The notes beneath the pieces are model-generated. The model saw nothing but the letters and a program-made list of their open reading frames with translations. It did not search any database and was not told the DNA's origin. From a virus, in the UHGV virus genome UHGV-0127686: 39,745 bases of DNA; one strand, 5' to 3'. Every line of letters starts with the position of its first letter. Positions within the stretch are counted from its first letter, which is position 1. Position numbers and translations under genes: made by a program. This document shows, one piece after another, positions 1 through 39,745 of the stretch.

Positions 1-108
1 TACCCCATTTTCGCTTTATCCAGCAGTCACTGCTTACGTTTGTTCCGGCCGACAGCCCACCAGAATAGCGTAAGCGTTGTTATCAACCCGGCAACAGGGA
101 GGAGCCCT

Positions 109-345
109 ATGCCCGTTATTGCCATTATCGCCATTGTTGTCATCGTCATCATTCTGAACAAAACCGGGGTGTCCGACAGTCTCGCGGCCCTGACCCTTGC
201 CACTGTTGCCGCACTGCTGACGGGAGGTGGCGCAGCCGGTGCTGCCAGTGTCGCGCTGACACCGTTCGTCGGCGTGCCGGTGGGTATTTTCGTGGGCATT
301 TATGTCTTTGCCAAAGTGGTTCGTCTGATTTCAGGAAAAAAATAA
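109..345 (+). CDS. small hydrophobic membrane protein of the cryptic island
   Basis: 78-aa reading from the internal ATG of track ORF 40..345; two hydrophobic stretches; ends immediately before the next gene. The longer N-terminal extension looks non-coding. Confidence 0.4.
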   Translation: MPVIAIIAIVVIVIILNKTGVSDSLAALTLATVAALLTGGGAAGAASVALTPFVGVPVGIFVGIYVFAKVVRLISGKK

Positions 346-788
346 TGAAACGTAAAACACTGCCTCTGCTGGCGCTGGTTGCCACCACTCTGTTTCTCAT
401 CGCATGCGATGACAGAAGTGATGACCTGAAGGCCATCAGTAAATTTAAGGACCTCACCCCACCGCGTTTCAGTGATGTGGTCAGCCACCAGGATGATGTC
501 AGCGAAGAATGGTCACAGGTTGACTACTTATCCGGTCCCACCTTGCAGGTTTTACGTACCCGCCAGTCGCCCGATGGCTGCGAGGATGGCAGTTACTACT
601 ACCTCGTGGATATGCAGGAAAAAACCGTCCAGCCACTGATGAATGCGCTGTGTATTGCCGATAACATCAAACTGGAATACCAGGAGGTGACGGACCCGTA
701 TACCAAAGAAAAATACTTTGAGTACGCCCATGACGGCAAACTGATGGGGCGACTGCTGATACCCTCAAACCCTGACAATCAGGAATAA
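345..788 (+). CDS. lipoprotein (YafY-like)
   Basis: N-terminal signal peptide ending in LIAC lipobox; 147 aa; position and length match the lipoprotein gene of K-12 CP4-6-type islands as recalled. Confidence 0.55.
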   Translation: MKRKTLPLLALVATTLFLIACDDRSDDLKAISKFKDLTPPRFSDVVSHQDDVSEEWSQVDYLSGPTLQVLRTRQSPDGCEDGSYYYLVDMQEKTVQPLMNALCIADNIKLEYQEVTDPYTKEKYFEYAHDGKLMGRLLIPSNPDNQE

Positions 789-810
789 AACAACGACAAA
801 GGAGACAAGA

Positions 811-1278
811 ATGACAATACTTTCACTAAGTCGGTTTATGCTGGCGGGTGTACTGCTCGCGAGCTTTAATGCCTCTGCTATCCCGGGGTTCTGGCAGCAG
901 GGTTACGGTCAGGGCAATACGGAATACAGCGTGACCGAAGCCAGCGGAAAGACGTTTACCATCAACTGCACAGGGAACCCGGACCAGAATGGTTTCTATC
1001 AGCATTCAGTCTTTCTTACCCTTGCCGATGACAAGATGGTCAGTTCGCACGATGACGACACTACTATCACCGTAGTGATGGATCACCAGCAGTACATTAT
1101 TCCGTCCAGCCTGGGCTGGCGTAACGGCGATAACGCCTGGTTTGACTTCATCAGCAATATCTCTGAGGCCGGGCAGTTCGACGTCTACGTCAATGACCAC
1201 AAAGCAGGGACCTTCACTGCGGACCGGAAGAACGCTGAGAAAGTTCTGTCCACTCCCGGAGACTGCAGCAACGACTGA
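811..1278 (+). CDS. secreted protein with cleavable signal peptide (YkfB-like)
   Basis: Hydrophobic N-terminus followed by ASA-type cleavage region; RBS aaggag upstream; 155 aa. Confidence 0.5.
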
Positions 1279-1354
1279 TAGTAGCATCTTCCCCAGCAAA
1301 TCCACCCCGACAGCTAGCAGGCTGCCGGGGTTTTCTTTTATCAGGAGCCCGAAA

Positions 1355-1594
1355 ATGACCCAATCCGTGTTGCTGCCACCGGGGCCTTTCACCCGGAGAC
1401 AAGCGCAAGCGGTCACTACCACGTACAGCAATATCACACTCGAAGACGACCAGGGCAGTCACTTCCGTCTGGTGGTTCGTGATACTGAAGGCCGGATGGT
1501 CTGGCGGGCATGGAACTTTGAGCCGGATGCCGGTGAAGGTCTTAACCGCTATATCCGCACCTCAGGCATCCGTACAGACACGGCTACCCGCTGA
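1355..1594 (+). CDS. DUF905-family small protein (YkfF/YpjJ-like)
   Basis: 79-aa product from the internal ATG of track ORF 1142..1594, preceded by aggag RBS; sequence recalled as the DUF905 family of CP4-type islands. Confidence 0.55.
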
Positions 1595-1691
1595 TCGCGA
1601 AGCATTTACCCGCATTCACCTCCCCGAACACACTTTATATCCCCATACGCCAGCCATCGCCGCTGGCGTTTTTATTGACGGAGACATACCC

Positions 1692-2150
1692 ATGATAACA
1701 CAGACGCAGCACGACCTCGCACCCGCTAACCAACCCGAATTTGAACTGACCGTCACGCCGGTCCCCGATGAACAGCGTATCGATTTCTGGCCACAGTACT
1801 TTGGCGCTATCCCGCAGTGGCTACTCCTGGAGCCGCATATCTTCGCCTGGATGGACCGCTTCTGTGAGGGCTACAGCGGTGGTATCTGGTCGTTCTACAC
1901 CCTCAGCAATGGCGGCGCATTTATGTCCCCCGAGCCTGACAACGATGAGACATGGCGTCTGTTTAACTGCCTGAACGGTAACGATGCCCAAATGAGTGCA
2001 GAAGCAGCAGGTATTGCTGTCTGCCTGATTGCGTATAGCCACCATGCCTGCCGTACAGAATGTGACGCGATGACCGCACACTATTACCGCCTGCGGGAGT
2101 ATGCCATGCAACATCCAGAGGCTCACGCCATTCTGCGTATTATCGACTGA
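1692..2150 (+). CDS. antirestriction protein, KlcA/ArdB family (YafX/YfjX-like)
   Basis: 152-aa product from internal ATG at 1692; motifs FWPQYFG, WSFYTLSNGGAFM and AHYYRLREYA match the recalled K-12 antirestriction paralogues. Confidence 0.75.
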   Translation: MITQTQHDLAPANQPEFELTVTPVPDEQRIDFWPQYFGAIPQWLLLEPHIFAWMDRFCEGYSGGIWSFYTLSNGGAFMSPEPDNDETWRLFNCLNGNDAQMSAEAAGIAVCLIAYSHHACRTECDAMTAHYYRLREYAMQHPEAHAILRIID

Positions 2151-2165
2151 CCGAAGGAGCAACAG

Positions 2166-2642
2166 ATGAAACAGCTTTCCTTTTTACCCGGCGAGATGAC
2201 GCCACAGGACCGGCGTCTCATTCAGCGGGCGCTCAGGGCTCTGGACCGCCACCTGCATGAGCCCGGCGTAGCCTTCACCTCTACCCACGCCGTACGTGAA
2301 TGGCTGCGACTGCATATGGCCGCGCTTGAGCGGGAAGAGTTCCGGGTGTTGTATCTGGACAACCAGAATCAGTTGATTGCCCATGAAACGCTCTTCACCG
2401 GCACGATTAACCGCACCGAGGTGCATCCCCGGGAGGTGGTCAAACGTGCTCTGCACTTCAACGCGGCGGCGGTGATACTCGCGCATAACCATCCTTCCGG
2501 CGAGACGACACCTAGCCAGGCCGACAAAACCCTCACGCAGCGACTGGTTCAGGTGCTTCAGCTGGTGGATATCCGTGTCCCTGACCATCTGATTGTCGGT
2601 GGCAGGCAAATCTATTCGTTCGCAGAACACGGTCTGCTTTGA
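2166..2642 (+). CDS. RadC-like JAB-domain protein (YkfG/YeeS family)
   Basis: 158 aa; JAB/MPN signature AHNHPSGETTPSQAD; RBS ggagc upstream. Confidence 0.8.
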   Translation: MKQLSFLPGEMTPQDRRLIQRALRALDRHLHEPGVAFTSTHAVREWLRLHMAALEREEFRVLYLDNQNQLIAHETLFTGTINRTEVHPREVVKRALHFNAAAVILAHNHPSGETTPSQADKTLTQRLVQVLQLVDIRVPDHLIVGGRQIYSFAEHGLL

Positions 2643-2650
2643 GGTATTAC

Positions 2651-2872
2651 ATGAAAATTATCAGTAAACGCAGGGCAATGACGATATACCGCCAGCATCC
2701 TGAGTCCCGAATCTTTCGCTACTGCACCGGCAAATACCAGTGGCACGGTAGCGTCTGTCATTACACCGGCAGGGACGTTCCGGATATCGCCGGAGTCCTC
2801 GCGGTATACGCCGAACGCCGCCAGGACCGCAATGGGCCCTATACCTGCCTGATGAGCATCACCCTGAACTGA
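2651..2872 (+). CDS. DUF987 small protein (YkfH/YeeT family)
   Basis: 73-aa product from internal ATG; FRYCTGKYQWHGS and GVLAVYAERRQD resemble the YeeT family. Confidence 0.55.
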   Translation: MKIISKRRAMTIYRQHPESRIFRYCTGKYQWHGSVCHYTGRDVPDIAGVLAVYAERRQDRNGPYTCLMSITLN

Positions 2873-2890
2873 CAATAGTGGAGAACTGTA

Positions 2891-3570
<680 letters not shown>

Positions 3571-3635
3571 ACATTGCGTACAACCTTCCCGATTTACATT
3601 TCTGAACTTCCTCCCTTGTTTACCTATTGCGTAAT

Positions 3636-3671
3636 GCGCCTGCTACTACCCGGCAGGCGCGTTATCTTTTT
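3636..3671 (+). terminator. rho-independent terminator after the toxin gene
   Basis: 8-bp GC-rich stem gcgcctgc/gcaggcgc with 9-nt loop followed by gttatcttttt. Confidence 0.6.
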
Positions 3672-3951
3672 ACGGACAAACAATCATGCAACCAGAAGTT
3701 GAAGTATTAACCGATCATAATGAGCTAATTTGTTCGAGCTTTATTGAACACATTGCCAACACATTAAATTTAGGAGTGGTGTACAACTAAACCTGCAGCC
3801 AAGGATGTATAGTGAGCGAAGCCCTATCAGGCCTTTTTGGTCAGTAGATAAGATTGATCTTCGTTGATAGAATTTACTTACACCAGCTGTTACATTAAGA
3901 TAATTTTTTGGTGGGAGAATGATAAGAACTTACGTAACAATTTGATTTTAA

Positions 3952-3997
3952 TGGTGCCGATAATAGGAGTCGAACCTACGACCTTCGCATTACGAAT
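3952..3997 (-). repeat. 46-nt partial tRNA-Thr 3' end (att core / element junction)
   Basis: Reverse complement reads attcgtaatgcgaaggtcgtaggttcgactcctattatcggcacca, the recalled 3' part of thrW through CCA; the sequence upstream of it is not tRNA-like, so it is a partial copy. Confidence 0.75.
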
Positions 3998-4437
3998 TAT
4001 AAGAATCCGCTTCTAATTCAAAGTATTATCCCATCAACACTGCGCTCACACGTCCCACCACATCAAAACATGTAAAGCCTTGCAAGCCATTGCGAGGCCT
4101 TATGTGTCTCAGTTTTGTCCCACCTTGTATTACGACTTGCATAGCCAATGAAGATAAACGTGACGACAAACGGCGCAGCAGTCTTCTTTTCCTTCATACT
4201 TTCCCCACCCAGCATGCATACCTTTATGCCATAACTGAAGTTTATGTCTGTTATGAGCGAGGAACGGACATTACTAACAGCATTCTGTGTGAATCACCAG
4301 GGAGCAGGTCAGCGCCACTACTCTATATAATCGCTAACGATGACAAGTATAATTATATAAGTCTTTGCCCTTAGCTTTTGGATAAAATTGTTGAAGTTTC
4401 ACGAAAATAATGATAAACAAAAAAAGTAGCAATAATA

Positions 4438-5070
4438 ATGGATTTAATTATGGAATGGAGATTTTTAGGTTCTCTATCAGAGGCCAGGAAATCTGGCTGT
4501 AGCGGAGTTTATCTTATTGTCCATAAAGGACTTTTCAGTCGTGTGGTTTACGTTGGGGTAAGTTGTAATGTAGGTAGAAGGATAACCGAACATTACGACG
4601 GTTATCTTAGAGGAAATCGAACAATTTACGACGCTGGTCACGACGAAGACGTTTATCGCTTCATGTCAGCTTATAAAATTCATAACCACACAAAATACTA
4701 TCAAGCCTTGGCGAATGATTATAAGATATGGGCATCTACCACAATGTATTCTGATTTGCCGAAAAACATGCTAGCAAAAAGCCAAACCTTTGATACTGAT
4801 TGGCAGAGCATTGCATTAGAAAAATATATTCCTCAACTGGTAGTATGGGCCCTTCCAATGGCAAAGTACTGTTATTCAAATGCAAGCAGGATTGAAAGTG
4901 TAATCCAATCAAAGCTCATTAAATCTTTTGATTTGAGAGGTTTTTTTAATATAAAGCAATTAAGCATATTGGGTAAAATTGAATATCCCTATATGGAAAA
5001 GGTCAAAGTTTTCATTATTAACACACCTGATTTAGACCCGGCATCCCAGCTTATTTTTAGCAATCTATAA
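4438..5070 (+). CDS. GIY-YIG-like nuclease-domain protein (cargo)
   Basis: N-terminus GVYLIVHKGLFSRVVYVGVSCNVGRRITEH fits the GIY-x(10)-YVG...R...E pattern; AT-rich; weak RBS, start uncertain. Confidence 0.5.
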   Translation: MDLIMEWRFLGSLSEARKSGCSGVYLIVHKGLFSRVVYVGVSCNVGRRITEHYDGYLRGNRTIYDAGHDEDVYRFMSAYKIHNHTKYYQALANDYKIWASTTMYSDLPKNMLAKSQTFDTDWQSIALEKYIPQLVVWALPMAKYCYSNASRIESVIQSKLIKSFDLRGFFNIKQLSILGKIEYPYMEKVKVFIINTPDLDPASQLIFSNL

Positions 5071-5571
5071 CAAAAAAACTGATAACAACTTCTGTAAAGA
5101 GTTCCGTTCACAATTTAAAAGCGAGATTTTTCAGAGGGAAAGTGAAACTCAGAGAAAGCGAACTATTAGGGAGCATAAGGTATCTCTTTATGAAAATTAT
5201 GGCAAGCCTTGGACTTTAAAGGAAATGGAAAAACTTAGAGTCATGCTTGTCGATTTTGATTTGTCCCCGACAGAAATATCTGAGTATCTAGGAAGAGAGC
5301 CGCGCTCTATATCTAAAAAAATAAGCGAAAATGATAAAGTTACTAATTATAAATGGCGAGAGAGCGTCGGCTGGTTGTGACGTTACGTTTTGATTGAAAT
5401 AACCCCCATTTTGCAAAGTCCGCTCTTGGCACATAGCAGACCAGAGACACTGGCGTAAAGCCATGGAGGATCGGTGGGAGGAGGTAAAAATCCTCTCATG
5501 CAAAAAATACGCAAAATCGATAACAGTTGGAAATCATTCAATACTCGCACTATCGAAAGTTCACCAGCCAG

Positions 5572-5611
5572 TCGTAGCACGTTCTTGCATACGACGTGGC
5601 TACGGGTTTCG
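5572..5611. repeat. imperfect hairpin repeat, copy A
   Basis: cgtagcacgttcttgcatacgacgtggctacgggtttc; shares about 35 of 40 positions with the copy at 6593-6632. Confidence 0.55.
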
Positions 5612-5700
5612 AGACCGACTCGATCATCAAACGAAACATAAAATTAGCTCACATTATGAGGAAAGGTATCTTTTTGCGCTATGTAAATTCAAAGGGTTAG

Positions 5701-6570
<870 letters not shown>

Positions 6571-6592
6571 GTCTTTAAGTGATAAGCATAAA

Positions 6593-6632
6593 CCGCAGCA
6601 CGATCTTCTTGCATACGACGTGCTACGGTTTC
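6593..6632. repeat. imperfect hairpin repeat, copy B
   Basis: gcagcacgatcttcttgcatacgacgtgctacggtttc, abutting the pin stop codon; agcacg/cgtgct stem around a conserved ttcttgcatacga loop. Confidence 0.55.
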
Positions 6633-7185
6633 ATTTATCTCCGACCGGAAACTTCTTATACAGTGTCGATATACCAACATCATAGATGATCGCCACCTTC
6701 TGGCGAGGAACGCCTGATGCAATTAATCGTCCGGCCTGCTCCCATTGTTCTGGTGTAAGTTTGGGGCGACGTCCACCAATTCGTCCCTGTGCGCGAGCTG
6801 CTTCCAGTCCAGCTTTTGTTCGTTCAACAATCAGTTCACGCTCCATTTCAGCCAGGGCACCCATCACATGAAAGAAAAAGCGCCCCATTGGGGTACTGGT
6901 ATCAATTGAATCCGTCAGACTACGAAAGTTGATGCCTCGTTCGCGCAACTCCTCCACCAGCACGACAAGATGCCGCATACTGCGTCCCAGTCGGTCCAGT
7001 TTCCAGACCACCAGCGTGTCACCTGCCGATAATGTCCTGAGCAGCTTTTTCAGTCCTGGTCTGTCGGACTTTGTACCGCTTATCTTGTCTTCAAAAATCA
7101 GTTCACATCCTACACAGTTCAACGCATTACGTTGTAGATCGGTGTTCTGGTCATTTGTTGATACGCGTACATAGCCAATAAGCAT
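6631..7185 (-). CDS. pin: serine DNA invertase, Pin/Gin/Hin family
   Basis: 184-aa product from internal ATG; [22 protein letters not shown] with catalytic Ser, [16 protein letters not shown]-terminal HTH; very close to e14 Pin as recalled. Confidence 0.92.
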
Positions 7186-7239
7186 GGTGGATCTCCCTGA
7201 CAAAAGCAGGAATGATGCCATTTGCTCGTTATTTCTGCA

Positions 7240-7265
7240 TTTTCATAAACGTTGGTTTGGGAGAA
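7240..7265. repeat. invertase crossover site, left
   Basis: ttttcataaacgTTggtttgggagaa, 26 bp; right half-site identical to the reverse complement of the site at 9131-9156. Confidence 0.8.
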
Positions 7266-7625
7266 GCGGCGAAACGAAATGTGGGAACAGGGGAAAATCA
7301 GATACCGGACATGGCCTCTTTTGCCAGTGGTGATGGATGGATGAAATTACCCAACGGGAAAATCCTGCAATATGGTCGTGGGCGTGTGTCTCCTACGCTT
7401 GCGAGTCAGACACTACGGGTAGAATTTAATATACCTTTCCCTAAAAAAGCTGATATTGCCTTGCTTTCACATTCTGGTGATGGTGGTTCAACTGCCGGGA
7501 GTGGTCGTGGTTTTATGATGACAACTGAAGAGCCAGGGTTAACAGGGTTTTATTCTGCCTTTAGAACAACCTCGACAAGTCCAACTGTTACCATGAATTA
7601 CTGTTGGTGGGCTGTTGGCGAGTAA
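7251..7625 (+). CDS. alternative tail-fibre C-terminal variable segment (startless, fused to the constant part after inversion)
   Basis: Frame is open from inside the left site ([11 protein letters not shown]...) and matches the frame of the fibre constant part across the right site (ENLGLGE); no own start codon needed. Confidence 0.65.
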
Positions 7626-7645
7626 TTTTATTCAGGGTGATTTAT

Positions 7646-8089
7646 ATGAACAAATATGTTTATAGTGCCAGACATAATGCTTTTTTCCCTGTGGATATGA
7701 TTGATAAATATAAATCAGAGGGATGGGATTTATCAGATGTGAAAGAAGTGAATCAAAATATTATCAGTGAGTTTATGGCTGAACCGCCACAAGGAAAAGT
7801 CCGTATTGCCGGAGATGATGCGCTGCCTGCGTGGGCTGATATTCCTCCACCCACGCATGAAGAGCTTATTGAAATTACTGAATCAGAAAGACAGCTACTA
7901 ATTAACCAGGCCAACGAATACATGAACAGTAAACAATGGCCCGGTAAAGCCGCTATTGGTCGTCTGAAAGGTGACGAACTGGCGCAATATAATTTGTGGC
8001 TGGATTATCTGGACGCACTGGAACTGGTTGATACTTCCGGTGCGCCAGATATTGAATGGCCTACGCCTCCGGCAGTTCAGGCCAGATGA
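7646..8089 (+). CDS. tail fibre assembly protein (alternate orientation)
   Basis: From ATG at 7646 with RBS agggtga; C-terminal LWLDYLDALELVDTSGAPDIEWPTPP is the typical Tfa C-terminus. Confidence 0.8.
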   Translation: MNKYVYSARHNAFFPVDMIDKYKSEGWDLSDVKEVNQNIISEFMAEPPQGKVRIAGDDALPAWADIPPPTHEELIEITESERQLLINQANEYMNSKQWPGKAAIGRLKGDELAQYNLWLDYLDALELVDTSGAPDIEWPTPPAVQAR

Positions 8090-8663
8090 CATCCGGCGCG
8101 GTGCTGGTATCTGTTGCCGTCAACGCGTCAATATAATCCAGCGCAGCGTTAAGCCGGGTGGTTTCTGCCTGCGTCAGCTTCCGCCCGGCCTGCAATTTCA
8201 ACTGAATCAGACTAATGGAAACCATTGCAGCATCAATCAGTGACTGACGCTGTGCTTCTGCCGCGTCTACTGCGGCGCTATGCTGTGCCTCGGTATCTGT
8301 CACCCATTTCTCACCATCCCATTTATCGTATGGAGATAAAGGGGCGATAGTGGTTGTATTTTCAGGGTAATCACCCGGAGATGTGATTTCTTTTGATTCT
8401 CCTGTTTCGGTGCTATAGAGGATTTCACCGCGATGGTCTGGCACATATTCCCATGAATTAAAATCTGCAGAACGGCGGATAACATAACCCTCCCTATGTA
8501 TACCAGGTGCATCCAGGCAGGAATATGCCGGGATACCAACACCAACGGCAAGATATTCACTTGAAGTGGAAATATATTCCCGAGTTTCACCATCATAGTT
8601 ATAAACAGTAATATCCCCTGCCTTCGTAGCAATAAACTCGCTATTTAATACAGCGTTATCCAT
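8061..8663 (-). CDS. tail fibre assembly protein (expressed orientation)
   Basis: C-terminal NAALDYIDALTATDTSTAPDVIWPELP Tfa motif; start overlaps the fibre stop (TAATG). Confidence 0.85.
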   Translation of the reverse strand: MDNAVLNSEFIATKAGDITVYNYDGETREYISTSSEYLAVGVGIPAYSCLDAPGIHREGYVIRRSADFNSWEYVPDHRGEILYSTETGESKEITSPGDYPENTTTIAPLSPYDKWDGEKWVTDTEAQHSAAVDAAEAQRQSLIDAAMVSISLIQLKLQAGRKLTQAETTRLNAALDYIDALTATDTSTAPDVIWPELPEA

Positions 8664-9499
8664 TATGCAGCCCTCACAATGTAGTTAAATGCAACGTTCA
8701 CCGGGCGAGTTTCATTGGCGGTATTTGCCACCCTTGACATATCGAAATCAAATGTTGTGACACCATGCCCTCCACTACCTACGCCTGTAACCGCTGTTAA
8801 TCCAGTAGTCAGATAGTTATTACCGTTATGACGAAATGGACCACTGGTAACTAAATCTTTAAAAAGCTGAATTTTCCCTATTGAACCAGTGACGTTTTGC
8901 ATTGCATGCTCCTGTGAAGCCAATAGAATCCTTCCGGGGTCAATGCCTCTCCCGTCATCCCAGCCACGAATAAACTCACCGCGTAAATCAGGCAATTTAT
9001 TTGTCGGGTAAGCCTTTGCCAGTTCCGGGTATTCTTCAGCAGAAAATGCCGCACCGTTGCATTTCAGCCAGCCTGTTGGCGGAGTGGCGGAAGGCCACGG
9101 AACAGGCACACCAACGGGTAATGCCGAACCTTCTCCCAAACCAAGGTTTTCGAGAGCTGTTTTCACCGTGCCATCCGATTTGATATCGCCAAACGGATTC
9201 TTGCGGCTCAGGTATTCAACAGCAAACCCCGATCCCAGCAATTCAACAAAACCGGGCAGATCACCATTATCAAGCACATCCCGTTGCGTTTTGTCACTTA
9301 CAAACTGGGCCAGAGCTGCAGCAATAAAGCTGGCCTGCCGAATAACCTTATTGACTTGCGCACTGGATGCTTTCCCTGCTGTAAATCCGGATAAAAGCGC
9401 AGGCAACGCTTCCCATTCCTCCTGCGACATAACATTGGCATTTCGATCCGTTGCAAACGCTTTAAAGTCATTTTTCGCCATCAGAGTAATACTCCCCAT
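8663..9499 (-). CDS. tail fibre protein (constant N-terminus plus variable C-terminus with collar-type domain)
   Basis: 278 aa; crossover site lies inside the gene at the LENLGLGEG codons; C-terminal [18 protein letters not shown]...[15 protein letters not shown] is the phage tail-collar motif. Confidence 0.8.
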
Positions 9500-10161
9500 G
9501 CCCCTACATCAAAACCACTGATGAATTCGTTATCCATATCAAAACCAAAAAATTTTGAACCTTCCGATGGGGTTTCCACCGAAGGTGTTTCAATGCCACC
9601 CGCCCACACACCGGCGGCTTTTACTGTGAGATATCCCTGTTTAATTGCAGCAATTAACTCACGCGATACATCTGAAATATCAGTATCAGGAAAGACCCAG
9701 ACCGATATCGTCATGTCCTGGTTATCGACTATCTGCATTCGCAGTCCGGATCCTGCTGTCGCCGCGTCAAGAATTGCCGGAAGCGAATCATTCCGTCCAT
9801 CCCAGTTATTAATCGCAATCTTCGCTTTAAGGATGACACGATAAGTTTCATCGCTGAGGTACATGTATCCGGAATCAGGATCGTATGGCCCCTGCCATAC
9901 ACCCTGATCATATCCAAGCCCGTCGGTATCCCAGCTGAAATAGACACCTGAGATAGGCTGGCTGACAACACGGCTACGTCCGATCCACAATCCAAGAATG
10001 TCAAGTTGCACACCAACCGCAGAGTCAATATCAAATGCAGTAATCAGCCCTCTGGTGGCAGCCGCAACATCAATAAGTGGCCGGGTCATCAGATCAACAT
10101 GCGCAAGAAATTTAGGTTTGGTGGCGTGGTAGTTCGTGATTAGTTCGGTGTATTTGCTCAT
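9481..10161 (-). CDS. baseplate protein (P2 gpI / Mu gp48-like)
   Basis: 226 aa; position after the J-like gene in a conserved V-W-J-I-H-G order. Confidence 0.6.
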
Positions 10162-11357
10162 GACTCCACCGTTATAACGATATTTTCCGGGGTACAGGAC
10201 GCAGATTCGTTGTATCTGATATCAATGTTTGATGACGACAAAGCCCCCGGGGATTTCCCAATCGTCAGTTCCTGAATATCGTAATAGCGTGCATTCCCGC
10301 CACTCACCACGCCAAGATTCGCCGGTGAGTAAATGCGACTTAAAAGGACCGAATCACCAATCATCAGACTATTGATATAGTCGGAAATAGCCTGCTGGAT
10401 CTGTTGCCCTATCTGTGAGGTATAACCCGTAAAAACTTTTAATTTAATCCGGGCATAAACAGGTACATCACTGGAACGCGAGAATTTGATTACATGGGGA
10501 TTGCCGTATTTATCCGGAACCGTAACGGATGTTGTACCGTGAGTGGCTGTCCCCTGGCCTTTATTCCCTCTGATAGCCTGAGCAATATCCGTCACATCAC
10601 CGCCATCCACAATTACAGCAACAGAGTGTGGCGGTAACCCGTTACCGTCCTCCGAACCAGTATCGTTTTCATAGAGTTTGTGGCGGGTTACACCGGTAAC
10701 ATTAGAAACGGCACCATCCAGTGCTTCAAATGGGGTTATTGATGGCAACGCAACACTTTGCGACTGGCGGATACGTAACTCCGCATCAGTTTCTGCTGGA
10801 GTGCCTACAGTAGCTGCAGCAGGATTGGTTACCGAAACCCAGCCACGGGTTGGCGTATTAATTTCAGTGATAGTTCCAGCCAGCGCCGCCACTGCACCAC
10901 TGACGGAACATGTTGCGGTCACCATCACTGTACCATCCACGCCGACCACCACTGAAGCAGGCAAACGCCATATCACATTATTACTGTCTTTCACGCTGCC
11001 ATTAATGATGGTTGTTCCGGCAGTTCCTGTAAGAAGCAAATCAACCGTAGAGTTCGTCGCGCCTTTACGTGAAATACCATTTATTTTCACGTTACTGGTC
11101 AGTGCAGCCCCATAGCCGGTTGCCGGTGAAAAACAGTTGTAGACAGTTATCGCCGTATTATTGGCATCATGAATCGCCAGCGCCATCAGAGCCACCATCT
11201 GGCCGTCTTTGCTGTCCGGTTCGAGGTAGGCATCACTGCCATAAATCTGCTGAAAATAGCTAATCAGGGTGCTGAGTATCGTCTGATAATCAGGCGCACT
11301 GATCCCCTCCGCGGTTACCTTTGCAGATAAACCGAGAGAATCAAGGTTCAGAGCCAT
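10158..11357 (-). CDS. baseplate J-like protein (P2 gpJ / Mu gp47-like)
   Basis: 399 aa; size and position typical of baseplate J. Confidence 0.65.
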   Translation of the reverse strand: MALNLDSLGLSAKVTAEGISAPDYQTILSTLISYFQQIYGSDAYLEPDSKDGQMVALMALAIHDANNTAITVYNCFSPATGYGAALTSNVKINGISRKGATNSTVDLLLTGTAGTTIINGSVKDSNNVIWRLPASVVVGVDGTVMVTATCSVSGAVAALAGTITEINTPTRGWVSVTNPAAATVGTPAETDAELRIRQSQSVALPSITPFEALDGAVSNVTGVTRHKLYENDTGSEDGNGLPPHSVAVIVDGGDVTDIAQAIRGNKGQGTATHGTTSVTVPDKYGNPHVIKFSRSSDVPVYARIKLKVFTGYTSQIGQQIQQAISDYINSLMIGDSVLLSRIYSPANLGVVSGGNARYYDIQELTIGKSPGALSSSNIDIRYNESASCTPENIVITVES

Positions 11358-11710
11358 TACGCCTCCGATGTAACAGTCGTTATTCCATAAAGAGTGTCGA
11401 TTTCAGCGGAAAACATGACACGTCGGGTCGTGGTATCCACCGTCGTATTGAAAGAGAGGATTGATTTAACGCCCCGCGTTTCGAGGATGCGCTTACGGAT
11501 CGCCAGGTTGTAGGTTTCCGGCTTCTGCTTACCGAGTACGGACTGGATCCACGGAGTCCCCTCGGTGGTGTCGAGAAACCATTGCCCATACCACAATTCG
11601 AATCGCGTTTTTACCGCCTGCGCCACGGCCTCCGGTGAGTTAATCAGCCAGGTGTCATCACCGCTGCCAAAGGTGTAATCGCCATCGGCGTCTTCACGTC
11701 TGTATCGCAT
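11357..11710 (-). CDS. baseplate protein (P2 gpW / Mu gp46-like)
   Basis: 117 aa between V-like and J-like genes; overlapping start/stop. Confidence 0.6.
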   Translation of the reverse strand: MRYRREDADGDYTFGSGDDTWLINSPEAVAQAVKTRFELWYGQWFLDTTEGTPWIQSVLGKQKPETYNLAIRKRILETRGVKSILSFNTTVDTTTRRVMFSAEIDTLYGITTVTSEA

Positions 11711-12462
11711 CAGTTTACCCCATCGGTATTGCTTCCACCGCGCTGAACACCGCCATGAGTGTGCGTATCATCGATTGGCTTGCCGTTAGCCTTCACGCTA
11801 CCCAAAAACTCAACAACACCAGTGATTTTTGAAGCCACACCAGAAACAACAGACCCCACCATGCCCCCCATCCAGGTTAACAGGCCATGAATGGTTACTT
11901 TCTCAGAAAAATCAGCCAGAGGGGCAACCACATCAAGACCACCCGGAGCGACAATTTTAATTTTCCTGGTATCAGGATTAAGCTCAAAATAGGTGCTGCC
12001 ATCGTCACTACGCAACTGTGTGGCACTGGTATTAATACCGCTAATCTTCCTCGCCTGCGACTGGGGGCCTACAATACAAAACGCATCCGATAAATCATGC
12101 ATTCTGTCATCGACCGGTTCCTGTATTCCGCCGCTCTGCCACCAGAAATCAATACAACGATCGGCAAAAACGACAAGACACTCATCCCCGGCTTTAATCG
12201 GAAACGTTAGCGTACATCCTCCGCCACGTGGGAATACCACTGGAACATCCACCAACAATGGGTAATTTTTGGTAATGCGGTTGCCGTCATTATCCTTTTC
12301 AACCGAACGGATAGCAGGCTGCACAACCGCCGTCACCGCATCAGGATCGAATGACTGAATAATGCCAGGCAAGGCGACACGGATCTGATTCTTTGTTGTT
12401 TCCCGTTCAGATTTGAATGTTTCGGCAAGGTCGCCGCTGCGGGTCTGGTCAGATACTGCCAT
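11710..12462 (-). CDS. baseplate spike / assembly protein V-like
   Basis: 250 aa; VDVPVVFPRGGGC and C-terminal HTHGGVQRGGSNTDG recall gpV/gp45-type spike proteins. Confidence 0.7.
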   Translation of the reverse strand: MAVSDQTRSGDLAETFKSERETTKNQIRVALPGIIQSFDPDAVTAVVQPAIRSVEKDNDGNRITKNYPLLVDVPVVFPRGGGCTLTFPIKAGDECLVVFADRCIDFWWQSGGIQEPVDDRMHDLSDAFCIVGPQSQARKISGINTSATQLRSDDGSTYFELNPDTRKIKIVAPGGLDVVAPLADFSEKVTIHGLLTWMGGMVGSVVSGVASKITGVVEFLGSVKANGKPIDDTHTHGGVQRGGSNTDGVN

Positions 12463-12480
12463 TTAGTAGGCTCCAGAAAG

Positions 12481-12506
12481 CAAAAAACCCGCCGGGTGGC
12501 GGGTTT
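12481..12506 (-). terminator. rho-independent terminator (bidirectional hairpin) after the cargo operon
   Basis: cccgccgggtggcggg hairpin flanked by an A-run on one side and T-run on the other; overlaps the stop of the 138-aa gene. Confidence 0.65.
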
Positions 12507-12921
12507 ATGAATCGTAGGTTTTCAATTTTTCGAGTTCATCAGGAGGAAGTTCTATGAAGGTTTCCTCTGCTAATTTTATCAGCCGGGGAAGCATCGAATC
12601 AGCTTGCTGATGAGCGTTTGGGCTGATGATTGCCAATATCTGATAGTGTTCATCGATATAAAGATGCTGAGCATATACCAAAAAATTATCACATGTCCGT
12701 TCACTCAGAGATGCTTCTGGAGGCCAGGGTTTATCGCCAGGTAGCTTTAAGTGAATTTTCCTGATGTTGGCAGCCATCGCATCATAGTTACGTTCAAAAC
12801 CGCCTAACGAACCAAAACACCAGAACTGGGAACCCTTTGAAATATAATCGGCAAGCATTTGAGCATACTTATGTGCTGCAGCTAAATGACGCAATTCTCC
12901 CGTGATACTGACTTTTGCCAT
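12505..12921 (-). CDS. hypothetical protein, second gene of a two-gene cargo operon
   Basis: 138 aa, ATG start 1 nt after the upstream gene's stop; no family recognised. Confidence 0.6.
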   Translation of the reverse strand: MAKVSITGELRHLAAAHKYAQMLADYISKGSQFWCFGSLGGFERNYDAMAANIRKIHLKLPGDKPWPPEASLSERTCDNFLVYAQHLYIDEHYQILAIISPNAHQQADSMLPRLIKLAEETFIELPPDELEKLKTYDS

Positions 12922-12922
12922 G

Positions 12923-13495
12923 TCACATCCATTTAGGGGCGTTGGCTCCCAGCATCTTATGCGATGTTGAGATCAGTTCAATAGCCTCTTCACGGGTAAC
13001 ATTATCTGACAAGAGTTCAGCCTGGAAAGGCTGCGATTGCCTAACTTCAGCGGCCAACTGAGTTGCAGTGTTCTCGACGGCGGTCAACGCACGAACATAT
13101 TTGCGTTTTAATGGGCGCAACATTTGCAGATGGCCTTGCCACATAGGGGACCTTTCCGCTTCAGAGAACATATCCACTAAATGTCCTTTAGCATTTCGGC
13201 ATGCCTTGGCAAGACCTTCGAGATGGGATAAAAACTCTTCCGGAAGCTCATCAACAATGATTCTCCCATTTCGAAAAGCTTCGAGATGAGACATGCCTTC
13301 CTTCGCGGTATTTTCGATTTCTTGAGCGCGTGCAGCAATCGCGGTACAACGACGAAATACCTCTTCAGCATCTAATCGTTGTGGCAGTTCACAAGCATTA
13401 GAGATCAGGGGTTTGAAAGCACCGTTAACAGCTTCCTGAACCTGATTCATTTGTTGTGTAATTGTTGCCAGCGCAAATGCGTAGCTAATCGCCAT
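12923..13495 (-). CDS. hypothetical alpha-helical protein with Rx4H motif, first gene of the cargo operon
   Basis: 190 aa from ATG at 13495 with gagg RBS (track ORF begins with TTG at 13501); contains RNAKGH, reminiscent of a HEPN Rx4-6H motif (weak). Confidence 0.55.
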   Translation of the reverse strand: MAISYAFALATITQQMNQVQEAVNGAFKPLISNACELPQRLDAEEVFRRCTAIAARAQEIENTAKEGMSHLEAFRNGRIIVDELPEEFLSHLEGLAKACRNAKGHLVDMFSEAERSPMWQGHLQMLRPLKRKYVRALTAVENTATQLAAEVRQSQPFQAELLSDNVTREEAIELISTSHKMLGANAPKWM

Positions 13496-13663
13496 ACCCA
13501 ATCCCTCTGTCGTTTTAAACGACTATACACCACTTATTCAAAGTTAGCTGAGCGCTAAAAGTTCGCAAAGTTTAGTGATCATGCAACCACCTAGCAAGCG
13601 ATAAAAAATCATTATTTAGTGAATGTGAACAAACTCAACACTATGCAGAAATGTAACTTTTGG

Positions 13664-14017
13664 TTAACCATCAACCTTTTTACACGGGAAGGAGCCGATG
13701 ATTTTCGGTGCATCCATGCTGTTCTGCAGAAGCTGGACGTTCAGGAAACGCGTTTCGGTACCAGGGCGACGAATGAACTCGAAAGCGTAATTGTTACCGT
13801 CTTTGGCTGGCATAAGACCCATATCCGCCTTCATTCCATTACCGTTGCCGAGCGTTTTGATTTTCTGAGAGGTAACTGTCTCACCATTAATCCTGAACAA
13901 TGAATCAGGAATCAACTCTAATTTGTAGCCACCACACTGAAGCGTGATACCGCCAGGATTCGCAGCAAATGCTAACCCCGGAAGGAAACAGAGTCCGATA
14001 ACAATCCACTTTTTCAC
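13664..14017 (-). CDS. secreted small protein (signal peptide, GTG start)
   Basis: MKKWIVIGLCFLPGLAFA followed by ANPGG; GTG start overlapping the stop of the upstream tail gene with gaggt RBS; 117 aa. Confidence 0.6.
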   Translation of the reverse strand: MKKWIVIGLCFLPGLAFAANPGGITLQCGGYKLELIPDSLFRINGETVTSQKIKTLGNGNGMKADMGLMPAKDGNNYAFEFIRRPGTETRFLNVQLLQNSMDAPKIIGSFPCKKVDG

Positions 14018-15084
14018 TATCCTACCTCACGCTGTAAAGACGACGCAGAACGAAGATCCGCCGCGCCACGCGCTTCGCACATCATATCCATGTACCACGC
14101 CTGGCCCCTTGTATCGCCAGTGTACATAATCCCGCGCACAATATAAACGCCATCCGTTGCGATGCTGGCAGGTTGTGCTGTGGTGCCGCTGAGCGTGATA
14201 TTTCCGTCCGTGTTCTGGTCGGTGATCTGCCCACCAGCCATCGCAATATCATTGTTCGACAGCGCGGTGCGGTACACGGAAGCCTGATCCAGCTGAATAA
14301 GCCCGTTAACCCGGATGTTCGGATTAATAAGAGCGCGGACGTTTACACCGTTGCCGATAGTCTGCTGCGGCATGCCGATAAGCCCGGTGGCGCTGTTGAG
14401 CACAATCGCGTCGTGAACATACTCGTTATTCGCCACCATCTGGCGCTGACCGTCCACAAATTGCCATGTTGCGCCACATTGTCCGGCCACGTTATCCATA
14501 AGATGCCGTGTCATGCCGAACAGCACCCGCCCTCGAGGGAATACGGTAGCAGGCATTTCAGGCGTCAGTCCTTCGGTCGCGCCTTTGGCCTCAAAGTCTT
14601 TCATCAGCGCACGGTTCACATCTGCGACCGTGTAACCGGCCGCCAGCGTCTGCGAGGTTATACTGGTGGCAAATGCCAGATCCGTATCTGCTGCCTGAAT
14701 CAGGACATAGGAATCAATAGGGCTGTCTTTTCCTGTGACCGAGTAGCGAATTTCTCCGCTGAAAATCAGCCCGTAGTTGCGGCCATCACTCTGGCCCACA
14801 TCTGCCGCGTCGACTTCGCGCACGGTCCCGACGTCGCTTGCCGCCACCTCCGGCGCGATACCGTCGTAACCGGCAATCAGCCGCACTTTCGAAAACTCCT
14901 GCCCGGTAATTCGGTTCACAGTATCTGCCGAAAGGTTATAAATTTTGATAGTCCCTACCCGGGACGCGCTGCTGATGTTGAACCAGTCGATCGTAAAGGT
15001 GACTTTGAAATCACTTAGCTCAATTCCCTGACCGTTCCCGTCCACAAGCTGCAGCTCGAAATGTCTCATCCAGTTCTGTGACAT
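14017..15084 (-). CDS. tail/baseplate hub protein (P2 gpD-like, tentative)
   Basis: 355 aa, follows the tape measure and two small tail genes; assignment by position and size. Confidence 0.55.
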   Translation of the reverse strand: MSQNWMRHFELQLVDGNGQGIELSDFKVTFTIDWFNISSASRVGTIKIYNLSADTVNRITGQEFSKVRLIAGYDGIAPEVAASDVGTVREVDAADVGQSDGRNYGLIFSGEIRYSVTGKDSPIDSYVLIQAADTDLAFATSITSQTLAAGYTVADVNRALMKDFEAKGATEGLTPEMPATVFPRGRVLFGMTRHLMDNVAGQCGATWQFVDGQRQMVANNEYVHDAIVLNSATGLIGMPQQTIGNGVNVRALINPNIRVNGLIQLDQASVYRTALSNNDIAMAGGQITDQNTDGNITLSGTTAQPASIATDGVYIVRGIMYTGDTRGQAWYMDMMCEARGAADLRSASSLQREVG

Positions 15085-15086
15085 GC

Positions 15087-15389
15087 TTACTCCGTTGATA
15101 CCAGTAAATGACTGCGGCCACCCATATCAGTTTTCGAGGGATAATCCTGTGTGTTGTCATCGCAGACCACCACCAGCTTAAAACCAAGCCCCATACAGGC
15201 GTACTGCGCCAGCAGATCAGCGCCAGTGACGAGAGGAATACCGGAGATTACCGGCTCCCCTCTGTCGTTCTGCAGGTCCATAATCCAGTAAAGATCGCGC
15301 CATATGATGCTAATCTGCCAAGTGACACCACCCAGGACGATGCTGAACTGCTGGTTGTCCGCTGTCAGCGGAATTTCCTGAATTATCAT
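15087..15389 (-). CDS. small tail protein
   Basis: 100 aa, tightly packed between tail genes. Confidence 0.5.
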   Translation of the reverse strand: MIIQEIPLTADNQQFSIVLGGVTWQISIIWRDLYWIMDLQNDRGEPVISGIPLVTGADLLAQYACMGLGFKLVVVCDDNTQDYPSKTDMGGRSHLLVSTE

Positions 15390-15976
15390 TAGCCGCCTCC
15401 CAGTAATGACGCCACGTTACCAGTGATGCTTTTCAGCAGTGAAGTATCTGGAGGCTTTGTGGTTTTGTTGCCGCTGTTCTGTACCGCCGACGTGCTGGCC
15501 CCTTCCTTCATGTTGGTTTTATCCGCGACGGTAATCTGCTGTGTCCGGGAGATAATGACCTCCCTCAGGGTGAGGACGGCGGACAGGACGTTTTCGGTTG
15601 TCTTGTCCGTCGTCACTTCCAGCGCCCGGATCAACATGTTGCTGTACAGCCGTTTACCGGTTACCACATCGAAGGGGATACGGCTTTCCTGCAGATCCAG
15701 TAGCTCCTGATACGTCTGCTGAGGACTCAGGCCGAGCAGGCTGGTAGCCGTCAGATTACTGGCAAAATCCAGCAATGCGCCGCCACCGGCGAAACCAACC
15801 TCCATCACCACTTCTGACGGTTTTTTATAGGCATGATCAGCGACAGCGGCCCCAACCTCTACCGGATGCTCTGTTATTTCAAGCATATCTGTATGCTTCT
15901 CTGAAATAACAACACTGGGAACAATCATTCCTATTTTTCTGCTCTGCTGATGAAAAAGTGTAGAGAGAATATCCAC
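15389..15976 (-). CDS. tail protein (gpU-like, tentative)
   Basis: 195 aa immediately downstream of the tape measure gene. Confidence 0.5.
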   Translation of the reverse strand: MDILSTLFHQQSRKIGMIVPSVVISEKHTDMLEITEHPVEVGAAVADHAYKKPSEVVMEVGFAGGGALLDFASNLTATSLLGLSPQQTYQELLDLQESRIPFDVVTGKRLYSNMLIRALEVTTDKTTENVLSAVLTLREVIISRTQQITVADKTNMKEGASTSAVQNSGNKTTKPPDTSLLKSITGNVASLLGGG

Positions 15977-17964
15977 TAACCCACCCTCACCTGATTACTT
16001 CGCATGACCTGAGCATTTGCAGACTGTTGCCGACGTGCAACCTCATTACCGACAGCGTGCGGATCTCCGCCACCGTAAATGTGGTAAGTATTTTGCTGGT
16101 TAACCTCTGTCATTTTGCCACTAATTCCCGCCACGGCAGCCTTATTAATCAGCTCTCGAGAATAGATATTTCTTCCATTTTCATGCTGGATAATGCTGCT
16201 CATCAATGCTGACATGGTTTGCGGATCGCTCATATTCAGGGCAGCCCGGGGATCCACTCCCAGTCGTTGCGATACAGCCCTGATATACGCAGTTGTGTTG
16301 TTATTATCAGACGCAGGTGCCCAGGTAGAGATAATTTTCTCCACACTGTTTATTCCCCGTCCGGCGTACAGCATTAACTGACGAGCAAGAGCCCGTAATC
16401 CATCAAAAGCAGTTTCAAATCTGGCAAATCGCCCGCCCGGGCGTTCAAGAGAAGCCCCTGCCTGACCAGCAAAATTAAGGTTTCCCGGATTGTTATTCCG
16501 TTCTCCTCGTTTCGTAGCCTGTGCATATTGTTCCGGCTCATCATCACCAAACCAGCCGCGTACCGTCCGGCCCACACTGCGGGGATCGAATCCCCAGTGC
16601 TCTTTAATCCAGTCGGCAGTACTGTTAGCGCTGTCTGTAACCATCGGCATCGCTGACGGATTTTCGCTGCCCTGATTAAGTATCTGTTTGCCGATGCTGA
16701 CGGCATCAGCCCAGCGGCCATCTTTGATAGCGTTGAGCAGGTCGGCGATCATGTTCAGCATTTTGCTGAATTCGCCCATCTGGTCGATGAAGTTGCTGAA
16801 ATCCCACTTCAGGGACCATGATTTGGGGTCAATATTGAGCAGTTTCGCCAGCGCTTTCGCCAGTTCATTAACAGACCCTTTCAGGTCACGAACCATCTTC
16901 AGCGCGGCATCGACCTCCGGCTTCCACTTGCCCCAGTCAATCAGGCTGTCGCCGCCTTCCTTCCAGGTCTGATAGTCCTCCCACAGAAGGGCAATCCCCG
17001 CCGCCAGCGCGGTAATGAGGCCAATCGGCGACATCCAGAACGTACTGTTCAGAATGCGCAGCGCAATCGTCAGCGCGCCAAACAGCGAGATGAGCTCCCG
17101 CGTTTGCTTATCCAGCGATTGCCACCAGGTGATGAGGCCTGATGTTCCTTCAATCAGTCTGAAGAACAGCCGCCCGATAATATCCCCGAGCGCCAGAATG
17201 CCTTTTATGGCTTTCGTCAGGGTCAGCTCGATACGAGGGAAGTTGTCCAGGATATGGCGGCGCAGGGTGTCCAGCGAACCCGCAAGCCCACCCGCAAGAT
17301 TAGAGCCGATTTTGTCACGGGCCATGCCTGCCATCGCGCTAAACTCACGCAGGGAGGTCATAAATTTGTTGGAGCTTCTGGCCGCCTCGTCAGCATTGAA
17401 GCCGATAGCTTTCGCCATTGCGCTGTACTGCCCGGAGAAGCCACCCACACCCCGGCGCATCGCCATAAGGGTATTTTCGTCAATGCCCAGCATCTGCGCA
17501 TACTGGTTAGCCCGGTAATACGGCATGCCGCTGAGCTTCTGGCCTACACCTGTAAAAATAGCGGCCATGTCACGCATGTTACCGCTGGCATCCCGTGTCT
17601 GTACCCCCAGACGATTCAGAAATCCCTCAGCCCCGGGGCTATTACGGATAAAACGGGCAAGGCTCTCCAGTGACCCGCGCGCAGCGTCTGCACTGCCGCC
17701 AACCTGCGAAACCGCATAGCCAATAGACTGAATTCCATGGACCGTCGCGCCGGTGCGCTGTGACGCCCAGTAAAGATTATCCAGACCGGAGGCGATCTTA
17801 GCCGTGAAGGCCACCACGGACAGTGCAGTTCCTTCGACGGCCAGCCCCATTTTGATGACATTTGCAGTTGTACCGGCGAGGACAGAACCGAACTTTTTCG
17901 CTCCTGCATCATCCACACTGAAGCCAAGCGAGACGAGGAAATCTTTAATAGTTTCAGCGTTCAT
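15976..17964 (-). CDS. tail tape measure protein
   Basis: 662 aa from ATG at 17964 with ggagagagg RBS (track ORF begins with TTG); long helical, Ala/Gly-rich with hydrophobic central segments. Confidence 0.8.
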   Translation of the reverse strand: MNAETIKDFLVSLGFSVDDAGAKKFGSVLAGTTANVIKMGLAVEGTALSVVAFTAKIASGLDNLYWASQRTGATVHGIQSIGYAVSQVGGSADAARGSLESLARFIRNSPGAEGFLNRLGVQTRDASGNMRDMAAIFTGVGQKLSGMPYYRANQYAQMLGIDENTLMAMRRGVGGFSGQYSAMAKAIGFNADEAARSSNKFMTSLREFSAMAGMARDKIGSNLAGGLAGSLDTLRRHILDNFPRIELTLTKAIKGILALGDIIGRLFFRLIEGTSGLITWWQSLDKQTRELISLFGALTIALRILNSTFWMSPIGLITALAAGIALLWEDYQTWKEGGDSLIDWGKWKPEVDAALKMVRDLKGSVNELAKALAKLLNIDPKSWSLKWDFSNFIDQMGEFSKMLNMIADLLNAIKDGRWADAVSIGKQILNQGSENPSAMPMVTDSANSTADWIKEHWGFDPRSVGRTVRGWFGDDEPEQYAQATKRGERNNNPGNLNFAGQAGASLERPGGRFARFETAFDGLRALARQLMLYAGRGINSVEKIISTWAPASDNNNTTAYIRAVSQRLGVDPRAALNMSDPQTMSALMSSIIQHENGRNIYSRELINKAAVAGISGKMTEVNQQNTYHIYGGGDPHAVGNEVARRQQSANAQVMRSNQVRVG

Positions 17965-18141
17965 TATCCTCTCTCCATTTCTCAATGCGCCGCTGGTTAT
18001 CCGCTTTTACCGCCAGATGGTCATTCAAGAGAGCAATGTCGTACAAATCGACAGAGCCATCTTTAAGTGCTGTATAAGGAATTAACCCGGCGTCAACCGG
18101 ATTGAGAAGGTAGGACAGCCCGTCCGGCAGGCTGTTAAACG

Positions 18142-18594
18142 TCAGCCCTGTTGCAGGCTCTGCGTCGTGCTGGTAAGGGGTGTAGGCAAAAAATTTCCCA
18201 GCGAATCGGCGACCACCCGCGCCACCAGATGAAGCATGACCAGCAGGTCAATATCATCAAACATCAGTTCGCCCCGGGTAAATACTGGCACCCATCCGTC
18301 CATATGACGCCGCGATACCACCGCAAGACAGGGATGAATAATCGCATCGGTGTCATCTTCGGTCAGGGAAGACAGTTCCTCAGCGATACGCGGGAGCATG
18401 GTTTCAAACACCGGTTTTAACTGCTCGAATTTCACGGTGTCGATTTTGCCATCAGCAGGCAAACGGGAGCGAATGCTCCCGAAATCTGACATCATTCCTG
18501 CCAGCACCGGCAGAAGTTTGCGGGTCACTTTCAGCTGGTCAAAAACGCTGAGTTTTGCCACGCGATATTTCACGCCTTTGATTTCGAATTCCAT
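18142..18594 (-). CDS. tail assembly chaperone (tentative)
   Basis: 150 aa between tube and tape measure genes. Confidence 0.55.
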   Translation of the reverse strand: MEFEIKGVKYRVAKLSVFDQLKVTRKLLPVLAGMMSDFGSIRSRLPADGKIDTVKFEQLKPVFETMLPRIAEELSSLTEDDTDAIIHPCLAVVSRRHMDGWVPVFTRGELMFDDIDLLVMLHLVARVVADSLGNFLPTPLTSTTQSLQQG

Positions 18595-18597
18595 GTA

Positions 18598-19038
18598 TTA
18601 AAACTCCCCGAGAACCTGGTCAATCTTGCCGCAGTCAAACACCCACGGCATCGTATTACCGGTTTTAGCGTTGGCGTTATCCGGTTGTTTCTGGAACGCA
18701 ACACTGCGTGCCGTGATGATGTCGCCGCTGACCTTGTTGCGGATCACGATAACGTTATTCCCCCATGTGGCAGAAGACTGGCTCTGTGCGTTATACGCCA
18801 GCGACAATTTTTTATTTGTCGGTGATGTCTTCAGAAGGTTAACGGTAATCGTCCCGCTTTTATCTGCATGGAGACTGTGCATCACTTCGCCATCAGCACC
18901 GATGGTCATGGTGTTTTTAGGACCGCCCATCGCAACCACAATCCCCTCTTCAGAACTTGCCGAACCGTACCCGAGGTCAATCGAACCGGTCGGCCCGGTC
19001 AGCGTCGCAGTGACATCCATAAAAGAATAGGTAGACAT
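18598..19038 (-). CDS. tail tube protein
   Basis: 146 aa directly after the sheath gene. Confidence 0.65.
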   Translation of the reverse strand: MSTYSFMDVTATLTGPTGSIDLGYGSASSEEGIVVAMGGPKNTMTIGADGEVMHSLHADKSGTITVNLLKTSPTNKKLSLAYNAQSQSSATWGNNVIVIRNKVSGDIITARSVAFQKQPDNANAKTGNTMPWVFDCGKIDQVLGEF

Positions 19039-19048
19039 TCACTTCCCC

Positions 19049-20194
19049 TTAGCGAACAACGTTAATCTGTACGTCAGCGTAATGAACCGCGCCTGCAAGT
19101 TTTATTGCAGCCTGAATCACCGGAGCCTTACGGGCTTCACGTTCTGATTGTGCCTGTTCATCCAGCGGCTGGGCGTATACGTAATAACCTTTGGGCAGCG
19201 TGTCACCTGATGACAACTGACCCAGGTCGCCACCTTTCCATACGCCCGGAGCAATCAGTCCATTCTGAACGGCCTGATCCAGTGATTTTTCAACATTTGA
19301 TAACAGTCGGGTAATACCGGCTTCAGTCTGGGGAACTTTCGTGGTGCTGGTATAAAGCAGGTTATAGAGGCTGGTCTGCACATAATTCTGTAACCAGTCC
19401 AGGCCGTGGCGTTCATCAAAGAAATCGCCGTTAGCCATCACTCCCTGCTGGAGGATAGCTGTATCATTCTGGTAGTACACGAACACATTGCAGTTTTTTG
19501 CATCAAGTGCCGATGCCTGGCTGACTGTCAGTGTTTCATACCCGACCCCCGGCTCCTGCTTAAACTTGAGCGTAATCGCGGTATTACTGCCATTGAAATT
19601 AACCGTGAATGCCCGGCCAAATGCAGATAACGCAGCGTATTTATTACCCGATGAATACTGAATAAAACTGCGTGAATATCCGGCGGTTTTCAGTTTTGAT
19701 GCCAAATCATCTCTGGATGCAGTCTGCAGGCATTTCTCATCGCTTGTCGTAATCGCCAGAATACGGCTTACAGAAGAGGATTCGATCGCCGCAGCCACTT
19801 TCAGCCAGTCTGCATCCGGAATATCTTCATCGTCTGCAATCCCCAGTCCATACCATGAAGTATAATCAAGCATGGCATTCACAGCCTGCTCCAGCGTCTC
19901 AGGCGTGGCCTGTTCGCTGTCTCCCTTCGTTTTCACCCAACGACCGACAAAAACCTCCTGAGGTTTCGGTGATTGTGAGAAAAACACCTGCGCAGCTTTA
20001 TATTCTGGTGATTCCACGCCAAAATCTTTTCCAATATCTTCCGCGGCAGAATAACGACGAATGCGCTCACTTACCGGAATGATTGTGGACGGGCCGAGAA
20101 TGAGTAATGCACCAAAATTTCGCCCTGATGCTGCACGCGGCGACATGATCACATCAACATTAACAACGTTTGATACAGGCAAGCCCTGTGCCAT
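19049..20194 (-). CDS. contractile tail sheath protein
   Basis: 381 aa, first gene of the tail block; sheath-like size and composition. Confidence 0.7.
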
Positions 20195-20197
20195 AGC

Positions 20198-20764
20198 TTA
20201 ATCTCCGAAAAAGATGACTGGTGCTTCCACCAGCGATTTAATACCGTACTCGCGCACAACCTTCCGGCGCAGGCACACCGTCATATCGTAGCGGCGGACC
20301 CATTGCTGATTAATAAGTTCAGGGAAGGGAGTCAGACCTGTGTAATCGCCAAGAGACAGCCCCAGCGCATTCAGTGCTGCATTGTTCTGCGGCACAGATA
20401 TACCGTCACGAAACCGGGACGCATACACCATCCCCGCCGGTCCATAAAACGAAGCCATACACTCAATCGTTTCATGCCGCCAGAGCTGAGAGCCATCATC
20501 GGTCTGTCTGGTGAATGCCGGACTGTCATCACCTGACCATCCGATAACCCCAAACGCACACCAGTTCGTTTCAACCGGTAGCAGTGGCGGCTGCTCTTTC
20601 TGCCAGCGCGGGCGAACCATCCCGGCAGACAAACCGGAAACGTTACGCATCCACTGGCTTAACAGCCTGTCGAGCGCTTCGTCATAATCCGGATCGCCAC
20701 TGGTTGGTATTAACCATCCGCGCTCTGTACTGGTGTTATTGCTCAACCGGAGTTCCTCCATCAA
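20198..20764 (-). CDS. head-tail joining / tail completion protein (tentative)
   Basis: 188 aa between head and tail blocks. Confidence 0.45.
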   Translation of the reverse strand: MMEELRLSNNTSTERGWLIPTSGDPDYDEALDRLLSQWMRNVSGLSAGMVRPRWQKEQPPLLPVETNWCAFGVIGWSGDDSPAFTRQTDDGSQLWRHETIECMASFYGPAGMVYASRFRDGISVPQNNAALNALGLSLGDYTGLTPFPELINQQWVRRYDMTVCLRRKVVREYGIKSLVEAPVIFFGD

Positions 20765-21125
20765 ACGGCATCAACTCACAATGCGCCTGAACGAATCCGG
20801 CCCCATAAGCTGTATACGGGTCGACGAAGGTCACACGATAATCACGGCCCTGATACGTCACGATATCGGCATCACGGCCAGTCTGTCCCTGCGTCAGTCG
20901 CTCAGTCGTCACAATCAGAATTGCACCGCTGATTACCTGCCCTGCCTGCATACGGCGGTTTTCCAGAGAGCGATCAACAGTTACGACTCCGGCAAACTGC
21001 TTTTTAACTTCACTGTCGCTGCCGATCCCGTCCTCATCCACCGTTTGCACTCGGCGTGTTACCCACAAATTGAAGTCGCAAAAATCGGGGTCAAAAAGCA
21101 CATCTGTTACATCAAGAGTCGGCAT
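20736..21125 (-). CDS. head-tail connector / neck protein (tentative)
   Basis: 129 aa; overlapping neighbours. Confidence 0.45.
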   Translation of the reverse strand: MPTLDVTDVLFDPDFCDFNLWVTRRVQTVDEDGIGSDSEVKKQFAGVVTVDRSLENRRMQAGQVISGAILIVTTERLTQGQTGRDADIVTYQGRDYRVTFVDPYTAYGAGFVQAHCELMPFDGGTPVEQ

Positions 21126-21666
21126 CTTTATCCCTCACTACATGGGTAATAGCTCTGCGATATTGCCCGGTGTCAATTAATGGTTTCGCCAGATCGGTTC
21201 CGGGAGATTCGCCAGCAACACGCCGGGCAAGTTCCAGTGTTGCCCCCTTGCGCCCCCGACGAGCCCGGGCTTCAACAGTGCTGTCAGCAAGCGGCGTAAA
21301 GCCGGTAATAGTCATGTAACGCCTGACGCCATTAGCAGCCAGCGTTCCGGCACGGTTGAGTGCGCGTTCTGCTCCCGCAGCATTACCATCAAGAGCAGCC
21401 TGTGCCGCGGTTTTGAGCTGCGGCACCGTCTGCTCTTCTGCCGATTTAACGCCGGGGACCAGGTGAGGTCGTGGCGGGATGTTCTGCTCTGGTGAGCCGT
21501 ATTCGTTGAGGTAACCGATGCCCGCATTACCAAACGGAACATCATCCCGCCCGCTGTCTTCCGAAGGGATGCCGACCAGCACATCTTTTTTGGTTAACGA
21601 CCTGAGCGCATCCAGAATGGCCTTAGCGTTATCCACCCTCGTTGTTACACCGCTTTTGAAACTCAT
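21112..21666 (-). CDS. head completion protein (tentative)
   Basis: 184 aa, Ala/Arg-rich. Confidence 0.45.
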
Positions 21667-22073
21667 AGCTGGCGACCGCCTGCACCGAACATCGTGATCA
21701 ACTGATAAAATTCAGCGCCATATCGGGTGTTATTCCAGAAACCTGCATCAGGATTCAGCGTCGCGCTGGTGTCATAGCTGACGCTTACCTTATCCACGGA
21801 CTTTGAGGACTGAACACCATTGGTTGAACCGCCCGGACCACCAGCCAGCATCGCTCTGCTGTCTGCCGCCCAGAGCGTCATGTAGTGCGCAACGAACAAT
21901 CCGGCAAAGTACGGAAACAACTTTTTGCCGGTGACGTTTTCACTCAGCAGTTCATCGGCCAGATTCAGACGGAACCCGATTTGGGCGTCGGGATATTTTG
22001 CCGGGTCAGCAAACTGCGGGAAGTCGCGGCGAAAATCACTTACCGCTGGCAGACTTTGATTCTTTGGCATCTT
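21663..22073 (-). CDS. head-tail connector family protein (tentative)
   Basis: 136 aa from internal ATG (MPKNQSL...). Confidence 0.45.
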
Positions 22074-22404
22074 TAGCCCCATTACCGCCAGTCCGGGCGG
22101 CAGTAATCTGCGCCTGCAGGCTGTCGTTCTGCTCCTGCAGTTTGAGCAATGCATCTTTCAGATCGGCAATCAGCTTATCTTTGTCGGCAATCTGCGCTTG
22201 CAGGCCGTCGATAATGGGTTGCAGATCATCGGTGTCGCTAATCACGCTTTCGGAAAGCTCAGAGTGCGCCTGGGTGAACCAGTGCGACGCGACCTCTTCC
22301 GGTACGTTATGCCGTCCCCGGCCAAACTCCTGTTTTGACTGATCGCCGAGCGTCAGCGTAAACGGGGTGTGAACATGGATGGTAACCAGCTTTTCTTTCG
22401 CCAT
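22036..22404 (-). CDS. small coiled-coil protein downstream of the major capsid gene
   Basis: 122 aa from ATG at 22404 with aaggaa RBS (MAKEKLV...); the longer track ORF is an upstream extension in the capsid gene's 3' end. Confidence 0.55.
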
Positions 22405-22444
22405 TTCAGTTTCCTTCAGGCCCCTTTCGGGGCCATTCTGGTTA

Positions 22445-23386
22445 TCAGATACCGTCCACATAGGACAGAGTTTCTTTATACACTGGCTCGACTGCACCCA
22501 GCTTGCCGTAGTAAGTGACGATCTGATACAGACCGCGATACTGCACCGGCACGCTCTGAAGCGGAACCAGCGGGTAGCGGACGTATTTTTTATCGTTGGT
22601 GTACGCAACCATGCGATCCTTATTCCCCACACCACGGCCTTTCAGCCATTTAACCGCGCGGATATTCAGCGGAACACCGTTCTGGTGATAGCTGATGGTG
22701 TTGGTCTGAAGGTACGTCAACAGGGACTGGTTACCCGCAGATGAAACGATGATGCTGGACAACAGAGCAAACTGCTCAGGCGGGATCAGCAAATCACGCG
22801 GAACCACAGAGTAACCGGAAGCGGCCCACGCATCAGACAGCACCTGGTTAATGCTTGCGCGGATTTCGTCCGGTGTTGAGGTTGCCCACGTTTTGGCAGC
22901 GTTGTTGACAGGCACGCCGTCCAGGGTAACAAGGCCTTTCAGGTTTAATGCGGAATCGCCAACATACACCTGTTCATCGTTATCCATCTGCCATTTCAGT
23001 TGCATCCCGTCATACTTCTGCGTATCAATCGGGCGTCCGACCTGCTGAGCAGCCTGCAATTCTATGACCGTCCAGCCAAGTTCCATCCCCCACAGGTTCA
23101 GCGGGTTACCGGATTTGCCGATATCCACGTTCACGCCAGCAATAGCGGTTGAGTCTTTGCCTACCCAGTTTTTGCCATTCGGATTTGCACCAGTACCCGC
23201 AGCGGCGAAGCTGGTATTCGTCCAGCTGGAAATGTCATCTGCGATGGAGACATCTTCACGCAGTTGGATATCGCGGGTCCAGGTGTACCCCACCAGTGGC
23301 AGATTCAGCGTCTGGTCGAGTCGCTCCAGCTCCCCGATGAGAAAGACACCAGAGCTGTCAACGGTTGCCTGATCAAAAGTAATCAT
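22445..23386 (-). CDS. major capsid protein
   Basis: 313 aa, follows the decoration-like and protease/scaffold genes. Confidence 0.7.
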   Translation of the reverse strand: MITFDQATVDSSGVFLIGELERLDQTLNLPLVGYTWTRDIQLREDVSIADDISSWTNTSFAAAGTGANPNGKNWVGKDSTAIAGVNVDIGKSGNPLNLWGMELGWTVIELQAAQQVGRPIDTQKYDGMQLKWQMDNDEQVYVGDSALNLKGLVTLDGVPVNNAAKTWATSTPDEIRASINQVLSDAWAASGYSVVPRDLLIPPEQFALLSSIIVSSAGNQSLLTYLQTNTISYHQNGVPLNIRAVKWLKGRGVGNKDRMVAYTNDKKYVRYPLVPLQSVPVQYRGLYQIVTYYGKLGAVEPVYKETLSYVDGI

Positions 23387-23397
23387 TCGTCTGTTCC

Positions 23398-23904
23398 TTA
23401 AATCTTCCAGGAAATTTCTGCATTGCCGTTAGCATCACCGGCACCTGTGAATTCAGCGTTGGTCAGCACCACGTTTTTGCCACTGACTGACGTGGACATG
23501 AATCCACCCAGCGGCACTTTGATGGATTCATCAGTGGAGACGACAACGTATACCGGGTCGCCTTTTTTGATGGTGCTGGCATCAAAATCAGAACCGAGAT
23601 TAACGGTCACGTAGCCACGTTTCATGGCGTCGCCCGGGAAGTTCTTGCCACTCCCCACCTGGCGAACCATGTCCGGCTGCGAAGTGGTCGGATAAGGGCG
23701 CACGTAGATCCCCTTCACCTTGTCTGCGGTATCACCATCTGCCAGCGGCACGAAAAAACCGTCATCATCGTATTTACCAGCCAGCCCATAGGCAGCGAAG
23801 GCGTTATCGGATTTAAGGACCACCGGTTCGACGGTTAAGTCCTGCGGGCGAGAGACAGCCCCGGCAATGCCAACAGGCATCCGGTACAGAAATACATTAT
23901 TCAT
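23398..23904 (-). CDS. capsid-associated structural protein (decoration-like, tentative)
   Basis: 168 aa immediately upstream of the major capsid gene. Confidence 0.45.
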   Translation of the reverse strand: MNNVFLYRMPVGIAGAVSRPQDLTVEPVVLKSDNAFAAYGLAGKYDDDGFFVPLADGDTADKVKGIYVRPYPTTSQPDMVRQVGSGKNFPGDAMKRGYVTVNLGSDFDASTIKKGDPVYVVVSTDESIKVPLGGFMSTSVSGKNVVLTNAEFTGAGDANGNAEISWKI

Positions 23905-23907
23905 TTT

Positions 23908-25128
23908 TTACCCTTTACGGTTTGCCCAGAATTCAGCGTTTTGTTTGTTCAGGGAAGCGATACTGGTCATGCCCATGTTTGGGCGCTGTGCATCGCCGGT
24001 GGTGGCGCGGGTGTTTCGCCCTTTGGCAATCTCAGACACGGCATTAAACGCCATGTCGACCGATTGTTTCGGTAATTTGCGGATATCCGCATCACCGACT
24101 ATCTGGCGAACCAGCGTTTTGTCAGCAGAAGCCAGAACCTCGCGTTTGAACGTGGTCGGTTTCATCTTACGGCTCAGATCGATACCCGGAACGATAACTT
24201 CGGCACGCCAGGCTGAGTCACCAGTAATCGTGGTTTCCTCTTCATCGTCCTCGCCGTCACCGGTCGGATTATCGTCAGGCTTATTGTCGTTATCGCCCGT
24301 CGCATTTCCTTCCAGCTTAGCCAGCAGGGCTTTCAGTAATGTTTTGAGGTCATCATCACTGTCGCCGGTTGGACTTCCGCCCATCTCTGGTGCTTTGTCC
24401 GGTAGCGGTTGCTGCGGGGACAGGTTGATGTTGAGATTAACGCCCTGCGGCAAATCCCCCTCATCTCCTGTAACCGATGCGGGAGCCGACTCCACCAGTT
24501 CGTTCATGGTGTCGGCATCTCCTGTCTTGATGGCCGCACGCATGCGGTTCCACCAGTTTTTCTTTTGATTTGCCATTGTGTCTCTGTCTCCAATTGCACA
24601 ACGATTTCCGGCTCTGCCTTTAGGGACAAGAGCCACATGGTTTCCGGTAATATCGACCTGCTCAGCTTTACCTGGCTCGGTCTGCTCGTACTCCGCGTCA
24701 TAGCCGCACGACACTTCGCGCAGGCCATCTTCGATAAGCTGAATGGCGTTTTCGTCTTTGACGATAAGGTCAGCCAGCATCAAATCAGACTGCTCACCCG
24801 TCCCGCGCCGGACATTCTGGAGGTGCCCGACAGCAAGCTCTTTCCAGTTCTCGGGATTTACCAGCCGCACATTCCCGTTTTCATCTTCAGGATGCAGAAT
24901 CGTGATGCTCATCCCTTCGAATGAGGCAAGCGTGGCCGGATGGAATACCTGCTCAGGAGAACGCGTGACGACTATTTCACCGAACTTATCGGGTTTCAGT
25001 TTTGGCAGGTCATCAGCACCATAGAGCTGCTTACCTGTTCGTCCTATCGGCACGTCTCTGCACAGCAACGAGCCGTCAGCCAGCTGATAGCGGGTTTCCC
25101 CCAGCCGGGTATTGAAAAAATATTTCAT
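23908..25128 (-). CDS. prohead protease / scaffold-like protein (DUF2213-like)
   Basis: 406 aa; N-terminal region resembles the DUF2213 putative prohead protease; central acidic low-complexity stretch (GDSDDD, DDNPTGDGEDDEEE) typical of scaffolds. Confidence 0.55.
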   Translation of the reverse strand: MKYFFNTRLGETRYQLADGSLLCRDVPIGRTGKQLYGADDLPKLKPDKFGEIVVTRSPEQVFHPATLASFEGMSITILHPEDENGNVRLVNPENWKELAVGHLQNVRRGTGEQSDLMLADLIVKDENAIQLIEDGLREVSCGYDAEYEQTEPGKAEQVDITGNHVALVPKGRAGNRCAIGDRDTMANQKKNWWNRMRAAIKTGDADTMNELVESAPASVTGDEGDLPQGVNLNINLSPQQPLPDKAPEMGGSPTGDSDDDLKTLLKALLAKLEGNATGDNDNKPDDNPTGDGEDDEEETTITGDSAWRAEVIVPGIDLSRKMKPTTFKREVLASADKTLVRQIVGDADIRKLPKQSVDMAFNAVSEIAKGRNTRATTGDAQRPNMGMTSIASLNKQNAEFWANRKG

Positions 25129-25142
25129 GTGTTACCTGCGAT

Positions 25143-25877
25143 TCAGGCGGGATAAGATTGGGAGGTGGGAAAAACGATTTCTTTATAACAACGACAATTC
25201 GGGAGCTCGCCAGCGTGACCGGTCATGCCGTCAAGCGTTGGAGGTTTGCCCCATTCGACAAATTTACCTTCCATTTCCCGATGAGAATGCCTGACGTCAC
25301 CATCTTCGGCTGTACGCCAAATATAACCATTCGAACCAATTGACAGCGCACGCGCCTGATCCAGCGCGCCGGTTGCACGTCCAAGTTCAGTACGGGCAAT
25401 CAGGTCAGCTCTGGACTTTGCTATATCACCCGATGCAGCTATTTCTTTAGCAAAATGTTCCGCTCTCCCACCGGTCACAACAGCTTCAATCGCCCGATTC
25501 TGGATGTCGTACACCCTGTCAGCCGCCTCGAGGGGTAGCGATTTAATGTACTTAACCTGTTCAGCAACGACGGATTTCATCACCTGCCCTGGCGGGGCAC
25601 TGTTTACCAGATTGCGTAGCTCACGGCTGATGGTTTTGCTGTGTTTACGCCACTGCTCATCATTCTTGCGCACAATATCGGCGGTAAAGTTTTCCGCGAC
25701 CTTTGTCGCCCAAGGGGTGATGATTTCACTGTAGCGTTCCAGCGCCTCAATAATTTCCGTGATACTGTCATTTGAACCATCGTAGCGACCATTTACGATG
25801 TCTCCGACCGCCCGCGCTATCCTGCGTAGGCTGGTTCGATAGCGGATTTCCGCCTGACGGTTCCTGCGGTTCGTCAT
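25143..25877 (-). CDS. head morphogenesis protein (Mu F / SPP1 gp7 family)
   Basis: C-terminal GYIWRTAEDGDVRHSHREMEGKFVEWGKPP...CRCY is the Mu F-like motif; start uncertain because the 5' end overlaps the portal gene. Confidence 0.65.
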   Translation of the reverse strand: MTNRRNRQAEIRYRTSLRRIARAVGDIVNGRYDGSNDSITEIIEALERYSEIITPWATKVAENFTADIVRKNDEQWRKHSKTISRELRNLVNSAPPGQVMKSVVAEQVKYIKSLPLEAADRVYDIQNRAIEAVVTGGRAEHFAKEIAASGDIAKSRADLIARTELGRATGALDQARALSIGSNGYIWRTAEDGDVRHSHREMEGKFVEWGKPPTLDGMTGHAGELPNCRCYKEIVFPTSQSYPA

Positions 25878-27234
25878 CAGGTTCGCCGATGCCGGGCGGC
25901 GCTTCGTCTTCGGCATTCTCTATGTCCTCGTCGGTAATGGATGCCCCGATGCCGGTGACATCAGAGTTTTCGCGTAGGTCGGTCATTGCCGCCTTACGCG
26001 TCATCAATCCGTCACCCAGCGCCGTACTGATTGCGTTGGTGGTGTTTAACGCCACCGTTGAGCGATCGACATCAGACATTTGCCAGAGCGGGTTAAACTC
26101 AAACGTGAAATCATCCGGGAGCGGCTTGCCAAGTTCCGAACGATGCATGATGTCCAGTATCCGACGCACCGGAAGACGTAAACGCCTCTCCTGCAACGAA
26201 CTGATGCGGTCGTAATAGTTGGCAAGATCTGCATCACCGGTAGAAAATCCTTTCGGGGACTGTCCGAACAACCGCACCAGTGGAATACCAACAGCGCCAC
26301 TAATCTGTTCTGCAAACTGCGATAGGATGTCATCCAGACCACTGAAGCTGTACTGATGCGTTTCAAACTTATCCCGCGAGTCCATGAGCGTCATGCCTTC
26401 ATTGCTCTGGAACTGTCGAATCAGGTCGATATTCTTCAGCAACGCTTCATACGCAGGACCACCAAGTGCGATAAGCTCGCGTAGCTTCTCCACGCTGTAG
26501 GTACGCAAATGCGCCTTGTAGACCAGCTGCGCCGCGCCGACAGTAGCGCTGTCGAACGCGGTAAGACGATCCCAGATACGCTCTACAACCGACATTCCCC
26601 ATTCGTTTTCGGTCATCTTCTGCTGGAATGGCAGCGTCACCCCGTCGAAGCGAATCAGGCGGCTGTGATGGATGCGCCAGGCCGGGATGCCCGTTGCAGT
26701 GGTCACCACGTCGTAAAACTCAGGTTTACCCAGGTCCGGCCCCATCTCTTTAATGCGGCGGGTCAGCACAGGGTTAATCATCCAGCGGTCGAGCGGGAGA
26801 ATGCCCTTAAACTTGCCTTCTCCAATGGTTTCTAGCCGCAACGGGGTCATTGGTGCCTGCCCCTCAATCATGATGAAGCCAACCGCGCCGCCGTAGAGAC
26901 GCGACCATTTCAGCACGTCGTTCAGCGCATCCCAGATCTGCAACTCATCCAGCTGCGCTTCCAGGGTGCCACGGTCTTTGGCGTCAATCTCCGAAGTGAT
27001 GCGAATGCCTTTCCGGGTCATATCGTCCGGGATAGCGTCGACCGCTTCGCCGATGATCCAGGACGAACGATAGGACCATTCCACCAGCATGCGGTTGCGG
27101 CTGGTGAAGTTAGCCCGGTAGGTCGATGCTGAGTGCTGGTTAGGCGTCTGCATCCCCACGCGGGCGACAAAGTTCTCATAGCCATCAGCGGTGGCCTGTG
27201 CCGTTCGCTGAGAGGCTTGCTTGTTTCGTGCCAT
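25768..27234 (-). CDS. portal protein
   Basis: 488 aa directly after the large terminase (ATGA overlap). Confidence 0.75.
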   Translation of the reverse strand: MARNKQASQRTAQATADGYENFVARVGMQTPNQHSASTYRANFTSRNRMLVEWSYRSSWIIGEAVDAIPDDMTRKGIRITSEIDAKDRGTLEAQLDELQIWDALNDVLKWSRLYGGAVGFIMIEGQAPMTPLRLETIGEGKFKGILPLDRWMINPVLTRRIKEMGPDLGKPEFYDVVTTATGIPAWRIHHSRLIRFDGVTLPFQQKMTENEWGMSVVERIWDRLTAFDSATVGAAQLVYKAHLRTYSVEKLRELIALGGPAYEALLKNIDLIRQFQSNEGMTLMDSRDKFETHQYSFSGLDDILSQFAEQISGAVGIPLVRLFGQSPKGFSTGDADLANYYDRISSLQERRLRLPVRRILDIMHRSELGKPLPDDFTFEFNPLWQMSDVDRSTVALNTTNAISTALGDGLMTRKAAMTDLRENSDVTGIGASITDEDIENAEDEAPPGIGEPDDEPQEPSGGNPLSNQPTQDSAGGRRHRKWSLRWFK

Positions 27235-28856
27235 CAGGCCTGTCTCCCTAGCAGCTCCCAGATGTTCAGGGCTGAATTCATTGGCGCGTAGCTGATCATC
27301 ACCGAGTCGGCAAGGTTCGGCGACTTGGTGCCGTCAGGCTGTTTATCAACAACGATTTTCCCCACGCCGTTAATGGAGTAGGTCGGCTGCGACAGCTCGA
27401 TGATGAGTTTGTCTTTGCTCGCCATGGCGCTGCTGATTGAGATGATTTCGTCCGGGTTGTAGGCCATGCCCTCAACCACGGCACGGTAGGTGTTCTGGAA
27501 AAGTTTACGTAACCGCCACCAGCTCTGGGCTTTGGCGTTAGCGAAGAAGTCCTTGTTCAGACGTGCGGCTTGCCCGTTGTCCCCGCGAACAGCTTCATCA
27601 TCCGGATCAAATACCGCGCCACTACCTCGAAACGGTGTGGCGAGTATTGACGGTCGACGCGCAGCGTTACGCAGTTCGTTGATAGCGCGTGCATCGCCGC
27701 GAACGCCAGCGCCCAGCCCGTCCTCGTCAAAGCGAAACTCTTCAAGATCGTCCTGTTCGCAAAAGCCGAAGACCTTCTCGACGGACTGATAAATGTCGCT
27801 GCCCACACCGGACCATTCCCGCACATTCTCCAGGAGGAAGCCATGACGGGTGGAAAAGGCATTTTTGTCCCTGCCTTCGTCGGCGACATCCATCGCGCCA
27901 AGTCGTTTGCCTGTTGGCTGGATACCCAGTTTGATATGCGCATCAACGGCAGCCTGTACCCATTCGGATGGAATCAGGACGCCTTCCGCTGATGCGCTGT
28001 AGTTCAGATCAAGTTCCTGTGCCACCACCACCGGATTATCGATTTTCTCGCATTCCCTGCGATACCACTCTTCATCCTTGCGAGGATCATCCCGCCAGTG
28101 GAATGTGAATACCGGTATCTTCCCGCCATGACGCTTCTGAGCGAACGGGTTCGCCATGCCGTTAACTGAACTCAGGTCAATACGGCAACGCGTCGTTTGT
28201 GACAACGCCGCATCAATCAGCAGAGGACGCTGAAGGAATGCAGCCTCATCAACCAGATAAAGCGTGGTACGGTCACCGCGACCAATATTATCGCCAGCCT
28301 CGCCTTTGATAACGGCACCAGTTTCAGGAAACTCAACACGCATATATGGCGCGTGCTTCTTCTCGCTCCACGAACCGCGAAACTCTACAGGTAGCGTTTC
28401 CACGAACTTGCGCGCCTTCCAGAACAATGCTTTCGGGTCACCAGTGCTGTCGACGTATTCCTCTTTACGGGAGCCGAAACCGATAACCATTTCTTTGTTG
28501 AAGAGACAAAGCGAGCAGGCCAGTCCGATCGCGGTCCAACTGAGCCCCATTTCACGGGATTTTTCGGTAATACCATTCTCCCGATTGCTCCAGCGTTCCA
28601 TAATCCAGTGGATCCACTCCTCCTGCTTAGGGAAGAGTAAAAACGGAATGGTCACCGGCAGGCCATAATCAATATTACGCGGGTCCGTTGTCATGCCCCA
28701 GTCGATGATGAACTGAGCCGGATTGGTTCGGTAAAACTGCTTCAACACGGGCAATATTTCAGGATTCTGGCGAATGCGCTGTAGGCGTTCCATCCGCCAT
28801 TCAAAAACCATCTGGTAATCAGGATGTTTAAAATCGAAGGGGAATGGTAACGGCAT
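27234..28856 (-). CDS. terminase large subunit
   Basis: 540 aa; ATPase region followed by nuclease-like C-terminus; position after the small subunit. Confidence 0.85.
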
Positions 28857-28858
28857 AC

Positions 28859-29410
28859 TTAGCCCATCATTTTTCTATACGCCTCTGCAGCCTGCTCCGG
28901 CGTTAAGTTGGTAATTTCTGTTCTGACTGGTCCTCCATCAGCGCCAGTCACTTCATTTTTGACATTGTCTTTAAACGCCTGAACAGAAACATGACGCCCA
29001 AGCAACTCAAGATTTTTAACCTTATCAGGCCATTTGATTTTCTTCAGAAGTGCGGCGCTATCTGCGGATACCATCTCCACGACATCCATTCCTGATAGCG
29101 TTGTGCGCCATACCTTAGGCCAGTCTTTAATGGGTTTTAGCTCACCGTTTTGCAGGAGAATGTCAAGCACATCCATCTGGTCGATTTCAAGAAGGCGATT
29201 AAGTACATATTCTGCATTAATACCAACAAGATCATTGCGTTGCGCTTTCAGTTCAGCGATTCTTAACTTGATGTCAGGTTTTGACATGTTTTCGGACGCA
29301 GTACGGTTGGCTGTCTTTGCGCTGTACCCCGCCCGAATAGCCGCTTGTGTGGCGTTTAAATCGATGAGGTACTCGCGACAGAACATTTCTTGTTTGTCGG
29401 TGAGTGCCAT
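28859..29410 (-). CDS. terminase small subunit (P27 / Terminase_2 family)
   Basis: [34 protein letters not shown] is the characteristic N-terminus of this family. Confidence 0.85.
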
Positions 29411-29434
29411 GGCAAAGTCTCAATTGGATTGAAA

Positions 29435-29707
29435 ATGAGTGATTTATTACTAATTAAAAACTGGTTAATTGACCATCATACACTATCAATTTTCTTTGGT
29501 TTTTTATCGGCTGGGTTATGGATCAAATCAGCAACAGCCAAAGTCAAAACAGGTAGAAGCACCGTTGTAGCAATTACATTTGATGATCCCCAAAAAAATG
29601 TAGATCTTCACGAATTTTTCTTAACTGCGCGGTTACAGTCTAAATATAACTCATATGCAGCTTTCGCTGCTGCTGCAACTGTGATTTTGCAAATGGCTGG
29701 CTATTAG
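29435..29707 (+). CDS. small membrane protein (moron, opposite strand)
   Basis: 90 aa from ATG at 29435; two hydrophobic segments; AT-rich; opposite to the flanking operons. Confidence 0.45.
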   Translation: MSDLLLIKNWLIDHHTLSIFFGFLSAGLWIKSATAKVKTGRSTVVAITFDDPQKNVDLHEFFLTARLQSKYNSYAAFAAAATVILQMAGY

Positions 29708-29796
29708 AAAGCCTTAACCACGATATTATTTACCTTTATCAATATCAGTTAACGGCTCAAAGTGTAATGGTTCCACATTCTCCTAATGGAGTTATT

Positions 29797-29922
29797 CTAC
29801 TCGCCCATCTCGGTAGCCGGCTGCATAAAGCCATTAACCAGCTCACGCTGACGTCGTGACATCTTACCCGTAAAGGTTTCGCCTGTTTGGGTGGTTAACA
29901 TGATTTGGTAGATGTCGGACAT
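29797..29922 (-). CDS. 41-aa small ORF with strong RBS
   Basis: aagagg RBS 7 nt upstream of ATG; MSDIYQIMLTTQTGETFTGKMSRRQRELVNGFMQPATEMGE; not in the ORF track because of length. Confidence 0.35.
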   Translation of the reverse strand: MSDIYQIMLTTQTGETFTGKMSRRQRELVNGFMQPATEMGE

Positions 29923-30055
29923 TGAGAACCTCTTTATCCGCTTGTTGGGATATCAGTTAAGTTATCCCGTGTAGGGTATAAGCCATTATCAAAGCCACTC
30001 GGCATGGAGTGGCTTTTGTAATAGCAATAAAAAAACCGTCCGGAGGCGGCTTGTG

Positions 30056-30940
30056 TTAAATCCCCAAGAGAGGCTTAAAGTCATTTAGCTTCTCTGCTTT
30101 AATAACAAATCCGAGATTCATTGTAATTTCAGAACGCACAACTGGTGTAGCGACTGTTGGTACGTCAATAATTTCAATATTCCCGCTAACATTCGTTACT
30201 GGCCCTGCATACAACAACCCAAGGAAAATTAATCTCTCCCCCATAGCAATACCATTATTAGTAGCATATGAGCCTTGGTTCATTATATAAACGGGAGAAC
30301 CGCTAGAACCACCGAAACAAGCCATATCAATGAGGAATTCAGGCTTACCCTTCCAGTTTTCCATAGGTGATGATGCTGTGATGCCTTTCCTGGTAACAGG
30401 CCTATTGTTTACAGAATCCCATAATCCATTTGGATATCCTGTCATGTAAACATCTTCGACAGGAGTAATGTAATTGTTACCACGCATCTGACGATCTGTG
30501 AAAAAGAAGAGTTCTGGGCTAATGCCACTTTTCTCCATCTCATTCAGCAATCCAGCGATAGGCAATATGCATATATCAACATTATCATCAGGGTGCATAA
30601 TGAACGCATTTGCCCCCTCTGAAATTGTTAGGTTATAAAATTTTATCTCAGGATTTGCGCTGTCGGTAATGTTTAGACGTAGTCTAACTTCTGTTGCCCC
30701 GTTAACAACATGCTTATTAGTTACCAAGAGTGGAACAATATCTTCACCACCTTCCATAACAAAGCAAAACCAGAAAGCAGTTCCTACCGAGGTTCCCTCT
30801 GGAGTATCACTTTCAACTCTAAGTGTAGACTTATAAATATCTTGACTGACAGACATATCCGTAACTCCCATGTTTAAATAGGGGATAAATATAGCATCAA
30901 TCACATAAGAATTATCTGATCTGTTCGATGTATTGACCAA
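30056..30940 (-). CDS. trypsin-like (S1/chymotrypsin-fold) serine peptidase, cytoplasmic
   Basis: Catalytic triad motifs in order: LVTNKHVV (His), DICIL (Asp), GGSSGSPV (Ser); no signal peptide; TTG start at 30940 or ATG at 30871; GC-rich hairpin plus T-run downstream. Confidence 0.7.
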   Translation of the reverse strand: MVNTSNRSDNSYVIDAIFIPYLNMGVTDMSVSQDIYKSTLRVESDTPEGTSVGTAFWFCFVMEGGEDIVPLLVTNKHVVNGATEVRLRLNITDSANPEIKFYNLTISEGANAFIMHPDDNVDICILPIAGLLNEMEKSGISPELFFFTDRQMRGNNYITPVEDVYMTGYPNGLWDSVNNRPVTRKGITASSPMENWKGKPEFLIDMACFGGSSGSPVYIMNQGSYATNNGIAMGERLIFLGLLYAGPVTNVSGNIEIIDVPTVATPVVRSEITMNLGFVIKAEKLNDFKPLLGI

Positions 30941-30976
30941 AGATATAAAGCTTCTTCATGGCAGCAAAATAGTCTT

Positions 30977-31234
30977 CTACAGAGAGGTCCGAGACTCTTC
31001 AATCTTCCTGATACTAGCCTTATCGATGTTGCACTGACCCAGCGCCGATAGCAGGCTAACATTCAGCTCCAGACTGGCCCCATAGGTCAGCGGTTCGGGA
31101 ATGGCTGGCTGTTGCGTCTCAGCTGTCAGGTTTGCCGGTAGAGGCACTACCGATACCGGTACGTAAACTGTCCGCGAATTGCCGCAGCCGGTGAGCAGTT
31201 GCAGGAGGCACAGGCCGATGAGCGCAGTCATCAT
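30977..31234 (-). CDS. o-spanin (Rz1-like outer-membrane lipoprotein)
   Basis: [17 protein letters not shown] signal with lipobox; partly embedded in the +1 frame of the i-spanin gene. Confidence 0.7.
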   Translation of the reverse strand: MMTALIGLCLLQLLTGCGNSRTVYVPVSVVPLPANLTAETQQPAIPEPLTYGASLELNVSLLSALGQCNIDKASIRKIEESRTSL

Positions 31235-31511
31235 TCTCAATAGCCACTTTGATATCTGCTTGGGCTCCCTGTGACTCCAGTGTGATCTGGTTCTTTGCAT
31301 CCTGGTTGGCCTCTGCAATGGCGTTGATGATGTTCACAGACCGAATGACGTTGGCGGTGATCGCTTCGGCGGCGTTGGCGTTCTGCTCGGCAGCATCTGC
31401 GCGTAGCCGTTCCGCCTGATACTTATCGTGATAATGGCTTGCTGACCAAACGATGACGCCCAGTACGCTCAATGCGAACGCGAAGATAATTATCTTGTAG
31501 TGGATCTTCAT
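31119..31511 (-). CDS. i-spanin (Rz-like)
   Basis: N-terminal transmembrane helix then coiled-coil; ATGA overlap with the endolysin stop. Confidence 0.75.
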
Positions 31512-32005
31512 TGCTCCCCCCATAAACAGACTTCACGCTCAATCTCACGACGAGTCATGAGACCTTTCCATTGCTTACCGCCAGCGTATGTCCAGCGCCG
31601 TAGCTGATCACATGCGCCTTTGATATCGCCCTGGTTTATTTTGCGAAGAAGCGTCGATGTTCTGAAATTTCCAGCACCAACGTTGTAAACGAACGAGTAA
31701 AGAGCGCCGCGCGTTGTTTCCGGTATATCGACTTTGATGTACGGGTTAATTTGTCTGGCTACCGTGGCAAGGTCTTTATTCAGGAGGGCTTTGCATTCTG
31801 CTTCGGTATACGTTTTACCGAGCATAATGTCTTTTCCGGTATGCCCGTAACATACAGTCCATACACCAACGATATCTTTATATGGTATGTAGCTGACGCC
31901 TTCCAGACCATCGTTACCACTTGGGCCAGTGATTAACACAGATGCTATAGCAATAGCCCCGCCACCAATAGCCGCAGCAACGGCTTTTCGTAATGATGGA
32001 GGCAT
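31508..32005 (-). CDS. SAR endolysin (phage 21 R-type lysozyme)
   Basis: Gly/Ala-rich N-terminal signal-anchor-release helix followed by lysozyme catalytic region ([23 protein letters not shown]). Confidence 0.85.
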
Positions 32006-32220
32006 TATTCACCTCTCGCAGCCTTTCTTCTGTCTTCTCTGATTTTGAAGTACAGATTTGTCAGATAGGTGAGAAAGCCCAACACAAGGCTTCCAAGCAC
32101 CCCAATCGCAGCCCACTGTGATGGACTGACCTGATCCAACCACAGCAAAAACCAGTATCCCGCACTACCAGCGGATGTTCCGTAGGCAATGCCAGTTGAG
32201 ATTTTGTCCATTGATTTCAT
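32005..32220 (-). CDS. pinholin (phage 21 S-type class II holin)
   Basis: 71 aa, two TM helices, C-terminal [13 protein letters not shown]; matches S21 as recalled. Confidence 0.85.
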
Positions 32221-32338
32221 AGCAACGCCTCCGCCAGTAACGGATTGCGTAGTTCTTATATTGGGAAGGGAGAAAAAGAAGACCGCAGCATAACTATCAC
32301 TGATGAATTCAGGACATCCAGTGGCTACGGCTCAGTTA

Positions 32339-32414
32339 TGGTGCTGGTTAACGGACTTGAACCGCTACCCATTCGCTTACAAGGCGACCGCTCTACCATT
32401 GGAGCTAAACCAGC
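32339..32414 (-). tRNA. tRNA-Thr (anticodon UGU)
   Basis: 76-nt cloverleaf folded by hand: 7-bp acceptor, D-loop with GG, anticodon loop cUUGUaa, T-loop TTCAAGT, 3' CCA; one non-WC pair at 27-43. Confidence 0.65.
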
Positions 32415-32419
32415 ATATT

Positions 32420-32495
32420 TGGCGGGACAGCGTGGACTCGAACCACGATAAGAAGGTTAACAGCCTTCCGTAATGACCTTTATACGACTGACCCA
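32420..32495 (-). tRNA. tRNA-like sequence, Asn-type anticodon GUU (possibly degenerate)
   Basis: Perfect anticodon arm (gaagg/cUGUUaa/ccttc), T-arm GGTTCGAGTCC and CCA end, but acceptor stem has a T-T mismatch and the D-arm is irregular. Confidence 0.4.
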
Positions 32496-32498
32496 AAT

Positions 32499-32535
32499 AA
32501 AAAAAGCCACCGTTGCAACTTAAGAGTCACTAACG
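32499..32535 (-). terminator. hairpin plus T-run downstream of Q (tR'-like)
   Basis: On the minus strand ccgtt...aacgg stem followed by ttttttta, just upstream of the tRNA-like gene. Confidence 0.4.
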
Positions 32536-32585
32536 GCAGCTTATGCGAATAGTGTTGCTCATTTGCTCAATGATGTCAACACGTT

Positions 32586-33074
32586 CTATGCTATATGTTT
32601 AATTTTCTCTACACGTTTCCGGTTTTTAAACGCACTATCCAGAACCGGGTAAATCATAAACAACGAGGCATTGATGATTTCGTCAACTTCCCGTCGACAG
32701 GTTGCGAGCGATGGTTTTTGAATGCGCCCGCCGCCCCGGCATAACATCTTGCGAGGTCTTGCGACGCGATGATAGTAAGATGCAATGGCGTGCTTGGAAG
32801 AGCCGTGGGCGTAGTAGCTGAGGAGGATGCCAAAGGCTTTCTTGTCAATGTACATGACGGAATCGACGACCTGAGAAATCAACATTCCATCATCATCATT
32901 ACACATTGGCCTTGTCATAACTCTTCCCGGCTCTACGCTCTCCATGAACTTAGCTATTACGCTGCTCATGCGCTTTTCCAGACGACCTGAATAAACCCAT
33001 GCGCCCCACAGTTCAAGCCAGCCATTCAGCCACTCGTGCTGTTCTTTGGTGAGGTTTAGTTCTCTTATGCCCAT
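32586..33074 (-). CDS. late antiterminator Q (phage 82/933W-type Q family)
   Basis: From ATG at 33074 with ggagaagg RBS; LELWGAW, CNDDDGMLIS, LLSYYAHG pattern resembles Q82-type antiterminators; position between nin genes and lysis cassette. Confidence 0.6.
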   Translation of the reverse strand: MGIRELNLTKEQHEWLNGWLELWGAWVYSGRLEKRMSSVIAKFMESVEPGRVMTRPMCNDDDGMLISQVVDSVMYIDKKAFGILLSYYAHGSSKHAIASYYHRVARPRKMLCRGGGRIQKPSLATCRREVDEIINASLFMIYPVLDSAFKNRKRVEKIKHIA

Positions 33075-33117
33075 GCGCCTTCTCCCTTGTGATCTGGAAT
33101 GGTTTTTACTGAGAACG

Positions 33118-33729
33118 TCATGCGGCCTCACTTCTGCTGTTTCGCAGGTCTTTGAGTTTCTGCTGATACTCCGCCTTGATGGCCCTGCACTCTTCGACAG
33201 TCCAGCGATGGCGGTTATGGTTTGATTCGATTTCGTCTACTGCTTCCTGCCCGATGCGGCTAATCAGTTCGACGCGATACGGAACGAGATTTCCGCTTTT
33301 GTGCTGGTTGCACACCACGCATTGCTTGTGAATATTGCGTTCATCAAATCGGAGTTGAGGTGCCGCAGCAGTTGTCCGGTAATGTCCGGCATCCCACTGA
33401 GCAGACGTGATCGTTCCGCATGAGATACATGGTAAGTCGCGGTCTCTTTCTCTGATGAAGGCGTTTACGGCTTGTTGGGCTTGTTTAATCCAGTAACTGC
33501 GGGGCTTTAAGGCGAGTTTTCTAATCTTAAGTTTATCTTTCTGTTTCTGCTCCTCTCGTCGTCGTTTCTTCTCTGCTGCTTTTTCCGCTTTTTCGCGTTC
33601 TTTACTTCGTCGTTCGAGTGCTATCTTGGTTCCACACTCTGGAGAGCACCACCACTGATTAGCGAATGCAGGGTGAAACCATTCCCGACATTCATCGTTT
33701 TTACATCGTCTTCGCGCTGGTTTAGCCAT
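33118..33729 (-). CDS. ninG: NinG (Rap) recombination protein
   Basis: Near-identical to lambda NinG as recalled ([33 protein letters not shown]...). Confidence 0.9.
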
Positions 33730-33934
33730 CATCTTCTTCCTCGTGCATCGAGCTATTCGAATCGCTCATCAGCTCTGCACAGCAGTACTCACACACGTGA
33801 ACTTCCAGCACATGCAGCTTCTGACCGCAATTAGCGCACGTTAAAGCCCGCTCGACGCTTTCTTGTTCGTAACTTCGATTTGGGTCAATCACCTTGTATT
33901 CCTCGCACGATGTCTTAGCCACCGGATATCCCAC
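33722..33934 (-). CDS. ninF: NinF-like protein
   Basis: C-terminal [34 protein letters not shown] matches lambda NinF as recalled; true start may be internal. Confidence 0.7.
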
Positions 33935-34071
33935 AGGTGAGCCGTGTAGTTGAAGGTTTTTACGTCAGATTCTTTTGGGATTGGCTTGCGTTTATTTCTG
34001 GAGCGTTTCGTTGGAAGGTATTTGCAGTTTTCGCAGATGATGTCGGTGATACTTCGTCGCTGTCGTCTCAT
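33889..34071 (-). CDS. ninE: NinE-like protein
   Basis: 60 aa [52 protein letters not shown]; ATGA overlap with ninB stop. NinD versus NinE naming is from memory. Confidence 0.65.
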
Positions 34072-34508
34072 GCCGCCCTGTCTCCCCATCGCGCTTTCCA
34101 TTCGAGAGCCAGTCGCGCTTCGTCCGACCACTTAACGCCACGCTCTGTACCGAATGCCTGTATAAGCTCTAATAGCTCCGCAAATTCGCTTACACGCATC
34201 CTGCTGGTTGACTGGCCTATTACCACAAAGCCATTCCCGGCAAGGTTAGGAACAACATCCTGCTGCTTTAATGCTGCGGTAAACACACACTTCCAGCTTT
34301 CTGCATCCAGCCAGCGACCATGCCATTCAATCTGACGAGAGACGTCACCAAGGCAAGCCCAAAGCTTTCGATTCTGGTCTAAGCTGCGGTTGCGTTCCTG
34401 AATGGTTACTACGATTGGTTTGGTTGGGTCTGGAAGAATTTGCTGTACCGCGTGAATAGCGTTTTGCTGATGTGCTGGAGATCGAATTTCAAAGGTTAGT
34501 TTTTTCAT
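34068..34508 (-). CDS. ninB: NinB (Orf) recombination mediator
   Basis: [59 protein letters not shown] near-identical to lambda NinB as recalled. Confidence 0.9.
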
Positions 34509-34581
34509 GACTTCCCTCTCCCCCAAATAAAAAGGCCTGCGATTACCAGCAGGCCTGTTACAAGCTCAGTGATGTAGATGG

Positions 34582-35958
34582 TCATACGTCAGCCCCTTGT
34601 GCATATCGTCTGCCACGAGCAGCAGGTGCATTTGATGCTGTGCAAATCTGTCTGGCTTCATCCTGGTCACATGCAACAAAGTGTCCGTTGCAGAACCGCT
34701 GGTAAACCGTACCAAGTGAGCCAAAACGGTTTTTCGTCACGATGATTTCAGCAAATGGCGCGGCCCTACTGTTCTCGTCATATACCGCTTCCCGATAGAG
34801 CATGATGATTGAGTCTGCGTCCTGTTCAATGCTTCCTGAATCACGCAAATCTGCGTTTGTCGGGCGTTTGTTTGGTCGCTTCTCAACATCGCGCGAAAGT
34901 TGACTTAGGGAGATAACAGGCGTTTTCAGGTCTTTCGCCATCGCCTTCAGGCTTCCTGAGATGTGAGCAATTGCGAGGTCGTTGCGGTCTGCTTTCGGCT
35001 TCTCAATCAGGCCAAGATAATCCGCCATGATGAGTGACAGGTTTGGATTTTCCTGTTTGTGCCGTTCTGCGATTGAGCGAATTTCTTCGACCGATAACCG
35101 CGAGGCATCGACTACCCATACATCCAAATCTGCAAGCTGACTCATGCCGTTAGCAACACATGCCCAGCCCTCGTCATCCATCGATGCAGGATTTCGCAGT
35201 ACGCTAACCGACATCCTCCCGGCGTTGGCAATGCTTCGCTCTGCAATCTGCAATGCGCTCATTTCCATTGAGAAAATCAATACCCCGCGCCGGACGTCAG
35301 AACCAGGAATAACGCGGCTTGCAACGCCTTCGGCAATCTTCAGCGCCAGTTCGGTTTTCCCCATACCAGGACGAGCAGCGATTATCACCAGGTCTTCCGC
35401 GTTCATCCCTCCGGTGATGGCATCAAGTTCTTCGATTCCGGTCTTCAGGGTATCTGACTCTTCTCCGTTCCTCAGACGCCTGTCAAGCGTGTCAGTGTAG
35501 TCGGTGATGATTTCCCCTAACCGTACAGGTTTAACCTCGTCACGGGGCTTTCTGATGGCTGAAAGACGCTTTACAAGCTCATCCATCGCCTGACTCGATG
35601 CGTCGATGGTTCCGCTCTGAATTGGTTCACGCATTTCATCCATGATTTCCAGCACCAGACGGCGGTGATAGTTATCCGCGACCATTCCGGCATATCCCTT
35701 CAGGTTTGCGGCACTCGGGCAGTTTTTGCTGGTCATCAGGATTGACGTGAAATGCTCCTCTCCGCACGCCTCGGCGACCATCAGCGCGTCGATTAAATTT
35801 CTGTTTCGCGCCTGCTTGCGGATAACCTCGAAGGCTTTCCGGTAGAGCGGAATTGAAAACGCTTCCGGCTCAAGCGTTGCCAGAACGTCACTGGCAGTTG
35901 GTGTTAATCCACCAATCAGCAGGCCACCGATAACGCTCGCTTCGATATCCTGTTTCAT
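34582..35958 (-). CDS. DnaB-family replicative helicase (phage-encoded)
   Basis: Walker [10 protein letters not shown], Walker B region [10 protein letters not shown], DnaB N-terminal domain; occupies the lambda P position. Confidence 0.9.
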
Positions 35959-36776
35959 GCAATCCCCCTGTCTGCAAACTTCCCTTCACGAACTCCCGTT
36001 AACGAATCTTCTCTCAGCAGGTAATCAAAATCAGCCGTCCAGCCCGTGTCGTTGTCTCCGAAGTAAAACGGCTTGGCCTGATGCACAAACGCCCTGACAT
36101 ACGCTCTGAAACCGTCCACGTTTGGCGTTTTCAGTTGCGGGATGATTTTCTTCAGGCGGCGTTTTCGTTTCTCGTTGACCGCAACAGCGTGTGGAAGTCT
36201 GTCACCGACTTCGGTGTTGTAGGCGTTCAGGAAGGATTCGTAGTCGATTCGTTCTGCCTTGCGACGTTCAGGTTTAACCTGCCCATCGCCGCCCCCGTTA
36301 GGGGGTAAGGGGGTATTTGTATTTATTGTCTTTTGTATATTGTCTTTTGTGTTTAGCTGACTTGGCTTATACCCATTAGCCGACTTGGCTAATGTTTTAT
36401 TAGCTGTTTTAGCTAATGTTAAGCTGTCCTGGCTAATCCACTGAGAAACCACCTTGTTCACTCCGATTTTCACGCCATCAGCAATGAGGAATTTACGCTC
36501 AATAAGCTGGCGCTTGGCAGCGCAAACATGAGTGTGATGAATACCTGTCATGGCTGCTATCTGCGTGTTTGTGAGTCGATCCATCGGCTTATTGAATCCG
36601 TATGTCTTGCGCATGATAGCGAGCATCACCTTCAACTGCCGGACGGTTAAATCAGCCATCAGCAGACTGTCGGTAATCTCGTTAGCAACGCGCATGAAAC
36701 CATCTTCGGTATCTGCCACGCGATGCTCCACGACCTCCAGTTGAGGCCTGTAATCAGCTAACTTAACGACGCCCAT
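35955..36776 (-). CDS. replication initiator O-like protein
   Basis: N-terminal [37 protein letters not shown] resembles lambda O; iterons lie within the gene. Confidence 0.8.
36296..36445. repeat. replication origin: four iteron-like repeats plus AT-rich tract inside the O gene
   Basis: Repeats of the form tagc(t/c)g(a/t)(c/t)ttggct(a/t)at at roughly 22-bp spacing, adjacent to duplicated ttgtcttttgt AT-rich block. Confidence 0.6.
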
Positions 36777-36958
36777 GTTTCACTCCTGCTTTGGCTAGTC
36801 TGTAAACACCAACAAGGCGTTCTGCGAACGCCCTGTTATTTGCTGCGGCTACCACTAATCCCTCAGGTGAATCAGGGTGTCGAATCTCTTCTTTTTCCTG
36901 GTATTTCTTACGACGTTTTGTCATAATTACTCCTGTGGATTGATCCAGTCTTTCTACA

Positions 36959-37237
36959 TCAGGCCTCGAAGAATTCGCCGTTCTTCGGGGCTTTTTCTTT
37001 TGTCAGCATTCTGGCTACTTGCTTAGCCAGTTCCGCCAACTCCTCGTCTTCAACACCCCATTCAAGAACAGCCAGAAGCATTCCCATTTTTGGGATGAAG
37101 CTGTCTTTCCATCGCGAAATTTGCGATTCATTAATCCCTAACGCGTCGGCAACCTTTCGCTGACCACGTACAGCAATTCGATTCAGGATGTTGCTTGTAA
37201 TTGCATTCGCTTTCTTGCGAGTACTTGTAAGTTGCAT
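36959..37237 (-). CDS. cII: CII-like transcriptional activator
   Basis: 92 aa from ATG at 37237 with lambda-identical leader (aggaaatacttacatATG); ESQISRWK...MLLAVLEWGV matches the CII DNA-binding core; rest diverges from lambda. Confidence 0.8.
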   Translation of the reverse strand: MQLTSTRKKANAITSNILNRIAVRGQRKVADALGINESQISRWKDSFIPKMGMLLAVLEWGVEDEELAELAKQVARMLTKEKAPKNGEFFEA

Positions 37238-37316
37238 ATGTAAGTATTTCCTTAGATAACAATTGATTGAATGTATGCAAATAAATGCATACACCATAGG
37301 TGTGGTTTAATTTGAT

Positions 37317-37348
37317 GCCCTTTTTCAGGGCTGGAATGTGTAAGAGCG
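37317..37348 (-). promoter_or_regulatory. nutR (boxA CGCTCTTA, boxB GCCCTGAAAAAGGGC)
   Basis: Exact lambda nutR boxA and boxB read on the minus strand between cro and cII. Confidence 0.85.
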
Positions 37349-37355
37349 GGGTTAT

Positions 37356-37565
<210 letters not shown>

Positions 37566-37582
37566 TTAGTACATGCAACCAT

Positions 37583-37646
37583 TATCACCGCTAGAGGTAA
37601 AATAGTCAACACGCACGGTGTTAGATATTTATCCCTCGCGGTGATA
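37583..37646. promoter_or_regulatory. OR1-OR2-OR3 operators with divergent PR and PRM
   Basis: Three 17-bp operators: OR1 tatcaccgcTagaggta, OR2 caacacgcacggtgtta, OR3 tatccctCgcggtgata; lambda-like apart from one base each in OR1 and OR3 (capitalised). Confidence 0.9.
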
Positions 37647-37653
37647 GATTTAA

Positions 37654-38370
<717 letters not shown>

Positions 38371-38456
38371 GTCCGCAGCAAGAGACTTTATACGCATCTA
38401 GATGTAGGAAATAAAAAAGAAGATCCCTACAATAAAAATAAGGAAATCATTAAGAT

Positions 38457-39362
38457 ATGTCGATTAACAGCAATAGCGAATCCCTGCATCAAATGCAGCT
38501 TTTCCCTGTAGTAGAGGTTGTTTCTGATGATATTCCTATGGGCGTTCTCAATGATGGAACTCCTTACCTAACTCTCTACGGTCTCGCAAAGTTATGCGGC
38601 ATTGATGACACGCCACTGAGGGTGTTCACATCAAACTGGAACACAGAGAAAAACAAACCCAGAGGTCAAAAAGTAGCTGCGTATTTAGCTGAGAAAGGGT
38701 TTCATAACGTCGAAAAGCTATACACTCGCGTTTTAAATAGCTCAAACGTGGAAACTCATGCTTATCCTGACTATGTTTGCATGGCTATCCTCCGTTACTA
38801 CGCTCTAGATGCCACCAATTTTGATAGGTCAGTCGCAATAGGTAATTTTGTTCGCTTGGCTGAGTACACGCTTAAGCGAATGATTTATGAAAAGTCAAAT
38901 TACAACCCAAATGCTTCAATAGATATCTCATTCGAGAACTATAGAGCAAGGATTAAGCTAAACGATCAGATACCGACAACTCATTTTGCAGTATTCAGAG
39001 AGATAGCTGACATTGCCATGAACCTGATCGGAGGAGGATTCCCAATGGATGACACCACATCTTTGGATGGAAGTGTTGGAATTCACTGGGGAAAGTATTG
39101 GACAGCTAATGGGCTATCTGAGAAATTCGGGGAAAGGGTGCAGTACCCACATTTATTCCCCGAAAATTACAGGCAGTCAGCTGCAAATAAGCATATAACA
39201 GCTTGGATTTATCCTATTGAGGCACTTGGCGTGTTCAGAAAATGGCTACACGATAATTACGCAATGGAAAAACTGCCAAATTACCTTGGGAACAAAAAGA
39301 TTAGTAACGCCTCCGAGCTATTAGAGTCGATAAAAAAACCAGCACTCCCAAATAAGCATTGA
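38457..39362 (+). CDS. hypothetical 301-aa protein in the rexA/rexB position
   Basis: ATG at 38457 with aaggaaa RBS; AT-rich; no resemblance to lambda RexA or RexB as recalled; N-terminal third loosely resembles a Bro-N/KilA-N-type domain (tentative). Confidence 0.8.
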   Translation: MSINSNSESLHQMQLFPVVEVVSDDIPMGVLNDGTPYLTLYGLAKLCGIDDTPLRVFTSNWNTEKNKPRGQKVAAYLAEKGFHNVEKLYTRVLNSSNVETHAYPDYVCMAILRYYALDATNFDRSVAIGNFVRLAEYTLKRMIYEKSNYNPNASIDISFENYRARIKLNDQIPTTHFAVFREIADIAMNLIGGGFPMDDTTSLDGSVGIHWGKYWTANGLSEKFGERVQYPHLFPENYRQSAANKHITAWIYPIEALGVFRKWLHDNYAMEKLPNYLGNKKISNASELLESIKKPALPNKH

Positions 39363-39372
39363 TCTCCACCAC

Positions 39373-39399
39373 AACCCGGCATCTGCGCCGGGTTTTCTT
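39373..39399 (+). terminator. rho-independent terminator (tImm-like)
   Basis: cccggc/gccggg stem with short loop followed by ttttctttg, 11 nt after the stop. Confidence 0.75.
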
Positions 39400-39551
39400 T
39401 GCCTAACGCCCCCCAAAAAACGCATAACCAATTGTATTTATTTCAAAATTAATAGATACAACTCACTAAATATCGCAATTCAGATCTCTCGATCACCTTC
39501 CCAATCCACACAACCCTGCAAAAAATAAATCTATATAAAAAACATACAGAT

Positions 39552-39613
39552 AACCATCTGCGGTGATAAATTATCTCTGGCGGTGTTGACATAAATACCA
39601 CTGGCGGTGATAC
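39552..39613 (+). promoter_or_regulatory. OL3-OL2-OL1 operators with PL promoter
   Basis: aaccatctgcggtgata, tatctctggcggtgttg and taccactggcggtgata with TTGACA -35 and GATACT -10, matching lambda as recalled; transcription exits the right edge. Confidence 0.92.
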
Positions 39614-39653
39614 TAAGCACATCAGCAGGACGCACTGACCACCATGAAGGTGA

Positions 39654-39684
39654 CGCTCTTAAAAATTAAGCCCTGAAGAAGGGT
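39654..39684 (+). promoter_or_regulatory. nutL (boxA CGCTCTTA, boxB variant GCCCTGAAGAAGGGT)
   Basis: boxA exact; boxB stem closes with T where lambda has C; sequence diverges from lambda shortly after. Confidence 0.75.
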
Positions 39685-39745
39685 AGCATTCAAGCAGAAG
39701 GCTTTGGGATTGGATGAATGAGCAGGCTGATGCTCGACCAATGTA

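Follow-up and report, generated by a model that had tools for sequence, protein, structure and literature searches.

The open reading frame (ORF) at 4438–5070 of the virus genome UHGV-0127686 (39,745 nt, the whole of which is called the window here) is, if the sequence is taken as it stands, very probably a truncated allele of a gene that joins a GIY-YIG nuclease domain at the N-terminus to a C-terminal helix-turn-helix (HTH) domain. The intact gene belongs to a family that is described in no paper or defence catalogue that we searched, although databases label the family GIY-YIG. For the explanation as a whole, in which the window holds a truncated copy of a single-gene, HTH-guided cargo endonuclease that serves in defence, we put the chances at about even. 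The features on which the analysis is based are collected in Table 1.

Table 1. Positions of the nuclease gene, its parts and its neighbours in the window
Feature	Position	Strand	Remarks
thrW 3' end, 46 nt of tRNA-Thr; att repeat	3952–3997	-	Same as nt 31–76 of K-12 thrW, reverse-complemented; island to the left, prophage end to the right from 3998
1.2-kb cassette	4246–5441	+	The gene, flanked by about 190 bp of upstream and about 60 bp of downstream DNA; at least 99% identity in unrelated E. coli contexts
Nuclease ORF	4438–5070	+	ATG start, 210 aa, ends at a TAA made by the frameshift; spans family profile positions 1–207
Start conserved in other genera	M5 (4450)	+
GIY-YIG β-hairpin and first helix	4504–4593	+	Codons 23–52: GVY ... 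YVG ... R48 ... H52; PF01541 at aa 22–62
Codon E153 (IESVIQ helix)	4894–4896	+	Invariant in the 29-sequence and distant-relative alignments; helix 146–164
Interdomain slippery stretch, frameshift site	5054–5078	+	T5 at 5054–5058, (TA)2 at 5066–5069, A7 at 5072–5078
Out-of-frame C-terminal remnant	5066–5380	+	104 codons; helical linker and predicted Myb/SANT/GcrA-like three-helix HTH domain
PD-T4-3/CMoRE gene	5746–6570, likely start 5797	+	PADLOC E 3e-140; Pfam LEM-3_GIY-YIG; GWYVY as 'GIYxY' motif; 0.7 kb downstream
pinE invertase	6631–7221		Downstream of PD-T4-3
PDC-S45 candidate	30056–30940	-	294 aa; PADLOC E 8e-101; AT-rich patch, GC 0.39–0.43 at 29–31 kb
BstA, prophage-encoded abortive-infection protein	38457–39362	+	301 aa; PADLOC E 1.3e-105; AT-rich right end of the window

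A frameshift separates the two domains

The first residues of the ORF product are MDLIMEWRFLGSLSEARKSGCSGVYLIVHKGLFSRVVYVGVSCNVGRRITEHYDGY. The closest E. coli relatives of the locus, L001 (from NZ_CP013025) and L002 (from NZ_AP022245), have at the same place a 945-bp coding sequence for a protein of 314 aa (WP_001742131.1), which is annotated as 'hypothetical protein'. Relative to both, the window has a 2-bp deletion in an alignment that is otherwise near-identical over 1,040 nt. One TA of the CTATATAAC tract is missing: all relatives have (TA)3 where the window has (TA)2 at 5066–5069, and the TAA that results occupies 5068–5070. The ORF is regarded as a truncated allele because this stop arises from a 2-bp deletion with respect to the 945-bp gene. 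Translated in the shifted frame, the C-terminal remnant is free of other lesions and its 104 residues are those at 211–314 in the protein of L001; a 51-aa ORF at 5225–5380 is a portion of this remnant.

The deletion was absent from 282 complete E. coli genomes when a probe of 68 nt over the site was used: 0 of the 282 matched at 99% or above, and all had the extra TA. The choice is therefore between a mutation of very recent date and a mistake in assembly. Most likely, function was lost in the window copy only very recently, or the TA dropped out in sequencing. The second of these, in which the strain carries the ordinary intact 314-aa gene and the deletion was introduced by assembly or sequencing, is on balance unlikely but deserves real weight. 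It would agree with the place of the deletion, in a (TA)n tract between T5 and A7, with its occurrence in no other genome, and with the 312 nt downstream, which are free of lesions and encode a protein identical to that of L001. On the other side, the sequence itself bears no sign of an error, a comparable and real frameshift is found in 29 Klebsiella member sequences, and nuclease genes, being costly, commonly show null alleles of recent origin.

The Klebsiella copy in question (P0041, 208 aa, 29 member sequences; locus L023, 8600–8640) has independently gained a T in the T-run; this insertion is 15 nt upstream of where the window lost its TA. A second frameshift is found further on in the same copy, which points to decay rather than switching. 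The interdomain T5-(TA)3-A7 stretch seems to be mutation-prone. Three slippery tracts lie within 25 nt at the interdomain junction (5054–5078), which may be a mutational hotspot or a coincidence.

The N-terminal part is a GIY-YIG domain

A sequence-only reading of the window had reported that the first 40 residues of the product fit the GIY-YIG pattern, with GVY, ten residues, YVG, and then Arg and Glu-His. All of these elements are present, as G23-V24-Y25, Y38-V39-G40, R48 and E51-H52 of the 210-aa product, but the spacing between GVY and YVG is 12 residues and not ten. When the 210-aa product alone was compared with Pfam, PF01541 was matched over aa 22–62 at E 0.0026, with 18.5 bits against a cutoff of 22.6. 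Weak matches comparable to this one were obtained with PHROG 19235, TIGR01453, PDC-S14 and UzuA. Taken by themselves, such single-sequence profile matches are only suggestive of a GIY-YIG motif.

The intact 314-aa protein has 72 homologues at E ≤ 1e-3, which are 40–100% identical to it and nearly all 308–317 aa long; many of them already bear the NCBI name 'GIY-YIG nuclease family protein'. They come from Escherichia, Salmonella, Klebsiella, Pantoea, Leclercia, Kosakonia, Pectobacterium, Serratia, Brenneria and Yersinia, and also from Aeromonas, Plesiomonas, Vibrio, Photobacterium, Pseudoalteromonas, Thalassotalea and Undibacterium. PF01541 was matched by 29 of 29 family members (best E 7e-6). 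In the alignment of 29 sequences, the invariant positions of the first 210 residues include, among others, Y25, Y38, V39, G40, R48, H52, E153 and N171. The first six of these are also invariant or at least 90% conserved in the alignment of the wider superfamily. The spacing G40-x7-R48-x3-H52 is equal to that of G19, R27 and H31 in I-TevI. N171, the candidate for the Asn that GIY-YIG nucleases conserve behind the Glu helix, is invariant in the close family and replaced in distant relatives; it lies in a poorly modelled loop, with pLDDT below 50 at 171–177.

AlphaFold2, run at full length on the family alignment, gave a confident model (pLDDT 91.4, pTM 0.82). In the model, a β-hairpin at 23–42 (strands 23–30 and 34–42) is followed by a helix at 45–58, an insert at 59–119, a helix at 120–133, a strand at 134–140 and a helix at 146–164. 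GVY and YVG sit on the two strands of the hairpin, and R48 and H52 on the helix after it. In a fold comparison, the N-terminal domain of AtGRXS16 scored 7.9, UvrC 6.6, T4 endonuclease II 6.2, R.Eco29kI 6.1 and I-TevI 6.0, with PD-T4-3, SLX1 and Hpy188I lower in the same list. Fold comparison and profile matches together therefore make the GIY-YIG assignment well supported, and the earlier placement of the N-terminus in this superfamily was right. When the profile of the family alignment was searched against PDB sequences, only chance antibody matches and a marginal Myb match were returned, and so the link of the family to solved structures comes from the fold comparison. Among the viral structures of BFVD no match was significant; the weak best full-length ones included group I intron endonucleases (E 0.02).

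The one residue that changes its role is the catalytic glutamate. E51, which belongs to the Glu-His of the motif and had been taken as catalytic, is replaced in this role by E153 on the later helix: by analogy with GIY-YIG topology, E153 is the probable metal-binding catalytic Glu.

The lost C-terminal part is predicted to bind DNA

Beyond the nuclease part, the model has a long helix at 228–251 and then three short helices within 261–302. The last 60 or so residues of the intact C-terminus are predicted to fold into a conserved HTH of the Myb/SANT-like kind; the fold is that of a three-helix DNA-binding module, to which the sequence points weakly. Eight positions are invariant here in the alignment of 29 sequences (W259, E265, L267, R268, F274, R287, I296 and W307), and Myb_DNA-bind_6 was matched by 6 of 29 members. 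Pfam searches with the isolated C-terminal domains gave no match to GcrA, and their Myb and HTH matches were below threshold. The likeness to GcrA is thus one of structure. Compared with known three-helix domains of the GcrA, Myb and SANT types, that of the family is fused to a nuclease. GcrA prefers methylated sites. A reader that depends on DNA modification, or that is specific for phage sequence, is a lead at which the GcrA-like fold of the model, and nothing else, would hint.

Short relatives end where the window product ends

When 1.84 billion representative proteins were searched exhaustively with HMMER, just 141 matched at E ≤ 1e-3. Besides two-domain proteins of about 300 aa, these include dozens of distant relatives (P0090–P0124, 199–235 aa) that match profile positions 1–207 only. 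Y38, G40 and E153 are retained in the short proteins, and so, for the most part, are Y25, R48 and H52; N171 is lost. The end of one of them, P0100 (210 aa), is at the same aligned position as that of the window product, and thus the truncation falls on a natural domain boundary. Modelled alone, the 210-aa product also has a confident predicted fold (pLDDT 87.8). The fragment is therefore predicted to fold, and it may keep some untargeted activity.

The natural short relatives, the fold of the product alone and the independent Klebsiella frameshift, which likewise spares the nuclease domain, could be taken to mean that the 210-aa product is functional in itself, as a stand-alone nuclease domain, and that the slippery tract toggles between targeted and untargeted forms. 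We consider this improbable. The HTH is strongly conserved within the close family, in which identity is 40–100%, down to its eight invariant residues; the deletion is unique when set against 282 E. coli copies; the second Klebsiella frameshift looks like decay; and T5, (TA)3 and A7 are short for phase-variable tracts. We infer instead that the window copy is inactive or untargeted.

The gene occupies a swappable slot at the thrW end of a prophage

Positions 1398–3997 of the window are 99.8% identical to the end of the K-12 element CP4-6 (ykfF to ykfI), and the match stops at 3997, which is also the last position of the thrW fragment; in this fragment Rfam recognizes the T-arm and acceptor half only. 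Since identity to K-12 ends at this point, the prophage is inserted in thrW, and the nuclease gene begins 440 bp inside it. The att-proximal accessory position that had been proposed from the sequence is thereby borne out. The island adjoins the prophage at the 46-nt 3' fragment of thrW, and so two elements lie in tandem at this tRNA gene. The genes of the CP4-6-like island end (1398–3997) are RadC-like, DUF987, and a YafW/YkfI-type antitoxin and toxin. The gene is AT-rich relative to the phage backbone, again as proposed: the GC content of 4501–5000 is 0.36, as against 0.50–0.58 over the greater part of the prophage backbone and of the island beside it.

Downstream of the nuclease gene, the annotation of RefSeq relatives (L001, L002 and L020–L022) marks a scrap of a capsid gene. 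The next gene downstream is PD-T4-3, and therefore two unrelated GIY-YIG nucleases stand side by side. PD-T4-3 has been characterized as CMoRE, a type IV restriction enzyme that cuts DNA containing 5hmC and glucosyl-5hmC (PMC12923530). An origin of the nuclease gene as a duplicate of PD-T4-3 was ruled out, as BLASTP gave E 7.9 and there is no sequence similarity. A 50-aa ORF on the minus strand (4063–4215), whose product contains the hydrophobic stretch KKTAAPFVVTFIFIGYAS, falls within the part that is common to all variants of this prophage end; it had no PADLOC match.

Prophage relatives that lack the gene share only 3934–4268 and 5410–7297 with the window. In these relatives (L020, L021 and L022), the slot in between is filled by flxA with a small ORF, by a pair of unknown ORFs of 305 and 167 aa, or by the gene of a 'GTP pyrophosphokinase' of 424 aa, which may be a RelA/SpoT-type toxin if its annotated name is a guide. 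The thrW-proximal end of this type of prophage thus appears to be a slot into which defence cargo is swapped, always beside PD-T4-3/CMoRE; the cargo seen in it is the GIY-YIG/HTH gene, flxA, the RelA/SpoT-like gene, or unknown genes.

The same 1.2 kb occurs in unrelated contexts

By blastn, a CP4-like island (L008) covers 4246–5441 of the window and a plasmid (L009) covers 4254–5424. Around the edges of the cassette (3900–5800) we found no terminal inverted or direct repeats and no target duplication, and promoter and terminator scans gave results no better than those of shuffles.

The gene is patchy in E. coli, in which 289 of 5,426 genomes have it. All four sampled copies of the commonest E. 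coli allele were in a CP4-type island, between a type I RM operon with an embedded DarTG and the genes of a YeeP-like GTPase and Ag43. The gene was also found on four plasmids. In Klebsiella, it is at the end of a CP4-like island, between OLD-like TOPRIM/PRTase-CE fragments and ScoMcrA-like HNH genes; in Salmonella, in an integrase/MobA element with TIR genes nearby; and in Brenneria, in an ICE-like region. The Aeromonas copy adjoins AbiH (PADLOC 3e-19) downstream of guaBA, that of Thalassotalea is beside an operon with BrxR and JetD/MksE-like genes (Wadjet-like), and that of Undibacterium lies amid Endonuclease_NS, HNH and RES genes. The Kosakonia and Serratia copies are lone insertions between housekeeping genes, with no integrase. 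In Vibrio parahaemolyticus, the gene is one attC-bounded integron cassette, and the same protein is encoded in four different arrays. One such stretch (L012, 1–15735) has dense attC-like repeats of about 120 nt, at least 13 in number, that separate single small ORFs; the cassette of the homologue is at 8001–8930.

By a qualitative tally, known or candidate defence genes were within about 7 kb of the gene in about 7 of 12 distinct contexts. About 5 of the 12 had no recognized defence gene; these are the copies on the plasmid, in the Brenneria ICE, in Serratia, in Kosakonia and in the integron arrays. No neighbour is conserved across the twelve different contexts, so the protein presumably acts alone, and the absence of an obvious partner, remarked on in the sequence-only reading, extends to all of them. 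As a two-domain nuclease that travels alone among defence hotspots, the protein is a reasonable anti-phage candidate.

From the letters alone, both a homing-type endonuclease and a nuclease effector of a defence function had been suggested. The gene of a selfish, free-standing endonuclease of the homing type would be copied, in the course of repair, into a specific empty site that the enzyme had cut, with no benefit to the host. This would explain how the gene spreads as a bare 1.2-kb unit, why an identical cassette is found in unrelated E. coli contexts, and the lone, integrase-free insertions of Kosakonia and Serratia. The domain layout also fits, since a GIY-YIG domain, a linker and a small HTH are arranged as in I-TevI, and there are the weak matches to the group I intron endonuclease profile TIGR01453 (E 0.029) and to the intron endonucleases of BFVD. 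Still, homing is unlikely. No homologue was found in 50,697 phage records, by tblastn even at E ≤ 1; the gene is not within an intron or intein; and its insertion contexts have no target gene in common. The cassette edges, as noted, are without terminal repeats or a duplicated target, the Vibrio copy is an ordinary attC-bounded integron cassette that is moved by the integron integrase, and the TIGR01453 match reaches 14.4 bits against a cutoff of 56.05. Of the two suggestions, the defence effector would suit the genomic contexts better than homing does, and we retain it as the candidate function.

A housekeeping GIY-YIG protein with no part in conflict with mobile elements is very improbable, whether it be a UvrC/Slx1-like repair nuclease or a transcription regulator that combines an HTH with a degenerate nuclease fold. 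The patchy distribution, the AT-rich composition and a location that is mobile or variable DNA in every case argue against the former and the latter alike, and the catalytic residues show full conservation and no degeneration.

Comparison with known GIY-YIG proteins

The family differs from enzymes of the I-TevI/I-BmoI type in having 12 residues between the motifs and an insert of about 60 residues between helices 1 and 2, in a C-terminal domain that is Myb/SANT-like and without a zinc finger, and in the location of the gene, outside introns and phage genomes. The design logic that we propose for the family is that of ICP1 Odn, as far as descriptions can be compared: Odn reportedly fuses a nuclease domain of the homing-endonuclease type to a borrowed, sequence-specific DNA-binding domain. 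Odn is, however, encoded by a phage and has a different DNA-binding domain. Its published description presents it as a chimeric nuclease that provides sequence-specific immunity against a rival mobile element (PMC8263062).

With PD-T4-3/CMoRE, the family shares a single-protein format, in which an N-terminal GIY-YIG domain is followed by a C-terminal DNA-reading domain, as well as its place as prophage cargo in the same hotspot. Unlike PD-T4-3, it does not have the third Tyr of GIYxY (the motif of the window protein is GVYLI), and its C-terminal fold is a different one, a three-helix HTH, where CMoRE has a 5hmC-sensing domain. The PADLOC profile of PD-T4-3 did not match the 210-aa protein, as against 3e-140 for the neighbour. 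Uzume (UzuA), PD-Lambda-1 and PDC-S14 are stand-alone GIY-YIG proteins with a defence or candidate defence role (bioRxiv 10.1101/2024.10.26.620412; PADLOC), and the family protein is like them in standing alone with a GIY-YIG domain. With PADLOC 2.0, we obtained only weak matches limited to the motif (aa 12–64), to PDC-S14 at 2.7e-5 and to UzuA at 1.9e-4; there was no match to PD-Lambda-1, and no curated defence-system model matched beyond the weak PDC-S14 and UzuA hits. In the literature, including a survey of E. coli defence islands, we found no description of this GIY-YIG/HTH family and no experimental report on phage protection by a member, and WP_001742131 is mentioned in no paper.

Proposed function of the intact gene

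The ORF at 4438–5070 is the 5' two-thirds of a single-gene cargo locus of mobile elements. The intact gene encodes an N-terminal GIY-YIG domain (aa ~1–207, with its insert of about 60 residues), a long helical linker and the C-terminal Myb/SANT/GcrA-like HTH. In the mechanism that we propose, the intact protein would be a DNA endonuclease that is positioned by its HTH domain. This domain would dock the enzyme on DNA, by sequence, structure or modification, and the tethered GIY-YIG domain would then nick or cut nearby DNA by means of Y25, Y38, R48, H52 and E153, a division of labour as in enzymes of the I-TevI type. The role of such a protein would be that of a stand-alone nuclease against phages or mobile elements, whose 1.2-kb cassette moves from one defence hotspot to another. 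In the window copy, the loss of one TA from (TA)3 stops translation at residue 210 and leaves, at most, an untargeted nuclease domain.

That the intact protein defends against phages or other mobile DNA has, in our estimate, slightly less than an even chance of being correct. It counts against a defence role that there is no methyltransferase or immunity partner to explain why host DNA is spared. The weak, motif-limited PADLOC matches and the contexts with no recognized defence gene speak against the explanation as a whole, as do the poor conservation of N171 in distant relatives and the sub-threshold Pfam match of the single sequence. More tentatively, the 314-aa family may be an unrecognized single-gene anti-phage or anti-mobile-element system, in which a GcrA/Myb-like reader steers a GIY-YIG nuclease and perhaps recognizes modified DNA or a sequence peculiar to phages. 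Its 1.2-kb cassette would travel among prophage ends, CP4-type islands, plasmids and integron arrays, and in the window allele nature would have supplied a mutant with one domain deleted.

Should the intact protein prove defensive, the known systems would gain a compact nuclease system of one gene, and the window allele would provide a natural control in which the reader domain is deleted. A small, HTH-guided GIY-YIG nuclease could also find practical use as a targetable nicking module. Should it be no more than a selfish nuclease gene in decay, there is nothing out of the ordinary in it.

Other genes of the prophage

The tail-fibre and baseplate genes that follow pinE are like those of the temperate myoviruses vB_EcoM-611R5 and SEN34. 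Between 6631 and 8663, the pinE-type invertase gene is succeeded by ORFs for a tail fibre and a tail-fibre-assembly protein in opposite orientations. Judged by gene order and by the RefSeq annotation of relatives, this is a putative invertible host-range segment of the e14/Mu type.

Two further PADLOC matches, to BstA and to PDC-S45, are listed in Table 1. The PDC-S45 ORF looks like another cargo gene within the prophage; it has weak similarity to RT-protease and LmuA protease regions. On the minus strand, at 32339–32494, the prophage also carries two phage-borne tRNA genes, for tRNA-Thr(TGT) and tRNA-Asn(GTT).

Follow-up and report, generated by a model that had tools for sequence, protein, structure and literature searches.

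Evidence for an e14 P-type tail-fibre inversion switch in a SEN34/vB_EcoM-611R5-like prophage

The P segment of e14, a decayed 15-kb cryptic prophage of E. coli K-12 with YmfQ, carries the genes stfP-tfaP / tfaE-stfE-pinE, and its invertase, PinE, is reported to invert the segment experimentally (PMC12529663). The G segment of Mu and the C segment of P1, with their invertases Gin and Cin, share the same logic, in which a serine invertase lies beside a segment bounded by 26-bp, imperfectly palindromic sites with a 2-bp core; a site lies in the fibre gene S, the alternative cassettes are Sv/U and Sv'/U', and in P1 the 5' end of the invertase gene contains an annotated enhancer. A further role for such a segment has been described as PinQ/e14 'recombinase-activated phage inhibition' (Kirigo et al., NAR 2025, PMC12529663), where a defence phenotype was obtained from over-expressed proteins of a cryptic prophage.

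Here, we analysed a stretch of 39,745 nucleotides (UHGV virus genome UHGV-0127686, referred to below as the window), a contig from a metagenome assembly with ~3.75x coverage, in which a first-pass annotation had described an invertase-operated tail-fibre switch. All features described for this locus were confirmed to be present in the sequence (Table 1), and its reading as a Pin/Gin/Cin-type fibre switch is supported. The region is very probably a two-state, Pin-catalysed inversion switch of the e14 P-segment type, which ends the late (tail) operon of a SEN34/vB_EcoM-611R5-like prophage. The kind is long known as the e14/Pin "P-segment", and the window holds an ordinary intact copy of it; its tip pair differs from that of e14.

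Table 1 Coordinates of the switch components within the window.
Feature	Coordinates	Strand	Remarks
pin, DNA invertase (serine recombinase), 184 aa	6631..7185	-	6631 end includes the stop codon
Presumed Fis-dependent recombinational enhancer, pin nt 19-90	7096..7167	-	placed by homology only
Left (pin-proximal) 26-bp crossover site	7240..7265		central dinucleotide 7252-7253
Invertible segment, 1,891 bp between crossover dinucleotides	7253..9143		fibre frame preserved on in-silico flipping
Silent alternative fibre tip, Gp53-like_C	7212..7625	+	tip-specific part ~7266-7625 (~120 aa); Pfam PF21882, E 1.4e-9
Tfa chaperone of the silent cassette, 147 aa	7646..8089	+	Pfam Caudo_TAP, E 2e-30; 53% identity to e14 TfaP over 112 aa
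Tfa chaperone of the expressed cassette, 200 aa	8061..8663	-	Pfam Caudo_TAP, E 8e-32; 89.5% identity to e14 TfaE
Variable C-terminal part of the fibre in the expressed orientation, collar-type tip, ~155 aa	8663..9130	-	Pfam Phage Tail Collar, E 5e-15
Right 26-bp crossover site	9131..9156		inside the fibre gene, codon 113; central dinucleotide 9143-9144
Constant N-terminal fibre part, ~113 aa	9157..9481	-	last gene of the baseplate/late operon

The likeness to Mu G, P1 C and e14 P drawn in the first-pass annotation was correct, and the closest system is e14 P specifically. The two loci share their gene order, a Pin protein that is 95.1% identical over 184 aa, both 26-bp sites, a tail-to-tail overlap of 29 nt between the two tfa genes, and a defence gene directly beyond pin (mcrA in e14, PD-T4-3 in the window). 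In addition, StfE (59% identity) and TfaE are homologues of the window's collar-type tip and of its chaperone, respectively. Whereas e14 is decayed, the element in the window seems to be a full E. coli myovirus prophage of the SEN34/vB_EcoM-611R5 type, ~35 kb long and apparently complete, with a DUF2612/baseplate-J tail module and genes for tape measure, sheath, portal, terminase, replication and repressor. A second defence gene, BstA, also flanks the element; PADLOC returned no match for the 7212-7625 ORF or for two ORFs of no known kind at 12505-13501. Differences extend to the fibre itself: its N-terminus is unrelated to e14 StfP outside the final 30 aa before the site (90% identity), the middle of the collar tip is replaced relative to StfE, and BLAST gives no similarity between the gp53-like tip and the StfP tip, the chaperone of this second cassette being 53% identical to TfaP. 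The segment of e14 measures 1,797 bp, slightly shorter than that of the window, and in the MG1655 reference it lies in the opposite orientation to the window, in which the collar tip is expressed.

Resemblance to Mu and P1 lies in the layout described above and in the enzyme, as Gin and Cin align with the window's Pin without gaps. However, the invertase genes share 68-74% nucleotide identity, Mu G and P1 C have far longer segments (3 kb and 4.2 kb) and longer fibres, the sites differ from those of the window in outer positions, and P1, unlike the window, has a site at the 3' end of cin. The system of PMC12529663 uses the same sites and has the same ORF beside pin, consisting of a leader and a gp53-like tip, but the tip sequence is different from the window's.

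The inverted 26-bp sites proposed by the first-pass annotation are both present. The left site, in reverse complement, reads TTCTCCCAAACC AA CGTTTATGAAAA and is identical at 26 of 26 positions to the pin-side site of e14, while the right site, TTCTCCCAAACC AA GGTTTTCGAGAG, is equally identical (26/26) to the stfP-side e14 site and codes for ..ENLGLGE.. within the 272-aa tail fibre, where it had been placed. The two are in inverted orientation, with the central AA common to both; aligned as 26-mers they are alike at 21 of 26 bases, and they share an identical 14-nt inner arm and core, TTCTCCCAAACCAA. A repeat search of the window found arms at 7247-7266 and 9130-9149 (20 nt, 95% complementary), and the 14-mer occurs exactly twice in the 39.7 kb, also with 2 mismatches allowed, compared to a chance expectation of 0.34 matches and at least two matches in 4 of 100 shuffles. 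Since each site is identical over its full length to its e14 counterpart, chance is excluded. The inverted repeats quoted in PMC12529663, TTGGTTTGGGAGAAGG and CCTTCTCCCAAACCAA, are matched here at 15/16 and 16/16 positions. The outer, non-coding half of the left site keeps the invertase half-site pattern TTnTCnnAAAC and resembles the gix sites of Mu and the cix sites of P1. A multi-site shufflon of the p15B/Min-like kind was rejected because the window holds two sites only.

The neighbouring gene encodes a Pin-type invertase, as had been claimed, with a Resolvase domain (PF00239, E 2e-51) and an HTH_7 domain (PF02796, E 4e-13), which correspond to the resolvase catalytic domain with active-site serine and the C-terminal HTH of the Hin/Gin/Cin/Pin invertases, proteins of about 180-190 aa. 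Pin, PinE, Gin and Cin share two identical motifs, the N-terminal YVRVSTNDQ, with Ser9 as the active-site serine, and DRLGRS. Nine substitutions separate Pin from PinE; four of them match Gin and/or Cin (positions 41, 129, 149 and 178), and the other five (A25V, A157S, T159V, V172I and A181V) lie outside both motifs. The exact protein is found on 7 contigs and in NCBI as 'site-specific DNA recombinase'. The start at 7185 agrees with every database copy, in place of the 196-aa ORF from 7221 that the first-pass annotation had taken for the gene.

A recombinational enhancer is presumed to lie within the 5' end of pin. The P1 record annotates an 'enhancer of Cin-mediated C-segment inversion' at nt 19-90 of cin, and a gapless alignment places the equivalent stretch in the window's pin, with 76% nucleotide identity to cin and 93% to e14 pin. 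The proportion of identical synonymous codons in this putative enhancer was only slightly raised, at 0.56 versus 0.41 (p about 0.05, with pin/gin/cin pairs that are non-independent). A loose Fis-motif regular expression, GNNYRNNNNNYRNNC, matched one site conserved in all four invertase genes (nt 71-85); no clear partner was found 48 bp from it in these genes with the same expression, and therefore no claim is drawn from the match.

Between the sites lie two convergent cassettes, each composed of a fibre tip and its own Caudo_TAP chaperone, in agreement with the ~1.9 kb of paired fibre-variable and assembly genes first described. The fibre gene most likely starts at 9481, giving 272 aa, rather than at 9499 as initially annotated, and this start overlaps the stop of the DUF2612 wedge gene (9481-10161). 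Its constant part is near-identical in Z1323CEC0011/0014 and AP027899. The two tips belong to different domain families, Phage Tail Collar in the expressed orientation and Gp53-like_C in the silent cassette, and the alternative tip is indeed short and unlike the expressed one; this fits different receptors for the two. Among solved structures, the collar tip found counterparts in a short tail fibre (9cuy, E 2e-22), the T4 gp37 tip (2xgf, E 3e-14) and also T4 gp12, whereas the gp53-like tip, searched against PDB sequences, had a marginal match only (E 0.036). RefSeq 'gp53-like domain-containing protein' ORFs in the equivalent position share 76-79% identity with the silent tip, and both Z1323CEC0011 and CH458 have a tip of this type joined to the constant fibre part.

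The frame is open across the left site, as had been noted, and flipping the segment in silico yields an in-frame fibre of 236 aa, so that inversion would swap the fibre tip. The alternative C-terminus was, however, wrongly called startless: two ATGs outside the segment, at 7212 and 7215, precede the left site by 13-14 codons and open an ORF of 136/137 aa, and RefSeq annotates a homologous 136-aa ORF as a gene.

Natural inversions were observed in relatives. Over 5.7 kb, the only difference between two clonal E. coli isolates, CH423 and CH458, is an exact reverse complement between the sites; their flanks of 2,247 and 1,564 bp have 0 mismatches, and the 1,911-bp site-to-site stretch is exactly reverse-complemented. 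In this pair, the two sites carry different bases at one position immediately beyond the core (AAACG versus AAACC), and this difference was not exchanged, which confines the crossover to 15 nt starting at the canonical central dinucleotide. Similarly, Z1323CEC0014 and Z1323CEC0011, which share the DUF2612-type backbone of the window, carry opposite orientations, their segments showing 52 mismatches as reverse complement compared to 1,363 when aligned directly. The annotation of Z1323CEC0011 includes the flipped-state fibre as a complete protein of 236 aa, which has 87% identity to the fibre that the window yields after the in-silico flip. Among 5,426 complete E. coli genomes, the junction of pin with the gp53-like tip was found in 276 and that with the collar tip in 942, and on one contig encoding the identical Pin the collar tip adjoins pin, the opposite state to the window. 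The exact flipped fibre (236 and 242 aa) was absent from a collection of 15 billion proteins, which is a weak and uninformative test since the expressed allele is listed there on four contigs only.

For the window's copy, which is probably active, the following mechanism can be proposed. Pin dimers would bind both 26-bp sites and, on the model of Hin, Gin and Cin, would form a synapse with an enhancer that lies within the first ~90 bp of pin and is occupied by Fis; cleavage at the central AA/TT dinucleotide would then be followed by a 180-degree rotation and religation. Late transcription would arrive from the baseplate genes and read the ~113-aa N-terminal anchor, then the adjoining cassette; because the right site lies in codon 113, late transcripts would always carry the same anchor together with whichever cassette adjoins it. 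The orientation seen in the window would give the 272-aa fibre with the collar-type tip and the 200-aa chaperone, and the inverted orientation the 236-aa fibre with the gp53-like tip and the 147-aa chaperone. A lysogen population would thus release two kinds of virion, which may differ in receptor specificity.

The ORF from 7212/7215 invites another interpretation, built on the proposal, made for StfE2, that a free tip masks host receptors against competing phages (PMC12529663). Besides or instead of virion host range, the switch might control a lysogen-protecting free tip of this kind, which we consider unlikely; the orientation in the window, with the leader joined to the gp53-like tip, would then be the StfE2-like state. 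An ATG-initiated ORF does span the left site, but an AGGA abuts its first ATG and lies 3 nt from the second one, which is poor spacing for ribosome binding, and a sigma-70 scan found no promoter-like site directed into the ORF. The ATG is kept at the same position in the relatives examined, including strain 2018-10-2CC (NZ_AP027899), although the leader peptide there differs from that of the window (MPVSHNLCIFLNV is one of the two leaders compared); this leader is thus unconserved as a peptide, and its DNA doubles as the upstream region of pin on the opposite strand. StfE2 of e14, formed by the same leader and a gp53-like tip, was reported to block T2 adsorption when over-produced (PMC12529663), yet that effect derives from plasmid over-expression and docking in a single study, and the StfP tip that forms StfE2 is the one to which the window's tip has no BLAST similarity. 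Known defence genes adjoin the element, with PD-T4-3 by pin, and BstA; the prophage is, on the other hand, apparently complete, which makes the classical virion role the simpler reading. It is similarly improbable that the switch has two outputs, such that one flip would swap both the virion tip and the lysogen's free receptor-masking tip protein in an intact prophage with PD-T4-3; in the window orientation, the free protein would be the gp53-like tip, of 136 aa, made from the ATG outside the left site.

Very unlikely, in our estimation, is a frozen switch, in which the anatomy is inherited, no meaningful flipping occurs (through a weak pin promoter, A25V or enhancer loss, for example) and the second cassette is a silent relic. 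The inversions observed are in relatives, but these include ones whose Pin is identical to the window's at 178 of 184 positions, and they flipped recently. In vB_EcoM-611R5 and its relatives, the closest isolated phages, the invertase is a 104-aa stub and the alternative tip a 55-aa stub, so switches of this lineage do decay; in the window, however, pin, both sites and the tip and chaperone genes are intact and free of frameshifts and stops, and the sites are those of the functional e14 system. The A25V substitution is absent from PinE, Gin and Cin, and a sigma-70 and terminator scan of 6400-10300 showed no promoter-like site for pin; since that scan gave fewer matches than shuffles, it decides neither way on the promoters of pin or the 7212 ORF. 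Moreover, the Pin paralogues PinQ and PinR can flip the same sites in trans (PMC12529663).

That the inverted repeats are a by-product of facing homologous fibre genes, inverted by general homologous recombination without Pin, has a negligible probability: the repeat does sit in coding sequence common to both tips ('LGLGE'), but at 20 bp it is far below the length for efficient RecA-mediated exchange, the left site keeps the invertase half-site pattern and full e14 identity in its non-coding outer half, a dedicated invertase lies 55 bp from the site, and the CH423/CH458 crossover is bounded to 15 nt at the canonical dinucleotide.

The significance of the window's switch goes little beyond annotation, where pipelines that call the pin-proximal ORF a separate 'gp53-like domain-containing protein' in fact label one half, the silent one, of a fibre gene that can switch. 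The element may also serve as a natural test bed for the claimed defence role of that ORF, a claim to which our analysis lends no direct support. With the Pin-catalysed fibre switch as the preferred reading, the e14-type P segment, familiar mainly from a decayed cryptic prophage, also occurs complete, and apparently functional judging from its genes and sites, in a full SEN34/vB_EcoM-611R5-like temperate myovirus.

The invertible tail-fibre switch recognised in the first-pass annotation is real and was correctly interpreted: Pin-catalysed inversion of fibre-tip and chaperone cassettes is very probably the best explanation for this region, which is a known textbook system: its invertible tail-fibre segment belongs to the e14/Pin family, e14 being a cryptic prophage of E. 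coli K-12. Two convergent cassettes lie on opposite strands, each tip having its own Caudo_TAP chaperone (Tfa); the 3′ ends of the chaperone genes share 29 nt in a tail-to-tail overlap identical to that of tfaP/tfaE in e14. The right site lies within the fibre gene, which probably starts at 9481, and the frame across the left site is open into the alternative C-terminus, as had been proposed; when 7253-9143 is inverted in silico, the gp53-like tip follows in frame on the constant 113 aa, and the resulting fibre has 236 aa. The alternative tip is indeed short and unlike the expressed one, which is related to short and long tail-fibre tips in the PDB (9cuy, E 2e-22; T4 gp37, 2xgf, E 3e-14; T4 gp12), whereas a PDB search with the alternative tip gave no more than a marginal match. 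The collar-type tip (8663-8930, minus strand) contains a hypervariable middle block of ~90 aa, wholly different among the window, e14 StfE and E. coli strains 2018-10-2CC and Z1323CEC0014, between conserved flanks (GLGE...GRGID at the start, ETRP.N.AFN.IVRAA at the end), a sequence pattern which suggests that its receptor-binding surface may be exchanged as a cassette within a cassette.

Features of the switch and of the surrounding prophage in the window
Feature	Coordinates	Strand	Position, evidence or remarks
RadC / DUF987 / CbeA antitoxin / CbtA toxin module	2166-3570	+	Left of prophage
210-aa ORF	4438-5070	+	GIY-YIG match, sub-threshold only
PD-T4-3 defence protein	5797-6570 (mechanical ORF from 5746)	+	Directly beyond pin; PADLOC E 3e-140; Pfam LEM-3-like GIY-YIG
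pin, serine recombinase, 184 aa	6631-7185	-	ORF map; NCBI, ENA, JGI gene calls
Left site, 26 bp	7240-7265		55 bases from pin start; sequence
Alternative tip, open frame from left site (GLGE + ~120 aa)	to 7625	+	Gp53-like_C
Chaperone of alternative cassette, 147 aa	7646-8089	+	Caudo_TAP
Chaperone of expressed cassette, 200 aa	8061-8663	-	Caudo_TAP
Fibre, 272 aa	8663-9481	-	Last gene of baseplate operon; Phage Tail Collar domain, C-terminal part
Right site, 26 bp, inverted copy	9131-9156		Fibre codon 113, encodes ..ENLGLGE..; sequence
DUF2612 wedge	9481-10161	-	Operon order
Baseplate J	10158-11357	-	Operon order
Baseplate operon gene	11357-11710	-	Operon order
Spike, baseplate operon	11710-12462	-	Operon order
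Two ORFs, 138 and 192 aa	12505-13501	-	Inserted in baseplate gene cluster
tRNA-Thr(TGT) and tRNA-Asn(GTT), adjacent	32339-32494	-	Inside prophage
Repressor	37657-38370		Adjoins BstA gene
BstA abortive-infection protein	38457-39362	+	Near other window end; PHROG 6287, E 6e-133

The alternative tip had been described as startless. Its frame does continue across the site, but two ATGs (7212 and 7215) precede the left site by 13-14 codons and create a 136/137-aa ORF, whose equivalent in relatives is labelled 'gp53-like domain-containing protein' in RefSeq. This pin-proximal ORF might have an added or alternative role in defence, as claimed for e14 StfE2 (a leader plus gp53-like tip), and the orientation found in the window resembles the StfE2 state. 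We consider such a role unlikely, however: the ribosome-binding context is poor, with AGGA abutting the first ATG, a promoter scan gave no signal for the ORF, its leader peptide is not conserved, differing from MPVSHNLCIFLNV of strain 2018-10-2CC, the window and StfE2 tips are unrelated by BLAST, and the published evidence is from over-expression (PMC12529663).

The invertase is of the Pin type, as annotated, being 95% identical to PinE of e14 and aligning without gaps with Gin of phage Mu and Cin of phage P1; its mechanical ORF spans 6631-7221, yet the 184-aa form called by NCBI, ENA and JGI starts at 7185, not at 7221 as previously read. Four of its nine differences from PinE (positions 41, 129, 149 and 178) agree with Gin and/or Cin, and the remaining five (A25V, A157S, T159V, V172I and A181V) have no counterpart in either of these and are all outside conserved motifs; A25V was singled out among the latter. 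Inversion of the e14 segment has been reported for PinE and, in trans, for PinQ and PinR (PMC12529663). A recombinational enhancer, anticipated in the 5′ part of pin, may lie at 7096-7167, the stretch to which the Cin enhancer annotated in the P1 GenBank record (cin nt 19-90) maps through the gapless alignment (76% identity to cin, 93% to e14 pin); synonymous sites there, compared codon by codon, showed only a marginal excess of conservation.

For the segment of the window contig (ENA ERZ1311591 NODE_354, coverage 3.75), we sought orientation variants in nature, comparing the window region, as it stands and flipped in silico, with 5,426 complete E. coli genomes. Each of the two aligned collinearly over almost its full length, the matching strains not being the same, and junction-specific queries found pin joined to the gp53-like tip in 276 genomes and to the collar tip in 942. 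CH423 and CH458, isolates from the same study and hospital (chromosomes of 4,740,904 and 4,740,891 bp), have identical flanks over 2,247 and 1,564 bp, and the 1,911-bp stretch bounded by the sites is an exact reverse complement. One base differing between the sites just outside the core (AAACG versus AAACC) was unexchanged, which places the crossover within 15 nt starting at the canonical central dinucleotide. The collar-tip fibre gene of CH423 (3934-4447 of the CH423 sequence compared) is an incomplete pseudogene according to RefSeq, whereas the fibre of CH458, its flipped-state clone, is intact at 220 aa; this relative may therefore have one defective state of the two. Z1323CEC0014 and Z1323CEC0011, which have the DUF2612-type backbone and constant fibre part of the window, likewise differ in orientation: the segments show 52 mismatches when one is reverse-complemented and 1,363 when compared directly. 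The annotation of Z1323CEC0011 includes the flipped fusion, a protein of 236 aa that shares 87% identity with the flipped fibre predicted for the window. In one contig encoding an identical Pin, the collar tip adjoins pin, so that its orientation is the reverse of the window's. Several short-read contigs with this Pin, among them three that break off 78-114 bp upstream of the gene, terminate at the left site or a little beyond it, a pattern expected of both orientations in a population or of prophages sharing the site. That the switch is a frozen relic is very unlikely given these recent flips in relatives and the integrity of all six of its parts.

The inverted 26-bp sites are present as first reported. 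A repeat search recovers them as 20-nt arms with 95% complementarity, and their common 14-mer, TTCTCCCAAACCAA, occurs nowhere else in the window with two mismatches allowed (0.34 expected by chance). Written as half-site, core and half-site, the left site (reverse complement) is TTCTCCCAAACC AA CGTTTATGAAAA and the right site TTCTCCCAAACC AA GGTTTTCGAGAG, and both contain the e14 inverted repeats quoted by Kirigo et al. 2025 (PMC12529663), at 15/16 and 16/16 positions. That the repeat is due to chance, or serves only homologous recombination, is scarcely credible and is excluded because each site is identical to its e14 P segment counterpart at 26/26 positions, the non-coding half-site included.

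In its tail and head genes the element shares 97% identity with E. coli phages vB_EcoM-611R5, 606R2 and 683R1, and ~81% with Salmonella phage SEN34. Since structural, replication and repressor genes are all present (tape measure, sheath, portal, terminase, DnaB-like helicase, O-like initiator and repressor), the element looks like a complete temperate myovirus, unlike the remnant e14. In the closest isolated phages, with 97% identical tail genes, both tfa genes are kept and the invertase (104 aa) and alternative tip (55 aa) are stubs (2453-3192 in vB_EcoM-611R5, ON470588.1); with these two parts shortened, the switch evidently decays in some lineages. PD-T4-3 holds the slot occupied in e14 by the McrA restriction enzyme gene, and other contigs also have PD-T4-3 paired with pin, followed by cargo that differs. 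The 138- and 192-aa ORFs, for which PADLOC gave no match, and the 210-aa ORF could also be cargo genes. The RadC/DUF987/CbeA/CbtA module is typical of CP4-type islands, so part of the window is either non-phage flank or a second island; the window showed no integrase.

For the Pin-catalysed switch, we propose that the window's copy is active, with Pin catalysing conservative inversion at the AA core, presumably assisted by Fis and the enhancer, which would set one of the two tip and chaperone cassettes behind the constant fibre anchor. What is new is the combination of tips, on an apparently complete prophage backbone. If, as we infer, the two tips differ in receptor, the virions released by a lysogen would be of two kinds, each with its own receptor specificity.

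Follow-up and report, generated by a model that had tools for sequence, protein, structure and literature searches.

Toxins of the YafO family are classed as BECR-fold proteins that degrade mRNA, and the antitoxin gene comes first in their operons (PMC11980606); cleavage data for YafO have been published (PMC8546651). In E. coli K-12, yafN and yafO form a type II toxin-antitoxin (TA) pair within the dinB operon. YafO-family toxins in prophage and tailocin clusters have repeatedly been reported without a recognised antitoxin (PMC10449497, PMC4684702), and Rousset et al. (2022) catalogued an arrangement of the P2 hotspot named 'YafO_toxin' (#123) with 24 occurrences (Table S5, PMC9122126). Here, we analyzed a pair of genes, designated A and B, in the virus genome UHGV-0127686, a stretch of 39,745 nucleotides (the window). 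Our main reading, to which we assign a probability of about two in three, is that the region is a mobile two-gene TA cassette, with A as the antitoxin and B as the toxin. It would be non-structural moron cargo of an E. coli prophage, occupying a slot of hypervariable content within a tail module of the SEN34 type.

Both genes are on the minus strand. Gene A (12923..13495) starts with ATG and encodes a 190-aa protein, or 192 aa if an in-frame TTG at 13501 is used instead, and gene B (12505..12921) encodes a 138-aa protein. Only 1 nt separates the stop codon of A from the start codon of B at the TGAcATG junction (12921..12925; ...TGG ATG TGA c ATG GCA...), which is consistent with translational coupling. 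This spacing was kept in all 45 IMG/VR loci and also in Leclercia, Klebsiella, Pantoea, and Serratia. Homologues of A and B ranged from 19% to 100% identity, indicating that both are real coding genes. The dN values were 0.1-0.45 and synonymous sites were saturated, so that only dN could be compared; purifying selection acts on both genes, and A has evolved about 1.6 times faster than B. Within the cassette the GC content falls to 43-48%, compared with 48-56% in the flanks. Protein A is acidic everywhere, and B is acidic in the present clade and basic in the clade of CUS-3 and Pectobacterium; charge complementarity of the two proteins is not diagnostic.

Gene B encodes a member of the YafO toxin family. 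It matched the Pfam model PF13957 (YafO_toxin) with 62.6 bits (cut-off 25, E = 4e-17) over positions 12-98 of the 101 in the profile, all 30 homologue clusters carry PF13957 or are fragments, and the NCBI PGAP annotation is likewise YafO family toxin. Residues 3-119 align collinearly with residues 2-126 of K-12 YafO, that is, over nearly the full length, at 25% identity, and residues 120-138 form a C-terminal extension that K-12 YafO lacks. Four residues (H57, R75, H104, and E119) are invariant in eight divergent sequences including K-12 YafO, and the two His and the Arg are candidate catalytic residues. The score against the NCBIfam equivalog model for YafO (NF007377) was 31.4 bits, below the cut-off of 153. 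Judged from these profile scores, B belongs to a divergent YafO subfamily and is not an orthologue of K-12 YafO; being so far under the equivalog cut-off, it cannot simply be credited with the K-12 activity. The AF2 model of B (pLDDT 94.9) has an alpha/beta fold that includes a helix at the N-terminus and an antiparallel sheet. A Foldseek search of this model against the PDB gave no match at E ≤ 0.001, solved RelE-type toxins included; its best toxin-like matches, none of them significant, were the TA module 6af4 of S. pneumoniae (TM ~0.4) and Cami1. Sequence searches detected no relative of A or B, nor any YafO relative, with a solved structure. By homology, B is predicted to be an endoribonuclease that degrades mRNA and halts translation, and it would be expected to be toxic to the cell.

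Protein A matched phrog_35514 (3e-91), and its family is small and restricted to Enterobacterales: an HMM search run exhaustively against 1.84 billion representative proteins returned only 14 members. No Pfam model matched any member of this family, nor was a domain of the HTH, RHH, Phd, or AbrB type seen in any of them. Similarity to the K-12 antitoxin was also absent (BLASTP of A against YafN, best E = 0.45 over 23 residues), and we rejected A as a relative of YafN or of Phd-YefM antitoxins. The AF2 model of A (pLDDT 77) is a long helical bundle of a generic kind, built from four long helices with a short one at the C-terminus. The C-terminal half is conserved and the N-terminal half strongly divergent; W119, S178, H179, and W189 are invariant throughout the family.

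The evidence for the function of A comes from its linkage to B. A YafO-family gene lies immediately downstream of A in 59 of 59 loci, even where A is only 17-24% identical, and these loci are distributed over five or more phage contexts and a single chromosomal site. Because this linkage is so strict over so many contexts, A is most likely the cognate antitoxin of B, and it may neutralise B through binding. The layout is that of type II TA loci: the pair is small, co-oriented, tightly coupled, and co-inherited, with A first. Since A is larger than B and has no recognisable DNA-binding domain, it is unlike the classical autoregulating antitoxins of type II. In a single IMG/VR locus (L060), two frameshifts disrupt A, with B intact next to it, and these frameshifts are probably an assembly error.

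The cassette lies within a tail module whose anchors could be identified. Upstream is the baseplate hub gene (14017..15084, minus strand), which has a weak Pfam E217_GP41 match and whose counterparts in YP3 and SEN34 are annotated as hub. Downstream is the gene for the membrane-puncturing spike (11710..12462, minus strand), assigned by the Pfam spike N-terminal domain (1.4e-44), the Apex motif, and PGAP. A gene for a conserved 117-aa signal-peptide protein (phrog_3443; 13664..14017, minus strand) is located between the hub and the slot, outside the cassette, and this protein follows the hub in vB_EcoM-689R2, YP3, and SEN34 regardless of the cargo. Among 353 E. coli genomes that have this hub-to-spike module, the cassette is present in about 34-37 (~10%); other occupants of the slot include a HEPN-domain pair, DUF4282, DUF2335, and further cargo. 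Neither PADLOC nor Pfam gave a match to the alternative cargo proteins, and the literature that we searched contained no description of a hotspot that SEN34-type myoviruses have between the spike and the secreted protein associated with the hub.

The A-B pair was found in the hub-spike slot, in the baseplate region of a second myovirus, in the chaperone-to-tape-measure slot of a siphovirus, in a lambdoid early region, in the P22-like immI region (CUS-3), in the gpA-gpQ defence hotspot of P2 (Hafnia), and at a chromosomal site in Pectobacterium. DNA homology between contexts spans precisely the leader, both genes, and the terminator; with the Klebsiella cassette, it reaches position 12478. Across prophages, A and B are 97-100% identical while the flanking genes have diverged to 56-70% identity. 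The cassette is mobile as a unit, the slot is variable, and the linkage of A to B is strict.

Directly 3' of B is an intrinsic terminator (12475..12506, minus strand, or 12506..12485 when delimited more narrowly) with a 9-bp G+C-rich stem, six of whose pairs are G-C, a 4-nt loop, and a T-run. It overlaps the stop codon of B and folds with -22.7 kcal/mol (z = -3.3 relative to shuffles), and an equivalent terminator is located directly 3' of B in two further loci (L006 and L008). At the other end, 168 bp of non-coding sequence (13496..13663) precede gene A. The part of it nearest to A is a 5' leader (13496..13574, minus strand) that moves with the cassette, as homology to the Leclercia and Klebsiella cassettes, at 67% identity, begins at 13574. 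On the minus strand of this leader are an inverted repeat (TTAGC-N5-GCTAA, 13558..13544), a palindrome with 7-bp arms (GTCGTTT-A-AAACGAC, 13523..13509), and a ribosome-binding site (GAGGGA, 13507..13502). The TTAGC and GCTAA arms are kept with a variable spacer in L005 and L006, making three loci in all. The palindromes sit downstream of a putative -10 element and may serve as an operator. A candidate sigma-70 promoter, TTGCTA-17 nt-TAAACT (13569..13597, minus strand), has 8 of 12 consensus matches and aligns with TTGAAG/TTGAAA-17-TACACT in other cassettes; the Serratia equivalent scored 9 of 12 in the promoter scan. The scan also gave a second candidate, TTGAGT-16-AATAAT (13638..13611, minus strand). 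Promoter-like sites were no more frequent than in shuffled sequences, which makes the promoter evidence weak, and the promoter of the cassette is a putative one that matches the consensus weakly at a conserved position. No LexA box like that of the dinB-yafNOP operon was present within the cassette.

An earlier note on this DNA, made from the sequence alone, had anticipated much of this architecture: the tightly coupled genes of 190 and 138 aa set 1 nt apart, a non-coding gap of about 160 bp before them, and a strong hairpin terminator after them were all borne out. Its placement of the pair between hub and spike holds on the spike side, where the spike gene follows the terminator; on the other side the hub is not adjacent, as the gene for the phrog_3443 protein intervenes. 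The note had also described the pair as a TA or abortive-infection moron, and a self-contained two-gene cargo cassette of the TA type is what we found, with the roles of toxin and antitoxin reversed.

That reversal concerns the toxin, which the note had implied to be the 190-aa protein, as a HEPN-type RNase acting through the Arg and His of an RNAKGH motif, with the 138-aa protein as its antitoxin. The motif does occur, at residues 100-105 of A; its sequence, in which the Arg is followed by a polar residue, conforms to Rx4-6H, the all-helical nature of A noted then is upheld by the AF2 model, and a single HepT chain appeared at rank 4 of the Foldseek list. Conservation, however, speaks against a catalytic role: R100 is replaced by Lys in five of the 23 close homologues, and both R100 and H105 are gone in the Serratia, P0072, P0073, and CUS-3 members, where the gene pair is retained (P0065, P0072, and P0073 have T, N, and T at the position of R100 and L, M, and M at that of H105). 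The motif also falls in the middle of helix 3, no HEPN Pfam model matched any member of the A family, and the supposed antitoxin itself belongs to a toxin family, as its PF13957 match shows. Motif conservation, the profile searches, and two fold searches led us to reject A as a HEPN RNase, and we regard this reading as hardly credible. Just as implausible is that the pair assists tail assembly, for example with A as a FlgN/FliT-like chaperone for a baseplate protein. About 90% of the E. coli prophages that share this hub and spike carry unrelated cargo instead, and the pair is also found in the P22-like immI region, in a lambdoid early region, in the replication-to-portal hotspot of P2, and at a chromosomal site that is not part of a phage. 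On this distribution a tail-structural role was rejected, in agreement with the earlier view that neither gene resembles one for a tail protein; related phages, like the 353 E. coli genomes, carry differing cargo in the slot.

Two other readings accept B as a YafO-family protein. The pair might be a two-component abortive infection system, with A acting as a sensor or regulator instead of a passive antitoxin: on recognising a protein of a phage, plausibly one from its tail or another structural part, A would release or activate the YafO-type effector B. With 190 aa, A is indeed unusually large for an antitoxin (YafN has 97 aa), its long helical bundle lacks a DNA-binding domain, the combination of a divergent N-terminal and a conserved C-terminal half would suit a protein that senses with a variable part and binds the toxin with a constant one, and the cassette occupies defence-like cargo slots, including the gpA-gpQ hotspot of P2, a demonstrated reservoir of anti-phage systems. 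The same features, however, suit an ordinary antitoxin that evolves faster than its toxin; no PADLOC match and no defence phenotype are known, and the similar P2-hotspot arrangement #123, although catalogued in Table S5, is absent from the table of evaluated systems of Rousset et al. We consider a sensor role of this kind rather unlikely. Very unlikely, in our estimate, is that the pair is an inactive or domesticated remnant, in which the toxicity of B has been lost and the genes persist by hitch-hiking with prophages. The low score of B against the YafO equivalog model, its acidic character, which sets it apart from the basic versions of CUS-3 and Pectobacterium, and the frameshifted A of L060 would fit such decay. 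Against it stand the strong purifying selection on both genes across many lineages, the invariance of the candidate catalytic His, Arg, and His, the conservation of junction and terminator, and the near identity of A and B in prophages with strongly diverged flanks.

Under the preferred reading of a TA cassette, A would be translated first and coupled to B via TGAcATG, and A would bind B directly and hold it in an inactive state. Contacts would most likely be made by the conserved C-terminal half of A, through the MF..AE.S..W motif and through the SH-x9-W tail. The cassette appears to supply its own weak promoter, leader, and terminator, so that it could be expressed in the lysogen independently of the late operon; late antiterminated transcription would pass through it. 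Once A was lost or not replenished, a situation that could arise when an infecting phage shuts off its host or when the element itself is lost, the cell would be arrested by free B, and the outcome would be either protection of the abortive-infection type or addiction. An anti-phage effect would follow from this scheme; in PADLOC-DB 2.0, B had no match and A matched at chance level only (E = 0.018). A bolder version, which we put forward tentatively and consider doubtful, is that A is the founder of an unrecognised antitoxin or sensor family for a C-terminally extended YafO subfamily. The pair would then be an abortive-infection system that hops among the hotspots of at least five temperate-phage architectures, the hub-spike slot included, with the variable N-terminal half of A sensing phage and the SH-x9-W tail gating the RNase.

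If the TA assignment is correct, the missing partner has been identified for one subfamily of YafO toxins, as a protein of about 190 aa that has no Pfam model and is always encoded upstream of the toxin. Its recognition would improve the annotation of TA and defence genes in Enterobacterales prophages, and the pair offers a small test case for the control of a RelE-superfamily RNase by a non-canonical helical antitoxin. The hub-to-spike interval of SEN34-type prophages is flagged as a cargo hotspot, which can be mined for more two-gene systems. As prophage TA morons are already a well-known theme, the advance is incremental.

Compared with yafN-yafO of K-12, the cassette shares the toxin family (PF13957, with 25% identity and the conserved His, Arg, and His) and the order of the genes, with the antitoxin first; the spacing is 2 nt in K-12 and 1 nt here. 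The partners differ, since YafN has 97 aa and is unrelated to the 190-aa all-helical A, and K-12 YafO lacks the 19-residue C-terminal extension of B. Unlike yafN-yafO, the cassette has no LexA box and no dinB context and is prophage cargo with its own terminator. HEPN-MNT (HepT-MntA) is likewise a small two-gene module with a helical protein and an Rx4H-like string, but in the cassette this motif lacks conservation, A does not have a HEPN fold, and the partner is a toxin-family protein rather than a nucleotidyltransferase. The cassette resembles phage morons and the cargo of prophage hotspots, such as the old/tin locus of P2 and the P4 hotspot, in looking like a unit of putative promoter, genes, and terminator between conserved late genes; further moron-like features are its presence or absence among close relatives, its lower GC content, and a slot with many alternative cargos, a HEPN-domain pair among them. 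A prophage-hotspot arrangement of similar layout is #123 (PMC9122126), in which the YafO-family toxin comes after a protein of about 197 aa without a named domain. Its toxin is 34% identical to B and lacks the C-terminal extension. The C-terminus of its first protein (SEHKKLGLKDPTFH) resembles that of A (SHKMLGANAPKWM), a marginal similarity confined to the C-terminal third (hhalign probability 39%). In a P2-like prophage of Hafnia, a true A-family pair occupies the same gpA-gpQ hotspot as arrangement #123.

The minus strand carries every gene in this region of the window. In the direction of transcription, the baseplate hub gene (14017..15084, −, 355 aa) is followed by a signal-peptide protein gene (13664..14017, −, 117 aa), the start of which overlaps the hub stop, a 168-bp non-coding gap (13496..13663), gene A (12923..13495, −, 190 aa), gene B (12505..12921, −, 138 aa), a hairpin terminator (12506..12485, −), and the spike gene (11710..12462, −, 250 aa). 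The A–B junction reads TGG ATG TGA c ATG GCA, with 1 nt between stop and start. In the terminator, a 9-bp stem (6 G-C pairs) closed by a 4-nt loop is accompanied by a T-run, and the folding energy is −22.7 kcal/mol (z = −3.3). The RNAKGH motif occupies residues 100-105 of A. This anatomy therefore agrees with the earlier note, which had described coupled 190-aa and 138-aa genes with a 1-nt junction, a gap upstream, and a hairpin terminator downstream. The pair does lie between hub and spike, but not directly after the hub, because the conserved 117-aa gene, omitted from that description, intervenes.

B matched the Pfam YafO_toxin model (PF13957; E 4e-17, 62.6 bits, gathering score 25) and was 25% identical to YafO of E. 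coli K-12 in a nearly full-length alignment. H57, R75, H104, and E119 were invariant in an alignment of eight divergent family members, K-12 YafO included. The NCBI pipeline names a protein identical to B 'type II toxin-antitoxin system YafO family toxin'; B is a new member of a known toxin family, annotated already. Against the NCBI YafO equivalog model it scored only 31 bits (cut-off 153). By its sequence, B represents a divergent YafO subfamily and is not an orthologue of K-12 YafO. The AlphaFold model of B was alpha/beta and very confident (pLDDT 94.9); it had no significant match among solved structures, and no YafO relative with a solved structure was found. PF13957 has been grouped with the BECR-fold mRNA-degrading toxins of the RelE/ParE superfamily, with the antitoxin first in gene order (PMC11980606), and whether YafO depends on the ribosome is a matter of dispute (PMC8546651). 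The family evidence thus places the toxin at B and not, as first proposed, at the 190-aa protein. Residues 120-138 of B (12505-12564, −) form a conserved acidic C-terminal extension, TFIELPPDELEKLKTYDS here. This extension is common to YafO-like toxins paired with A-family proteins and absent from K-12 YafO, and may serve to match the toxin to its non-canonical partner A.

A is named 'hypothetical protein' by the NCBI pipeline and had no family match in Pfam, NCBIfam, or PADLOC; its sole family match was one unannotated PHROG. Its model (pLDDT 77) consists of four long helices and a short C-terminal helix. The earlier note had read RNAKGH as the motif of a HEPN-type RNase. The Arg of this motif is Lys in 5 of 23 close homologues, the second position varies freely, and both Arg and His are lost in members that are more distant but securely assigned to the family, namely the Serratia protein P0065, the proteins P0072 and P0073, and the CUS-3 protein. 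A Foldseek search of the model against the PDB returned nothing at E ≤ 0.001, and HepT was represented in the list by one chain (E 0.22, TM 0.28). With Arg and His lost within the family and no Foldseek match at this threshold, the HEPN assignment of A was rejected. A is also unrelated to YafN. The family to which A belongs is very small, with 34 clusters in a word-indexed search of 5.8 billion proteins, 14 hits when 1.84 billion representatives were searched exhaustively by HMM, and 50 clusters with a broader profile. All proteins found were from Enterobacterales and named 'hypothetical'. W119, S178, H179, and W189, all in the C-terminal half, are invariant across the whole family, and the N-terminal 40-100 residues are divergent.

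A YafO-family gene lies immediately downstream of the A-family gene in 59/59 inspected loci (the window, Leclercia, Klebsiella, Pantoea, three Serratia loci, CUS-3, 45 IMG/VR loci, Pectobacterium, and Hafnia). This linkage holds in the two remotest A-family hits (17-24% identity), and the TGA-n-ATG spacing is identical in all 45 IMG/VR loci. Synonymous sites of both genes are saturated, whereas dN stays at 0.1-0.45, and the rate of change is about 1.6 times higher in A than in B. In one IMG/VR contig (L060, 4001-4573), A is broken by two compensating frameshifts and the adjoining B is intact. Aligned with L052 over 1150 nt, this locus shows 99% identity and four gaps, and the frameshifts are probably assembly or sequencing errors; if real, they would mean that B is tolerated without A.

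Similarity at the DNA level (67%) to the cassettes of Leclercia and Klebsiella begins in the window at 13574 and stops at 12478, covering a leader of about 80 bp, A, B, and the terminator, which directly follows B in Klebsiella and Serratia as well. GC content is 43-48% in the cassette vs 48-56% in its flanks. The leaders align around a promoter-like element, TTGCTA, 17 nt, TAAACT in the window (13597..13569, −) and TTGAAG or TTGAAA, 17 nt, TACACT in other loci; the Serratia element has 9/12 matches. Shuffling the sequence yields such sites at least as often, so this element is a hypothetical promoter. The leader also contains a short inverted repeat, TTAGC-N5-GCTAA, with conserved arms. No LexA box was found in the cassette. 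A perfect 7-bp palindrome, GTCGTTT-A-AAACGAC (13509-13523, −), lies just upstream of the ribosome-binding site of A; its conservation in Leclercia and Klebsiella is only partial, and it may represent an operator or an RNA hairpin, or have arisen by chance.

The prophage is a composite, with a SEN34-type myovirus tail alongside lambdoid genes for regulation and lysis. Related phages retain the hub and the small secreted protein but differ in the next interval: this slot holds a 170-aa protein with an Rx4H-like IRNNLFHGG motif in vB_EcoM-689R2 (L001:2324-2836, −), a 266-aa protein in YP3, and a 138-aa protein with a hydrophobic N-terminal segment in SEN34, none of which matched Pfam or PADLOC. 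The E. coli slots contain overlapping genes for a 258-aa protein and a 'HEPN domain-containing protein' in TL20 (L065:1026-2154, −), a 256-aa and 131-aa pair in E2348/69 (L066:1028-2180, −), and DUF4282, DUF2335, thioredoxin-domain, and other genes. The pair is not universal in this tail module, which is present in 353 of 5426 complete E. coli genomes, with the cassette in only 34-37 of them. Identity of A and B is 97-100% within the hub-spike group, against minima of 56% for the neighbouring secreted protein and 66% for the spike; judged from these values, the pattern indicates recent exchange of the cassette between phage backbones. In every relative, the gene after the hub encodes the 117-aa signal-peptide protein (phrog_3443; 13664-14017, −), regardless of the cargo beyond it. 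This protein is unusually variable, with identities of only 56-100% among prophages whose hubs are 96-100% identical. It may act as an accessory of the baseplate or as a surface/exclusion protein.

The cassette is mobile beyond this slot. It occurs in a second kind of myovirus baseplate (L037-L039), in a siphovirus slot between DUF6246 and the tape-measure gene (about 14 IMG/VR loci plus Leclercia, Pantoea, and Serratia), in a lambdoid early region (L052, L053, L060), in the immI (ant/mnt) region of the P22-like phage CUS-3 (CP000711; L015:1860-2863), in the gpA-gpQ interval of a P2-like Hafnia alvei prophage (L064:4001-5026), and in the Pectobacterium chromosome between an ABC transporter operon and gcvP (L061:4001-5004). 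The Pectobacterium pair is a free-standing two-gene island with no phage genes nearby. In CUS-3, a 199-aa remote A-family member (hhalign probability 95%) precedes a 139-aa YafO-like protein 39% identical to B; the genes overlap by 16 nt and both products are annotated 'hypothetical'. Small signal-peptide or lipoprotein-like ORFs lie between the siphovirus cassette and the tape-measure gene (L005:7061-7600, L007:7063-7359, L008:4521-5452), so that this interval, too, resembles a site for several cargo genes.

The best-supported reading is that the pair is a type II-like toxin-antitoxin module. The toxin-antitoxin proposal of the earlier note stands as to two-gene cargo, with the roles reversed. 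B would be an RNase toxin, and A, translated first and coupled to B, would neutralise it through binding. As prophage cargo, the cassette could act in addiction or, with a presumed phage-defence effect, in abortive infection. A could also have a sensor-type role, in view of its size, the variability of its N-terminal half, and the absence of a DNA-binding domain.

Both the exchange of partners among type II modules and the carriage of toxin-antitoxin morons by prophages are established themes, and prophage surveys have reported YafO-like toxins without an antitoxin (PMC10449497, PMC4684702); the partner family identified here, that of A, is uncharacterised. Rousset et al. showed that the P2 gpA-gpQ interval is a hotspot and a reservoir of anti-phage systems (PMC9122126). 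In that study YafO appears in Table S5 only, as arrangement #123 'YafO_toxin' with 24 occurrences, and is absent from the table of evaluated systems (PMC9122126). The first protein of this arrangement (197 aa) is only marginally similar to A overall but has a SEHKKLGL..P motif at its end similar to that of A, and its toxin is 34% identical to B.

Follow-up and report, generated by a model that had tools for sequence, protein, structure and literature searches.

Why would a lambdoid prophage carry a gene for a trypsin-like protease between its lysis genes and its packaging genes? The question is raised by a locus in the virus genome UHGV-0127686, of which the whole stretch of 39,745 nucleotides, called the window here, was analyzed. 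An earlier note, made from the letters of the window, had read an open reading frame (ORF) at 30,056 to 30,940 as a moron, i.e., an accessory gene, and had proposed that its product is a plausible abortive-infection or anti-phage effector. We examined the gene, its product, its phage contexts, and its family, and weighed defense against the other roles that such a protease could have.

Results

The gene and its start codon

The maximal ORF, from 30056 to 30940 on the minus strand, opens with TTG and has 294 codons for amino acids. The ORF is therefore present as the earlier note had it, but its start is probably the ATG at 30856 rather than the TTG at 30940, which makes the product 266 residues long. 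This start is preferred because homologue lengths, NCBI calls, a Shine-Dalgarno sequence, and the limits of nucleotide similarity agree on it. Specifically, 60 of the 120 best homologues are 260 to 269 residues long, and the near-identical proteins of Salmonella and E. coli are mostly annotated by NCBI with 266. The Shine-Dalgarno sequence GGGAG (30869-30865) lies 8 nt upstream of the ATG, and nucleotide similarity to an E. coli homologue (68% identical) covers exactly 30856-30056. In an alignment of the upstream regions of 14 loci, an AGGA/GAGG motif precedes the same Met-Ser (or Met-Pro) start in 13, the L115 window being the one that does not align to it. The features of the locus are collected in Table 1.

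Table 1. Features of the protease locus and of related genes in the window
Feature	Coordinates	Strand	Remarks
Rz-like i-spanin (DUF2570), upstream neighbor	31119..31523	minus	
Rz1/LysC-like o-spanin lipoprotein, embedded in Rz, last lysis gene before the protease	30977..31234	minus	lipobox LLTGC
Upstream intergenic leader of the protease	30857..30976	minus	5′ part of the maximal ORF, probably untranslated
Protease coding sequence, 266 aa + stop (probable start)	30056..30856	minus	PDC-S45 / PHROG 7688 / Pfam Trypsin_2
His49 codon	30712-30710	minus	H77 in 294-aa numbering
Asp94 codon	30577-30575	minus	D122 in 294-aa numbering
Ser185 codon	30304-30302	minus	S213 in 294-aa numbering
Terminator-like hairpin + U7, directly after the protease stop	30026..30052 (hairpin 30052-30033)	minus	
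Conserved non-coding junction element, 10-bp-stem hairpin	29933..30034	minus	common to many lambdoid + P22-like phages
Terminase small subunit terS (Terminase_2), first packaging gene downstream	28859..29410	minus	
Head maturation protease, separate gene in the head module	23908-25128		DUF2213 + 'head maturation protease' PHROG matches

A cytoplasmic serine protease with an invariant catalytic triad

Judged by its sequence, the product is a soluble, cytoplasmic, single-domain serine protease of clan PA, family S1, and a member of the PDC-S45 family. NCBI names it 'S1 family peptidase', and the Pfam model Trypsin_2 (PF13365) matches residues 60-218 of the 294-aa ORF with 41.8 bits, above its gathering score of 27.6 (E 2.3e-10). 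The catalytic motifs read TNKH(49)V, D(94)ICIL, and GSS(185)GSP. Across an alignment of 77 sequences, with identity down to 41%, His49, Asp94, and Ser185 are invariant; the 31 invariant positions include TN-H49-V, D94, and G-S-S185-G-S-P. By sequence, the solved structures closest to the family profile are the staphylococcal glutamyl endopeptidases (Esp/V8, E 4e-5), and the profile alignment to them passes through all three catalytic motifs. Thus, the His, Asp, and Ser motifs that the earlier note had read in canonical S1 order are confirmed by alignment as a triad, matched to the catalytic residues of V8/Esp.

The two β-barrels of the chymotrypsin fold are present, and only about 180 of the 266 residues can be superposed. 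The additions specific to the family are a helix (101-109), a long loop (115-134), and a β-hairpin (220-245), the tip of which carries the conserved residues G225, P233, and T234, though its prediction is of low confidence. Neither a signal peptide nor a transmembrane segment was found in the protease: the highest mean hydropathy over 19 residues (Kyte-Doolittle) is 1.34, and the N-terminus is acidic, with four acidic and two basic residues among the first 20. The cytoplasmic location proposed earlier agrees with these values. Comparison with close homologues gives dN/dS of 0.09 to 0.28, which indicates that the gene is under purifying selection.

Position, terminator, and upstream region

Genes on the same strand follow the order Q (32586-33131), two tRNAs, holin, lysozyme, Rz, Rz1, and protease; thereafter come a 41-aa ORF, terS, terL, portal, and a Mu-F-like protein, and then the DUF2213 'head maturation protease', a cement protein, and the major capsid protein. 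The immediate neighbors of the protease in the window are thus Rz1 and the 41-aa ORF. Several observations of the earlier note stand here: the gene lies at the lysis-terminase junction, it is separate from the prohead protease (the DUF2213 gene), it is followed by a terminator-like hairpin of its own, and it is low in GC, with 0.39 to 0.42 over the gene (about 0.40) against 0.50 to 0.55 in the flanking Rz and terL. A promoter of its own is less evident. The sigma-70-like match upstream (TGGTCA-17-GATAAT, 30939-30911) is weak, with 9 of 12 consensus positions, and the upstream alignment finds it kept only among close relatives. Furthermore, promoter-like matches upstream of the gene are no commoner in a consensus scan than in shuffled sequence.

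Just downstream, homology of the block that contains lysis genes and protease stops at 29933, and homology of the packaging block starts at 30023. Only the non-coding stretch of about 90 bp from 29933 to 30023 is common to both, and it behaves as a module junction. When 29700-31300 was compared with cultured phages by megablast, this element gave the only matches, at 93 to 95% (Sf6, HK544, mEp460, IME10). It could not be assigned to a known RNA: the only Rfam match, Pseudomonas P9 at 18 bits and E 0.5, is a chance match, and the sRNA svsR was rejected as a candidate because svsR lies at the 3′ end of cI.

The gene moves between unrelated phage modules

A prophage of E. coli HZ13 matches the window from 30023 to 27000 at 95% nucleotide identity, i.e., over the junction element, the 41-aa ORF, an antisense 90-aa ORF, terS, and terL, and a Rha-family regulator occupies the site of the protease. 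Salmonella P22-like prophages match the other side with 92 to 94% identity; their block starts at Q or at the lysis genes, includes the protease, and stops at 29933, past which they carry an entirely different packaging and head module with an Sf6-type terS and the portal and coat of P22. Homologues of 59 to 68% identity fill the same slot, with the spanin genes immediately before them, the terminase after them, and all in one orientation, in Klebsiella prophages that have three different terminase types and in an E. coli prophage whose endolysin is of the GH19 type. Among these Salmonella, Klebsiella, and E. coli prophages, the lysis, terminase, and portal modules are unrelated. In a Morganella prophage, a homologue of 43% identity stands between the nin region and terS, immediately before terS and without lysis genes ahead of it.

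More distant contexts vary further. Among 56 non-redundant viral loci from IMG/VR, with homologues of 33 to 100% identity, 13 show a TerL-like ORF in the same orientation within the next 4 kb downstream; two viral loci have the homologue flanked by a TerL-like gene and the head gene that follows it. Some viral copies adjoin integrases. In P2-like prophages, the homologue is found between gpS (tail completion) and gpV (baseplate spike) and is antisense to these flanking late genes, so that these copies stand outside the late transcript and imply a promoter of their own. One prophage copy of the gene is split by an IS21-type insertion.

The 90%-identity cluster to which the protein belongs is represented on more than 1,600 contigs, which come from Salmonella enterica, E. 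coli, and E. marmotae. In 5,426 complete E. coli genomes of RefSeq, megablast matched the flanks of the gene but not the gene itself, and tblastn of the protease against 50,697 cultured phage genomes gave no homologue.

Taken at the level of genome comparison, the gene is cargo of a lambdoid prophage at the lysis/packaging junction. The earlier reading as a moron is borne out by the Rha replacement in HZ13, the deviant GC content, and the terminator; a promoter of its own is putative.

A widespread family without a conserved partner

An exhaustive profile search returned 1,966 clusters of 50% identity with E≤1e-30, or 4,224 with E≤1e-10, and nearly all of the best 150 clusters listed have lengths of 265 to 300 aa. 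A few longer members (329 to 445 aa) have no second Pfam domain and hence give no functional hint. With one genome per species, the family is present in 510 of 185,579 species, typically at about 40% identity over the full length, and its hosts include Proteobacteria, Firmicutes, Bacteroidota, Actinomycetota, Planctomycetota, Cyanobacteria, CPR, and archaea. Such a sporadic distribution over nearly all phyla, at this level of full-length identity, indicates horizontal spread.

Partner genes were sought on either side of the homologue at 64 non-redundant chromosomal loci. Among the resulting 103 neighboring proteins, every Pfam or PADLOC family is represented three times at most, which indicates that there is no conserved partner and fits a single-gene system. 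No metallo-β-lactamase (MBL) family is among the 25 most frequent neighbor families listed. As to defense-island contexts, some homologues are embedded in defense operons. In an archaeal Micrarchaeia MAG, the order is HsdM, HsdS, protease homologue, and HsdR, the spacing being 1 and 0 nt on the two sides of the homologue; in a Balneola MAG, the last 4 bases of the BREX gene pglX also belong to the homologue (printed gap −3); in Salinibius, a single ORF separates the homologue from an HsdR gene ahead of it. However, recognizable defense genes adjoin only a minority of the 64 loci, and many homologues adjoin housekeeping genes, e.g., gyrA, ligA, and asparagine synthase. A Flavobacterium homologue lies at a contig end and is uninformative as to context.

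Databases and literature

The PADLOC model PDC-S45 matches the protein almost end to end (E 8.5e-101, residues 24-292 against positions 11-283 of 293), as does its equivalent PHROG 7688, annotated 'unknown function' (E 3.3e-100). Weak PADLOC matches are those to the protease portions of RT-Protease_XI (E 2.4e-6) and LmuA (E 1e-3). The source of the PDC models is Payne et al. 2024 (bioRxiv 10.1101/2024.01.29.577857), who proposed single genes embedded in BREX, DISARM, and type I restriction-modification (R-M) loci as defense candidates by 'guilt-by-embedding'; the authors describe 145 PDCs explicitly as untested (10.1101/2024.01.29.577857). The suggestion of an anti-phage effector is thus also what the databases point to, and the match makes it plausible, with the reservation that PDC-S45 is defined by genomic association alone.

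In a full-text literature search, 'PDC-S45' appeared in one other paper only, as a PADLOC match in Sinorhizobium prophages, and the supplements of the PADLOC paper do not contain the term. A tested single-gene prophage defense of the trypsin-like kind was not found in the literature; the search returned fused trypsin-MBL systems and unrelated prophage defenses. The latter include the GiPD474 ATPase and the svsR sRNA. In the texts searched, no description was met for the phage sites of the family, i.e., lambdoid lysis/terS, P2 gpS-gpV, and integrase-proximal. The window therefore adds a new example to an already catalogued, uncharacterized candidate family rather than a new kind of system.

Discussion

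Comparison with known proteases and accessory genes

The protease is a member of PDC-S45 by a full-length HMM match and is structurally no different from that family, some members of which are embedded in type I R-M and BREX operons; like the others, it is a single ORF (about 265 to 285 aa in the family) without a conserved partner. Its better known relatives, V8/SspA and Esp (MEROPS S1B) and HtrA/Deg (S1C), are secreted or periplasmic, whereas the present enzyme is predicted to be cytoplasmic. It lacks the pro-peptides of V8/Esp and the PDZ domains of HtrA, shares only 15 to 20% identity with these proteins, and has about 80 extra residues. An assignment to HtrA/DegP was rejected: there is no PDZ match and no signal peptide, and the score of 10.5 bits with the NCBIfam degP model is below the cutoff of 416 for that model.

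Trypsin-like proteases are already known from Hachiman, Avs2, Lamassu, and DRT systems, where they are fused to a sensor (HamA/B, Avs2, LmuA, or RT) and switch on an MBL pro-nuclease encoded next to them (Tuck et al. 2025, PMC12799240; Huang et al. 2025, 10.1101/2025.09.03.673762). These modules resemble our protein in being cytoplasmic, of the Trypsin_2 type, and, as proposed for it, engaged in anti-phage immunity; their sensors are a helicase, a STAND ATPase, or a reverse transcriptase. Membership in such a module was rejected because the 266-aa single-domain protein has neither a fusion nor an MBL neighbor.

In concept, the protein also resembles Lit, a zinc metalloprotease of peptidase family U49 encoded by the e14 prophage, which acts in abortive infection by cleaving EF-Tu once the Gol peptide of the T4 capsid appears. 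Lit is likewise a single, prophage-encoded, cytoplasmic protease, although the two have no relationship in sequence or fold. By analogy, Lit is the best precedent for the way in which such a protease might function with no sensor domain.

As a piece of phage genome, the gene resembles the lambdoid morons in the sense of Juhala and Hendrix, such as bor of lambda: it lies downstream of Rz/Rz1, its presence varies between similar phages, its base composition deviates, and it has its own terminator. Lambda bor is read from its own promoter in the direction opposite to the late operon, and its product is an outer-membrane lipoprotein. In contrast, the protease gene is co-oriented with the late operon, its promoter is putative, and its product is predicted to be a cytoplasmic enzyme.

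A prophage-borne defense gene as the favored role

Among the roles considered, single-gene anti-phage defense carried by the prophage is the one we regard as most likely, with a confidence that lies only a little above even. The triad, purifying selection, cargo behavior, the lack of a partner, and the placement of the family in R-M and BREX operons and at phage accessory sites all support it. Against it stand the orientation of the gene in the window along a Q-dependent late operon, the weakness of the predicted promoter (9/12), the many loci beside housekeeping genes, and the absence of the family from the 50,697 cultured phages. Furthermore, a protease with neither a sensor domain nor a partner is itself a point against the proposal. 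Expression in the lysogen, proteolytic activity, protection from phage, and a cleavage target are what we infer for this protein.

The simplest working model would be Lit-like. The protease would be latent and harmless in the uninfected lysogen. Upon infection by a competing phage, a phage protein might itself be cleaved; alternatively, a phage protein could switch the enzyme on against an essential host protein. Either cleavage would block phage production. The family-specific hairpin 220-245 is a candidate for the gate or docking element in such a scheme. The terminator behind the gene would keep lysogenic transcription out of terS, and, as in lambdoid late transcription in general, Q-modified polymerase would read through it during the lytic growth of the phage itself. 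A more far-reaching version of this idea is clearly less probable, and we offer it as tentative: that the 266-aa protease, with no sensor or partner, may be a complete immune system, which would recognize a conserved phage protein directly, as allosteric activator or as substrate, in the manner of Lit and Gol; that it would do so on a chymotrypsin fold with hairpin 220-245 as the gate; and that it would have spread among bacteria and archaea partly via phage accessory-gene sites.

Alternative roles

The alternative that survives best, though we consider it unlikely, is a function late in the lytic cycle under Q antitermination, in which the protease would cleave host proteins as a counter-defense or host-takeover factor; its targets would be host defense proteins, or proteins that limit yield or lysis. 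The location speaks for this: in every Enterobacterales prophage examined, the gene forms part of the late operon, in the same orientation and with Rz1 and terS on its two sides; neither the consensus scan nor the upstream alignment yielded a convincing promoter for it; and Q-modified polymerase, as in lambdoid late transcription in general, would read through the terminator. The two viral loci with the homologue between a TerL-like and a head gene point the same way. However, the P2-like copies are antisense to the late genes around them, the related HZ13 prophage does without the gene, and chromosomal homologues occur apart from phage genes, including those in the archaeal type I R-M operon and after the BREX PglX gene. 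The absence from cultured phages weighs here too, as these include virulent phages rich in counter-defense genes.

Somewhat less probable again is a benefit to the lysogen other than defense, i.e., lysogenic conversion or a part in host physiology by way of changes to the host proteome (stress response, turnover of a regulator), or an addiction toxin that stabilizes the prophage. Lambdoid phages use this very site for conversion genes such as bor, and both the moron architecture and the many homologues beside housekeeping genes would suit a role of this kind. In contrast, the protein has no signal peptide and therefore is not a secreted virulence factor. The family spans soil, marine, gut, CPR, and archaeal genomes, so that no niche-specific benefit is evident; an addiction toxin would be at odds with the lack of a conserved antitoxin-like partner among the 103 neighbors; and embedding in R-M and BREX operons points to immunity.

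A protease for prohead maturation or a component of lysis, suggested only by the spanin genes on one side and the head module downstream, is effectively refuted, because presence and absence of the gene, the varied modules, and the varied insertion sites exclude either role: HZ13, with the same terS and terL at 95% identity, has Rha in its place, which also disposes of a conserved capsid maturation protease; the window has a dedicated DUF2213 gene for that task; the head and lysis modules that occur with the gene are unrelated to one another, and in Morganella the gene comes after the nin region instead of lysis genes; and the substrates of spanins and endolysin lie in the envelope, whereas the protease is predicted to be cytoplasmic.

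Implications

If the defense role holds true, the protein would be among the smallest protease-based immune systems known, with a single catalytic domain and no recognizable sensor, and the mechanistic question would be how the protease is kept silent and what it cuts. The role would also bear on how susceptible clinically relevant strains are to phages, and on phage therapy, because the family is widespread and a near-identical protein occurs on the more than 1,600 Salmonella and E. coli contigs. Besides, the recurrent sites, Rz1/terS in lambdoid and gpS/gpV in P2-like prophages, are places to look for other prophage defense genes.

Two homologues of the phage protease lie inside defence operons. 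The Micrarchaeia copy is inserted almost without intergenic space into a type I restriction-modification operon, and the Balneola copy overlaps a BREX gene (see the table below). These two loci independently repeat the pattern of the protease gene being embedded in defence systems, and one of them is in an archaeon.

Homologues were also found at other positions in phage genomes. In two P2-like prophages from IMG/VR (L144 and L153), homologues with 37 to 40% identity have gpS (tail completion) on one side and gpV (baseplate spike) on the other and are oriented opposite to every flanking late gene; this site differs from the accessory-gene site used in the window. In two IMG/VR viral contigs (L122 and L123), the homologue has a TerL-like ORF on one side and the next head gene on the other, and is not upstream of terS as in the window. 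Besides, some Klebsiella prophages have the serine protease homologue immediately followed by a gene for a 212-aa PhageMetallopep (PF18894) protein, so that two unrelated proteases adjoin at the lysis/terminase junction; the window lacks this pair.

One copy with about 93 to 96% nucleotide identity is broken at the equivalent of window position 30433/30444 by an insert of about 1.95 kb, which carries ORFs of 340 and 259 aa. Since the neighbour scan gave an IstB_IS21 match, the insert probably belongs to the IS21 family and would inactivate the protease gene.

Features around the protease gene and at loci carrying its homologues (window positions unless a locus is named)
Feature	Position	Strand	Context
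DUF2213 protein gene	23908-25128	-	head module
90-aa ORF	29435-29707	+	antisense to late operon; between terS and 41-aa ORF
41-aa ORF	29797-29922	-	between junction element and terS
Non-coding element, ~90 bp	29933-30034		just 3' of protease terminator
tRNA-Thr (TGT) and tRNA-Asn (GTT) genes	32339-32494	-	between Q antiterminator and holin
Protease homologue	L070 6001-6792		Micrarchaeia MAG; between HsdS and HsdR (type I), gaps 1 and 0 nt
Protease homologue	L043 6001-6813		Balneola MAG; overlaps 3' end of BREX PglX
Broken protease gene copy	L116 5424-7374		IMGVR_UViG_2558860438_000004
PhageMetallopep gene	L006 6889-7527		Klebsiella prophage
PhageMetallopep gene	L007 6890-7528		Klebsiella prophage

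In the window, the non-coding element beside the protease gene is carried at 93 to 95% identity by at least 90 cultured lambdoid and P22-like phages, including Sf6, HK544, mEp460, and IME10, where it is mostly unannotated. The element contains a perfect hairpin with a 10-bp stem, the fold of region 29930-30062 has a z of -6.6, and no Rfam family matched it. Because the homology shared with Salmonella P22-like prophages stops at 29933 and that shared with an E. coli prophage starts at 30023, the element looks, from these alignments, like a recombination or module-junction sequence.

Beyond this element, the 41-aa ORF has a match in PHROG 6581 (unknown function), and in the E. coli prophage HZ13 it is conserved along with the packaging module. 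The 90-aa ORF, with a GC content of about 0.37, is matched over its full length by PHROG 14357 (unknown function), and the HZ13 annotation lists it as hypothetical. This ORF may represent a second moron, in the opposite orientation.

The earlier note had called the DUF2213 gene a prohead protease. Its product has matches to several "head maturation protease" PHROGs; the Pfam annotation (DUF2213) carries no protease label. Upstream of the lysis cassette, the tRNA stretch shares 96.6% identity with Salmonella prophages that have different Q genes.

What the first reader, a model, noticed from the sequence alone, without database searches (positions are those of the whole stretch)
38371..39400. 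rexA/rexB exclusion locus replaced by a single unrecognised 301-aa gene
In lambda the interval between cI and the OL/PL operators carries rexA and rexB, the classic prophage-encoded exclusion system co-transcribed with the repressor. Here the flanks (cI, terminator, OL3-OL1, PL, nutL) are lambda-like but the interval holds one AT-rich 301-aa ORF unlike RexA or RexB, with its own RBS and a terminator 11 nt downstream. Synteny predicts a lysogen-expressed defence or exclusion protein of a possibly undescribed type.
Basis: partly seen in the sequence, partly recalled or inferred. Interest (0 to 1): 0.75.

Follow-up and report, generated by a model that had tools for sequence, protein, structure and literature searches.

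The report
Known BstA prophage defence gene
The gene sitting where lambda keeps rexA/rexB is bstA, a prophage abortive-infection defence gene described in 2021, and this copy has the same protein as the E. coli version tested in that study, so the finding is correct but not new.

Summary
A 301-aa ORF (38457..39362, +) lies between a lambda-type cI and a hairpin terminator, OL and PL, replacing rexA/rexB.

It is not unrecognised. It matches the BstA abortive-infection family over its full length (PHROG 6287, E=6e-133; PADLOC BstA, E=1e-105). It is 42% identical to BstA of Salmonella prophage BTP1.

Its protein is 100% identical to BstA-Ec of E. coli NCTC10963, which Owen et al. 2021 (PMC8585504) cloned and tested. 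Window 38371-39423 differs from their primer-to-primer module by one base, in a C-run downstream of the terminator. That module gave phage defence and, when moved into P22, cognate self-immunity.

The claim of an undescribed type is wrong.

One result may go beyond the paper. In 61 non-redundant bstA loci, exact direct repeats of 6 nt or more, 56 or 57 bp apart, straddle the start-codon region in 17 and 20 loci. Every other spacing scores 0-8 loci. The repeat words differ between lineages. In the window they are ATCCCT at 38423 and 38480, which predicts the unmapped aba-Ec element at 38423-38485.

Verdict: already known; interest low.

The parts
37622..37650 (+). PRM promoter (TAGATA ... TAGATT). 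It is the presumed source of the cI-bstA transcript in the lysogen. Context only.
   Evidence: Read directly. Corresponds to the PRM annotation in the 99.4%-identical CL707 record. Co-transcription is inferred and not shown.
37657..38370 (+). Lambda-type cI repressor gene, immediately upstream of bstA on the same strand.
   Evidence: Peptidase_S24 and HTH_3. About 95% DNA identity to the lambda immunity flanks.
38371..39423 (+). Stretch equivalent to the bstA-Ec module that Owen et al. amplified from E. coli NCTC10963 (primers NW_761/764 and NW_762/765) and tested.
   Evidence: Forward primer matches exactly at 38371-38394. Internal sequencing primer NW_790 matches exactly at 38553-38576. The reverse primer site at 39401-39423 has one extra C. 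The 1052-bp NCTC10963 stretch (L095) differs from the window by a single C in the run at 39409-39414.
38423..38485 (.). Predicted aba-Ec (anti-BstA self-immunity DNA element), 63 bp. It is bounded by the direct repeat ATCCCT at 38423-38428 and 38480-38485 (57 bp apart, at -34 and +24 relative to the ATG). Extended words are aGATCCCTaCA and gAATCCCTgCA.
   Evidence: Same position and span as the 63-bp BTP1 aba, whose terminal CCCGCC repeats are 56 bp apart. A 56/57-bp repeat spacing is strongly enriched across 61 bstA loci (binomial P about 1e-12 to 1e-16). The location is inferred. Owen et al. showed only that the whole bstA-Ec locus carries a cognate aba.
38440..38444 (+). Shine-Dalgarno-like AAGGA of bstA, inside the conserved core ATAAGGAAATCA.
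   Evidence: Read. This core is the only conserved stretch of the otherwise unalignable 5' region between the window and ZH063 alleles.
38457..39362 (+). bstA coding sequence (301 aa plus stop). In the model, the N-terminal domain covers about residues 17-146 and the C-terminal BstA_C domain about residues 157-291.
   Evidence: PHROG 6287 'BstA abortive infection system, replication inhibitor', E=6e-133, residues 5-301. PADLOC BstA, E=1.3e-105. 42% identity to BTP1 BstA over the full length. 100% identical to the NCTC10963 and 2012C-4431 proteins. AlphaFold model with pLDDT 84.6 and two domains. PF26567 BstA_C is recorded on this protein and its homologues.
39373..39400 (+). Rho-independent terminator (AACCCGGC-ATCTGC-GCCGGGTT followed by TTCTTT). 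It is the counterpart of the lambda Timm terminator.
   Evidence: Terminator scan. Annotated as Timm in CL707. [quoted passage not shown]

Best explanation
The interval carries the bstA-aba system, a single-gene abortive-infection defence encoded by prophages. bstA lies directly downstream of cI with no intervening promoter-like or terminator-like site, so it is presumably transcribed from PRM in the lysogen (inferred). Published results for BstA (most mechanistic work was done on BstA-BTP1, and defence and cognate immunity were also shown for the identical BstA-Ec): when a sensitive phage starts lytic DNA replication, BstA forms foci that colocalise with the phage DNA and blocks its replication. 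The infected cell still lyses but releases no progeny, which protects the population. The prophage escapes its own protein on induction through aba, a short DNA element at the 5' end of the locus that acts as DNA and only on its cognate BstA. My inference is that aba-Ec is the 63-bp stretch 38423-38485, defined by two ATCCCT words 57 bp apart. I also infer that the N-terminal winged-helix/KilA-N-like domain is the part of the protein matched to it.
For: Family assignment: PHROG 6287 E=6e-133 over the full length; PADLOC BstA E=1e-105; 42% identity to BstA-BTP1 across 300 residues; PF26567 BstA_C on this protein and its homologues.

Identity with the tested allele: the exact protein is encoded on NCTC10963 contig CAADJH010000002.1 at the coordinates given in Owen's Table S1. 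The cloned module differs by 1 nt in 1053. Three published primers match.

Published function (PMC8585504): BstA-Ec expressed in Salmonella LT2 gave defence comparable to BstA-BTP1. P22 carrying the bstA-Ec locus became immune specifically to BstA-Ec. BstA-BTP1 blocks phage and P22-phagemid DNA replication.

Synteny: repressor, then bstA, then terminator, as in BTP1 and in Proteus, Enterobacter and E. coli relatives.

aba inference: direct repeats of 6 nt or more at 56 or 57 bp spacing occur in 17 and 20 of 61 non-redundant loci, against a background mean of 1.7 loci per spacing. The words are lineage-specific but sit at the same position.

Cassette evidence: the window and ZH063 alleles differ at 79 nt in codons 1-100 but at only 5 nt in codons 101-301, and their upstream spacers are unalignable.

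Confidence: 0.93

Rival explanations
1. A new, undescribed exclusion system that merely occupies the rexAB slot.
For: Local Pfam-A and NCBIfam gave no family. Many database copies are still named 'hypothetical protein'.
Against: There are full-length, very strong matches to curated BstA profiles. The protein is 100% identical to the published, tested BstA-Ec. The empty Pfam result most likely reflects the local library copy, because PF26567 BstA_C is precomputed on this protein and on its homologues.
Confidence: 0.01
2. A DNA-binding regulator or virulence-modulating accessory protein whose main role is not phage defence. The BTP1 homologue was first named st313-td and was linked to virulence and anti-virulence phenotypes.
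For: Owen et al. cite phenotypic reports implicating bstA in Salmonella virulence. The N-terminal half resembles winged-helix/APSES DNA-binding domains.
Against: Stop-codon and heterologous-expression experiments show a direct protein-level defence phenotype for three homologues, including this one. No regulatory target is known. The conserved cognate self-immunity element makes sense only for an activity that harms the phage itself.
Confidence: 0.04
3. The gene is present but not functional as a defence in this prophage (silent, decaying or unexpressed cargo).
For: Disrupted copies exist. In E. coli ECO2947 an IS1 sits between cI and bstA and the 5' end is missing. Truncated cluster members also occur.
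Against: Here the ORF is intact. RBS, terminator and 5' repeats are identical to the tested allele. The exact protein is indexed in 1445 blocks of the assembly collection.
Confidence: 0.02

Closest known systems
BstA-Ec with its cognate aba (E. coli NCTC10963, locus tag E4V89_RS07420; Owen et al. 2021, Cell Host Microbe 29:1620, PMC8585504)
   Same: The protein is 100% identical. The whole cloned locus (spacer, RBS, CDS, terminator) is identical except for one C in a homopolymer run after the terminator. Both sit downstream of a lambda-type cI with Cro upstream.
   Different: Nothing of substance differs within the locus. The NCTC10963 locus held here was compared only over about 2.3 kb, so the rest of that prophage was not compared. 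The window's prophage has a myovirus-type tail module and a rep_O plus DnaB-helicase replication module.
BstA-BTP1 / aba-BTP1 (Salmonella Typhimurium D23580 prophage BTP1, gene st313-td)
   Same: Same family with full-length alignment. Same position downstream of the CI-like repressor. Same two-domain layout. Same 63-bp span between terminal direct repeats that straddle the start codon.
   Different: Only 42% amino-acid identity. The repeat word is CCCGCC at 56 bp spacing, against ATCCCT at 57 bp. The aba elements are not cross-reactive: BstA-Ec restricts BTP1.
Lambda RexA/RexB
   Same: Same genomic slot (cI to Timm/OL). Presumably the same PRM-driven lysogenic expression. Both are abortive-infection systems of a prophage.
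   Different: No sequence relationship. One protein instead of two. Rex is reported to act by membrane depolarisation, whereas BstA blocks phage DNA replication. BstA has a DNA-based self-immunity element.
Phage CL707 immunity-region ORF CL70704 (EF120459; Degnan et al. 2007, Mol Microbiol 64:232)
   Same: Identical protein, and a 99.4% identical immunity region with lambda immunity specificity. The rexAB replacement at this site was therefore already sequenced and deposited in 2007.
   Different: It was annotated only as 'hypothetical protein'. Function was assigned later, by Owen et al.
KilA-N / APSES and winged-helix DNA-binding domains (Mbp1, Bqt4, DdrC N-terminal domain)
   Different: No significant sequence match to any Pfam KilA-N model. 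Foldseek against the PDB found nothing.

Membership tests
BstA abortive-infection family | Full-length sequence homology to BstA profiles | tested here: met
   PHROG 6287 E=6e-133, residues 5-301 against profile positions 3-304 of 304. PADLOC BstA E=1.3e-105. BLASTP against BstA-BTP1: 42% identity, E=5e-84.
BstA abortive-infection family | Two-domain architecture with a C-terminal BstA_C domain (PF26567) | tested here: met
   The AlphaFold model has two well-folded halves with a confidence dip at residues 151-160. This matches the boundary near residue 155 that Owen et al. inferred. PF26567 is listed for this protein and for nearly all homologues. The local Pfam scan found no family for this protein.
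BstA abortive-infection family | N-terminal KilA-N(-like) DNA-binding domain | tested here: inconclusive
BstA abortive-infection family | Location immediately downstream of, and co-oriented with, the prophage repressor, with its own RBS and terminator | tested here: met
   cI ends at 38370, bstA starts at 38457, terminator at 39373-39394. The same layout occurs in BTP1 and in other relatives.
BstA abortive-infection family | Cognate aba DNA element at the 5' end of the locus that confers self-immunity | tested here: inconclusive
   The DNA is identical over the 5' region to the NCTC10963 locus that conferred BstA-Ec-specific immunity on P22. The ATCCCT repeat pair at -34/+24, 57 bp apart, mirrors the essential CCCGCC pair of BTP1 aba, and the spacing is family-wide. 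The exact element is predicted and has not been mapped.
BstA abortive-infection family | Phage-defence phenotype by abortive infection with inhibition of phage DNA replication | not testable with these tools
   Published for the identical protein (plaque assays in LT2). Published mechanistically for BstA-BTP1.
Lambda RexAB exclusion system | Homology to RexA and/or RexB | tested here: not met
   No RexA or RexB family in Pfam, PHROGs or PADLOC. Lambda DNA aligns only to the cI and OL/PL flanks.
Lambda RexAB exclusion system | Position between cI and Timm/OL, expressed with cI in the lysogen | tested here: met
   The position is confirmed. Expression is inferred only. This is a positional analogue and not a family member.

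The most novel reading that the evidence does not exclude
The aba self-immunity element may be a family-wide bipartite DNA site and not a BTP1 peculiarity. It would consist of two copies of a lineage-specific 6-12-bp word, spaced exactly 56-57 bp and straddling the bstA start-codon region. The word would encode the cognate specificity, and the first ~100 codons (most of the N-terminal DNA-binding domain) would be exchanged together with it as a recombination cassette. In this window the words are ATCCCT at 38423 and 38480. I did not find this generalisation in Owen et al. 2021, nor any follow-up study of aba in the library searched. It gives a direct way to map every aba and to test whether BstA binds aba through its N-terminal domain.
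Probability: 0.6. Interest if true: 0.45.

Novelty: already known. Interest (0 to 1): 0.2.

Why it matters
As a gene finding it adds nothing new. It re-identifies an experimentally characterised defence gene, and the rexAB replacement was already deposited in 2007 (phage CL707). It does show that reasoning from synteny at the cI-OL slot works.

The useful by-product is comparative. The conserved 56/57-bp spacing of lineage-specific repeats, and the co-transfer of these repeats with the N-terminal ~100 codons, bear on a question Owen et al. left open: how aba DNA recognises its cognate BstA. They yield a concrete 63-bp candidate for the unmapped aba-Ec.

Tried and rejected
- Pfam-A and NCBIfam scans returned nothing. 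I judged this a gap in the local library copy and not evidence of novelty, because PF26567 BstA_C is precomputed on this protein and on its homologues.
- The published reverse primer did not match with up to 3 mismatches. The cause was a 1-nt homopolymer indel.
It was rerun without that row.
- Degnan et al. 2007 is not held in the library.
- Literature searches for later mechanistic work on BstA or aba found only citing papers.
- Protein-level 19-residue repeat as the cause of the 57-bp signal: rejected. Many loci use 56 bp, and in the window the first copy is upstream of an in-frame stop codon.
- Dam-methylation (GATC) explanation for the repeat words: attractive for enterobacterial loci but not general. 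BTP1 uses CCCGCC and alphaproteobacterial loci use AAGGAAATC.
- The published bstA-Kp primers did not match phage RCIP0114 exactly. It is a close relative and not the same allele.

Full report
**1. Observation**

The window carries a lambda-type immunity region in reverse orientation.
- cro is at 37356..37556 (-), cII is upstream of it, and cI is at 37657..38370 (+). These carry the Pfam families Cro, Phage_CII, and Peptidase_S24 + HTH_3.
- After an 86-nt spacer with 33% GC comes an ATG-initiated ORF at 38457..39362 encoding 301 aa.
- A terminator-like hairpin at 39373..39394 followed by TTCTTT begins 11 nt after the stop codon.
- OL3, OL2, OL1 and PL (TTGACA-17-GATACT, 39586..39614) follow.
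- Lambda and its relatives align at about 95% identity only to the cI and OL/PL flanks, covering 52% of the query, so the rexA-rexB interval is replaced.
- The ORF has 41.9% GC against 49.6% for the whole window.

Every factual element of the finding is confirmed.

**2. What the gene is**

- PHROGs gives one family: phrog_6287, 'BstA abortive infection system, replication inhibitor', E=6e-133, covering residues 5-301.
- PADLOC gives BstA with E=1.3e-105.
- The local Pfam-A and NCBIfam copies give nothing. However, the precomputed Pfam annotation lists PF26567 (BstA_C) on this protein and on nearly all of 116 homologues. RefSeq now names some copies 'BstA C-terminal domain-containing protein'.
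- The protein is 42% identical over its full length to BstA of Salmonella prophage BTP1. In BTP1 the gene also lies between the CI-like repressor and N.

**3. Identity with the experimentally tested allele**

Owen et al. [quoted passage not shown] BstA-Ec came from E. coli NCTC10963, contig NZ_CAADJH010000002.1, positions 1520985-1521881.
- Their cloning primer GTCCGCAGCAAGAGACTTTATACG matches window 38371-38394 exactly.
- Their sequencing primer matches 38553-38576 exactly.
- Their reverse primer matches 39401-39423 except for one extra C in the window.
- An exact-sequence look-up found the window's 301-aa protein on that same NCTC10963 contig at those coordinates (L095).
- The primer-to-primer module is 1052 bp in NCTC10963. 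It differs from window 38371-39423 by that single C, in the run at 39409-39414.
- The protein is also identical to WP_000026554.1 of E. coli O178:H19 2012C-4431, another entry in their Table S1.
- It is identical to the 'hypothetical protein' CL70704 of phage CL707, deposited with Degnan et al.'s 2007 survey of lambda-immunity phages.

The finding interval is therefore, base for base apart from that one C, a locus that has been cloned and assayed.

**4. How it works (published results, with my inferences marked)**

[quoted passage not shown] It also restricted BTP1. It was slightly less active than BstA-BTP1 against coliphages.
- BstA-BTP1 protects against lambda, phi80, P1 and T7, but not against T4 or T5.
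- Defence is abortive. Infected cells lyse without releasing progeny. BstA foci colocalise with phage DNA. Phage and P22-phagemid DNA replication is blocked. Lysogenisation is unaffected.
- Self-immunity comes from aba. In BTP1 this is a 63-bp DNA element spanning -29 to +34 around the start codon. It acts as DNA, and in trans it was effective only from a high-copy plasmid, not as a single chromosomal copy. It depends on terminal CCCGCC direct repeats.
- Each homologue has its own cognate aba. P22 carrying the bstA-Ec locus became immune only to BstA-Ec.
- Inferred here: expression from PRM. No promoter-like or terminator-like site lies between cI and bstA on the + strand.
- Inferred here: relevance of self-immunity for this prophage. 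Its replication module is a Phage_rep_O protein plus a DnaB-type helicase. From my own knowledge this resembles the P22 type, whose replicon was BstA-sensitive in Owen's phagemid experiment.

**5. Structure**

An AlphaFold model built from a 49-sequence alignment has mean pLDDT 84.6 and two domains, roughly residues 17-146 and 157-291. Confidence dips at residues 151-160. This agrees with the domain boundary near residue 155 that Owen et al. inferred.

These hits fit the 'KilA-N(-like)' label but do not prove it. From the aligned lengths I attribute them to the N-terminal half. The C-terminal half has no convincing structural neighbour, so the effector mechanism remains open.

**6. Beyond the paper: where aba-Ec probably is**

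A genome scan with a family alignment returned 80 bstA loci. I anchored each locus on the conserved MGVLxDGTP codons and removed near-duplicates, leaving 61 loci. I then looked for exact direct repeats of 6 nt or more in the 170 bp upstream of the anchor, at every spacing from 20 to 110 bp.
- Spacing 56 bp scored 17 loci and spacing 57 bp scored 20 loci.
- All other spacings scored 0-8 loci, with a mean of 1.7.
- The binomial P is about 1e-12 and 1e-16 respectively. This ignores shared ancestry, so it overstates independence. However, by my count at least a dozen different words are involved.

The repeat words are lineage-specific but positionally fixed:

| Locus | Repeat word(s) | Position relative to ATG | Spacing |
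|---|---|---|---|
| Window | ATCCCT | -34 / +24 (38423 and 38480) | 57 bp |
| BTP1 | CCCGCC(A) | -28 / +29 | 56 bp |
| E. coli ZH063 allele | GATCTCAG / GATCGCAG | about -35 / +22 | 57 bp |
| Enterobacter | CAGATCCC | about -37 / +20 | 57 bp |
| Serratia L9 | GATCGCCA | about -29 / +27 | 56 bp |
| BstA-Kp-like phage RCIP0114 | TGGTCA | -31 / +26 | 57 bp |
| Another Klebsiella allele | AGAACAGCT | -33 / +23 | 56 bp |
| Many alphaproteobacteria | AAGGAAATC | varies | 56-57 bp |

- A protein-level repeat cannot explain the pattern. A 56-bp spacing is out of frame, and in the window the first copy lies upstream of an in-frame stop codon.
- The window's 38423-38485 stretch is 63 bp long, the same span as the BTP1 aba.
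- The two E. coli alleles support a cassette. The window type is in 10 complete genomes and the ZH063 type in 23. They differ at 79 nt in codons 1-100, with an unalignable upstream spacer, but at only 5 nt in codons 101-301.
- So the aba region and most of the N-terminal domain appear to have been exchanged together. This is what one would expect if that domain reads aba.
- Owen et al. do not report this generalisation, and I found no follow-up study of aba in the library searched.

I put about 0.6 on the repeats being the specificity-bearing ends of aba-Ec.

**7. Comparison and verdict**

- The locus is a member of the BstA-aba family, and specifically the BstA-Ec allele.
- It is a positional and functional analogue of lambda RexAB, not a relative of it.
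The claim of an unrecognised or undescribed gene does not hold.
- Novelty: already known. Interest: low (0.2). The small uplift is for the family-wide aba architecture and the concrete 63-bp prediction.

Noticed in passing
window 38423-38428 and 38480-38485; loci L002-L104: Direct repeats exactly 56 or 57 bp apart straddle the start-codon region in 37 of 61 non-redundant bstA loci. The words are lineage-specific. This matches the terminal-repeat layout of the BTP1 aba element.
   Followed up: yes
window 38422-38425; L003, L005, L006, L007, L018, L086-L088 around -35 and +22 of bstA: In most enterobacterial bstA loci the repeat words contain GATC (the Dam methylation site, from my own knowledge). 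The window has GATC only in the upstream copy. The variable base just after GATC aligns with the base whose mutation inactivates BTP1 aba. Hemimethylation of replicating DNA might relate to aba working in trans only from high-copy DNA. The pattern is not general: BTP1 and alphaproteobacterial loci lack GATC.
   Followed up: partly
window 38371-38756 versus L003 (E. coli ZH063) 2830-3247: There is a sharp mosaic boundary near codon 100 of bstA between two E. coli alleles: 79 nt differences before it and 5 after it. Both alleles sit behind a 237-aa LexA-family (cI-like) repressor, and ZH063 and 2012C-4431 share the same repressor protein, WP_001274755.1.
   Followed up: partly
L004 (E. coli ECO2947) 2248-3083: An IS1A element is inserted between cI and bstA. 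The bstA match starts only at the equivalent of window 38540. This is a natural copy lacking the 5' end and the predicted aba.
   Followed up: no
window 38484-38498: A 6-bp-stem hairpin (CTGCA-TCAAA-TGCAG, then CTTTTCCC) lies inside codons 10-14, directly after the second repeat. The scan flagged it as terminator-like. The ZH063 allele has a different 5-bp hairpin (AGGGT-GAATT-ACCCT) at the same place, read.
   Followed up: no
window 34582-36776 (-) and 6919-25000: The prophage is a mosaic. It combines lambda immunity with a Phage_rep_O protein plus a DnaB-type helicase (not lambda O/P, from my own knowledge). Its contractile-tail structural module is 97% identical to the vB_EcoM-611R5/606R2 phages and related to Salmonella SEN34.
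   Followed up: partly
window 6631-7221 (-): A resolvase/invertase-family gene (Resolvase + HTH_7) lies next to the tail-fibre region. Related phages annotate a 'DNA invertase' there, which suggests invertible tail fibres.
   Followed up: no
window 345-6570 (+): The left end is not covered by the phage matches. It holds a YfjS/YafY lipoprotein-domain ORF, two ORFs with no Pfam family (811-1278 and 4438-5070), and a LEM-3-like GIY-YIG nuclease-domain ORF (5746-6570). This could be host flank or other cargo.
   Followed up: no
bstA residues 165-276 (window about 38949-39284): The C-terminal domain has many invariant polar and aromatic residues across 49 homologues: R165, E182, D204, S206, G208, W211, W215, R227, H232, Q240, Y252, W263, Y268 and Y276. 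It has no structural neighbour. These residues could form an active or ligand-binding site of unknown type.
   Followed up: no
tool libraries: The local Pfam-A scan found no family for this protein, although PF26567 (BstA_C) is precomputed for it and for its homologues. A '0 families' result for similar genes should therefore not be read as novelty.
   Followed up: yes
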